Assembly: GCA_030390025.1 (NCBI GenBank)
Contig: JASTWF010000326.1
Span: forward strand, 1 to 64,000
Length of the DNA stretch: 64,000 bases
Direction of reading: 5' to 3'
Source of the DNA: Squalus acanthias
Taxonomy: Eukaryota
Under the pieces are notes generated by a model. The model saw only the letters and a program-made list of their open reading frames with translations, did no database searches and was not told the DNA's origin. Of the stretch, positions 1-64,000 are shown in pieces; position 1 is the stretch's first letter, and each line of letters starts with the position of its first letter. Both the position numbers and the translations under genes were made by a program.

Positions 1-930
1 GAGAGAGAGAGGATGGAAGGAGGGGAGAGAGAGAGGATGGAAGGAGGGGAGAGAGAGAGGATGGAAAGAGGGGAGAGAGAGAGGATGGAAAGAGGGGAGA
101 GAGAGAGGATGGAAAGAGGGGAGAGAGAGAGGATGGAAGGAGGGGAGAGAGAGAGGATGGAAGGAGGGGAGAGAGAGAGGATGGAAGGAGGGGAGAGAGG
201 ATGGAAGGAGGGGAGAGAGAGAGGATGGAAGGAGGGGAGAGAGAGAGGATGGAAGGAGGGGAGAGAGAGAGGATGGAAGGAGGGGAGAGAGAGAGGATGG
301 AAAGAGGGGAGAGAGTGAGGATGGAAGGAGGAGAGAGAGAGAGGATGGAAGGAGGGGAGAGAGAGAGGATGGAAGGAGGGGAGAGAGAGAGGATGGAAGG
401 AGGGGAGAGAGAGAGGATGGAAGGAGGGGAGAGAGAGAGGATGGAAAGAGGGGAGAGAGAGAGGATGGAAAGAGGGGAGAGAGAGAGGATGGAAGGAGGG
501 GAGAGAGAGAGGATGGAAGGAGGGGAGAGAGAGAGGATGGAAGGAGGGGAGAGAGAGAGGATGGAAGGAGGGGAGAGAGAGAGGATGGAAGGAGGGGAGA
601 GAGAGAGGATGGAAGGAGGGGAGAGAGAGAGGATGGAAGGAGGGGAGAGAGAGAGGATGGAAGGAGGGGAGAGAGAGAGGATGGAAGGAGGGGAGAGAGA
701 GAGGATGGAAGGAGGGGAGAGAGAGAGGATGGAAGGAGGGGAGAGAGAGAGGATGGAAGGAGGGGAGAGAGAGAGGATGGAAAGAGGGGAGAGAGAGAGG
801 ATGGAAAGAGGGGAGAGAGAGAGGATGGAAAGAGGGGAGAGAGAGAGGATGGAAGGAGGGGAGAGAGAGAGGATGGAAGGAGGGGAGAGAGAGAGGATGG
901 AAGGAGGAGAGAGAGAGAGAGGATGGAAGG
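1..930. repeat. 24-bp polypurine minisatellite (GGATGGAAGGAGGGGAGAGAGAGA)n, ~38 copies, truncated by window start
   Basis: Direct tandem unit with a variant GGATGGAAAGAGGGG...; explains the MEGGERER repeat ORFs. Confidence 0.95.
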
Positions 931-1469
931 GGGAGGAGAGTGGATGAGAGAGGAAAGTGGATCGAAGAGGGCGGAGAGAGGAGAGGGTATCAGGGGAGGG
1001 AGGTGAGGGGATCGGGGGAGATAGGAGAGAGAATCAAAGGGGGAGGAAGAGGGGATCGGAGTGGAGATCGAAGGGGGGAGAGGAGAGGAGCTCGGAAGGG
1101 GGAGGGAGGTCAAGAGCTGGGGGGAAAGGTGGTCAGGAATTAGTGAGCAGGGAAGAGCATGGAGAGAACAGTGGGAATGGGGGAAGAACGTGATCCAGGT
1201 CTAAAGGGGGGGGAGGGGGCATGAGAGCGAGAACATGATCCAGATGGGAAGATGGATCATGTTATCCCACCTCCAACCCCACCCTTTTTACACCCACGCC
1301 ACGTTATTCCTCCCCTCCCCGAGACCTGGTTGATTTCTCGGTAAGCCTGGTGCGTGTGCATAAAGTGACATTATTGGACTGGACGAAATCCAGAAGCCAT
1401 GACACTGTCACTATTCACTTCATACCCAATAAACCTGTTAACAATCCCTGATCCACTAACAATGGCCCA

Positions 1470-1650
1470 TCTATGGGGTGTGGGGGCGGGGGGGGAAAGA
1501 GGGTCAGGAACTCGAGGGGGGGGGGGGCGGGGGGGGAGGTCAGGAACCCAGGGGGATGGGGGAGGTCAGGAACTCGGGCGGGGGGGGGTCAGGAACTTGT
1601 GGGGGGGAAGTCAGAAACCTGTTGCGGGGGCTTGGAACGGGCAGGGGGAG
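1470..1650 (+). repeat. G-rich low-complexity tract with repeated GGTCAGGAAC motif
   Basis: Four GGTCAGGAAC copies plus one variant separated by long G runs. Confidence 0.7.
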
Positions 1651-2324
1651 AAAGGTCCTCACCCGCAAGGGGGCGCTCTGTCTGTTCTCTGAAAGCAGTA
1701 CTGTGAGCATTGTCCGGAGCCTGGCAGTCAGAATGAATGGTTCATATTACACATTGCAAATTTCTTGATTACTCAGGCAGGCAGGATCTATTTCCACATT
1801 CCAGACAAACTGCTGGGTGTGTCTTGTCCTCCAAGAGGACCAATCAGAAATCTGGTCTTGTCATCTAAGGGGACCAATCAGAACTTTGGTGTTGCAAATA
1901 CACAATGCCACATTTAACTGGCAAAGACACAGCCTGTCATGCTACCATTGTATCACAGCGGTCTCTACATTTCCGAATACATGCCTCAGTTTTCAAATAA
2001 ACAGGACTACTTGTGGCTTACAAAGAGATTATCAGTTTGGCCTCTCATTTTCTTTGCCCTTGCATTGTTAAATTGTTGAAAATAAAATTGCAAAATTAAA
2101 GGATGCAAATGCTTTAGAATAATTAATTTCCCTCCCCCCCCCCACACGCCAACGGCCCCCCTCTCCCCCCACCCCCCAGATTCCCCCTCTCCATTGGACT
2201 CATTATGGTATGGTTTCACAGGGGCAGGCTCCAGTAACTCGACTGAGTTGTCATTTTATAGATGTGAATCTTGTCGGAGTATGTTGTTAGATTACTTAAC
2301 CAAGGGAGGTAAAAGAAAGGAAAA

Positions 2325-2606
2325 GAAAGACTTGGATTTATATAGCGTCTTTCAGGACCTCAGCACTTTACAACCAATGAAGTACTTTTGAAGTTTAATG
2401 TAGAAAACACAGCAGCCAATTTGCGCACAGTAAACTCTCACAAACAGTAATAAGTGACCAGATAATATGTTTAAGGTATTGGTTGAGGGATAATTGTTGG
2501 TCAGGGCACTGGGAGAACGCTTCTGCTCTTATTCAATGCCATGGGATCTTTTACATTCACCTGAGGGGGCAGATGGGACCTTGTTTTAATCTCTCATCCA
2601 AAAGAC
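2325..2606 (-). mobile_element. SINE 3' part (tRNA-head / Deu-type, L2-like tail)
   Basis: Reverse-complement similarity to the full copy at 57377-57840 (tail ...GCTATATAAAT.CAAGTC). Confidence 0.75.
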
Positions 2607-5600
2607 AGATTGACCCAATTCTGTCTTCATCTGACATTCAAAAATGTTATGACACAGCAATCATCATAGATAACAGCATACATTCATATTAAACACCTCC
2701 ATCACCTCTAAACTTCTGCCCCATTTTCAACTTACAATCACTGGATAACAATCAGGATCAAAAGCTCCAAGTAATTTTTCCTCTCCTTACCCCAGGGATG
2801 CTGCAGCAAATTGGGTACCTGTAGCTTCCCCAACGGAGATCAAATAACTCGATGTATAACAAACCTGGGATGTTGTTGGACTATCATGCCTTAATGTTAC
2901 AACAGGTGGGGCATTTACCTATTAAACCACCACAGCTTCATACCTTTGTTAAAGAATTTAAGGAATTTTGCAAGGGTGATTTTTATAAATACATGGGACT
3001 TCTCCCCGATTGCCCTAGTATTGTTTTGGATTCTGGAAAACATTACAATTATTTTAGTAAGGTTATTTTTTTGGGGGGGTGGGTGGGGTGGGGAGCAGGG
3101 CCAAGGAGAAAGAGCAAGGTAGAAAGAACTGACTTTTGCATACCATCAAACTTTCAGAGACTCTGCATGTCCAGTCTGTGGTAGATAGGCATCATGTTGA
3201 GAATCCTACCTTTCTGCACAGGTATATTCTTTATGTGAATATTATTTTAACAATAGTACACACGTGTGAATAAATAAGAAAGTGTCACATCAGAAGTACC
3301 CATTGTTAGTTTGTTGGACATTTTGTTGCCCTAAAATCATGTTGTACACTTTCACCAAAATTCCATTAAATTCAATGGGTCTTTGTTAAAATGGTGGACA
3401 GAGGCATTTCATATGAACGCGTTCATTATTAATATCATGCAATTCTATTTCAAACCCCGGGAATCGTTTAAGACTTAATCCATTTTACTGCAGTCAGTGG
3501 TACTTGTAACTGCAATTATAGAAGGTGCACATGCATCAGATATACAGACAGCTGTCTGCAGTTAGGTACGAAGTATGATCTTTACAGAAATGGAGATGAT
3601 TAGGTTATAAAATCATGGTTGAAACCTGCTATTATAACTTGAGGCTTTCTAAAATTAGAATTACAAATGAGTTGTTTTAAGCAACTAATTAGTTGGTTAA
3701 CTGATCATTAATGAACAAAAACTAAAGTTGTTTTACCGTTTAACTCATTGCCTGAGAAATAAATTACAGGGTAAAGCATTTTAAAATCTCTCGTTTCCCT
3801 ACTGTTTTTAGGCCAATTAAACTTTGCTATTATCCTGCTTCAAATATCATGTTTTGTCAGCAATCTTGGAAGCAAGTGTTGCAGCTGAAAAATGGGCGGT
3901 CAGCAGTTGAAAATCAGGGGAGCACCGCATCACCCAAAGCCCACCTAATGCACTATTCAGACAGACCTGTAAATGGTAGAACAGCCCATCTGCCTGAAGC
4001 AGGCATAAGGCTGCTGCCAAAATATGCGAATTGAGGTTCTACGTCGGTTGTCGGACCCGATTTCCCGCAGCTGCCAGTCTGTGGAAAAATCGAGCCCATC
4101 CACACTCAGTTCAGTGTGAGGCGACAGGTTCTGGAGTGTCTCACAGTAAGGAGCACTCCACCTTTCCCAACAAAGGAAAGGACAAAACATACCTTTAATA
4201 GACTCTTCTGCTTCCATTCTCTTCTGACAGGCCTTCACCTGGTGGGAAAATTGCAGGGGCTTCCCCACTCAGGCCAGAATTAAAATTACAGTGGGGGCCT
4301 GATGCCATCATCAAATCCGGATCTACATATTTAAAGAAGGGCCCCGTTGGTTTTGGGTGGGCCGTTTAGCTGCCAGTGCAGAAGTGCCGGTCAGAATTGG
4401 AAATGGCGGGATCCGCACAGGACAATCACCTGGTGGATTTTAATTGCTTACCTGCTAGGTGGGTAGGGTGAAAATGCACCCCCATCATTGTGTAACTCGA
4501 GTCAACTGTGCTGGTCTTAAATTGTAGAATTATAATACACCCTGCATTGGTCATAAAGTCACACCTGGAACAAACATGTAATCTTGTTAAGAATTGAAAC
4601 CAAATCAATTCCCTAAATTACTGGTTTGACATAATTAGTTTTTTTTTATTATGAAAAACAATTTCAATTGTTTTTCTGTGACCTCAAGGCATTTTGGATA
4701 GAAACTCTGTCTAAACAAGTGTTCCAAACTGCAGCTTGTGTGAATTGAATTACTTACAACAGTTTAAAGCAACACTGCATAAATCAGATACAAGGGACCC
4801 AAGGTTATAATTTAAATCTCCAATGAAAAACTAAAGATTAACACTGGGTCTAAGTGAATTCTTGCAGTCAAGGAACAAAATTAAGTGAGGTCACGGAATC
4901 TGATTCTGATGTCAGACTGAATTAGGTATACTCCTTTATAAACTAAATCAAAACTGCCAGGAAAGAATAGACCGAATCCAGCTGCAAGTTTAATGCCATT
5001 CATATCCATCAATTGATCCATCAACTCTGACCGTGACTGGATGGAATTAGAAATTTAATTGCACATCAAAGAGTAATTAAGAAAGCAGCTGTTTGGAGAA
5101 CAACTGCTGGTGGGTGGAGCATTCCCACTAGTGGATAATGCAATCAGGACTTCAAACTCCTTAATCCTGCTCACAGCCGAAGTATTGCATCTTCCTAAAT
5201 GCTTCATCTACATTCTACTAATCAATGTGTTTACTTGAGCTCATCATATGGAATTACTGTTACTTGGGATGGTATGAGTTAATGAGCTTTGAAGATAAAT
5301 GTTGTAAAAATTAGTAAAATTAATGAAAAAATGAGCAAGAAACGCCTCAGGGCGAAATTAGCAGAGCTTTGTTTTGTTGCCTGTTTTGTCTTGATTTTTT
5401 TTTTCTTATTTCAGGTCGTCGGAATGCTTAATTCAGGCCTTCCATCTCGCCTGAGCAATGAATTTGAACTGAGGGCTGCACGACCTGTTGACATATCATC
5501 AGCCCCTGGCCGAGAACCTCATCAAATGGATTATTTTTGAATTATACTTTGAAGAGTCAACCACCATTGTAAATTTGAATGGCCATCTTTATCCCTCAGC

Positions 5601-6242
5601 AAAAATTATGAAAACCAACTGGATAGATTGTAATAAACTCTGTCTGCTGCGCCTTCTTTTTTGCCTGGCAAGTTGTCTAAACTGAGGCACTGCTAGATTC
5701 TGCATTCAAGTATCATTATATTTACTGTGAATTCTTTCATGCGGTGTACAAATGTTTTTTGCAGCCACTTACTAACATAAACACTAATACAGTACTAAAT
5801 GCAATTGTGTTCCAGAATAAAAATGGTATTTTTTTCTATCACAGTCCATAATTGCACAAAGCACTATAATTTGAATATTGACCCACTGATCTACAAATGT
5901 GCATGCATAACACCACCGCCATGATTGTGGCTGAGCACTGAACAATTATTCATCTGTAGTGATTGCAAATCTAGTGTCAACTGCATTTACAAATATTCTT
6001 TGTAGAATTTTTAAATGTTTTTATAAATTTGCCATTACTTAGTCACTTGCTCAGTAGAAGGAATATCAGTAGTAAATCTCAATCAACAGTAAAAAGAGCT
6101 TCCTCAATAGGTTATTGGGACTGGTTTCTCCACACAGGCTGGAATTCAGATAGAGGGATTCAAGCTTCCCGAAGTAATTCATAAAATTCAAAAGAGGGGA
6201 TGGAAGGGAGAAACCTGGAAGCAGTGGAAGATTATTACGTTC

Positions 6243-6540
6243 TTTTGGATGAGACATTAAATTAAGGTCCCGTCTGCCCTCTCAGGTAGAGTAAAAGATC
6301 AGGAGTGTCCCTCCCAGTGCCATGGCCAATATTTATCCCTCCACTAACATCATTAAAAAAAAGATGAACTTGTCATTATCTCACTGCTCTTTGTGGGATC
6401 TTGCTGTGTGTAAATTAACTGCTGCGGTTCCAATTTTACAACAGTAATTACACTTCATAAATACTTAATTGTCGAGAAAGTGCTTTGGGACGCCCTGAGG
6501 TTGTTAAATGTGCTATATAAATGCAAGTTATTTCTTTCTT
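6243..6540 (+). mobile_element. SINE 3' part, same family as 57377-57840
   Basis: TTTTGGATGAGAC...GCTATATAAATGCAAGT shared with the full copy. Confidence 0.8.
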
Positions 6541-6765
6541 TTAAGTTTAATAGGATGCACTCATGACTTGCAGTAGGATTTGCAGGAAGGGGTTTAAAAA
6601 TCAGGGGATACAAGTTAGGAATGTTTGACTAAGAAGGGAAGTCAACTGGAACTATTGTACAAAGATTAATAGAACTACATGGAGCCAGGTCTTGCTGCAG
6701 CAGGGCGTCTAACTGCGCCTGCTGTTGGTTAGACTTGCCCCTACGCCCTTCAGCTCAAAACAATT

Positions 6766-7005
6766 TTTTTCCCATTCAGTCGCGGCATGTGGGCGTCGCT
6801 GGCAAGGCTAGCATTTATTGCCCATCCCTAATTGCCCTTGATGGTGGTGGTGGTGAGCCGCCGCCTTGAACCGCTGCAGTCCGTGTGGTGAAGGTACTCC
6901 CACAGTGCTGTTCAAGAGGGAGTTCCAGGATTTTCACCCAGCGACGATGAAGGAACAGCAATATATTTCCAAATCAGGATAGTGTGTGACTTGGAAGGGA
7001 ATTTG
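6766..7005 (-). mobile_element. 3' end fragment of the LINE family at 31780-34922
   Basis: Reverse complement of ~34700-34920 (GGCCTTGCCAGCGACGCCCACAT tail). Confidence 0.8.
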
Positions 7006-7009
7006 GCGG

Positions 7010-8023
7010 TATAAGACAGAGAGTAGGGATATGGGTATGTATTCAAATTGGAAGGATGTGACTAGTGGTGTCACACAAGGATCTGTGCTGGGGCCTCAAC
7101 TATTCACTATAGTTATTAATTACTTGGTTAACACAATAGAGAGCCATATATCCAAGTTTGTCGATGAAACTAAGATTGGTAGTATATTAAGTAGTGTGGA
7201 TGGGAGCATAAAATTACAAAGAGACACTACAGATTCAGTGAGTGGGAAAAACTGTGGCAGATGGATTTCAACGCAGGTCAGTGTGAGGTCATCCATCTTG
7301 GACCAAAAAAGGAGAGATCCCAGTATTACTTAAATAGTGAAAAGCTAGGAACAGTGGACGTCGAGAGAGATTTAGGGGTCCATGTACACAGATCACTAAA
7401 ATGTAGTGGTCAGGTACAAAAACCAAAAAAAATCAAAAAGACTAATGGATGTTAGCCTTTATATTAAGAGGGCTAGAATATAAAGCGGAAGTTTTGCTGT
7501 AGCCCTGGTTAGACCACATCTGGAGTAATGTATACAGTTCTAGGGACGGCAGCTTAGAAAGGATATATTGGCCTTGAAAGGAGTGCAACGCAGATTCACC
7601 GTGGGTTAGATTATGAGGAGAGATTACATAAACTATGCTTGTATTACCTGGAATATAGAAGGTTAAGAGGTGATTGATTGAGGTTTTTACGATTTTGAAA
7701 GGAAAGGTAGATGGAGAGAAGTTTTTTCTGCTGATGGGCGGGGGGGGGGGGGGGGGGTGGGTGGGCAGAGTCTCAGACAAGGGGACATAACCTTAAAATC
7801 AGAGTCAGGCCATTCAGGAGAAGTTAGGAAACAATTCTTCACACAAAGGGTGGTAGAAGTGTGGAACTCTCTCCTACAAGTGGCAGTAAATACGAGCTCA
7901 ATTAATAATTTTAAATCGGAGTTCGATAGATTTTTGCTAGCCAAAGGTATTAAGGGATATGGAGCCAAGGCAGGTGGATACAGATCAGCCATGATCTCAT
8001 TGAATGGCGGAGCAGGCTCGAAG
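7010..8023 (+). mobile_element. CR1 LINE 3' portion (RT C-terminus and 3' UTR), decayed; tail resumes at ~9776-9803
   Basis: [23 protein letters not shown] and FFTQRVVEVWNSL motifs; tail GCTGAATGGCCTACTCCTGTTCCTATG displaced by a nested CR1. Confidence 0.9.
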
Positions 8024-9775
8024 CATAGAAACATAGAAGATAGGAGCAGGAGTAGGCCATTCGGCCCCTCGAGCCTGCTCCGCCATTCGATGAGATCATG
8101 GCTGATCAGCCAAACTCAGTACCCTGTCCCTGCTTTCTCCCCATATCCCTCGATACCTTTAGCCTGAAGAAATATATCTAACTCCTTCTTGAATATATTT
8201 AATGAATTGGCCTCAACTGCCTTCTGTGGTAGAGAATTTCACAGGTTCACCACTCTCTGGGTGAAGAAATTCCTCCTCATCTCAGTCCTAAATGGCTTAC
8301 CCCTTATCCTTAGACTGTGACCCCTGGTTCTGGACTCCCCCACCATCGGGAACATCCTTCCTGCATCTAGTCTGTCTAGTCCTGTTAGAATTTTACAAGT
8401 TTCAATGAGATCTCCTCTCATTCTTCTAAACTCTAGCGAATATAAAGCCCAATCGACCCAATCTCTCTTCATACGTCATTCCTGCCATCCCAGGTATCAG
8501 TCTGGTGAATCTTCGCTGCACACCCTCCATGGCAAGAACATCCTTTCTCAGATAAGGGGACCAAAACTGCTCACAATACTCAAGGTGTGATCTCACCAAG
8601 GCCCTGTACAGCTGCAGCAAGACATCATTGTTCCTGTACTCAAACCCTCTCGCTACGAAGGCCAACATACCATTTGCCTTCTTAACCGCCTGCTGTACCT
8701 GCATGCTTACCTTCAGTGACTGGTGCACAAGGACACCCAGGTCTCGTTGCACTTCCCCTTCTCCCAATCTGTTGCCGTTCGGATAATAATCTGCCTTTCT
8801 GTTTTTGCCACCAAAGTGGATAACCTCGCATTTATCCACATTATATTGCATCTGCCATGCATCTGCCCAATCACCCAACCTGTCCAAATCATACTGGAGT
8901 TTCTCGGCATCCGCCTCGCAGCACACATGCCCACCCAGCTTTGTGTCATCTGCAAACTTGGAGGTATTACATCTAGTTCCCTCGTCTGGATCATTAATAT
9001 ATATACAGGAAACTTTCGTTTATCCGGCACCCAAATATCCGGAATTCTCGCTTAACCGGCAAAAATCATCCTCCGAAAACTCCTCTCAAATAACCGGCAA
9101 TGTTGCCGAGTCGCAGTCGAGTCTCCGCGAACGCCGAGTGCTCCGAAAAATCCTCTCAAATAACCGGCAATGTTGCCGATCCCGAGTCCGAGTCCGAGAA
9201 CGCCGATTTAGTCAGTAGGGGTACTTTTCAAAAGTGCCACTACTCGGCCTCCTGGCGCAAGTCCGAAACATTGCAGTAGCAGGAGTAGATTCTCCTGTGC
9301 TGCTTGGAGTCTCTTTGTTAAAAATAGCCTCGGTAGATATAACTCTCTGTTATCCGGTACTTTCGATAAACCGGCACCACGCCGGTCCCGTCGATGCCGG
9401 ATAAACAAAAGTTTCCTGTATAGTGAATAGCTGGGGTCCTAGGACTGATCCCTGTGGGACCCCACTAGTCACTGCTTGCCACTCGGAAAACGACCCATTT
9501 ATTCCAACTCTTTGCTTCCTGTCTGCCAACCAGTTCTCTATCCAAGTCAGTACCTTACCCCCAATCCCATGTGCCTTAACTTTACACACTAATCTCTTAT
9601 GCGGGACCTTATCGAAAGCCTTCTGAAAGTCCAAATACACCACATCCACTGGTTCTCCCTTATCTATTCTATCAGTTACATCCTCAAAAAATTCCAGTAG
9701 ATTAGTCAAGCACGATTTACCTTTTGTAAATCCATGTTGACTTTGTCCAATCCTGTCACTGTTTTCCAAGTGCTC
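8024..9775 (-). mobile_element. CR1 LINE RT region, 5'-truncated, interrupted by a MITE
   Basis: ORFs with [54 protein letters not shown]. Confidence 0.95.
9006..9418. mobile_element. Non-autonomous DNA transposon (MITE), pogo/Tigger-like TIRs
   Basis: 24-bp TIRs CAGGAAACTTTCGTTTATCCGGCA / TGCCGGATAAACAAAAGTTTCCTG (1 mismatch), flanked by TA(TA), CpG-rich, splits the CR1 motif LFTI|YIND. Confidence 0.9.
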
Positions 9776-12310
9776 TGCTGAATGGCCTACTCCTGTTCCT
9801 ATGAAATGCTGTTTTCGCAAAGTTAATGGCAGAGTGATGCAACTCAAAGCAATTTTTGGTTATGCACATTTAACAGCGCATTTGCCACTCGCCTGAAGTT
9901 GCTGCACCATTTACGCATAAATAATGGCGAGTGCCATTAGCCTCACCATTATATGCAACAGCAACTCCGCCGCCTCCTGTCCCCGGAGACCTCTAGAGCT
10001 CCTGCGAGCCCTTCTTGCCAGCCTGTCGAGCTCCTCATGGAGGACTGCGAGGACTCCAAGCCTGATGCTCTCCTGACAATCCTGGCTCCGACGCTCTCCT
10101 GACGAACCCGGCCCCGCGCTCCACTGACGATCCCGGCCTTGACGATTTCTTGGTTACAGTATCTAACGCATGGAGTGGGCAAATCACATTGACACCAATG
10201 CGCCTGCTATAAATGGTGGGGAATGTAGTAAGGTCACTCAAAAAGGGACGTGCTTGTTGTGCCTAATGGCCGTTCCTAGTCATAAAATTCCTCGTTATTT
10301 CCACAGTTTCTATGTCAGTGGCTTGACAATGTTACTTGATGGTTCTTGGAAGTTTTCACTCTATTTCTGGCTTTGAGAGGTAATTTCTGAATCTCAAGAA
10401 ATGCAGCAAGTCTGATAAACAAAACACCAGGCTCCTTATGAAATGCATTTCTTACTGACACTCTCAGGTTACTCCAACTCAAAACTTACAGTAAACACAC
10501 AGATAATTTGCAACTAATTTATCTTTTCTTTTTACTTTTTATTTTCTCATCCCTCTGAAAAGAAAAACAAACAATTTCTTCTATAAAGTGGTTTTTGCCA
10601 CCAGAGAACAACCAACCCTGTTCCAGCAGGGAATGCAGGGCAGGCTTCTCGATTTCTCCATGACTCTGTCAATCTCACTGCATGATCAATGAGGAGGTGC
10701 AATTCAAGTGGAGCACAAAAGGGCAAAGTCTGTTTACAAAGCTTTCTTCAGCAGCCCCGCAGAGGACACCCAGCCGAGGCAAATGGTTTTGAGAAGTCGA
10801 AAGCTGTAGCTGGAGCCACAATCTAATGTTGACTATTCAGAGACAGCATTTTTTGTTTAACCTCTTTCTTAAAATAGCAAAAGTACTGTACAGTACAGGT
10901 TATTAGCATAATTTAAATCCCAGAACAAACAATGTTTAAGCTAATTAAAAGAATAAAAAGCCATAAATTATCTGAATTATCCTAATACGGTGATTAGAAT
11001 GTCTAGCTACAATATTTAACATTAATTTCAATTTAAAAAACCCTTTCAACAATTCTATTTCTATCCTACCCATTCTTCCACCCCCCGTCAGACTGTCACA
11101 CATTTTCACTTGCAAGTTCGGTTGTACTAAAGTGAATTTACACAAAAATGGCCTCAAGTTACCACAGTACCATGCAAAAGCTATAAATGAACTGAAGTAG
11201 TGCAACAGCTAACTTAAAATCTCTCATTAGCAACTGTAGCGAAGAATTCTAATTGTCACAGATATGCGGTAATCTGAGAGAACGTTGGCTGAGAGAATAA
11301 ACAGCCTTAATTCGCCCAAGACAACAGCATGGACCAAGACATCATTAAAGCAACACTGCGACATGAAAAATGGTCACCTTCGTTCCAATTTCCCACCCGT
11401 TTTCTTCTGTCTTACTGTTCATATAAATACTTGAGAGAGTATCTGATTTGCGAATTTCCCAGTTTTTCTTTAAAATTTCCTCAGCAAACAATACAGTAGC
11501 ACTTAGCTCTTGTTTGTAAGTTAGAAGGAAAATCCTGCATAAATATCCCATCCCAAATGTAATCAAGAAAAACTCACGAATGTTTATGCACCCCTGCTAC
11601 TCAACCCTGGCTGATACCCTCCCCAAGAAACAATTCACTTCCCCACTCCCAGCAGCACAGGAACCAATAATAACCACAAATTATTTAATTTTCTCATGTC
11701 TGGTGCATGTGGGGGGTGGCGGGGGTGAGTGGAGGGGAGCAAGTGTCTTACAAATAAATGGTTTGCTTCCTTTCTTAGATACCTTGCAAAAAGGGCTTGT
11801 AGCTTCAGGCCTGTCAATCTGGTTTTCTCACTCAGTAATGTCCAATTTTACAGCTGTCTTTTTTACTCCTACTGCTTAACTGCCTCCTAATTGCTGTTTT
11901 AGAGGATCAGTACTTCTGTCTTTAAGACTTCTTTGCATAGGAACGAACCACTCATCTCATTGAAGTTCCGAGGTAGAAATGCACCCATCTGGTGGCATCC
12001 TCTGCTGTGTGCCACACTTGCTTTAATATGGTAACAAGTTTCAACAAATGTACCTATTCATGACTGATTTTGCACAAACTGAGATGACAAGCCATGTGTT
12101 GAAAAAGAATCTTGCGGCGATCACATGCATTGAGCCTTCCCCCTGTGTTATATCAGGTGCAGCATCAGAAAGCCTCAAAAGTGCTACCAGCTAAACTAAC
12201 AGCAGGAAAAGAAATAGGAAAATGGAAATACTCAGTAAAGCAAAACCAATATTAGACAAGTCTGACCATCAGTTGCTCATTTAGAACTCAAACAGTTACA
12301 AATAATTATA

Positions 12311-12376
12311 AAATACAAACAGAAAAAGCTGGAAATGTTATCAGATTTCCAGCATCCGCAGTATTTTGCTTTTGTA
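12311..12376. mobile_element. Short remnant of PLE family B end
   Basis: CAGATTTCCAGCATCCGCAGTATTTTGC shared with 25579-25608 and (reverse) 48945-48970. Confidence 0.5.
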
Positions 12377-13857
12377 CAAAGAATTGTAGTTACTTTAACA
12401 TCCTTTTTTCTTCTTTTTTTTATTTGTTGGTTTTGTTGAATTATATATTTTTTTTAATTGTAAATATTGGTAACATTATGAGAGAAACTGGCTTTGAGTT
12501 ACTAGATCTGAATGTGATGGAGCTGATTTTGTATCAGTCAATAGAGTACTGACAATTTAGTGATTGTGGTAACTTATGTGTCGATCAGTGATCTGGAAAG
12601 AGCAAAAAGATATTTACCTTGAATTTATGCTGTGGTTCTCCCAATCTCCATTTCTCCAGGCTTTCCACTGATCTTCTGCCAAAATTATGGCAGAACAGGA
12701 AAATTCTGCACAAATTAAGTTATTCATATTTCTCAGCAACTGCTTGATTTTGAATAGGGGCTGACAGCTGAAGATTTTAAGAAAGTTACTACTTGCTGTG
12801 TTAACAACTCAAAACTAATTTACACCATATCCTTGAAAAGGTAATAATAATGAACATTTAATAACTTGCCATTCTACAGATACAAGGCACAAAGTCTTGC
12901 TGACATCTAATCTGAACCATGTTGACCACACCAGCACATGCAGCGATTTGTGGAGAAAGGTATGGGCTCTGAATCGCCAGGTTCCAGCAGTACAAATGCT
13001 TTATGAAAAACGAATTGCGCAAATTGCATACAATCTTCCAACACAAACTGCTAGGTGTAACCCCATTTTATTTTCAATCTTTCTTAATTAAATTACCTCA
13101 GTTCTGGAGATACTCAAAGCCCCTATGGCCTAAGCGTGGAAATCAATGAAATTTAATTTGCCTTTACGCACTGTACAGAAATGCTCAAGTCCCATGCCAG
13201 ATGCGCAACATTTGAATACAGCGATATGGTGAGTTCCACCAATTGTTTAATCATACTTAACTCTGCTGAAGGTACTTACATTGGTTAGAAAGTTGAAGAC
13301 TGAGTGAGTATTGTGCTGATAACTGTAGTAAAGGAACAAGTCTGGTATCAGCATGGTCCAACCTGCACCAGTTCCTTCAACTCACAAAGCAGCAAGAGGA
13401 TGTATCTCTTAAGAAATAGCACAATGTTTCATTAGTTGCTGCTTGGTCTGCCATGCTGAAGTTCATATTTGCAAAAATGGAAATTAGTTAAGCGTGAAGC
13501 ACACAAGTAGAAGCAGACAGATTGCTTTCACTTCAGCCTCTGCTCACTCATCAGGAAGCACAGAAAATGACAAGATGCTGAACAACAGAGAAGACCCAAG
13601 GATACAAAACTGAAAATATAAAATAAGGTACAAGAAATTAGAAAAGAAAACCTAAGGAGGAAAACCAAAAGAACAGGAAGAAATTGAGGAGAAAGAAGAG
13701 ATTACATTTTTTTTTAAATCAAAGAAAAACAAACAGGGCCAAGAGCAGGCACAGCCATGCAAAAATGAATGAGAAAGTCTTTGATGTAGGGAAAGATTTG
13801 AATACATTTTTTCTGTGTTTATATTGTGAATTCTGGGAGATTCTCTCACAGCTACTC

Positions 13858-13893
13858 TACCTGAGGAAGGAGCGACAGCTCCGAAAGCTTGTA
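13858..13893 (+). ncRNA. Minimal type I hammerhead ribozyme (family A)
   Basis: UAC-CUGAGGA-A-GGAGC(GACA)GCUCC-GAAA-GC-UU-GUA: core CUGANGA and GAAA, 5-bp stem II, palindromic stem III, UAC/GUA stem I. Confidence 0.8.
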
Positions 13894-13981
13894 ATTTTAA
13901 ATAAATCTGTTGGACTATAACCTGGTGTTGTGCGACTTCTCATTTTTGTCCACCCCAGTCCAACGCCGGCATCTCCACATC
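13858..13981 (+). mobile_element. PLE family A terminal repeat, solo copy
   Basis: Near-identical to 56204-56328 and 44038-44137, the latter adjacent to a GIY-YIG C-terminal fragment. Confidence 0.85.
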
Positions 13982-14261
13982 AAAAATAAAGTAAGCACAG
14001 TGGTCCCTTATTAATCTGACAATACATCATCTAAATGTATAGCACCCTTGTTCCTGCTGTATCTTCCAAACCGTAAAATTCACTACTCAAAAGAAATGAA
14101 AATATTTATTACAAGAAGATGAACTTAATTAATCAGTAGTGCATTGAAGTTCAATATACAGAATACTGTTAACACAATCAATATACACACTACAGTAAAA
14201 TCAACCCACTTTCAAAAAATATACTGTTCTAGATTGGGCTTTCTCCAACAACCACTTGTTT

Positions 14262-14650
14262 TATTAATTCCCAGGATGTGGGTATCGCTGACAAGACCGG
14301 TATTTATTGCCCATCCCCAGTTCCCCTCAAGGTAGTGGTAGCCTTCTTCTTGACCACTGCAGTCCATGTGGTGAAGGCACCCCCACAATGCTGTTGGGCA
14401 GTGAGTTCCAGGATATTGATCCAGCAACAATGAAGGAACGGTGACGCAAGTCCAAGTTAGGATGGTATGTAACTTGCAGGGGAATTTCAAGGTGATGGTG
14501 CTCCCATGCATGTGCTGTCCTTGTCCTTCTGGATGGTGGAGGTTGTGGTTTTGGGAGGTGCTGCTTAAGAAGCCTTGGAGAGTTCCTGCAGTGCATCCTG
14601 CAGATAGTACACACTGCTGCCCCAGTACTCTGATGGTAGAGGGAGTGGAT
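14262..14650 (-). mobile_element. 3' fragment of the LINE family at 31780-34922
   Basis: Reverse-complement similarity to ~34560-34920. Confidence 0.8.
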
Positions 14651-14989
14651 GTTTGTCCTTGATAGTTTCATCTCTTGGGTACTTTGCCACCTTTCCCCAC
14701 CCCCCAACTATTGCAACTTCTCGTTACTCCCCTGCCTTCCTACTCTCCTGTCACCATGCTTGAATCCATCTTGGATAAGGCCACAGCTACCCTCTGTGCG
14801 TCCCTTGGCACTCTCACTGCCTCCTTACAAGCAGCAACCCCAGCTGCCCCATCCTCCTCTCACTGATATTCCTGCTGAGTGTGCCTGCTGGGGACTAACT
14901 TTCCTCACCTCCTTTATGTCCAACTCATCACCCCACCCCCTCCCCACACCTAGCTGCTTGAACTCTGCCAGTAGATTAACAATCGTCAC

Positions 14990-15800
14990 CCCGCTCTGCA
15001 CTTTCCTCCAAAATGTCTGTTCACTCACAGACAAGGTCCTTGTTATCCATGACCTTATTGCGGAGGATTGCACCGACATCCTGGCTTGGACTGTGAAGGG
15101 GTTCAAAGTTAGATTAGCGGCTTAACTGACTAGCTGGCTGATGTAATAAAGGAGAAGTCTGGCAGAACAAAGACAGTTGGAAAAAGCATATTCCATGATG
15201 ATTGGGGCAGTAAAAGAATCAAGGAGGCCATACATTGAATAATGGGCCACCAAGATGTGATTTGCGAAGATGAGGTTAAACGTACGTAAATTGGACAGAA
15301 CAATGGCAGATGTGGAAACAGGGCAAATGAGATAAACAAGATGTGTTTTGTGGAGATGTGATTAAGCGTATGTGACTTGGACAATTAATTGGCCAAGTCC
15401 CGAAGATGTGAAGGAAACAAGATGTAAGATTGTATATAAACCAACTGCTCGAATGTAAAAATTAGACTCCCGTCTCAGCTCAGACTGAGAGGGCCTCTCC
15501 CTGCACGTGTTTGAATAAAGATCGCTTGGAACCAGTACACGCTCATCTCCGTCTGCTTTGGGACAGAGAGAAATCCCTCAACAGACTGAAACTTGGCTCA
15601 CGGGTGGTAACACCTTTCCCCTTACCAAAAGTATACTTTCCATCACCTGTCCTGCCCAAATTGCTGCAATGGTGCTGTGGCCCTTACCACAAGTTACACC
15701 CCTACTCCTCTAGTACCTTCTCCTTCGAGCACCTTAGCTTCTTCCACCTCTCTTGCCTCTCCTTTAAAATCTACATTGTCTACCACTCCCTCATGCTCCA
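14990..15800 (+). mobile_element. L2-type LINE ORF2 start (APE endonuclease), split by a solo LTR
   Basis: LQNVCSL...DILAWT|ETWL endonuclease motif rejoined across 15092-15583. Confidence 0.7.
15092..15583 (+). mobile_element. Solo LTR (492 bp)
   Basis: TGTGAAGGG...CCCTCAACA termini, TATA box (TATATAAA ~15433), AATAAA ~15514, GAC(T) duplicated at flanks, cleanly interrupts an L2 motif. Confidence 0.8.
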
Positions 15801-16254
15801 CGCAAATTTTAACGTTTGTATTTTTATTTGCTGTGATTTTTAAACATAGAAATGATCCAAGCCAATACTTTCCAGGAGATTGCAGTCTCACTGTGCCACT
15901 TTTGAAACCTGTGGAGCTGCCAGTCACTTGCTTTCAAATCACGACAGCTGAGGCCTTTTGCAAATACTTTAGCTCTAACTTTTAGAATAAGCCTGCTGAT
16001 GGGCGTGCTGTGTTGCCTTTTCTGCACAAACCTTGTCTTCGATGTCTAATCAAGATCACTGTTCTTTGACAGTCCCAGCTTCTTGCACTGCAGCATCTTT
16101 ATAATCTGGTCAAATTTAGCACAGCATTTAGCATTTCTTCCTCTGCAATCCAGCAACAAAAATCTTATCTTGTGACTCCAAGCTCCTGATAAATGTTACA
16201 TATCTCTTCCTATTCTTTTGTACTGGAAGAAAAGTAATTGCTGCAATTGCACTA

Positions 16255-16560
16255 GCTGCATTTGGACAGATAGGAGTGGAAACACTTTAATGCAGTTCCA
16301 TAGAACTGACCCACAGAAGAGAGACAATAGAGGATGGAATGGTCCACCATAGAAAATGTTGTGGAGAGGTGAAGAAGGCCTTTGGCTGGGGTAGTCCTGG
16401 TGCTGTAAATTGGACTAAAAGGAATGAAGCATAGAGTTTTGGACAAGATGGACATAGAGTTGCATGATGAAAAGACGTTCAAAAGACCTGGGAGAAAAAA
16501 GGAAAGTATGAGATGGAACGATAGTTGGAGATGACAGATGGGTTGAAAGTGAGGAGGTGG
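16255..16560 (-). mobile_element. L2-type LINE RT fragment, decayed
   Basis: LLHLSTTFSMVDHSIL...GTALKCFHSYLS resembles the L2 RT motif LLDLSAAFDTVDH...WFxSYLS. Confidence 0.65.
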
Positions 16561-16696
16561 CAAGAATGGCTATATATTCTACAGCTGATGGTATTCTCTG
16601 GTTCTTTTTCCTTCATTCAGAGGTTCCACAGAGCTCTGTCCTCTCTATCATTCTGTTGCTTTTTCGATGGGGCAGTGAAATGTTTTCCTTCCCTAT

Positions 16697-17750
16697 TCAT
16701 AGAGTCATAGAGTCACATGGCACAGAAGGAAGCCATTCAGCCCATCAAGTCCATGGCAGCTCTCTGTGGTGCAATCCATGCAGTCTCTTTCCCCCTCTCT
16801 ATCCCCGTAGCCCTGCAAGTTTATTTCCCTCAAGTGCCTATCCAGTCTCCCCTTGAAAACATTGAGCGTCTCCGCTTCCACCACTTCCGTCTGCAGCGAA
16901 TTCCAGGTCACCACTCGCTGCGTAAAAAAGTTTTTCCTCACACCCCCCCCCTGTATCTCTTGCCCAAAACCTTAAACCTGTGTCCCCTAGTCCTTGTACC
17001 ATCAACTAGTGGGAACAGCCTTTCCCCGTCGAGCCTATCTAAACCTGTCATAATCTTGTACACCTCTATCAAATCATCCCTCAACCTCCTTTGCTCTAAT
17101 GAAAACAAATCCAGCTTCTCCAGCCTGTCCTTGTAGCTAAGATCCCTCATCTCCGGAACCATTCTGGTAAATCTCCTCTGCATCCTCTCAAGGGCCTTCA
17201 CATCCTTCCTAAAGTGTGGTGAACAGAACTGGACACAATACTCCAGTTGTGGCCTAACCAGCGCTTTATAAATGTTCAGCATAACTTCTCTACTTTTGTA
17301 CTCAACACCTCTATTTATGAAGCCTAAGATCCCATATGCTTTGCTAACCACTCTCTCAATATGTCCTGTCACCTTCAGGGACCTATGCACATTAACTCCC
17401 AGGTCCCTCTGTCCCTGCACACTCTTTAAAGCTGTGCCATTAAGTGTATATTGCCTCTCCCTGTTCCTTCTGCCAAAATGCATCACCTCACACTTCTCTG
17501 TATTAAATTCCATCTGCCACTTGTCTGCCCATTCTGCTAGCCTTTCTATGTCCTGTTGCAGTCAATTGGTAACATCCTCACTGTTTGCCACACCCCCAAG
17601 TTTGGTTTCATCGGCAAATTTAGAAATTCTACTCTGTATTCCAATATCCAGGTCATTTATAAATATCAAAAAAAGCAGTGGCCTCAGCACTGACCCTTGG
17701 GGAACACCACTGTCTACCATCCTCCAGTCTGAAAAACAGCCATTTACCAC
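16697..17750 (-). mobile_element. CR1 LINE 3' portion, young subfamily
   Basis: [29 protein letters not shown]; near-identical to 45680-46730 and 63260-64000. Confidence 0.95.
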
Positions 17751-17754
17751 AATC

Positions 17755-18140
17755 TCATTGAAACTTAAGATTCTGAGGGGGATTGTCCAGGTCCATGCCG
17801 AGAGGTTGTTTCCCCTAGCTGGAGAGTCTAGGACTAGGGGGCATATTCTCAGGATAAGGGGTCAGCCATTTAAGACTGAGATGAGGAGGAATTTATTCAC
17901 TCAAGAGGGTTGTGAAACTTTGGAATTCTCTACCCCAAAGGCTGTGGATGCTGAATCGTTGAGTATATTCAAGGCTGAGAAAGATAGATTTTTGGACTCT
18001 TGGGGAATCAAGGGATATGGAGATATGGGCAGGAAAGTGGAGTTGAGGTTGAAGATCGAAGATCAGCAATGATCTTATTGAATGGTGGAGCAGGCGCGAA
18101 GGGCCGAATGGCCTACAGCTGCTCCTATTTCTTATGTTCT
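17755..18140 (+). mobile_element. CR1 LINE 3' end
   Basis: [18 protein letters not shown], tail GAATGGCCTAC.GCTGCTCCTATTTCTTATG. Confidence 0.85.
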
Positions 18141-18159
18141 TAAATGGAACTCCCACATC

Positions 18160-20190
18160 TTCTCAGTATCCCCATATCCCTTGATTCCCTTAGTAACCAA
18201 AAATTTATCGATCTCTGTCTTGAATATACTCAATGACAGAGCATCCACAACTCTCTGGAGTAGAAAATTCTAAAGATTCACAACCCTTTGAGTGAAGAAA
18301 TTTCTCCTCACCTCAGTCCTAAATGACCGACCCCTTATTCTGTGACTGACCCCTAGTTCTCGACGTCCCAGCCAGGGGAAACGTCCTCCCTCCCAGAATC
18401 TACCCTGTCAAGCCCCTTAAGAATTTTGGCCCAGAAATTCGTGTGTCCAGCTTGCCGCGGGGGTAAGGATCGCGCGCGCTCTTACCTACCTCGCCTGCCA
18501 TTGTGTTTTGGGCCCACGGGAACTTCGGGTCCTGGGCCTCTCCCAACTGCCGGCGCGCAGTGCTTGCGTGTTCCAGGGGCGCAGTTAGTGCGATGCGACC
18601 CCTGGGATCACGTGGGCCATGGAGAGCCAATGGCAGCAAACCATCTTTCATTCATAGATTTGACAGGAGACCTGTCAAATCTGTGAATTGAAATCGGCCC
18701 CAAAAGAACAGCTAAACTTAAAATAAATTTTTTTAAAAAACCATCATATTTATAAAATAACTAAAATTAAATAAATTAGCCACTTTAAATAAAAATTTAA
18801 ATTTTTGAAAAAATTAAAATACTTTAAAAGTTATAAAAATAAACTTACCTTTCTTTAAAGTATCTAAAAAAGATAAACCTGTTGAAAAAAATTTGAAATT
18901 ATACTTAATTAACCACTTACCTTGTTCAAAACGTGTGTTGCGCTTCCTTTTCATTAGCGTAGTATCTTCCATACTTAATTTCGCGTAGAAACCTGAAAAA
19001 AAATCTAAGTGTGCTGCGTGCGCGCAGCCTCTAGCGCGCACGCGGTTCACCTGGGAACCGCCCCCTTCACCATACCGGAAGTTCCGGTTTCCCGCGCATG
19101 CGCAGTGCATGCAGGAAACCGGCACTTCGGGAAGCAATACGGGTGAGTACACAGTCCGTACTCACCCGGGAAGGGCCGAATTTTTGGACCATCATATGTT
19201 TCAATCAGATCACCTCTCATTCTTCTAAACTCGAGGCAATATAGGCCTAGTCTACTCAATCTCTCCTCATTGGACAATCCCCTCATCCCAGAAATCAGTC
19301 TAGCGAACCTTCATTGCACTCCCTCCAAGGCAAGTATATCCTACCTTAGGGTAAGGAGACCAAAACTGTACATAGTACTCCAGGTGTGAGCTCACCAAGG
19401 CCCTTTTTAATTGTTGTAAGACGTCTTTACTCTTATACTCCAATCGCTTTGTAATAAAGGTCAACATACCATTTGCTTTCCTAATTGCTTGCTGTACCTG
19501 CACATTAACTTTCTGTGATGTGTACAAGGACACCCAGGTCCCTCTGAATACCAACATTTCCCAATCTCTCACTGCTTAAAAAATATTCTGCTTTTCTATT
19601 TTTCCTACCAAAGTAGATAACTTCACACTTCGGCACATTATATTCCATCTGCCATATTCCTGCCCACTCACTTATCCTGTCTATATTGCTTTGCAGCCTC
19701 TTTGCGTCCTCCTTACAGCTTACTTTCCCACCTAACTTTATATCGTCAGCAAACTTGGATACATTATACTTGGTCCCCTCATCTAAGTCATTGATATAGA
19801 TTATAAATAGCTGAGGCCCAAGCATTGATCCTTGCGGTACCCGACTAGTTAAAGCCTGCCAACCTTAAATGACCCATTTACTCCTACTCTCTGTTTTCTG
19901 TCCATTAACCAAACCTCTATCGATGCTAATATAGTATCCCCAATCCCATGAGCCCTAATTTTGTGTAATAACCTCTTGTGTAGCACCTTACCGAATGGTT
20001 TTTTGAAAATCCAAACACACAACATCCACTGGTTTTCCCCTTATCTACCGGTTTTCCCCTTATCTACCCTGCTAGTTACAACCTCAAAACTATTAGATTA
20101 GTCAAACACGATTGACTCTGCCCAACCATATTATGATTTTTTAAGTGCCCTGTTACCACATCCCTAAAAATAGATTCTAGCATTTTCTTT
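18160..20190 (-). mobile_element. CR1 LINE RT region interrupted by a MITE
   Basis: LGPQLFIIYINDLD, KFADD, CEVIYFG, RRMRGDLIETY. Confidence 0.9.
18427..19191. mobile_element. Non-autonomous TIR element (MITE-like, possibly Harbinger type)
   Basis: Imperfect TIRs TGGCCCAGAAATTCG / CGAATTTTTGGACCA, GC-rich arms with AT-rich core, splits a CR1. Confidence 0.7.
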
Positions 20191-20691
20191 TGCTAGTTTA
20201 CTCTCATATTCTCTTCTCTCTTTATCAATTTATTGGTCATCCATTGCTGAATTCTAAAACCTTCCCAAACCTCAGGCTTATTACTCTTTTTAGCAACATT
20301 GTAAGCCTCTTCCTTTAACTTCTCTTGTTAGCCACGGTTGGACCACTTTTCCCACGATGCTTTTATTCCTTAAGGGAATGTATATTTGTTGCAAATTATG
20401 AATTAATTCTTTAAATGTTTGCCACATAATAGGATCCTAACCAATGTGGTCTCATCTCACTCTGATTTCTTGGTGGTGTTACAACATTGTGGTTAGAATA
20501 ATGAGACTGAACTGAAATTTCTTAGTCCTACCAATGTCATAATGTAGAGAGTCTTACCCACATTGAATAGATTCAGTTGTGAAGAACTTCAAAGAAAGAA
20601 AAGATCAAAGGACACTAATGGTAAAATTACACCCATTCTTTTCCGTATATTTTTCCCTTTTACAGTGCTTCTGCTCACACTTTGTACTTAC

Positions 20692-20697
20692 GTGAAG
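20692..20697 (-). CDS. Candidate 6-nt microexon (CTTCAC) of unidentified minus-strand gene
   Basis: Minus strand reads TGCTAAT (branch point)...TTCTTCATTTTGCTTTTCATGTTTTAG|CTTCAC|GTAAGT; frame-preserving. Confidence 0.55.
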
Positions 20698-23600
20698 CTA
20701 AAACATGAAAAGCAAAATGAAGAATTATAAAATTAGCATATCAAAGTTGACACTGCACCACACAACTGTTCCATTATATTCTGCTGGGATGTGGGCTGGA
20801 ATGAGAAAAGGATAAGCAATTCATCCATCTTAGTCTATTACTGTATTTTTTCCCTACCCCAAACTTAAATCCCTTTACTCCCCATTGAATAGACAATTGA
20901 CCTAATTCACTTTTGGACTCTTCAACTAAATCAGTATTCACACAAGCAGGTACCAGACTATGCATCAGAATAGAAACTTCCAGCCACAGTTACTTCTTAG
21001 ACGAAGTTTATATTTTGACTTCTTTAGCAGATAGTCATTTATCCCAATTCTTTCATTCTGATTTTACACAGAATACTTTCACCGTTTCAAATCCCTTTTT
21101 CATTATTTTAATAACATGAACATTTCCTCTCACTATTTTATTTGTAATGAGAATAGGTTTACCTTCCTCAGCCTTTTCTTCTTGATACCAGGAATAATCC
21201 TTGCTGCTCATCTTTGAACCCTTTGATATAATATTCAATTTAATATTGGAGTAATACTAGGGTATATTATATATATCAATATGCGAACTGAAGACTTGCA
21301 AAACTGTTCAACCTAGGGAAACAGTTACTTTCCTGTGCTTATCACAGTAAGAGTTAAGTATGGTACATCTAATCTATTTATCTACATTATTTATAATATT
21401 GAGAACAGAAGAGGTCACAGGACTTAATCTTAGGTACACTGCTGGATGCAATGTTTGAACTATCATCAATCACTACCCTGTTTCCTATTAGTGACCTAAT
21501 TAGTCAAAACATTTTTAACATTCACTTTTTTTTTTATATGAAGAGTTTTCACTTGAGCCACAAATTCTGAGATACCTCATCAAATATCTTCTTCGTCAAG
21601 ATATAGACAGACCATCTACCACAAAGTCAAAATATAAACACCTTGAATTTCCCTGGGGGTTTGTCCAATCTCCTACCCTGAGTTTGGTGGAAGATTGGTG
21701 GTAACCTTGCAGAAATGGCATAAACACACATTTACACGGTTTCTGCAAAAGCTATAGTGGGAGGTGGGGAAAACCACCACCGATATTCTACCCCAAATTA
21801 TCTACCACCTAACCTGCATCGACCAATTAAGTTACATTCTCAAAGAATGCTAATAAATGTGTTGTTAGGAATGACCTGTCTTTTAGAAACCTGCTTCTAA
21901 TCCAATTAAATCCAATTGAAATAGTTCCTTTAAAATAGATTTGATTGTTTATTTTACCTTATCAAACTAACAGGCCTATAATTGTCCAGATCATGTTTCT
22001 GGTTTCTTTTAAAGAAAACTGAAACATCAGTAACATTTAATTGCTCAAAGATCCCTTGCAGTTTTTCAGTGTTTCTGTGTATGCACATCTAACATTTAGA
22101 GTTCACTGTATTGCAAAAATTAGTAACCATCATTTGTCGTACATATTGTACGTGATTAATAATCAGGTCATCAGGAAGAAAAATCAGGGATAAACCCATT
22201 TTATCCAATGTTGGGCAAGAATCTCAAAATTCTTCTGCAATCTTCAAGGGCAATTAAGCAAGGCTTCAAGAAAATACTGTTTATCAATTTCAATACAGTA
22301 ATTTAACACAATCTTTCCTAACAAAAATAACACAATGTTGTTACAGGAAAAAAAATTCCCCTGCAGAGAAAATCAGCAACTTTTACCAAACAACTTCTAA
22401 TTCTTTCTGTCTCACTGCCATTCATTTTCTGTGATATATTGAAAATGGTTGCAATTTAATTCTAATTACACATAGACTTCAACTTCAATACATATATCTA
22501 ATTTGAATCTACAACACTCGCTTGTAAACATGCATTTCATGTGGAAAAAATGCCTTTTCATTTACCATATATAATGCATACTATACAACAGTACACTATT
22601 AAGTCAAGCATATCAGGTTATACCATGCAGTTTCGCAGTATGATATGTTAGCAAGTATATAATTATAAACTCTACTTGTAATGAAAAAACCAGGAACAAT
22701 TTATCCCCGACAACAGGTCTGAAAAGCACCAAGGGTGAAGGTACCTATTTATAAGTCACTACTAGATCAGTTAATGGTGCTTCATTAAAGGAGACAATTA
22801 TCTATACTGAAGAATATATACTCAGGAACTCAAATACATTGACCACCTTTGAATAGTGATTTTGTTTTACACCTCACAATGTACTACACAGGCTTTGTAA
22901 TGCAATATGTACATTCTTCTTTATAATAAGCTATGTATCTGCAGGTTTACACGCAATACTGTACCACACATGGATTATATACCATTCTGAAGTTCAGTAA
23001 TTACTTCATCCAATCCGAATGCCCACCACCACAATGTGTGTTCCTACAATCAGGTCATTTATGCAGATTAGGCTCAACACTAAATCCCTGGGAACGTAAA
23101 CACTGGCATAAAACAAGCGTACATTCGCATTAAAAAAAGTGGGACCAATGAAAGTGCCAAATTTACTCCTCCTTTAAGTCCCCCGTTATGCATGAAAATT
23201 CAAATTTGAGCCGTTAAACCATCATTTATGCACATTAGGCACAGCATGTTTAAGTAAATGTAATAATGGAAGTTTCAGTTTTTAATGCAAATCATTTTAA
23301 TGTCAGAGCGATGCATTCAAAGACACAGAAAATATATTGTGGGTCTTCGTGAGAGTTTTAAAAAAAAAATTGCAATAAAGCACCAGAAATATGACTTTAG
23401 GCCCTGTTGCACCTAATATTTCAGGTGTAAATTTACAGTCCATTCAGAACAGGCATAAATTCAAGAAATTCGCATGTGCTGCACTTTTGTATGGGGGAGG
23501 GGATATAGCGATGTTAATAAGCAGCGGAGAGTTTTGGAGGAGGTTTCACACAGTGTAAGGGCAAGGGGAAATTAAGGCATAACGTAAAAACTGGCATAAA

Positions 23601-23899
23601 TCACATATCCAAATTGCAACAATGTTTTACGCTGAAAATCGCTATTATGCGTTTTCAGGAAATTCCACAAGGCAGAACTTTCAACTGAGGTAGGGTTGTT
23701 TAAACGGGTGATAAAGGATCGGCTGCCTGTTATACAACCCCTCCTGCCACCCAAGAAATCCGATTCAATATCCCCAGCTACACGCCCTAGCAAACTTGAA
23801 AGTTCTGCCGATGGCATCAGATGATTCATATATCTACCAGGACCAAAACACCAGGCCTCAACAGAAGCTGGCTTTGAGTTAGATTTTTTACTGGTATTA

Positions 23900-24155
23900 A
23901 ACAACAACAACTTGTATTTATATATAGCACCTTTAAAATAGTAAAATGTCCCAAGGCGCTTCACAGGAACATCATCAAACAAATTTTGACACTGAGCCAC
24001 ATAAAGAGAAATTAGGGCAGATGACCAAGAGTTAGGTTTTAAGGAGCGTCTTAAAGGAAGAGAAAGGTAGAGAGGCAGAGAAGTTTAGGGAGGGAATTCC
24101 AGAGCTTCGGGCCTTGGCAGTTGAAGGCACAGCCACCACTGGTGGAGCAATTATA
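23900..24155 (-). mobile_element. L2-type LINE 3' end
   Basis: GGCAFNCQGPKLWNSLP and tail GGTGCTATATATAAATACAAGTTGTTG. Confidence 0.8.
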
Positions 24156-25544
24156 ATCTGCAGAGAACATTCCTGCTCCATCAGTAACCGTATCATTCTG
24201 GTATAAATTCTCAGGTATCAAATTTGTTACCTTAGTATTTATACCCATGAGGTATCTCTCTGGTATAAATGCTCAGGTAACAATTTGAGGTTTTGGATTG
24301 TCCTGGTAATAGTGACCTTGGAACACTCCTGTGCATTACAACATACATGGATATTCCAAAACAAAGAACTATTTTCACCATTCTGCAAATGTGCAGAGCT
24401 TCCTGTCTTCATACATCTGTTACCGTTAGGAAAATGTCATAAATGGGGCAGCTGTGATATTAACTGTGCAGTTCCAACTTCAGTTCAAGCACGTAAAAAA
24501 ATAGGCTAATAGAGTCTGTAATTTAAGATCTTCTTATACAAGGAACCATTGTCAGAATGTCCTATAATCCCCTTGGAATACAATTCCTAATCCAATAAAG
24601 AAAGTAAAATTTTGATGGGTAGAATCTCCTGTGAAACACTGAGCCTGTTATTCACGGTCCATTTACTGAAGGTTGCACTAAGAACAGGTTTCAAAGCTTC
24701 ATTTCTGGCTGTGTGATTTGTGGTATATAATTAATGAATTAAACCCCAGTGCTACAGACAGGAAATGTTCATGGTTACCTAACAAATACTGCAATGCAAT
24801 GAAGGCATTCTCCAAGCGCTGCCGACTAGACACAAGAGACCAAAACTTTTAGAACTGCTGTATAATTCTCATTGTTGAAGGAAGCACCAGAATTGGAGAT
24901 TAACTTTTTTTTAAAATTAATACCATCAGCCCTTTAGGTAATTAATTTCCTTTATACCTTACAAAACACAGGTGCTTTCTGCTACTCCTAAACAGTACAC
25001 AAAAAAAATCTCCTTCCTGACACTGATCACTTAAAACAAATAAAATGTACCACCATTCTACATTAGAGTAGTGGATGTCCTCTAACAATACCCTATAATG
25101 AATGTCCTTACATCTTCAAAGCTTAAGGCAATATGAAACACTCATGTCTTGTGAATATGGGCATATCTCAGACAGCCTACAAGACCTAAGCTATTAATCC
25201 ATTTAAACAAATGTAAGGATTTGCCACTGTATGTCATAAGTATGCATAAGGAATATTGCTACAGTAAAGAAACACTGCTCATTGTTTAAAAGCGAGATGT
25301 TGTATTCAATTTAGTATTCAGTAGAAGTACCAAAGGCTGCAGGAGCAGGTCCTGTTTAGAATGAGGCAATTACATTGACAATACCCCTGCTGCACTAAAT
25401 AAGCTTCTTCACACACTCAAGCCTATTTCTGAAGAGATGTAAGTAGTCTTCAAAATAGAGACTCTTACATAAGCTGCTGAATTCAGACTGTCTTTGTCTT
25501 TTCTACTTTTCAGGCTGCTGGATTCTGTTTCACTTTGTCAACCT

Positions 25545-26030
25545 TCCTGTAGTGTTTCCAGCATTTTCTGTTTTTATTTCAGATTTCCAGCATCCGCAGT
25601 ATTTTGCATTTGTCTCCATTTCAGACTTGGCCTTACAATCCCCCCCCACCCCACAAAATCTCAGCCAATCATACATTCTCTGTGTCTTTTAAACGTTTTA
25701 AATTTATTTTGTTATGCTTCTTCCCATTGTCTGATATTCGTATCACTTCAGCCATTCAACCATCTTCTGTTTTCTATTAAAGCACTTGATAAGCCATTCT
25801 ACCTCCTTTCCCATATGTGGTGTGTGTTTTACCCTTCCCCTTCTCTTTGTTTTGTTCTTTTATAAATGCTCATCCGGATTTATTTTTTTACAATTCTGAT
25901 AAAGGGTTATACTTGGACAATTAAATTGCCTGTTTCTCTCTCTCCACAGATACTGACTGACCTTCTGAATGTTTCCAGCATTTTCTATTTTTGTTTCAGA
26001 TTTCCAACATCTACAGTTTTTTGTACTTGT
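25545..26030 (+). mobile_element. Decayed PLE family B 3' region with tandem terminal repeats
   Basis: Two copies of TTTCCAGCATTTTCT.TTTT..TTCAGATTTCCA; eroded CTGAT.AAGGG hammerhead remnant at ~25896. Confidence 0.6.
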
Positions 26031-26040
26031 ACTGTTAGTT

Positions 26041-26172
26041 CATAAGAACATAAGAATTAGGAGCAGGAGTAGGCCATCCAGCCCCTCGAGCCTGCTCCGC
26101 CATTCAATAAGATCATGGCTGATCTTCGACCTCAAGTCCACTTTCCCGCCTGACCCCCATATCCCTTGATTC
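26041..26172 (-). mobile_element. CR1 3' tail
   Basis: CATAAGAACATAAGAATTAGGAGCAGGAGTAGGCCAT tail as in other CR1 copies. Confidence 0.85.
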
Positions 26173-26404
26173 AGTTAACAGAAACTTTCATCTCTTCAGA
26201 CTTCATTAAAATCTAATTTAAGGTTGGCTACAATCCATGTAAATATTTGGTGGTATTTAATTGTAGGCAATGTCATCTGTAGAGATGTTGTACATGTTCT
26301 GGTAATCTATTTTGAAAATAAACTTGGAAACTTAATATTGGAGTGTAGGACATTAAGGTATCATATGATGCCAGATTATTTCAGCTTTCAACTTATCATC
26401 TATA

Positions 26405-26627
26405 TTGGCGCATATTTTGCGGCCCCTACGGGAGCGTCCGTGCCCGTAAGGGCTGCGCAAGTTCCGGGTTTAGTCATGCGAAGCGCATGCATGAAAACCA
26501 AGAACTTGAGATCTGTCAAGAATCTTCTTCACAGATCATCCGCATCCCCGGGAAAAGGGCATCCGCGGGCGGAGAGTTGGGCTATTCTGCCCAGTGAAAT
26601 TCTTACGACTGCAAATTCAGGGCCAAG
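26405..26627. mobile_element. Short MITE-like element
   Basis: Imperfect TIRs TTGGCGCATATTTTGCGG / CTGCAAATTCAGGGCCAA, CpG-rich. Confidence 0.5.
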
Positions 26628-26644
26628 ATCTTTTATCTACTATG

Positions 26645-26825
26645 TGCAGGCAGTGCAAGGAGCGCACGTCAACCCAAGCACCCCACCCACCCGCCCCTTC
26701 AACCACCATCTGTCCCACCTGTGACAGAGACTGTAGGTCCCGCATTGGACTCATCAGTCATCTGCGAACTCATTTTTAATGTGGAAGCAAGTCATCCTCG
26801 GTTCTGAGGGACTGCCTAAGAAGAA
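26645..26825 (+). mobile_element. RTE-clade LINE 3' end
   Basis: C-terminal CPTCDRDCRSRIGLISHLRTH zinc-finger-like motif, then short 3' UTR ending CTAAGAAGAA. Confidence 0.8.
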
Positions 26826-27466
26826 CTATGTGAGTTTAGTGTATAGTAGTTAAAAAAGATTGCATAAAAGAGCTGTAGACTGGAAATGCCTGAGAGAAAT
26901 GGTACTGTGCCCCATGTATCTATATTAAATTCTATCTTCATTATTTTAACAGAAGGCTTAACATGGTTAAAATAAATGGTTAATAGCTTGGTTAAAATGG
27001 TGGAAAGATAAAAGTTGATATGAGAACATTAAGCACCGAAACAATAACATCGCTCCCAGTAATTGCCAGACTCATATTTTATAGAACAGATGTCTTCATA
27101 TTAGTAACAGTAGTTTAATCTTTGTATTTTCTACACATTCCTAAACAAAAAGTTGAGCAAATTATAACTCACTGAATTGTTCTTCAAATCACTATTGTGC
27201 TATCTTTGTCACAAATGGGAGTATAGACCATAGAATAAATTAGTTAAGATCTTATTTACATATATTTAGTTATAGAGATGAGTACTAGGTTCCTACTGAA
27301 CTTAGATCCAACATAACTACATCAGTCTATGGTTAGATACAATGCAGTGTTGCTAAATAACGTGCCATATTTACATTTCTATTTCTTTGATTGATCAGCA
27401 CACGGAATATAAATATGTTTAAATTATTAGCTTAGGAAGGAAATAAAGTGTTGAACTTGTCCCTGT

Positions 27467-28975
27467 AATAAGAACATAAGAAATAAGAGCAGGAGTAGGC
27501 CATACGGCCCCTTGAGCCTGCTCCACCTTTCAATAAGATCATGGCTGATCTTTGACCTCAACTCCACTTTTCCACCCGATCTCCATATCCCTCGATTCCC
27601 CTAGAGTCCAAAAATCTATCTAGCTCAGCCTTGAATATAATCAAAAACTCAGCATTCACAGCCCTCTGAGGCAGAGAATTCCAAGATTCACAACCTTCTG
27701 AGTGAATAAATACCTCCTCATCTCAGTCTTAAATGGCCTACCCCTTATCCTGAGACTATGCCCCCTAGTTCTGGACACTCCAGACAGGGGAAACAACCTC
27801 TCAGCATCTACCCTGTCAATCCCCTTCAGAATCTTGTATGTTTCAATGAGATCACCTCTCATTCTTCTAAACTCCAGAGAGTATAGGCCCATTCTACACA
27901 ATCTCTCATCATAGGACAGCCCTCTCATCCCAGGAATTAATCGAGTGAGACTTTGTTGCACCGCCTCCAAGGCAATTATATCCTTCCTTAGATAACGAGA
28001 CCAAAACTGTGCACAGTACTCTAGGTGTGGTCTCACCAAAGCCGTGTACAATTGTAGCAAGACTTCCTTACTCTTGTACTCCAAACCCCTTGCAATAAAG
28101 GCCAACATGCCATTTGCCTTCCTTATTGCTTGCTGTACCTGCATGCTAGCTTTCTGTGTTTCTTGCACGAGGACACCCAAATCTCTCTGAACACCAATAT
28201 TTGAAAGTTTCTCACCATTTAAAAAATATTCTGTTTTTCTATTCTTCCTACCCAAAGTGAATAACCTCACATTTCCCTACATTATACTCCATCTGCCACC
28301 TTACTGCCCACTCACTTAGTCTATCTATATCCCTTTGCAGACTCTGTTCTCCTCAGAGCTTACTGACCCACCCAGCTTTGTAGCATCAGCAAACTTGGAT
28401 ACATTACACTCGGTCCCTTCATCTCGGTCATTAATATAAATTGTAAATAGCTGAGGCCCCAACACTGATCCTTGTGGCACCCCACTAGTTACAGCCTGCC
28501 AACCTGAAAAAGATCCATTTATCCCTACTGACTGTTTTCTGTCCGTTAACCAATCCTCTATCTATGCTACTATATTACCCCCAGCCCCACGAGTCCTAAT
28601 CTTGTGTAATAACCTTTTATGTGGCACCTTATCGAATGCCTTTTGGAAATCCAAATATACTACATCCACTGGTTCCCCTTTATCTACCCTATTATTTACA
28701 TCCTCAAAAAACTGTAAATTTGTCAAACACGATTTCCCTTTCATAAAACCAAGTTGACTCTGCCTAATCATGTTATGATTTTCTAAGTGCCCTGATACCA
28801 CGTCCTTAACAATGGATTCCAGCATTTTCCCGATGACTGATGTCAGGCTAACTGGCCTGCAGTTCCCTGTTTTTTTCTCTCCCTCCTTTCTTGAACCTTC
28901 CAATCCGCTGGGACCATTCTAGAATCTAGGGAATTTTGGAAGATCAAAACCAATGCATCCACTATCTCTTCAGCC
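27467..28975 (-). mobile_element. CR1 LINE RT region
   Basis: NCRPVSLTSV, YLDFQKAFDKVPH, ALVRPHLEYC, RRMRGDLIETY. Confidence 0.95.
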
Positions 28976-30700
28976 AGTGGCTAGCTGTAGGCTTGCATGA
29001 TGGGACAAACAAAATCTACTGATATTCATATTATATTTAAACGCTAAACACTAAACCAAACCAGAAATATAAAATAGCTCTGTGACAAGTTTTAGAAATA
29101 TGATTGTTGGGGTTGTACCTGCTCAATCACTGTTAATGGGATTTTCACAACGGTAAACAAATCTTCTGAGAAGAGGTAACAGCCATTTCACAAAGACACA
29201 GACGGCCCTCTGTATTTACCCATATGTTTAGACTACAATAAAACAATATTACACAATAATAAAATAAAATCAGATTTTTTTCTGTTATGCTATGGACAGC
29301 AGTGTTGTATAAACAGAATATCAGATGGCAAGCCAATGAACAGATCATTTATCTCACTTGCAAGTAGAACCGGCAAAGTATATGACGTTTTTAGCTATTC
29401 TGTCTCTCTCATTCAATTATCATTAAAGTCTAAATTCAACTGAAAATATATGCAAGTCATTAGCTACTGTTTTTTTTAATCGCCCCGACCTCCTTAGAGC
29501 ACCTAATTTAACACCATGATCTCTCCAGTCTGTATGGTCCTTCTATTGACTGAATACATTCACTGAGTATAGAGGCAAGTGACTTAATTTGTCTCTCTTT
29601 TTGCTAAAAATGCATCCATTTCTAGCATTTTCAACTTAATTTTTACTCGCATGTAATGCATGCCCAGAACAAGAAGTGATGAAAACACTGAACCAATTAA
29701 AATATTAGACAAAATAAAGGCAGAGAAATCACAGTCGGAACATAAAAGTATATGGCAGCAAAAAAGGATGATTCAATTCCCAGCTGTTCATAAATCATTA
29801 GCACACAGCATCCTCTACACGGGACAATATCTAACACCACTTCAAGCACATTTTAAATTACTGTCTATAGCAAACTACAATGTTGCAGTCTATATATACT
29901 GTACTATGGTATTTCTTTGATTAGAAGTGGGTTATCATGTCACTTTTTAAAAAAATGCAGTTTGTTGCAGTAGGAAATTCAGATTAATGTGAAATTACAT
30001 TTTAAGCTTCATCATCGTAACACTCAGCAGGAGTAAGAATGTGGCATTCAGATGTGATTTGATTGTAAACATTTTTCTCCCAACTGCTTAGAGTTCGACA
30101 TCATAGCAAATATACCTGGTTGCAGTATGACAATACAGTGTGCTTTGAAACGTGGTCATGGAATGGAAAAACATGGCTTTCTGCTCACAATACTGAGATC
30201 ATGACCTTAATTATGGCGTTCAGGGTACAAGGGAAGGACAACTGAGGAACAATCACTATGGTGACTGCCTTTGTTCACCTACTACTGTCCAAATCACAAG
30301 CATTCAGGAGTCGGCTTTGTGCCGCAGGAAGTCCAAAATAAAGAGGGTGAAAAATAAAACTGATTACAAATGGGTGAAAGGCGCTAAATGAAAATAGCAT
30401 TTTGGTAAAACAGCAGTATTCGTTTTGCCTAAATACTTGCACTTAAAAATTTCAGATACTTATCGACTTGCATCCAAATCCAAAAACTGAGAAACATTAT
30501 TAAGATGCAGGAATGCCACCTCCCTGACTTCACCTCTTGGACTGCAGCACATCATTAAACATATGTGCTTTGGTGAGTGGAAGCACAAATTTACAAAGTG
30601 CAACCAGAAAATGACAGTTTACCAATACTGACAAGCCTAATGCTACAAGTGGTGAGAGCATAAGAAACATCATAAGGCGACACAGCAGAATTGGGTACAA

Positions 30701-31470
30701 GGGGCTGGAATTTGCAGTGGGACCAACAGCATTCCCTGTTATTACTCCTTTGAAAATGACTGCAACTTCAGGATGTAGCGCACACGCATCTAAACGTGGA
30801 AATCCTGAAGCCATTCACTGCTCCAGCACTGGCTGTGCTGTGGCCCCACCATCCCCGCTACCCCGCAACCCCTCCCAAAGCATAGCCGGCAATCAGTGAA
30901 ACTGATGAAAACTTAGGCTTTTCTGTGGTAATATCGCTGTTAAATACCCGATTAAATGCTAGGCCTTGTTGTATTAGGTGTAACTGGGGTTTTAACAGCA
31001 TATTGACTGCTAAAAACACTTATGGTACTGAAAAACTAATTTTAATTTTGTGCAGCAAAAAAATTCTCCATTATGATAACAATTACAATTTTCTAAGAAA
31101 CTTAAAAAAAAGTTATATATATTTTTTTTAAAGTTTCTTCATATTTATTTCAGGTTCTACCTTATCCCCAAGTGAGAGCCCCAAACATTGTTTTGCTCTC
31201 TGTAACATTTTTAGAAAGTTGGGATAAAAGCAGGTTCTTATTTCCTGCTTCCCTGTCTGTGAGAATTCTGCAATGAGATTGGCTGCTTCGACAGCTTGTC
31301 GATGTCACAGCAGATCGCATGAGGGATTCCCCATTATATTTCACTGAAATCACTTGCGCATCAACAAAAGCAAACTTCTCACCACAGAGATCGCGAGATC
31401 TCGGTGAGCAGCTTTCTTCAGGGCCAGCGGTGAACGCCGATGTTTCGCCGCTGACAGCAAATTCCAGGCA
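30701..31470. mobile_element. MITE-like element
   Basis: TIR-like ends GGCTGGAATTTGC / GCAAATTCCAGGC with AT-rich core; related sequence in opposite orientation at ~36840-37330. Confidence 0.6.
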
Positions 31471-31779
31471 AATCAATCTGGGCTAAAAGAATGTGGCTGT
31501 TGAGCTGAGAGGAACAGATTGGGAGACTGGGTGAAAATGAAAACAGGCAGAGGTAACAAGAGGGGATATTTTTGCTAATTTTAGTGAAGACTTGGATATA
31601 AGTATAAAGCAGCATCTCCTGCTATGTAACAGGAGAACCTGGATACTGTGACTAGGTTATCTGGCACAGAAGAAGTGATCAATGACTGGGTGAACATGGT
31701 TGACAGTTACATAATGGAGACTGATTCTGAGAGAAACAATCAAGTTCAGAGAAGAGATAAGGTGTTGGATATTTATGAA

Positions 31780-34700
31780 TTCAGAGGCCTGGACTAATGA
31801 TCCGGAGACATGAGTTGAAATTCCACCTCGGCAGCCGGGGAATTTAAATTCAGTTAATTAAATAAATCTGGAATAAAATGCTAGTAACAGTAATGGGAAC
31901 CGTGAAGCTACCAGATTGTCATAAAAGTTCACAAATATCCTTTAGGGAAGGAAATCTGCCGTCCTTACCCAGTCTGCCCTACATCAGACCCACATCAATG
32001 TGGTGGACTCTTCACTGCCCTCTGAAATGGTCTCTGAAATGGCCGAGCAAATCACTCAGTTGTACCAAACTGCGACGAAAATCTGTAACAAGAATAAAAT
32101 CAGACAGACCACCCGGCATGGACCTGGGAACCGGATTTGGACGTGACAAAGGCACACCCAACCCAGTAAACCATGCAAAGTTCTCCTCACTAACATCTGG
32201 GGACTTGTGCCAAAATTAGGAGAGCTGTGCCACAGACTAGTCAAGCAATAGCCTGACATAGTCATACTCACAGAATCATACTTTTCAGCCAATGTCCCAG
32301 ACTCCGCCATCACCATTGCTGGGTATGTCCTGTCCCACCAGTTGGGAGGGAGTGGCCGTTGGAGTCCTCAACATTGACTCCAGACCTCATGAAGTCTCAT
32401 GGCATCAGGTCAAACATGGCAAGGAAATCTCCTGCTGATTACCACCTACCGCCCTCCCTCAGCTGATGAATCAGTACTCCTCCATGCTGAACACCACTTG
32501 GAAGAAGCACTGAGGGCAGCAAGGGCACAGAATGTACTCTGGGTGGGGGACTTCAATGTGACTCCAAGAGTAGCTCGGTAGCACTTCTGACTGAGCTGGC
32601 AGAGTCCTGAAGGACACAGTGCCAGACTGGGCCTGCAGCAGCTGGTGAGAGAACGAACACGAGGGGAAAAACCTACCTGACCTCATCCTCACCAATCTAC
32701 ATATCACAGATGCATCTGTCCATGACACCATTGGTAGCAGTGACCACCGCACAGTCATTGTGGAGACGAAGACCCATCTTCACACTGAGGACACCCTCCG
32801 TTGTGTTGTGCGACACTACCACCATGCTAAATGAGATAGATTCAGGACAGATCTAGCAGCTCAAAACTGGGCATCCATGAGGCCATGTGGGCCATCAGCA
32901 GCAGCAAAATTGTATTCCACCACAATCTGCAACCTCATGGCCCAGCATACCCATCACTCTACCATTACCATTAAGCCAGGGGAACCAACCCTGGTTCAAT
33001 GAGTGTAGAACAGTATGACAGGAAAAGCACCAGGGGTACCAAAAAATGAGGTGAAGCGACAACATCGGATTACATGCATGATAAACAGCGGAAACCGCAT
33101 GCTATAGACAGAGCTAAGTGATCCCACAACCAACGGTTCAGATCAAAGCTGTGCAATCCTGCCACATCTAGTCGTGAATAGCGGTGGGCAATTAAACAAT
33201 TAACAGGAGGAGGAGGCTCCATGAACCATCCCCATCCTCAATAATGGTGGAGACAAGCACGAGTGCAAAAGACAAGGCTGAAGCATTTGCAACCATCTTC
33301 AACCAGAAGTGCCGAGTGGATGATCCATCTTCTGGGACCTCCTGAGGTCCCCACCATCACAGAAGCCAGTCTTCAGCCAATTCGGTTCACTCCACATGAT
33401 ATCAAGAAATGGCTGAGCACACTGGATACAGCAAAGGCTTTTGGCCCGGACAACATCCTGGCTGTTGTGCTGAAGACTTGCGCTCCAAAACTAACCATGC
33501 CTCTAGCCACCTGTTCCAGTACAGCTACAACACTGGCATCTACCTGACAATGTGGAAAATATGCCGCGTCCACAAAAAGCAAAACAAATCCAACCCGGCC
33601 AATTACCGCCCCATCAGTCTACTCTCAATCATCAGCAAAGTGATGGAAGGTGTCGTCGACAGTGCTATCAAGCGGCACTTACTCACCAAGCACCGGCTCG
33701 TGAATGCTCAGTTGGGTTCCACCAGGACCACTCAGCTCCAGACCTCATTACAGCCTTGGTCCAAACATGAACAAAGGAGCTAAATTCCAGAGGTGAGGTG
33801 AGAGTGACTGCCCTTGACATCAAGGCAGCATTTGACCGAGTGTGGCATCAAGGAGCCCTAGTAAAATTGAAGTCAATAGGAATCAGGGGGGAAACTCTCC
33901 ACTGGCTGGAGTCATACCTAGTACAAAAGGAAGATGGCTGAGGTGGTTGGAGGCCAATCATCTCAGCAGGAGTTCCTCAGGGCAGTTTCCTCAGCCCAAC
34001 CATCTTCAGCTGCTTCATCAATGACCTTCACTCCATCAGAAGTGGGGATGTTCGCTGATGATTGCAGAGTGTTCAGTTCCATTCGCAACCCCTCAGATAA
34101 TGAAGCAGTCTGTGCCCACATGCAGCACGATTTGGACGACATTTAGGCTTGGGCTGATAAGTGGCAGGTAACATTCGCGCCACACAAGTGCCGAGTAACG
34201 ACCACCTCCAACAAGAGAGTCTCTAACCACTGCCCCTTGACATTCAATAGCATTACTAACGCCGAATCCCCCACCATCAATATCCTGGGAGTCACGGTTG
34301 ACCAGAAACTAAACTGGACCAGCCACATAAATAAATACTGTGGCTACAAGAGGTCAGAGGTTGGGTATTCTGGGGCGAGTGTCTCACCTCCTGACTCCCC
34401 AACGCCTTTCCAACATCTACAAGGCACAAGTCAGGAGTGTGATGGAATACTCTCCACTTGTCTGGATGAGTGCAGCTCCAACAACACTCCAAAAGCTCGA
34501 CACCATCGAGGACAAAGCAGCCCGCTTGATTGGCACCCCATCCACCACCTTAAACATTCACTCCCTGGCTGCAGTGTGTACCATCGAAGATGTACTGCAG
34601 CAACTCGCCAAGCCATCTTAGACAGCGCCTCCCAAACTTGCGATCTCTACCACCTAGAAAGACAAGAGCAGCAAGCACATGGAAACACCATCACCTGAAG

Positions 34701-34922
34701 TTCCAGTCCAAGTCACACATAACTCTGACTTGGAAATATAGCGTCGTTGCTGGGTCAAAATCCTGAAACACTCTCCCTAACAGTACTATTGGAGTACCTT
34801 CACCACGCGGACTGCAGCGGTTCAAAAAGGCCACTCACCATCACCTTCTCAAGGGCAATTAGGGAATGGTAATAAAGGTTGGCCTTGCCAGCGACGCCCA
34901 CATCCAATGAACGAATAAAAAA
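31780..34922 (+). mobile_element. Near full-length single-ORF LINE (APE + RT; CR1-group, Zenon/Crack-like), frameshifted
   Basis: PDIVILTESY, YRPPS, VGDFN, NYRPISLLS, ALDIKAAFDRVWH, GVPQG, MFADD, YKAQVRSVMEY; AATAAA-A tail; clade call is inference. Confidence 0.85.
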
Positions 34923-37346
34923 CACACGTCATTGTTTCAGTGAAATAATCTTTCTTTAATTCTGCACACAAATGAAAATATACCCCGAATCTCTAACTTA
35001 GGTACTTGTTAAAAATAACTACACAATGAAAGTGTATGAACATGATTTTACAGCTGGTTGACCATCCTCTTTTTCTAATTGGTTGACAAGATCCTATTTG
35101 GGGTCCATGGGCAGCAGAAAAGAAAAAGCAGCACTGCCGCAATGTGGATGCGGGGTACACTATGCTTGGTGTTGAGCCATCCTATTTTAGTATGGTGGCA
35201 ATCCAGCATGGGGCAGCATTACTGGTATAATAGCTCTGTTCCAATCTGTCATAAATTACAAACAGGGCAGAAAAGACTTCGGGTCTGAAATTCCTGAAAT
35301 TGAAGTTCATTGGAAGTTTGGGCGGAAAACATCGAATCTCCCATTTTTCTTCAAAATTTCACCTAAATGATAACAGCTAAATGAAAAACTATGCTTAAAT
35401 GAAGAAATTGCAACAAAAATTAAATAATAGGGGCTCCTTGTTAAACATAAAAGGATGTCTCAGCAGTGGTCATAATTTCTCTCCTATGAAGTTCAATCTC
35501 CTATGAAGTGCAATCGTGTTGGCAAAACATGCTTATATTTTTACTATTTTTGAAATAATTTTGCGAACCATCAACAGATATTCAAATGTAGCAAATATGT
35601 ATGCGTAAAGCCAGGGTTTCCACCAATATCAAAATGGTGAACAATTCAACTTTTATCAAAAGAAACACATTTGAAAAATGTCCATTGGTTTCTCAGTGTC
35701 TTCTTTCAGATTGACCTTTCCGTTATAAAAAAATTCCAAGCCAACCAACCAGATCTCTTTATAATTTGTAACTAGGCCTGCCAAAAGGTTGTTGGCTGCT
35801 TGATTCCAAATTTGGTGAAATTGAAAATAAAATACATTTGTAAACTTTTGGAAGAATAGTTTACTTCCCCTGACAAAATGAAATGCAAATCCTTCACTAT
35901 TTCAGTTAAGATCAACACTGCTGTTAACAGCACAATGCATTTCCCATGAGTGCCTCAGCAGTATTGTGATCACATCCGAGATTGGGCCCAAGGCATTTAT
36001 CAAACTGAATCTTAATCTGAAAGTATTTCACACTCACATTCCTGCTTGTCCATTAAAAAATATTAACTCGATGAATACTGGACAAATGAGATACTGAGAT
36101 AGCGCAAGTTTTATTCGCAGAGACACTAACTTGCTGTGATTCAGCTTTGTCGACTAAATTCTTAACCCTGCCAAGAGCATAAAGTTGTACGTATCTGGGT
36201 GCCCACTGAGGCATACAAATGAACTGCGTTTTAGCAGTCAGTGAGTTGACAATACAAAACTCTGTTTATTCAGCAATCACTCATTGAAAACACATCAGCA
36301 CTTGATGTGCCATATTCATAATCTCTCTTTTCTGTAATATAATGCTGTAATACAGGAAATAAGGCGACGTGTTGGTTGAGATTTTAGGATCAATTTAACT
36401 GGAGCTGACCCCAGTCCACTGAACTCTAACCTGAAATACTAAACATTCCACAAAAAAAGTACTACAGGTAAAAAAAAATCAGTTTCTTACAAAATGAAGG
36501 GTTCTTCCACATGTAAAAAAAAACCTAGGCCAATCAAACTGCCCTAGTTCTTCTCAACTCACTACTGCTGCTGCAAAAACCTCATAGGACCATCATTGAC
36601 ACTTCTAATGAATTATCAAAATGGCTTTCATCACTCGCAGTTACACTGCTATTCTATATCGTTATGAAGGATTGAACATAAAACTGAAAGATGTGAAGTT
36701 TCTCTCCTAGAGAATGAAATGGAAGAATGAGATATGGCTGAGGAGAACATTTAATATTCAGCTTCAACAGAGCAGCAAAAATAGCCACCACTGTTTCAAT
36801 TTTATACAGATGACTGCAAACCAGTAAAAATTACTTAGCCCCCAGATTTTGCTCTCAGGGGCAATGCAATGGCACTCGCCGTTCACCTTGCTGACAGCTT
36901 CCCACAGACTTTTTGCGGGCTTGTCAATGGAGATTTCCTCTAACCTGGCGTCTTTTCCAGTGTGGCGCCCTCTACAGGGGAGCTGTGGCGTCTGTGAGCA
37001 GGAAAAACCAACAGCGAGGCTCTTTAACCAGATTGAAGAATCCTCTGAGACAGGTATAAACCAGGAACTATAAATTAGATTTAAATCATGTACAGATGGC
37101 GAAATACAGATGGGATTGAGAGAGAGATAAAAAAGACAGACAGAAAAAGCAAAAAATATCAAATTTTAATTAAAAAAAAATCTCCAACACGAATTAACTT
37201 CTGAAGGAATGAGACTCCATACTTGTAAAATTAAATTTTCAGGGCCAGAAAGGTTGTTTGGCAGTAATTATCACTTATCATGCTGATAAAAATTCACTTA
37301 CTACTGAATACACCAGCCCTAACTTTTTGAGCAGTCTTTACAATGG

Positions 37347-37920
37347 CAACTTGCATTTGTATAGCGCCTTTAATGTAGTAAAACATCCCAAGGTGCATCA
37401 CAAGAGCGTTATCAAACAAAATTTGACACCGAGCCTCATAAGGAGTTATTAGGGCAGATAACCAAAAGCTGGTCTAAGAGGTAGGTTTTCAGGAAGAAAG
37501 GCATAGAGGTTTAGGGAGGGAATTCCAGAGCTTAGGGCCTCAGCATCTGAAGGCATGTCTGCCAATAGTGGGGCAATTAAAAATCGGGGACAGGCAGCAG
37601 AGTTTTGGCTGACCTAAGTTTATGGAGGGTGGACGATGGGAGGCCGGCCAGGAGTGCATCAGATTAGTCAATTCTAGGAGGTAACAAAGGCACGGATGAG
37701 GGTTTCAGCAGCAGTTGAACTGAGACGGGGCGGAGTTGGGCAAGGTAGAAGTAGGCGGTCTTAGCGATGGCACGGATATGTGGTCAGATACTCATCATGG
37801 GGTCAAATACGACATCAAGGACAACATCAAGGTTGCAAACAGTCTGGTTCAGCCTCAGACAGTTGCCAGGGAGAAGGATGGTGTCGGTGGCTAGGGAATG
37901 GAGTTTGTGGTGGGGACCAA
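37347..37920 (-). mobile_element. L2-type LINE 3' portion
   Basis: Same tail as 23900-24155 (AACTTGCATTTGTATAGCGCCTTT..., GGGAGGGAATTCCAGAGC). Confidence 0.8.
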
Positions 37921-40277
37921 ATGGCTTTGCTCATCCAGTACTTTAGTGGGGAACTAGTGGGCAAATAGCCCAAGTTCACGCCATTATGGTGATTTCAGTG
38001 CCGAGTCTATCGGCAAGGTGTGTTACAGTGCACCGTGAAGGAGCGGGTTATCTCCGACAGTAACTTTTGCATTTCCGTGTTTAATTGCGCACGTGCGCAC
38101 TCCAGAAGTTGCCGTCAGATTTCCTCCGTTATAACGGTGAGCGCCGATAGCCTCACCGTTATTCTGATTGCAATTTCCGGGTCCTTGTGTTTACTTAGTA
38201 TTAAGTGAAGCTGTCATCATTACACTTTACAGGACTAATATTGTTGCAAACAAAATCCTTAAGTAATCATTAAAATCTTGCCAGCAGCAAATGTTTCACA
38301 CCTCATCAAACTGTCACATGAGGTTGTGATTTCTGATTTACAGTATTTAAAGTCCTCGACATTCCGAAGAGATAAGTAACGTTAATTAGGTAAGGCTCCA
38401 ATGATTCTGAAATCTTACATAATAACTGTCACAGTGTGAAATCCAAGGACTTGTAACTATACTGGTGTCTGCTCAGTGACAAATTTAAAGGAATACTTTG
38501 GACTGGATATTTAAATCCAGTAATATTAATGAGTCTGCCCAGAGTGTTTCCTTAAATTGCAGTTTTCATTATGGCCTATAGAAGCATGACTGCATGCTGC
38601 CTAATTTACAGTTTACACAACCAAATACCTAATGTACCTAATATTACTGATAATATGCATAATGGCCATTTTAAAATTTCTATGAGCAACTAACCAAGGA
38701 TTGGCTAGTAATACAGATACCAATGCATCAAGGAAGTGAGGTGACAATTACTAATTTGTTAGGTTTGAATTTATTTTTCACGTCATTAGTAACTGAAAGA
38801 ACCATGTTCGTGAAGCTTTTAATACAGCTTCAGAGCGAGATATTCCTTTAGTACAAAGTCCTGATGATTGACAGGTCATCAATAGTTTCGAACAGATACT
38901 GGACCAAAGGCAATTTGTGGATTGCCAAGATTCTACAGCACATCCATTAACCAGAGTGTGATACTTACGGAAAATATATGCTGCAGCACTTCTGTTGTAA
39001 GCATTACATGGCTATCCTTTCACTGCTATGAACATTTAGCCCTTGGCACAACAGAACAAATGTTGAAATCAATTCACTGAAAATAGTACTAGAATGTTTT
39101 CACTGGGCCTTAGAAATTACACAATGCTTTTTTTCAGGCGCTATGTACTTCACATTAACTAGGAACACGGTACTTGTTGTCTTAATGACATAATAGAAGT
39201 TTTTCATGCCACTGAGACTCTTATGGAATCTTATCCGTCTAAACTCTGATGCTTGATTCAGAAGGCTGATGTGTACCACTAACCTCTGCTGCTGCAAACT
39301 TGAAATGTTTATAGTTTTGACATCAAATTCACTCTTTGCTGCATGCTCATTGATATTTCGGAGAGATCCATCAGGTCAATTTGAGAGAAAATTAAAACCC
39401 CTCTTCAAATCTTTACTTCCCCCAGCTTTATTTTAACATGCTGTTTTTATCTCCTTTGGCAGAGTTTCCAATTGGGTATGTAAAGTTGATTTCCCACAGC
39501 TTGTGCATACCTCAAGGTCCTTAAGTGATGCTGACAGCCTTATCTCTTGGTTTCTTTGCTCCCTTTGCCGACCTCCCACCCAGTCATCCACGCTCTTGCT
39601 ATCCCACCTTATATGTTAACAACCAAAACCATTCCCACAGTGGCACCTGCCCAATACAAATTAAGTGCCCTCCTACTGACCCAACAAACGTCACAGATTT
39701 TGGGGCAAAACACTGCAAATTGTGACTGCTATTTTCGACCATACTTGGAAGTACACACTCGACTGCAATAGGATCTCATCACAGTACATCAATTTTAATC
39801 ACAGAGCATTCAAAACTTTTCCACCAGGTCCCCAATGAATAAAGCAACTCACTTTGTTTTATTCAATAAAATACGTAGTTAAAAGCATATTCCAGCTAAG
39901 ACTTACAAAAGTGACATTCTCTCACGAAAGGCTGGATAATAAATTGTAAAATCAAATTTAAGTCTACTGAAGATGGTTTAATAGCGGAAGGCAATGCAGC
40001 ATTAGTATGCTGCACCACAAAGTTGGAGGATGTATTTTCAACCTCCCGCATCACTATGTTCCCAATCTCAGTTGTGTTACTATGACAAGGTATTAAGTAC
40101 AGGTCAGGCTTTCCTGGCAAAGGGGAGGAATAAAAAAGATCAAGAATTAGCCCCCAATTGACTTTTGAGCCTAAGAGTAGGTAGCCTAGGCATCCTTTTG
40201 GCTGCAACTGGTGTGTGACCTGTACAGATTAGCATTGGAAAAAAGTGGAAGGAACCATACAAAATAAATAAAGAAAT

Positions 40278-40552
40278 CAAATAGGGAATTCAGAAGAAAC
40301 TTCTTTACCCAGAGGGTGCTGAGAAGGTTGAACTCGCTACCATAGGGAGTGGTTGAGGCGAATAGTATTGATGCATTTAAGGGAAGGCTTGATAAGCATA
40401 TGAGGGAGAAGGGAATAGAGGGTTATGTTGATAGAGTTAGATGAAGGAGGATGGGAGGAGCCTAGAGTGGAGCATAAATGCTGGCATGGACATGTTTGGC
40501 CGAGTGGCCTGTTTCTGGATATTTTCTACATACCCAATCTATGTAATTCTAT
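40278..40552 (+). mobile_element. CR1 3' end
   Basis: EFRRNFFTQRV coding remnant and TGGCCTGTTTCTG...TCTATG tail. Confidence 0.8.
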
Positions 40553-43511
40553 GAAACTTTCTTCAATGCACTGTGGTGTGCTATGCTACCCAGGCCATAG
40601 CATAGTAATGTCTTGGGTCCAATTTTTGATCTTTATGAGTTACCTAATCAGTGGTGGAGGGAGCTACAGTTGGCTTCAGTGTCTCCCATAGCTTGGTCAT
40701 TAAGACTTATCTACTGATAGCCAATGTGGATATCTTGAGGACATAGCACAATTGGCTGCGATACCTTTCCCAGTATGATCAAATAGCCCAACAACACTCC
40801 CTGTGCAGGTTTCCACATGAAGAATTCTGCTTGGATCAGGTAGCTGAAGGCTGTGAAACTACTTCAACGTGAGTTAGTACAATCAGAAAAGGGGGGAGGG
40901 GAGGAGAAAAGTTGAAAAACATTGGTAAGAACACTTTCAATATTGATCATCCCATATATCAAAAGCATGGCAGCCATGAACACATTCATATGCACAATTT
41001 CCGATAAATTGTCCAAAAGTACGGTTTGCTGAGGGCAACATTCTATATTGTAACCATTTTTTCACCTGTCAGTGCTCAGCTCAGCACTCCAGCATCAAGT
41101 ACTCCTACATCACCGTATATTATTTCAGAGCACGATAGCTCTCCAAAAATTAGCAGTGAAGTGAACACCCTGAAACATTGGTTGGTGTTTGAACATCTAA
41201 AGGAAGACTCAATTTTAATTTTTCCTGAGTATTCCTTGAACACCTCGAAGAAAACTCAAAGATCATTCAAAATGTGGTGTAAATAAGGCACACACCAAGC
41301 TTAATGTTCAAAAGAAAATTGAAGGACCAATCTGTTTGGTCTGCATAACTTAGAACCACTGAAGTTTACAGCATAGAAGGAAGCCAATCCCCCCACCCCT
41401 GCCAATGTACACATGCTGGCAGTTTGCTCGAGGACTCCAAAACAACTCTCACTGCCCTGCTCCCTCTCCATAGCTCTGTATCTTCCTCTGTGTTAAATAT
41501 TGATTCACTTCTCCTTTTAAAGATGCAGTTGCCTTTCCTCAACCACTCACTGTGGCTTAACATTCCATTATTGAAAAACTTTTTGTATAAAGACATCTCC
41601 CCAAACCTCTCTTCTCACTCAAGGAGCATTTAAAAATCAGAGGAAATTGCCTTTCCCTATTCACCCTATTAAAACCCAGCATAATTTAAAAACCTCAGTT
41701 AAGTCACCTCTTAAGCCTTCCCTACTCCAGTAGAAATAGCCCCAGGATGTCACATCTCTCTTTATAACTATACTTTCCTATTCTTGGCATAATCCTGATG
41801 AACATTCTATGCTGGTGAAGCCAACTGTAGCTCCCTCCACCACTGATTAGCGAACTCAGAAAGATCAAAAATTGGACCCAAGATGGCCTGGGTAGCGTAG
41901 CACACCACAGTGCACAGTGTAAAAAGGGCTGCCGACTCACTATCAGCCCATTCTGTGCTATTGACGTTACATACGAATTAGGAGCAGGAGTAGGCCACTC
42001 GAGCCTGCTCCGCCATTCAATAAGATCATGGCTGATCCGATTACTCCACATTCCCGCCTATCCCCGACCAATTTCACCCCATGGCATGAATGCCCTTTCT
42101 CTGCTGGAGTGCCCAAAACTGCACATATTATGTCAACTGAGACCTAACCATTGCCTTGTACAATTTTATCACTTCTTTACTTTTTTACTCTGTACCTCTC
42201 TGTATAAAACCTAAAATGCTATTGGTCTTTTTATGATCTTATCTATTGGCACCCACACTTTCAGGTAATTTTTGTTTTTTGGAACCACTAGGTGTCCCCG
42301 TTCATCGACACCCATCTTTCCATCTAGTGTATGCTCACATTCCTTCCTTTCCTCTCAAAATGTGTTGCGTCACAATTATCCACATTAAATAGCATCTGCC
42401 ACCTGTCTGCCTATTCCATTAACTTGTCTTCCTGAAGTCTTTTAAAGTACTATTTCAGTAATGCCAACCTCACCTTCTCATAAATCATGAGACAAAATCT
42501 TAAAAATCATAAGTTTTGGTATAGAAATCATGAGTTGCTATTTTTTCCCCAACCCAGCCCCTCGCTGACCTTTGCTCCTGGTCAGGAAGCGCATTCGGCT
42601 GTCACCAACTGATTACTGACAGAACAACATAAGAAATAGGCACCTTGCACTTCTGATCACAAAAAGTAAAAAAAAATAAGGATTCCTGCACGCGTGGAGT
42701 GCGGACCTAATTTCTCCAAAACAGTTACTCAGCCCTCTAGTTATAAACAATCAGTAATAATTACCATGCAATTTTTTTCGCTTCGGATCTAGCCTCTTCT
42801 TTTTTTTTTGCAGTGACTGCCCTCAGGTCACGATGGTGATGATGGTGTTGTATTATAAAAGTGATGGTGCTGATGTATGTTAAAAGCAACTCAGGAGGAA
42901 ACGCACATCGATCCAATGCACATTAATACATTTAAATCTCACTCCCTCTCTCACCCCGCTCTCTATATTTAAAAAAACATGCAGTCACACAGTGCTGAGA
43001 TTGCTGACAATGAAATGCAATGGGTGCTCTCTCTCTCTCTCTCACACACACTCTTTGCAGCTCCTTTCCTCTCTCTCTCATTCCCACCTTCCAGATAACT
43101 TTAATGCAGTCCTGTTGCATTTTTTATCCTTTTGCCCTGATCATTTTTGCAAACTGCATCGTGTTTCTTTTTCTACTTATTTTTTTTCAAATCTTCCCTT
43201 TTTGTTTTGCAGTACAATCCCTTCCCAGTTATAATATTAATGATGTGCAAATAAAGACGGTCGGATCAGAGGAGGGACACTCACTTTGGGAACGAGTACT
43301 TCAAGTTGTACTAAACAGCAGAATTTAGCTTTTAAGATTAATTTACGTTTACAAATAACAATTGAGAAAGCAGATATGCAATCTTTGCTCCAGGGATCTA
43401 ACACTTGTGAAGTGATGGGAATACCGTCCTTTGTTACTGACCAGTTTGTGCTACAACACCTCTGTCGAGTTACTAGATCGGGACCAGCTGTTCCATTTCC
43501 TATTCCACTAA

Positions 43512-44142
43512 TGTGAGAAGTCGCACAACACCAGGTTATAGTCCAACAGCTTTATTTGAAATCACAAGCTTTCGGAGCGCTGCTCCTTCGTCAGGTGAAG
43601 TGAAGAGATGCATATAGGCACAGCATATATAGTCAGAGAACACAGCCAGATGATTACAGTTAATCTTTCCAACTGCCCTTTATCACACCTCAGCAGAGAG
43701 ATAATCACGGCAATCAAAGGTGTGGATGGTGTCCAAACAGGTCAGTCAGGAAAACATTACATCAAAGACAATGTGGCAGATGCTGGGGTCTGTATGGAAA
43801 ACAAAAAACTTTTTTTGCTGGAAATCACAGCAGGTCCGGCCGCATCTGTGTAGAGAGAACAAGCCAACGACGACTTGAGTCTGGATGACTCTACGTCAGG
43901 TGGGGTTACATGTAGCGTGACATGAACCCAAGATCCCGGTTGAGGCCGTCCTCATGGGTGCAGAACTTGGCTATCAGTTTCTGCTCGACGATTTTGCGTT
44001 GTCGTGTGTCTCGAAGGCCGCCTTGGAGAACGCTTACCCGAAAGCTTGTGATTTCAAATAAAGCTGTTGGATTATAACCTGGTGTTGTGCGACTTCTCAC
44101 ATTTGTCCACCCCAGTCCAACACCGGCATCTCCACATAATGG
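43512..44142 (-). mobile_element. 5'-truncated Penelope-like element with inverted terminal repeat
   Basis: GIY-YIG C-terminal peptide RVSVLQGGLRDTRQRKIVEQKLIAKFCTHEDGLNRDLGFMSRY (43906-44037), inverted repeats ~43510-43575 / 44038-44103, 12-bp TSD CTATTCCACTAA (43500-43511, 44143-44154). Confidence 0.9.
43562..43598 (-). ncRNA. Minimal type I hammerhead ribozyme (family A)
   Basis: UCAC-CUGACGA-A-GGAGC(AGC)GCUCC-GAAA-GC-UU-GUGA; stem I covaries with the UAC/GUA copies. Confidence 0.8.
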
Positions 44143-44443
44143 CTATTCCACTAAGATGGTGGTTTTCGAGTACATATGTTTCAAATTTAAAAACCACTGA
44201 TCTGTTAATGGCCAATTGCACTTTCATATGCAATCAATGAAGAACGTCATCTCCAGAAAATAATGTGACCATCCAATACTCCACTCTACAATCGCCGTAT
44301 TTTTTTCTCACGCATGCACAAATCGTGGGGTTTTCCACACATACGCAAATCGGCATATTTTTTCCATGCATGTGCTAATCTCAGGATTTCCCCACCCACC
44401 CCCCCCCCGCAAAAAAAATCCCAAGACTTAGGCATTCCATCGC

Positions 44444-46730
44444 GAGTGTCTGTGGGAGAACACTTGGGTACCAGCGATCATCCTATCATAAGATTTAGAT
44501 TAGCAATGGAGAGGAGCAAGGAACAATCTAGAGTGGAACTTCTAAACTGGAATTGGGCTAACTTCAGTGGGATGTGAAAGGATCTAGCCAGGGTAAAATG
44601 GAACCAAAGACTGACAGGAAAAACTGTAACGGAACAATGGGAGATCTTTAAGGAGGAGATGTTCCAAGTCCAGGCTAGGTACAGTCCAACAAGAAGGAAG
44701 GGTAAGGGAACCAAAGCAAGGGCTCCTTGGATGATGAGGGAGATAGAGAAGATGATGAAACAAAAAAAGAGGGTGTACGATGCATGTCAGGTGAATTCCT
44801 CAAGGGAGAATCAGACCAAATACAATAAGTTGAGAGGGGAAGTGAAGACAAAAATAAGATTGGCAAAGAGAGAATATGAGAGTAGAATGGCGGTTAACAT
44901 AAAATGGAACCCAGAAATCTTCTACCGGCATGTAAACAGTAAGCGGGTAGTAAGAGGCGGGGGGTGGGGCCTATTAGCGACAAAGAATGCTTAGAGGCGT
45001 AGGGCAAGGCTGGAATACTCAATGGGTACTTTGTATCAGTGTTTACTAAGGAGGTGGATGCTGACAAAATATCGGTAGAAGTGAAAAGGTAGAAGCAATG
45101 GAAGGGGTGAAAATTGATAGACAGGATGTACTAGAAAGGCTGGGTATGCTTAGAGTGGATAAGTCGCCTGGTCCAGATGGCTTACATCCCAGGTTGCTAA
45201 GGGAATTGGGGGAGGAGATAGCAGAAGGGCTTGCCATAATTTTCCAATCTTCCCTCGATGCAGGAGAGGTGCCTGGGGATTCGAAAGTGGCAAATGTGAC
45301 ACCATTATTCAAGAAAGGGTGCAAGGACAATCCTAGTAACTACAGGCCGGTCAGTTTAACACCAGTGGTGGGTAAAGTTTTAGAAACAATAATCAAGGAA
45401 AAAATTAACGGGCACTGGGTGAGGTTTAACCTATTTAAGGAGAGCCAACATGGATTTGTAAAAGGCAGATCATGTTTGACTAATCTAATTGAATTTTTTG
45501 ATGAAGTGACAGGCAGGATCGATGAAGGGAATGCAATGGATGTTGTCTACATGGATTGTAGGAAGGCGTTCGACAAAGTACCACATAGAAGGCTGGTAAA
45601 CAAAATTGAGGCTCATGGAATAGGTGGGTCAGTGGCAGCTTGGATAAGGATTTGGCTTAAGGACAGAAAACAGCAAGTTGTGGTAAATGGCTGTTTTTCA
45701 GACTGGAGGATGGTAGACAGTGGTGCTCCCCAAGGGTCAGTGCTGGGGCCACTGCTTTTTTTGATATATATATATATATAAATGACCTGGATATTGGAAT
45801 ACAGAGTAGAATTTCTAAATTTGCCGATGACACCAAACTTGGGGTGTGGCAAACAGTGATGATGATACCAATCGACTGCAACAGGACATAGAAAGGCTAG
45901 CAGAATGGGCAGACAAGTGGCAGATGGAATTTAATACAGAGAAGTGTGAGGTGATGCATTTTGACAGAAGGAACAGGGAGAGGCAATATACACTTAATGG
46001 CACAGTTTTAAAGAGTGTGCAGGGACAGAGGGACCTGGGACTTAATGTGCATAGGTCCTGAAGGTGGCAGGACATATTGAGAGAGTGGTTAGCAAAGCAT
46101 ATGGGATCTTGGGTTTCATAAATAGAGGTATTGAGTACAAAAGTTATGCTGAACCTTTATAAAGCGCTGGTTAGGCCACAACTGGAGTAATGCGTCCAGT
46201 TCTGGTCACCACACTTTAGGAAGGATGTGAAGGTCCTTGAGAGGGTGCAGAGGAGATTTACCAGAATGTTTCCAGGGATGGGGGATCTTAGCTACAAGGA
46301 CAGGTTGAAGAAGCTGGATTTGTTTTCATTAGAGCAAAGGAGGTTGAGGGGTGATTTGATAGAGGTGTACAAGATTATGACGGGTTTGGATAGGCTAGAC
46401 GGGGAAAGGCTGTTCCCACTAGTTGATGTTACAAGGACTAGGGGACACAGATTTAAGGTTTTAGGAAAGAGATACAGGGGGGATGTGAGGAAAAACTTTT
46501 TTACGCAGCGAGTGGTGAGGACCTGGAACTCGCTGCCGACGGAAGTGGTGGAAGTGGAGACACTTAGTGTTTTCAAGGAGACTGGATAGGCACTTGAGGG
46601 AAATAAACTTGCAGGGCTACGGGGATAAAGCAGGGGAATGGGACTAACTGGATTGCACTAGAGAGCCGCCACGGACGCGATGGGCCAAATGGCCTTTTTC
46701 TGTGCCATTATAACTCTACAACTCTATGAT
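44444..46730 (+). mobile_element. CR1 LINE ORF2 (endonuclease end through RT and 3' UTR), young subfamily, frameshifted
   Basis: [60 protein letters not shown]. Confidence 0.95.
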
Positions 46731-47070
46731 GCTTTATTTCACTGCGGAATCGCGAGAGTTAGCAATACAGCTATTTGTCAAACTTCCTACTTTAGTGTCT
46801 CAGCAAATTTCAGAGTGTTCCCCCTATGGCCAAGAATAAATTATCTGTGTGTACCAAGAACAAAAGAGGACCCAGCACTGACACCACCTCCAACTCTTTT
46901 CCAATCTAAGCAAGACCCATTACGTTAACCCTTCTTTCCAGTCAACCAACTTTCTATCCATGCTCCTACATGTGCCTTACACCTGAATTTTTGTAATGAG
47001 CATCCTGAGATATCTTAACACATGCCTTCTGAAAATGAATTTACACTACATGGACTGCATCTTCTTTATC

Positions 47071-47985
47071 GTAGAATCATAGAATGATACAGCACAGGAG
47101 ACCACCACTTGGCCCATCGTGCCTGTGTAAGCTCTTTGGTAGAGCTATCCAATTAGTCCCACTCCCCTGCTCTTTCCCCAAGAGCCCTGTAAAATGTTTC
47201 TCTTCGAGTATTTATCCAATTCCCTTCTGAAAGTTACTAGTGAACTTCTTCCACCACCCTTTCAGGTAATGCATTACAGATCACAACAACTCACTGCGTA
47301 TTTTTTTTTCTCATGTCCCCTCTGGTTCTTTTGCCAATCACCTTAAATCTGTGTCCTCTGATTACCAACCCTTCTGCCACTGGAAACAGTTTTTCCTTAT
47401 TTACTCTATCAAAACCCTTCATGATTTTGAACACCTCTATCAAATCTCCTCTTAACAGTCTCTGTGGTTAACAACCCCAGCTTATCCAGTCTCTCCACAT
47501 AACTGAAGTCCCTCATCCCTGGTACCATTCTAGTAAATCTCTTCTGCACCTTCTCCAAGGCCTTTGACATCCTTCCTGAAGTGTGGTGCCCAGAATTAAA
47601 CACAATACTCCAGCTGCGGTCTAACCAATGTTTTATAAAGGTTTAGCATAACGTCCTTGCTTTCGTTCTCTATTCCTCTATTAATAAAGTCAAGGATCCC
47701 ATATGCTTTTTTAATAGCCATCTCAACTTGTCCTGCCACCTTCAAAGATTTTCATACATACAGCCCCAGGTCTGTTCCTGCACCCCCTTTAAAACTGTAA
47801 CCATTTAGTTCATGTTGCCTCTCCTCATTCTTCCTACCAAAATGTATCACTTCACACTTCTCTGCATTAAATTTCATCTGCCATGTGTCTGCCCATTTTA
47901 CCAGTCTGTCTGTTACTAACCTCCTCATTGTTTACAATATTTCAGATATCCGTGTCATCTGCAAACTTTGAAATTATGCCCTGTC
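47071..47985 (-). mobile_element. CR1 LINE 3' portion
   Basis: ALEKVQKRFTRMVPG and AGAATCATAGAATG tail. Confidence 0.9.
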
Positions 47986-48933
47986 CAATCAGTCGCTTCT
48001 ATTAAAATTCTCCAACTTGACCTGCTTTCATCAGATCACTGCTGGCTGTACTTAACTTCAACTGTATTTTAACTCAAGTTATGAAGGGTAAAAGTTTGCC
48101 CTAAACTGATGTTAGACTAATTGGTCTATTGTTGCCCAATTCATCCTTCTTGAACAGATGTCTTATATTGGCTAACTTACAGTTCCCTACCACATATTTA
48201 AGTAGGTTTGAAAAAAATGTGGTCAGAACCTCTGCTATCGCCTCTCTGACTTCTTTCAATAGCCCAGGGTCAGGGCCATACCATCAGGGCCTGATTTTAT
48301 GGTCCATCCCAAGTTCTGCTATTTTTTTTTTTTTACAGAATTAATTTCTTAGCTACAATTGTGTCTAACAATTGTTCCACATCATCCTCTAGTACATCTA
48401 CATTATCAAATATTTATTTAATACCTCTGCTATATATTTGTCTCACAAAGTTTTACTTTTATTATGCATATAAAAGCCATACTATTTCCTTTTAGATGAT
48501 CTGCTAGCCTTTTCTCGTATTTCCTTTCAGTCCTTCAAATCTCCCTTTCACCTCCCAGTACATTTTCTATATTTCTCATGATCTTCTTTGGTATTTCCAG
48601 TCCTAGTTTTATCATAGGAACCCTTTAAAGTTTGTTTGGTTTTATCTTTCTATCCACAGAACTCTATTCTTTGATGTGCATCCTTTTCATCTCATAGGAT
48701 GATATCTATTTTGTGCACTATCCATTTCACCACAGCTCAGTTAACTTAAGCCATATCCTTTTCTATCTCTAAACTTTGTCTTTTTCCAGTCCAGCACCAT
48801 TATCCTTTTCAACTTTTACACTGAACCCAACTATTTTGTTATTTTCACTATTTCGAGTTGTTTTCCTACTCACACATCAGTTACTTACCCGACTTCTTCT
48901 CCCAGAACTAAATCAAGCAAGGTTTCTTTCATT

Positions 48934-49135
48934 ACAACAAAAAGAAAATACTGCAGATGCCGGAAATCTGAAATAAAAACAGAAAATGCTGGAGACACTC
49001 AGCAGATCAGGCAGCATCTGTGAAGAGAGAAACAGAGTTAATGTTTCAGGTCGATGACCTTTCGTTAACTCTGTTTCTCTCTTCACAGATGCTGCCTGAC
49101 CTGCTGAGTGTCTCCAGCATTTTCTGTTTTTATTT
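48934..49135. mobile_element. Palindromic PLE family B mini-insertion
   Basis: 71-bp inverted arms (48971-49041 / 49065-49135, 1 mismatch), spacer is a 5'-truncated hammerhead, 15-bp TSD AAGGTTTCTTTCATT (48919-48933, 49136-49150). Confidence 0.85.
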
Positions 49136-51457
49136 AAGGTTTCTTTCATTGTTGGACTAAAAATGGACAGCTCCAGTAAGCAGTCTTTGATGCGTTCTAA
49201 AAATCATTCCCCAATTACTTCATCGTGCTCCCAACATTACTTAGTGCTTTATTTTTTTTTTTTACAGCAAGCCATCTGTTACTTACCATCTAATTTCATG
49301 TCTTTGTGAGATCAGCAGGCAATAGTTTCTGTTCTATTACCAGTTAATGTTACTCACTGAAGACTACTGATTGCCAATGCCCATTAGCAGTTGATGGTGA
49401 AACCTGTTCTCACTTGTACAAAGGCTCTTCAACCAATCGCACAGAGCATTTTGGTATAAAAGAAAACACCACAAGTAACTGCTGTTTTCTTCCACAAAAT
49501 GTGATTTCACTAACCTAAACTCAGTCTTCTCAATACCATTAGGAAATGTCATTTTTTTCTCAACATCCTACAGAATATCGCAGCAAGCTAGTCTGGGTCT
49601 GACAAGTGTGCGCGTAGGATGGCGTACATCCAGTTAAAGTGGAACTTCAATTATCCACCATAATGGAGAAGGTTGTGCCAATTTGCTGGAGGAGAATAAA
49701 AATTGTTGGATAATCGAGGTTACAGTGGGAATGAAGAAGCAGCAGATGACCTTAGTTCTAACATTCCATTTCTTTTCAAATATTTTATTGAGTTATTCTC
49801 AAATGACAAAATATTTGAAGAGAGACAGTATGGAACAAGAACCATGTTTAAAAGGGATTAACGACAGTAGCAGCAGCTGAGGAAAAGAATAGAAAAACAC
49901 GTGGACTGGCAAGTAAAGCCTACCGATCCATTGTTCAAAGGAGCAGGGGAGCTTTGTATACAGAGGTCCTTTACAAATATTAAGTTATTTTTGAGCTTAC
50001 AAAAGGTTTAAAAACAAACAGCATGTAAAAACAGCTGTACAGAAAAGGCTCTTCCACTCCCATGAACAGCTGATCAATATACTTCTCTATCACTGCTCCC
50101 TATAGCAGAGTCTATCTGTCTCTTCACGCCTGCAAAAAATCTTGCAGATAATGGCAATGCAAATAATTCAGAATGGAATATTAACATCTAAACAGGGAAA
50201 AATTCTGAAGAAAACAATTGTGCCTGTCGAGACAGAAACGTTTTGCATTCCATGTGTTGCTCCCTTCTCGGCAGAGTTAAGTCAGGAATAAAGACTTCAC
50301 TAAATTACTTCATTTTAGTCTTATAGGATAACTCACTGCTCAGGTAATTATACAAGCAACCTTTTCAGCTATTCATTTACAAACCATGTCAGTAAATTTA
50401 GGTTATCTGAACATGTTTCACAATGTAACTACTTGACGACATTCATTTAAAAAAAATTGGCTTTGCAATAAATATTGGTAGCCACAGTACTCTTGCACAT
50501 TAATGCCAATTTTGGATCTTCCCCATAAAAACAGAATGTACATTTTGATGTGTTTTTAAACAAGAGCAAAACGCAATACAATAATGTTCATCTTCTTTAG
50601 AGACTGAAATATTCCATGTGCATCATTAGCCTCTGAGCTACAATTTCAGACCTCCTTATCTAAAATCACAGACTAACCTTCAATTAAATTTCCAACAGCA
50701 GAACTGAGGACTATTATTGTCTGACATTGACCAATACAATTCATAAAAAGATTGGCGGTCAATTCACTTAAGTAATAGCTAGAATCACTGAGGTACAATT
50801 TAAGGGCATGACATCAATTAAAAGTTGCCCTTCAATCCAAAATTACACTTTCCATTTAAACACGAGAAAATTCAATTGCCCAGATTGGCCCTGACTTACT
50901 GCTGGTGCAAAAAAGAGTTATAGTAACTGCTACTGATTTTAAAAAAATATTTCCCTTATTTCCCCAGAGGTAATCTTCATTTTGGGCACCGAAATACTTG
51001 AATGCCACAGAAAAGGAAGGTTGTCAGCCAATCCAGCAGCAAAGAATAGATGGATAAGAATTACATTAATTTCCAAACTCCTTTAATTGCTGTGAAAACA
51101 ATTTATTGGGACACAACACCAGCACTTTTCTGGCAGCAAAGCACAATGCCGATTGTAAGCTTGACTGTTCCCCCTTACCAGCATTAACAGTCAATAGTTG
51201 GAGGAGCATATCCTAATTCTAACACTCTGCCCCTGATTATCCTGATCATCACAGAATATAGCAGCATCACTATGGATAACTAGAAAATATTTTTCCTCGA
51301 TGTGGCAATAAGCATCTGGAAGACCAATATGCTCCCTATTTCTGCAACGTTTGGTAACTTTGGTCCAAGTCTTTCACTTGTTTCCCTCTGTATGATTGCT
51401 AAACATTCCAAAGAGAAGCTTTACTTTGTAACAACTGAAATTACATATTTAGATTCA

Positions 51458-52410
51458 AACATAGGAACAGGAGTAGGCTATTCAATCAGAATGGCTGATC
51501 TGTACTTCACCTCCATTTCTTCGCCTTTCATCCATATCCCTCAAAATCCTTAATGAACAAAAATCTAGCGATCTCAGTCTTGAACATTTTAATTGAGTCA
51601 ACATCCACAGCTTTTTAGGGAGAAAATTTCACATTTGTACTACCCTGTATGTGAAAAAGTGCTTCTTCATTTCACTCCTGATTGGCCTAGCTCTTATTTT
51701 AAGATTGTGCCCCATTGTTCTGGAAATCCTCCAAAGGAATTAGCTTCTCTGTATCTACACTAGCAAATTCTTTTACTATTTTCAATACCTCTAATAGATC
51801 ACCCCTCAACCTTCTAAACGCAAGGGAATATAAGCTAAGTTTATGCAACCTGTACTCATAATTTGACCCTTTAAGCCCTGGTACCATTCTGGTAAATATG
51901 CGCTACAACCCTTCCTGAGGTGCAGTGTCCATAACTGAAAGCAGTACTCTAGATGGGGTCTGATCAAAGCTCTTTACAACTGAAGCACAACTTCCTCCCC
52001 CTTTGTATTCCAAACCTCTTGGCATAAAGGCAGACATTCCATGACCTTACTTGATTACTTTCTGAACCTGCTCACTGGCCTTTAGTGATGTGTGTACCTG
52101 GACACCCAAATCCCTTTGCTCCTCCACAGTTCCTAGTCTCCCGCCATGAAGAAAATATTCTAATTTTTCTTTTTCAGATCTAAACTTCACGAACTCACAC
52201 TTCCCACATTAAACTCCATCTGACGTAGTTTTGCTCACTCACCTAATCTTTATGTCCCTTTGTAATGTCCTGGTCCCACCTGCACAATTTACTGTACCTT
52301 CTAACTTCATGCCATTTGCAAACTTGGATTTAAACTCTTTATTCCTTCATCCAAGTCACTGATAAATGTGGTGAAAATCTGAGGCCCCAGTACAGATCTC
52401 TGGGGGACAC
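51458..52410 (-). mobile_element. CR1 LINE 3' portion, older
   Basis: MVPGLKG...RRLRGDLLEVLKI and CR1 tail. Confidence 0.85.
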
Positions 52411-52998
52411 CATTTCTGCAATCGTTGTTTTAGTCATATTTGACAGAAAAAAAAATTGTTACTTGAAAGAAATGAACTGCTTTCAGTTTTGATATTTGGT
52501 TCAGATTATAGTGGCCCAACACAAGTCATAAAAGACAAAGGGTTCCACCGAAATCAAGTGGATTTCTTAATCTTGTTTACTGTTAGAATTAATTTTACAT
52601 CTTGTAGTTTTTAAAATGTACAAACCAGAAATCAATCAAGAACACGTGAAAACCTGTGTGACATCCACGTTTTGTTCAAACATGTTACACTATTTAACAA
52701 GAAAACCAACTGAACAAGCTTTGATTAATTGAATTTCTGATGCAAATTTCTATCAATTCAGTATCTATTCTCTCCTATCTTTAAAAAGAGGGTGGGTTAT
52801 CGTAACGTATTATGACAGTATCTGACACAAAAGATGATCATCAATAACAGTACTTGTATAATTTATACAAACTGATAATTCTTTTACACTGCTGCACCAA
52901 ATTCAATTCATTTAACATATTGAAGTGTCCTTTGCTAAGATTCTCAATGTGAGTTTTAAAACTGAGCAAATAAATGACAAAGAACAATTTTCCCTTAC

Positions 52999-53100
52999 TG
53001 TGGTCGTTCCATCTAAATAAAGGTGCATGCCAATATATTTGTTGGACTCTTTTTCTGGATTTTCCTCTGGCATAGTCAGGAATCCATGTACTTCACTTAC
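52999..53100 (-). CDS. Candidate 102-nt phase 0/0 coding exon (VSEVHGFLTMPEENPEKESNKYIGMHLYLDGTTT), gene not recognised
   Basis: Strong acceptor CTATTTCTTTTCTTTTTTGACTCTAG, donor ACA|GTAAGG, only one open frame, non-repetitive context. Confidence 0.65.
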
Positions 53101-53574
53101 CTAGAGTCAAAAAAGAAAAGAAATAGCAAATAAATAAAGTGGCTTTTTCACAAAATCAGATGTCACTTATCTATCCCATTTAGTATCCTGAATTTGTCTG
53201 AGCAATTTTGATTGTTAGTTTAAATCACTGGAGTATTATGTTCAAAAGTTTGCTGAAACAAAAAGGCTTCTCCCACTGATGGTTGCTAATGGTCACAGCT
53301 TAGTCTGAAGCATGTAATAGACTGAACTGCAAGATCACCCAATTTGTCAGATGTGGATCTAAAAGGCTTGAATAAGTGAGGAAAAGAAAGTGTGCCTTGG
53401 GATATACTGAGGTCTACTGAGGAAGGAATAGAAGGATATGCTGATAGGGTTAGATGAAGTAAGATGGGAGGAGATTTGTGTGGAGCATAAACACCAGCGT
53501 AGCCTTACTGGGCTGAATGGCCTGTTTCTGTGCTGTAAATTCTATGTAGTTACCTTGATTATGCTTCGGCCCAC

Positions 53575-54838
53575 CCTGTTTCCTGTAAGACCACTCCCTT
53601 CTCCCAGTTTTTCATCACCTCTGCTCGACAATGTCACCTTTCACACCAGATCTTCCAAAATATTTTACTTTTCCCTCAATTGGGATTTCCCCCCAATGTA
53701 GTAGACAGGGACCTCGACTGTGTCTGTCTCATTTGCCGCACTTCCGACCTCCCCCTTTCTCCTCCCTCCCAGAACCATGGTGGGGACCCCCCTTATCCTT
53801 GCCTTCCACCCCACCACCCTCTGCATTCAACAGATTATCCTCCGCCATGCCTGTCGCCTCCAGCGCAAACCCACTAATGAATACATTTACCCCTCCCCTT
53901 TCAGCACTCCAAAGTGACTGTCCCCTCCATGACACCCTGGTCCACTCCTCCATCACCCCAATACCTTCCCATGCAAGCGAAGGAGATGCAACACCTGTCC
54001 TTTCACATCCTCCCTTACCGCCATCCAGGGGCCAAACACTCCCTCCAGGTGAGACAGTGATTTACTTGTACTTTTTCCAGCCTAGCATACTGTATTCGCT
54101 GCTCACGATGTCGTCTCCTCTGCACAGAGAATATCAAACGCAGATTAGGTGATCACTTTGCCGAACACCTCCATTTTGTCCACAAATGTGACTGAGCTTT
54201 TGGTCGTTTGCCACTTGAATTCTGCATCCCACTCGGACATCTCTGCCCTTGGCCTCTTACACTGTTCCAATGAAGCTGAATGCAAGCTCGAGGAACAGCA
54301 CCTCACTTTTCTATTCGACACTTTACAGCCTTCTGGCCGTAACATTGACTTTAACAACTTTTTCTTTTGGACAGAAGGTATGGGTTCATCAGAGCTACTG
54401 AGAATGGGGTAGGTGTGGGCTGATGTCTGGGATGGGGATCCCCTCGACACGGTTGGCGGGCTGGTCCACATCCCTTGTGTCCACCTGCATTTCTTCCACC
54501 ACGTTCTTCAGCTACGGGAGCCTTCTCTGTTTTTCCAGGTATTCCACGCTTCTCTCCCCCTCTACTATTCTGCTGTAACCATTCACACATCTTTCATTTC
54601 TCTAATTACCTCCTTTTGCCTTCTGTCATTTAATCATCTCCTGCCCCCGACCCAATCACGGATCTTTATTTTTTTCTGCCCTCTTTTCCCTGGCTCTCTA
54701 CCTGCTTTTAAGCGGTTCATCTGTAACATCTTCCAGTTCTGATGAAAGGTCATTGACCTGCAATGTAAACACTCTGATTCTCTCCCCACAGATACTGGCT
54801 GACCTGCTGGGTGTTTCCAGAATTTTCTGTTTTTATTC
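53575..54838 (+). mobile_element. Decayed Penelope-like element (family B): ORF 3' part and terminal repeat
   Basis: VVCHLNSASHSDISALGLLHC...KLEEQHLTF...LQPSGRNIDFNNF GIY-YIG C-terminus; terminal repeat matches 49065-49135. Confidence 0.8.
54736..54770 (+). ncRNA. Hammerhead ribozyme remnant (family B), core mutated
   Basis: GUU-CUGAUGA-A-AGGUC(AUU)GACCU-GCAA-UG-UA-AAC; GAAA changed to GCAA, probably inactive. Confidence 0.6.
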
Positions 54839-56163
54839 TATTAGCATTGACAGATCTAAGGAGCAGCCAGGCTAAAAGACCAGTAAATTTTCACTTCTGG
54901 TACCTGCAACACAAAGAAATTTTCCAACCCTCTCGCGCCCGCCCCCCTAACACCCCTCCCCAAGAGACCTTTCAGACCATCAGAAGCATTGCTGCAATTT
55001 ACAGATACTGTATGCATTTAATGCGATCAATCAAGACATTAACTGGTGTTAATCTAATTAAGATTAAATGGAAAGATATTGACCACCCAAATCTCCCTTA
55101 TTATCCTCTCAGTGAGCCAATGTAATCCATTAACAGTAATGTCTCCAGATATTAGGCACTGAGTGGAGGTCAGTAAAGCCAAAGGCTTTTAAGCCAAACA
55201 GTGTACATCTTGCCAAAGCCATAAATTGTTTGCAAAGTGGTTTAAAGATCAGTAAGGCACTTTGGTAAGAGGAAAGCATAATTTATTTAATTGTGCAGAT
55301 ACATTCAAGGGTCTTGTGATGGAAAGAACAAAAAGACATAAAATGCAATACTTATACAAATGGTGACCCATTGACCAACAGTTAAAGGCCTGACTACTGT
55401 CATCATAAATCTATGTACAGAGTAAAGGGAGCAGAGAGATGATCAAATAAAGCAAGTAAAAGCCTTTCTCTAAAGGTTACATCTTTGAAACTAGTCAATA
55501 TGCCCATTAGAAAAAGTGCACTTCAGATTACGCTGCAAACTTTGCAAGCTCATAAATCCTAATAATTCACTTTAAATGCAACAATTTTAACATCTGAGGA
55601 AATATCTTATAACATATTTAAGTGCTGCAAGGTACATCATGTACAGTACAATTTGCACAATGCAATATCTAGGACAGGAAAACCTTACAGGAATTTGCAA
55701 TTTATAACTACAGTTCACCGTTAAAGTCGAGCTCCAATAGTCAAAATCATGCTCCTATTTTCTCATGTTAATTTTACAAAGGTAACATTTACTTTGAAAT
55801 CTGTAACTTGTAGGCCAAGATCTTTCACTCTTCAAATAATTAATTATTTGTAGCTACTATTCATATTGATCTTGTCTTGTCATTTAAAAAAAATATTTTT
55901 TTGACAATTTTCTTCCCTTCTTTGACTAAGACGACAAAAACTGCAGCTGAGGTGCAGTTCCACAAGCGTCATCCTCCAAAACCTCACCCAAGTGAATCGT
56001 GTGTGCTAGGAGGTTCTCTCAGCATGAAGGGCATCACAGCCGAGCCCAAATCCTGTCCTCACCACCATTCAAATACACACCATTCCAGCACAGCTCACTA
56101 GATAATGGCAAAAATGAGAAGTCGCACAACACCAGGTTATAGTCCAACAGATTTATTTAATTT

Positions 56164-56200
56164 TACAAGCTTTCGGAGCGGTTCGCTCCTTCCTCAGGTA
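56164..56200 (-). ncRNA. Minimal type I hammerhead ribozyme (family A), mirror copy
   Basis: Exact reverse complement of 56204-56240. Confidence 0.8.
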
Positions 56201-56203
56201 CCC

Positions 56204-56240
56204 TACCTGAGGAAGGAGCGAACCGCTCCGAAAGCTTGTA
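56204..56240 (+). ncRNA. Minimal type I hammerhead ribozyme (family A)
   Basis: UAC-CUGAGGA-A-GGAGCG(AAC)CGCUCC-GAAA-GC-UU-GUA. Confidence 0.8.
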
Positions 56241-57327
56241 AAATTAAATAAATCTGTTGGACTATAACCTGGTGTTGTGCAACTTCTCATTTTTGTCCAC
56301 CCCAGTCCAACGCCGGCATCTCCACATCATGACCTCTAGATAATGGCAGGAGAGGGAACTGCAGCTGATTCTCCCCTCCTGGAAAGTGGCACCGAGGACA
56401 TTATTAATGTCCCTAACACTTACCTTTAGGGTTTTCTTTGAACATTTATGTTCATGACTGTTTGGCAGTTTGCATAAGCAGCGCAAGTCTCCTATGAATG
56501 AACCAAAAATGTTTGGCCTCATACAAATCATAAAATAGCATGCCCAGGATTAACCATTTTCCCTTACTTGTGTTATAAATCACTCAACATTACGTTGGCG
56601 GTCAACCACATTCTCCTGTCTTTTCCAAAAGTGGCAAATACTAGATTCAGGCCAAAGCTTTTATGCTGAAATTAACTGTCAAATTTACTTACACGTTAAA
56701 TAACAAAAAAAATACAAGATACTGAAAGTACAATTAAAGATATAATCTGCTCATAATACTCCTTTTGTAACAACATATTTTTACAGTTTAATAAGTAACA
56801 GCAATTTTGAACAAAACTAACTTTAGAAGACCTTCATTGTGTGGAGTTGTACATGAATGATGCAAATTTTCAATCCACAGAGTTCAGATTTCCAGTCAGC
56901 ACTAAAACTAAGTGACCAGAGCTGCCACTTCTGCCTTGGGAATCTTTTAAAGTTACAGCCAAGCCTTTAAAGTTAGCTCCCTACATCTTGGCATTACCAT
57001 CTTTCTTCAACTTTCATTTTAATGGTTCAGCAATAAAAGTAATTGAAATTGTGTTTTCCATGAAGAGTTAAATGTGAACATCAAGTGACTTTTGACAATT
57101 TATTTCTGATCAGAGGTGTTGTCATAGACAACAAAAAAAATCAATCTAGATCAGACATTTCATTGTCTGATTATGCAGTCAATCACATGTATTGGTCATC
57201 ATTGATATAGCTGGCTGGATCAAACTTTTAAACCATAATTACCCTGTCCATCTAAAGTCATAAAATATAAATCCCCCAAATTGTAATGGGATGAGATATA
57301 TGTTTACAGTAAAAAAAATGCTCCAGC

Positions 57328-58615
57328 ATCATAGATTCATAGAATAGTACAGCACAGAAGGAGGCCATTCAGCCCAGGTGTCAGCCATGGCTGAGTCGGT
57401 AGCACTCTTGCCTCTGTGTCAGAAAGTTGGGGGTTCAAGTCCCACTCCAGAAGCTTGAGCACAAAAATCTAGGCTGACACTCCCAGTGCAGTACAGAGGA
57501 AGTGCTGCACTGTCAGAGGTGTCTTCTTTTGGATGAGACGTTAAATCAAGGCCCCGTCTGCTCTCACATATGGACCTAAAATATCCTATTGCATTATTTT
57601 GAAGAAGAGCATTGGAGTTATCTCCGGTGTCCTGGCCAATACTTATCCCTGAATCAACATCAAAAACAGATTTTACGGTCATTATCACATTTCTGTTTGG
57701 GGAAGCTTGCTGTGCACAAATTGGCTGCCACATTTCCTACATTACAACAGTGACTACACTTCAAAAAAAAAGTACTTAATTGGCTGTAAAGCACTTTGAG
57801 ACATCCTGAGGTTGTGAAAGGCACTATATAAATGCAAGTCTCCGCCGGCTCTTTAGAAGAACAATCCAGTTAGTCTCACTCCCTGGCTCTTTCTCAATAT
57901 CCCTGCAATTTTTTCTCTTTCAAGTATTTATCCAATTCTATTTTGAAAGCTACTATTGAATCTGTTTCCACCACCCTATCAGACAGTGCATTACAAATCC
58001 TAACCACTCGTTGTGTAAAAAACTTTTCCCTCAGGCTACCTCTGGTCCTTTTGCCAATCACCTTAAATCTGTGCCCTCTGGTTATCTACCTTTCAGCCAT
58101 TGGAAACAGTTTCTCTTTATTTACTCTATCCAAATCCTTCATGATTTTAAACACCTCTATCAAATCTCCTCTTAGCCTTCTCTGCTCAAAGGAGAACAAC
58201 CCCAGCTTCTCCAGTCTATCCACATAACTGTAAACCCTCATCCCTGGAACCATTCTAGTAAATCTCTTCTGTACCCTCTCCAAAGCCTTCATGTCTAAAG
58301 TGTGGTGCCCAGAATTGGACACAATACTCCAGCTGGGGCCGAACCAGTGTTTTATAGGTTTAGCATAACTTCCTGGCTTTTGTACTCTGTGCCTCTATTT
58401 ATAAAGCCCAGGATCCCATATGCTTTATTAACTGCTTTGCTAACCTGTCCTGCCACTTTCAAAGATTTGAGCACAAACACCCTCAGGTGTCCCTGTTCTT
58501 GCACCCCCTTTAAAATTGTTACATTTAGCATGTATTGTCTCTCCTCATTCTTCCTACCAAAATGTATCACCTCACATTGATCACTCCTGCATTGAATTTC
58601 ATCTGCCATGTCCAT
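57328..58615 (-). mobile_element. CR1 LINE 3' portion with a SINE inserted in its 3' UTR
   Basis: CEVIHFGRKN, KAYGILGFINRG, ALERVQKRFTR motifs. Confidence 0.9.
57377..57840 (+). mobile_element. Full-length tRNA-derived SINE (Deu-type body, L2-like tail)
   Basis: A box TGGCTGAGTCGG, B box GGTTCAAGTCC, tail GAAAGGCACTATATAAATGCAAGTC similar to L2 3' ends in this window. Confidence 0.85.
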
Positions 58616-59366
58616 ATAGTGCAAGTAGTTGCAGTAAATATATATTTGTGTCAAGATTTCTCCATAAACTGCAAATTTTTGTTACCATGATAATCAGTTC
58701 TAATATGTTTTATGCATCATCTATAAAAGAATCATCTTCAGAAAATCTATCTAAAGGTAAAATGTTTATCAGACATCAAATAAATCATTGGCTCAAAAAA
58801 CATTTGCTGGAATGCAATATAAATTCACCATTGACCTGTGCCATCAAATAGAAGGCACATTCTGAAAAAAAAATGCAGGTCAGTTTGTGAATAGACAACA
58901 TTTAGAGTCAAAGGTATCTTTTGAGAAGTTCTGCAGATTTTAAAACAACATGCTATATATTTCGACAATTTATCCTGCAATTCTAATATTAAGGGCTAAG
59001 TAGAGAAATACGTAACAAGGAAGCCTATTTTCTATCAAACGACTTATTTTCAGACAATCACGGTTAGCATTTGCCCTTCAGTATAGTATATAGAAGTTAA
59101 TGGGCAGAATTGACATTTCCTTACTGCATTGTACTTCCTACATTTCTTTTCATTTAAGCAAAATATTGTCTGTTGAAGCTAGGGGATTTTATGTAACATT
59201 TTCACAAAACTTCAGCTCCCCCAGCAAAAATAAATTGTTTTATGCTAAATACAAATATTTTCTTGAGTTATGGTGAGCTCGTGTTTACATGGAGCTTCAA
59301 GAAACCTATATTGAGGTTTTTGCGTGGTTACAAAGCAGACCCAGTGCTGTTGTCATGGATTGGAGT

Positions 59367-60755
59367 TGTTATGTATTTTTTTTTAAATCATCCTTCCAAT
59401 ATTTGTAACTAATTTTACCATTTCACAGGGCATCTGGTCTATGGCACCCCACCATTGGCAAACATCGATAACCTACAAATTCTTATGCGTGTAAGCTTCG
59501 CAAAATTCCCCAGAAACTCGTATAGAACCCTAAAAGGGGTGATTTTTGGATTTTTCCTACGAATTTGGGATGATGGGACCGAAGTGAAGTGATTTGAGGT
59601 AAAAACCTCAGTTTTGGACATTTTAAAGATCAGGGAAGAAAAACTCTGAGGAAAAATGACTTTTGAAAATGACTATGGGGAAAAACACCTTTCACAGACC
59701 CAAGACAGGCTGCGAAGGGGTGTGGCGAGGCAGTGAACAGCTTTTGGAGTCAAGCTGTCTGGAATTTGTTTGCACTGCAATTCAGGCAGGAGGAAGAACC
59801 TCACCCAAAACCTCACAACACATCCAAAATTGAATAATTCAAGACACCTTTTGAAAATCCCCAGGCCCAGTCAAGAAACCCAAAACACGAGGACAATGCA
59901 AACTCCGATTAAACAACAGATCGACAGGATGGAGAACCACTTCACACATTTACAAAACCAGTTAACATGCTAGTAAAGTCGTTACTGTTAACGAGGTCTT
60001 ACAATGACCAGGATTTGATTTGGTTTTGACAAGGCCACTTCAATTTAGTATAATTGAAGGCCCATCAAGCAGTTACAGCAGTTCAGTAAGAAGGGAGTTC
60101 AAGTTCAACAGAAGGCAGTTCTGCAGTTCAATTTTAAAAAGCCTGTGTTGAACAGAAGTCAGGGCTGGAGTAACAGAGTTCAGGACAAGCAGGCGGAAGG
60201 CAGTTTCCACAGTTCTGCAAGAAGGCAGTTCCACAGCTCGGAAGAAGACAGTTTAAACAGAGGCAGAGTTACAGCAAGAAGTTCAACAAAGAAGGCCAAC
60301 AACTTCACAAGCAGACCAACACGCAAGAAACCAGAGCAACTGCCTCAGCGACCATCGGACACCTCGCGGCAACAAGGGCCTTACGAAACCTTTTACTCAA
60401 AAGACTCTAAACCCTAACTCTAAACTGTCAAGGATTCGTTTGGTGAGCATTATCCCTGGTTCTCCAGAGTCTAACCTAGCTAGTGAAGTGGGATTGGGAG
60501 GGGTGAAGTATTCTTCTAATGTTATTTCCCTCGCTTGTACCGAAGTGTTCCCCACCTTTAGAGTGATAAGAGTGTTTGTGTTGTGTTTTACTTCCTTGAA
60601 TAAAATTCAAAATTCTTTCATCCAAACCTGTTGTCTACTGCATCTTTGTTCACAACCCCCAAATAAGTCCAAGGTCTAGAACCAGGGGCGTGGGAGTGAT
60701 TCGAACCGCTCACTGAGTCAGAGGTGAGGCTGACCCCACACACCACCCCCTAACA
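59367..60755 (+). mobile_element. Putative solo LTR (~1.4 kb)
   Basis: TGTTA...TAACA termini, internal short tandem repeats, AATAAA ~60599; no TSD found, left boundary uncertain. Confidence 0.5.
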
Positions 60756-61129
60756 TGCAATGTTGTTTACTTCTGTCTGATCCACTAAGCATCATTGATG
60801 TCAACAGAAACAGGTGCTTGACTGCCTATTCACGTCACTATGCTATGTAAAAAGAGAAAAGTATCAGCAGTAAGTAGCCATAAACAATGACAAATAAAAG
60901 TAGGAAACAAAACACAGAAAAAATATTGCAGCATTTTTGATGTTTGCCCTTGATACACCAACCTGAAAATCTATTGATAAGGCATTGTGCAGCAGTGAGC
61001 TGAAGTCTGTTCCTTCTCTAGTTTCTCTCAGAAGCCCATTTGCTGTGTCTTCATCACCTCTAGATTCACTGTTCCAAAGTTCTCCTGGCCAGCATCCCAT
61101 TTTCTATCCTCCATAAGCTTCAGATCATC

Positions 61130-61580
61130 CATAACTCTGCTACCCGTATCGATGCTGCACCCAAGTCCTCATTGACGTTCACTGGCTCCCAGTTCCCCAA
61201 TAATTCAAACTTAAAATTTTCATCCTTGTGTTTAGATTCCTCCATGGCCTCGCCCTTCCCTATCTCTGAAACCTCCTCCAGCCCGACAATCCCCACCCCA
61301 ATCTCTCCATTACACTGAGTCAGGCCTAGTGTTTACGCACTTCCCTTTGCCCCACCGTTGGTGGCCGTGCGTTCAGCTATCTAAACTACATGCTCTGGAA
61401 TTTCATCCCTAAACCCCTCTACCTCTCTTCATTTAAGGCCCTTCTTAAAACCATCCCTTTTGACCAAGCATTTGGTCAACCCTCCCAACATCCACTTCCT
61501 TGGCTCAGTATCCATTTCTTTGATTATGCCTCTGTGAAGCTCCTTTTTTTGCATTAAATGCACTATATAAATGCTCGTTC
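61130..61580 (+). mobile_element. L2-type LINE 3' end, decayed
   Basis: HWLPV...FKLKIFIL, GGRAFSY, WN motifs and CACTATATAAATGC tail. Confidence 0.75.
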
Positions 61581-63259
61581 TTTTTGCAAATTATTGGCAG
61601 ATAGCAAATTTATTGATTAGATTTGGATTGAATCACCTATGCTTCATCTATCAACATAAATATTAATCAATGTAAATTCAGAATAATGGGCATTGGTGCA
61701 GTCTACTTTATTATTGTAAACTCTACCATTGGACCAAATTTTTTTCTTCAAATGTTTTAGAAATGTTAGTATAAAAAAGGTGTACGTGATAAACCAAAAA
61801 GAAATAGTGCACGTTGATATGTGAAAATGATTCAGTGGATGACTCAACTTTAATTAGTTATTATAGCTATGCTGAATCAAGAAGCAGGTGGAATAAACAG
61901 ATGACTATGTCAAGGTGCACCATAGGGTGTTGGGAGGGATGTTAGAATTAAGTGAGACAGGTGATGAATTGGAAGTAGAACAATAAGGCGAGGGAGGATC
62001 AGAACCATTGTGTTAGCAGGTGGTGAAAATAATGAGTTGATAATACCATCTACTGTAGCATCTCAGAATCATATTCGGCCCATCATGTCTGTGCTGGCAC
62101 TTTGAAAGAGCTATCACTGCATAAAAAAATGGTGCTTTTCAATTCTATCATCGGGTTCAAAGACTGCTTTCTCTTATTTTGAGGTATATACACTGCAACA
62201 CCCAGGTAATGCTGTAAAAGGAAATGGCCTTTGAACCCTGGAACTCATTAGGGAATATTAAAATATTAAAGATAGATAACTGCAGCCACTCATTAACCAA
62301 TAGCTGGGGGGGTGGTGGGGTCGAAACACATTCATGAATACAAAACTTGTTTATCCAAACACTGGAAAATTCCACCAAAAACATTTTAGAATTTATCTTT
62401 ATTTATTTTGGTTTGGTCATTAGGATTTAAATATTACAGAAAAATTGATCATTTTCCAGTTCTTTTACCAAAGATAATTTGTTCAATAAGTCAGTGCTGA
62501 CCCTGTATTAAGGTAGACTGTTGGGGTACAGTAAAGAAAACTTTATTCTGCATTTGGTTGAGATTGGACATAAGAACTGGAAAAGTAATCCATCTCCCAG
62601 AAATATTTTAACAATATTTGAACAAAAATTGATCACCCTGACACAGAGCTTTTAATTTAATTTGATGGACGTTAAATTATTGAGGGGGGGGGGGGGGCAA
62701 AATTTCTCTTGCGACTGCTAGAGCATTGAATATTAATTTTTTTGTATACTTTTAGGAAATTTTCCCAATCAGCTACAGCATCAACAGTGACAGTGTCGAG
62801 GCAAAAGAAAAAGCAAGACAAAGACATGAGGCCACTGAAGCAGACAGCGTAAATGAGTTCAAGACGTAAACAGATCTATTGATCTCTTGAGCCAAAAGAA
62901 AAGAGCACCACTCGACCGAAACATCACTAAGCCAACTTGAAACAGACAGCAGCACAGATATACACACCATGGGAGACTTTGACATTTGAATTTGAGGAGA
63001 AAACACAGGGTGAGTCATAGAGCACTGGCAGTAGGTTATGAGGAGCCAATTAATGCAGCACACTGCATGCCCCTCCTGAGTTGCACGAGCTTCCACACTG
63101 AGGCTGGTATAGTACCACACCCTTGTTGAGGAATCTCTTGCTTCCTGTCACATTACTGCAGGGTGATCAAAATCACTGCATAGGAGTCCAACACCAGCAT
63201 CGTCAGAGAGGAAAGATTATCTGCATGGAAGTCTGCCATTCAGCATAAGGTAATACCAC

Positions 63260-64000
63260 AGAGTCATAACGGCACAGGAGGCCGCCATTCGGCCCATCAA
63301 GTCCATGCCAGCTCTCTGTAGAGCAATCCAGTCAGTCCCATTCCCCCGCTCTATCCCCGTAGCCCTGCAAGTTTATTTCCCTCAAGTGCCTATCCAGTCT
63401 CCCCTTGAAAACATTGAGTGTCTCCGCTTCCACCACTTCCGTCAGCAGCGAATTCCAGGTCATCACCACTCTCTGCGTAAACATTTTTTTCCTCACGTGC
63501 CCCCTGTATCTCTTGCCCAAAACCTTAAATCTGTGTCCCCTAGTCCTTGTACCATCAACTAGTGGGAACAGCCTTTCCCCATCTAGCCTATCCAAACCCG
63601 TCATAATCTTGTACACCTCTATCAAATCACCCGTCAACCTCCTTTGCTCTAATGAAAACAAATCCAGCTTCTCCAACCTGTCCTTGTAGCTAAGATACCC
63701 CATCCCTGGAAACATTCTGGTAAATCTCCTCTGCACCCTCTCAAGGGCCTTCACATCCTTCCTAAAGTGTGGTGACCAGAACTGGATGCAATACTCCAGT
63801 TGTGGCCTAACCAGTGCTTTATAAAGGTTCAGCATAACTTCTCTACTTTTGTACTCAATACCTCTATTTATGAAGCCCAAGATCCCATATGCTTTGTTAA
63901 CCACTCTCTCAATATGTCCTGCTACCTTCAGGGACCTATGCACATTAACTCCCAGGTCCCTCTGTCCCTGCACACTCTTTAAAACTGTGCCATTAAGTGT
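63260..64000 (-). mobile_element. CR1 LINE 3' portion, young subfamily, runs off window end
   Basis: Open 213-aa RT C-terminal ORF near-identical to the 16938-17513 ORF. Confidence 0.95.

Follow-up and report, generated by a model that had tools for sequence, protein, structure and literature searches.

Insertions of Penelope-like elements (PLEs) follow a standard plan, in which an inverted, 5′-truncated copy is accompanied by a tail at one end only and by a target-site duplication (TSD) (Craig et al. 2021, PMC8557442; PMC3846280); the one-end tail is also described in PMC11167929. Palindromes at head-to-head junctions were attributed to self-priming (Arkhipova et al. 2013, PMC3846280). For the Poseidon element of Anolis, purified protein was found to nick the two strands of the target and to extend each of them, two RT start sites bound the genomic tail, and hammerhead mutants still insert (PMC11167929). 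Pairs of minimal hammerheads (min-HHRs) on opposite strands, 100 to 700 bp apart, are described in Schistosoma in the main text of PMC4209133, where single min-HHRs gave no cleavage in vitro and dimers were cleaved weakly.

Here we describe a locus of this kind in a 64,000-nt stretch of Squalus acanthias DNA, the whole of which is referred to below as the window. It is a single young insertion. An autonomous PLE of the Neptune type likely produced it in one event, copying its terminal repeat alone, once in each direction, and the hairpin so formed is predicted to lock the hammerheads that it carries.

Anatomy of the insertion

Two inverted arms of 92 nt each, at 56109-56200 and 56204-56295, differ by one mismatch (56123/56281) and flank a CCC spacer at 56201-56203. 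The insert proper, 225 nt long (56111-56335), sits between two direct copies of a 13-nt sequence (56098-56110 and 56336-56348), and the left arm overlaps the left TSD by 2 nt. The features of the insertion, and of the two related copies in the window that are used for comparison, are as follows.

56098..56110, no strand: left TSD, 13 bp; its final 2 nt are shared with the left arm; present as a single copy in the empty allele
56111..56200, minus strand: left arm, the PLE terminal repeat in inverted orientation and with a short tail; many other copies have their ends at the same place (loose ends 56115, 56117)
56164..56200, minus strand: minimal type I hammerhead motif with a predicted cut between 56167 and 56166 (motif scan, stems)
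56199..56205, no strand: centre, consisting of TA, a 3-nt spacer and TA, in the register of the weak native palindrome of copy 13847-13865; loose ends 56202/56204
56204..56240, plus strand: minimal type I hammerhead motif with a helix I of 3 bp, a helix II of 6 bp and a predicted cut after 56237
56204..56295, plus strand: right arm, PLE terminal repeat, with the mismatch at 56281 (minority letter in the run contigs)
56296..56335, plus strand: 40-nt tail at one end only, with an ATG at 56329-56331; loose ends 56330-56338
56336..56348, no strand: right TSD, 13 bp
13841..13982, plus strand: related lone copy of this PLE end with native sequence upstream of the hammerhead; 96% over 126 nt
43500..44154, no strand: head-to-head PLE insertion of a sister subfamily; 12-bp TSD, 88-89% over the repeat

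Recomputation thus recovered the arms, mismatch, CCC spacer and 13-bp TSD of a preliminary description of the locus, which had called the 225-bp unit palindromic. That term holds for the 92-nt arms but not for the unit as a whole, which is asymmetric, the 40-nt tail being present on the right arm only and having no mirror. The same description had reported the absence of an ORF, and indeed no stop-free stretch within the insert reaches 60 codons; the ATG in the tail may be the start of the parent ORF. At the mismatch, the letter at 56281 was the minority letter in all four runs, with G in the majority, a change from CpG to CpA. Both arms differ from the copy at 13858 at the same three positions, which indicates a common origin for the two, either a single RNA or a single source locus. 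As folded RNA, the hairpin has a z-score of −25.7, and none of 200 shuffled sequences was equally stable.

The surroundings were also surveyed. No host gene was found near the insertion among 24 selected stop-free frames, which gave no Pfam match above the cut-off, or with one candidate exon, which gave no homolog. Several long stop-free frames outside repeats at 30500-40230 are candidate host exons, and those tested matched neither Pfam nor a homolog. Exact scans with a 26-nt motif from the arm gave 0 matches in viral contigs and 0 in metagenome contigs. Repeats within the window make up 24% of it, much of which consists of LINE RT fragments, presumably CR1/L2-like, that are numerous (e.g., 8238-9860, 16926-17760, 44578-46660, and 63314-63960), and a 24-bp purine-rich tandem array at 1-900 produces a long false ORF.

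Filled and empty alleles

Contigs from 4 of the 24 listed public runs were compared with positions 55800-56650; contig depths are used as rough ratios only, not as copy numbers. One contig of 1,629 nt (X5 record 9; organism A, sample S2) joins 55800-56097 directly to 56336-56647, and the 238 bases that it lacks are the insert plus one copy of the TSD. A contig from another sample of the same organism (X1 record 2, sample S1, which may be the one from which the window derives) spans the filled left junction with 0 differences, at a depth of 5.8 against 10 on the flank, a ratio that may reflect heterozygosity. Because another individual carries the empty allele, with the 13-bp repeat in one copy only, the TSD claimed earlier is real, and the insertion at 56111-56335 is a real, young, single insertion that is polymorphic within the species.

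Parent element and related copies

Summed over the arms, contig depth reaches 10⁵ to 6 × 10⁶, compared with 10 to 12 on the flanks (X1, X5), a ratio of ∼10,000 to >100,000 that does not stand for copy number. The arm represents the terminal part of a highly abundant repeat. The single copy at 13841-13982 extends beyond the arms, and its sequence upstream of 13858 resembles loose ends in another organism's contigs, which identifies that sequence as native to the element; a start of this copy at 13858, the same base as the arms, had been considered and was dropped on the same evidence. No TSD longer than 8 nt was found for this copy. In its predicted fold, the upstream stretch pairs with the AGCU/cleavage region, possibly a built-in off state of the ribozyme. 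A CUGAUGA ... GAAA spacing with a weak helix II at 13520-13590 on the minus strand is perhaps an old hammerhead-bearing repeat end.

The insertion of the sister subfamily at 43500-44154 preserves some coding sequence. Its short-tail arm (minus strand) contains the hammerhead, then the 3′ UTR, then the end of a GIY-YIG ORF; its long-tail arm (plus strand) starts at 44038; and ∼140 nt of the terminal repeat of a second PLE family (∼43755-43890) lies between the ORF end and the 3′ UTR/hammerhead. Each arm has sequence that is absent from the other, so that a plain fold-back would be insufficient to explain this insertion unless its centre was later deleted. The junction is a 5-nt overlap, located elsewhere in the element than the centre of 56111-56335. 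A third head-to-head insertion, of a different PLE family, is found at 48919-49150, with a 15-bp TSD, a long tail on the left, a short tail on the right, and an uneven centre inside a hammerhead-like motif. Apart from these three, a degenerate 3′ part of another PLE occupies 53500-54840 (plus strand), with a decayed hammerhead-like motif near 54740; its frame at 54149-54409 gave no Pfam match and presumably resembles the GIY-YIG end of the Poseidon type.

The 45-amino-acid ORF end in 43500-44154 matched 14 proteins among 16 candidates, and the named ones are from sharks. One of these, P0002, named from Heptranchias perlo, is 93% identical to the ORF end and has an RT domain; another, P0006, has a GIY-YIG domain. 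P0002 also contains a CX4CxxC linker, which was not seen in the window itself; a CX2-5CxxC linker upstream of GIY-YIG marks Neptune/Nematis PLEs (PMC8557442). From these homologs, the parent looks like a Neptune/Nematis-type PLE. The parent ORF (RT, C-terminal GIY-YIG) is absent from the 56111-56335 copy, whereas the sister insertion has an ORF end that matches RT/GIY-YIG proteins; with ∼140 nt of another family in between, we infer the link of that ORF end to the hammerhead repeat. Among the remaining matches, annotated isoforms of shark XRCC5 and FAM204A (P0001, P0013) end in a PLE endonuclease C terminus, and would be exonised or mis-annotated PLE pieces.

Taken as a whole, the locus has a min-hammerhead pLTR, seen in both arms and in the two related window copies, an adjacent inverted, 5′-truncated partner, a 40-nt one-sided tail, and a 13-bp TSD that is single in the empty allele. 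These features support the earlier proposal that it is a PLE cut down to its ribozyme-bearing end.

The centre varies between insertions

The three head-to-head insertions of the window have a plan in common, but their centres differ. The same was seen in the run contigs: all 15 listed joints (of 59) connect a place in the left arm with a place in the right arm, all at different centres, and their arm starts are spread over element positions 1-99. Several of the listed joints have depths of 67 to 294. The shorter sides of the joints are 20 to 29 letters long, weak by the program's own flag, and copies with exactly the centre of 56201-56203 never appear as joints, so they are omitted from these counts. 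Loose ends (24 listed of 485) fall at 56115, 56117, and 56295 and at 56330-56338, ∼40 nt apart, which resembles the pair of RT start sites on either side of the tail in Anolis Poseidon (PMC11167929). Given the different centres of the two other window insertions and of the 15 listed joints of 59, the mirror was most likely built anew at each insertion rather than copied from a master.

The exact centre at 56201-56203 had no match among the contigs listed. A centre of the same geometry does recur, in X5 record 11, which aligns over 83 nt with 8 differences and no gap, at a depth of 181 compared with 12 on the flank (∼15×). That this record is a plain native copy was considered and rejected (15 and 23 mismatches/27 expected).

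The native sequence at the corresponding place suggests where the centre comes from. In the copy at 13847-13865, two 8-nt stretches separated by a 3-nt loop are complementary at 6 of 8 positions, in the exact register of the centre; the chance of such a palindrome is 0.4% by the binomial and 0.5% over the window. Similar native contexts, TA-(3-4 nt)-TA, are present in loose ends before 56202 and 56204 and in the insert of joint 56200>56286, the 6/8 palindrome being represented by one window copy and short loose ends. The sister subfamily has no such palindrome, with at most 5 of 12 positions complementary. In view of the native TA-(3-4 nt)-TA contexts, it is likely that the spacer is native sequence of the right arm and that the arms meet at a TA/TA overlap. 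Judging from these few sequences, such a micro-palindrome could make the same centre arise repeatedly with no need for a master.

Record 11 bears directly on a different reading, in which the 225-bp palindrome moves as a non-autonomous unit in its own right: a master copy of the hairpin, seeded by the native fold-back site, would be transcribed, primed through its tail by the protein of a Neptune-type PLE, and reinserted with its centre fixed. Recurrence of the geometry at ∼15 times the flank depth is what this reading expects. The copy at 56111-56335 is also recent and still polymorphic, the hairpin does not include the tail that priming would require, and non-autonomous derivatives of PLEs are known (PMC8557442; bioRxiv 2026.07.22.740005). 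We nevertheless consider it unlikely. The centres vary among the 15 listed joints of 59 and in the two other window insertions; record 11 differs at 8 of 83 letters; with an arm depth ∼10,000 to >100,000 times that of the flank, the same junction is expected to arise more than once by chance, the more so at a native micro-palindrome; and both outer ends of the insert are ordinary PLE end positions. The amplified family with a fixed centre that had been suggested earlier is therefore disfavoured by the variable centres, although record 11 may be an echo of it.

The place where the arms begin could also be read as the start of an RNA. The starts of the two arms are no more than 3 nt apart, at the 5′ edge of the hammerhead, a pyrimidine tract ending in CAG lies just upstream in the native copy (13841-13851), and in the Penelope element of D. 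virilis an intron ends at the 5′ end of helix I, according to the main text of PMC4209133. This reading would leave the identity of the element unchanged, and we consider it very unlikely, since other copies extend upstream of the hammerhead (13841-13857, 43597-44043, and loose ends), the loose ends in X1/X5 include a variant without the AG, and most of the 15 listed joints (of 59) begin downstream.

Hammerhead motifs

Each arm opens with a 3-nt helix I, followed by a CUGANGA core, an extra A, a 6-bp helix II, and GAAA; where helix III would be expected there is a palindromic AGCU, with H17 being U at 56237 (plus strand) and at 56167 (minus strand). The features of minimal type I hammerheads are therefore present, namely, the core, helices I and II, the extra nucleotide 9/10.1, the G10.1-C11.1 pair, and the palindromic 15.2-16.2. 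In the four sequences from the window, 32 of 32 stem cells are paired, with one compensatory change, in helix I, between the subfamilies; this covariation amounts to one pair in four sequences and does not stand above shuffles, 129 of 500 of which were as good. The Rfam hammerhead models gave no match, either at E values up to 10 or at the gathering score, and the best Rfam matches were miRNA hairpin models, far under the gathering score. The hammerhead call thus depends on the motif together with its stems and on the setting within a PLE: the earlier claim of complete hammerheads is borne out by the motif and stems of both arms, but not by the Rfam models.

Since the two motifs lie on opposite strands, one RNA holds a single motif and its antisense, and dimerisation in cis is precluded. 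Fold prediction agrees with the earlier view that the transcript of either strand carries one ribozyme and its antisense, with the hammerhead buried in a ∼92-bp duplex. Forcing the hammerhead fold in the full hairpin is predicted to cost 62 kcal/mol (top strand) or 60 kcal/mol (bottom strand), and the predicted probability of helix II in the full transcript is ∼10⁻¹⁸. Pairing of AGCU between two molecules is predicted at −4.9 kcal/mol. Cleavage by hammerheads as dimers has reportedly been described by Lunse et al. (RNA Biol). The motif probably works in the parent but is probably silenced in the 56111-56335 copy.

The intact cores of both motifs, the compensatory change in helix I, the predicted intermolecular pairing of AGCU, and the 92-bp duplex that read-through RNA would form might together be taken as signs of an active ribozyme or retrozyme unit at this locus, or of a functional source of double-stranded RNA for ADAR/Dicer. 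We regard this as highly improbable: with opposite-strand motifs one RNA is ribozyme plus antisense, tandem units are absent, the predicted helix II is all but unpopulated, single min-HHRs did not cleave in vitro (main text of PMC4209133), the covariation is indistinguishable from that of shuffled sequences, and the insertion is missing from another individual, which argues against a fixed host role. We give least credence to a fold-back artefact of the assembly or the library: although near-perfect hairpins are a known sequencing artefact and the exact centre is unmatched among the contigs listed, the 13-bp TSD has a clean empty allele, the filled left junction was recovered in X1 record 2, and the mismatch between the arms, the asymmetric tail, and the same anatomy in two more window insertions speak against it.

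A model for the insertion

The reading that we prefer, a one-event insertion by an autonomous Neptune-type PLE, can be set out as four steps. The GIY-YIG endonuclease of the element would nick both target strands, 13 nt apart. Each target 3′ end would then be extended into an antisense copy of the tail region, with starts at 56335 for the long tail and at ∼56293-56295 for the short tail, from the same RNA or source locus. Copying would halt just upstream of helix I, at the weak native palindrome, where the ends would be joined through the TA/TA overlap, or a single cDNA would fold back. Fill-in would finally give the order TSD, inverted arm, tailed arm, TSD. Both target 3′ ends do adjoin antisense tail sequence, one from each start, and the locus at 56111-56335 is compatible with both routes, dual priming and fold-back. 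The hammerheads are passengers of the terminal repeat of the parent, and the copy itself was most likely dead on arrival.

Comparison with known systems

Under this model the locus is an ordinary, very young PLE stump, of modest value as a specimen for how PLEs form head-to-head insertions. It comes with filled and empty alleles, its ends and its centre are sharp, and the native micro-palindrome on which the centre falls yields a prediction that could be tested with PLE components in vitro. Were a family with this fixed centre amplifying, it would join the tandem retrozymes as a new form of non-autonomous element derived from PLEs, and might be regarded as a retrotransposon-derived analogue of MITEs with a self-silenced ribozyme on both strands.

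The layout is already known, from the opposite-strand pairs reported in 2014 and the junction palindromes reported in 2013; what the present analysis contributes is the empty allele, together with the native micro-palindrome with which the centre coincides. A literature search, mostly of open-access main texts, found no account of such PLE stumps in sharks; sharks are not named as min-HHR hosts in the results and discussion of PMC4209133, the supplements of which list further motifs that may include such cases.

The likeness is close to the endonuclease-positive (EN+) PLE insertions of PMC3846280 and PMC8557442, which share with our locus the head-to-head terminal repeats, the junction palindrome, the 30-40-nt tail at one end, and the TSD. 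The differences are that 56111-56335 keeps no ORF sequence, that its arms represent only the last ∼90-130 nt, and that the host is a shark; the TSD is 13 bp here compared with 8-10 bp in Adineta (PMC3846280). The motifs likewise agree with the min-HHRs of metazoan PLEs in the main text of Cervera & De la Pena 2014 (PMC4209133) in the core, the extra nucleotide 9/10.1, the G10.1-C11.1 pair, and the palindromic 15.2-16.2, whereas helix I is 3 bp here and 4-5 bp in Schistosoma, and the two motifs of our locus are only 3 nt apart.

Non-LTR retrozymes of animals, as described in PMC7229834 and bioRxiv 10.64898/2026.07.22.740005, are also non-coding, 150-450 nt in length, equipped with type I hammerheads, and akin to PLE repeats, but they are head-to-tail tandems that give rise to circular RNA, whereas 56111-56335 is one head-to-head insertion with minimal motifs. 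The earlier designation as a retrozyme, which needs a head-to-tail tandem with at least two hammerheads on one strand, therefore does not apply to a locus that has its motifs on opposite strands and no tandem unit. Nor does the designation as MITE-like, since MITEs derive from DNA transposons and have terminal inverted repeats at both very ends; our locus has asymmetric ends, with 40 nt outside the inverted repeat at the right end, and its source is the terminal repeat of a retroelement whose parent encodes an RT.

The closest experimental counterpart is the Poseidon element PAc of Anolis carolinensis. According to Frangieh et al. 2024 (PMC11167929), PAc uses two RT starts and both target strands are nicked and extended, as we propose for the insertion at 56111-56335. 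RT by PAc needs no target homology to begin, whereas at our locus the left end shows short matches to the target and the right end is suggestive of them, and PAc is a Poseidon element, whereas the parent here looks to be of the Neptune/Nematis type.
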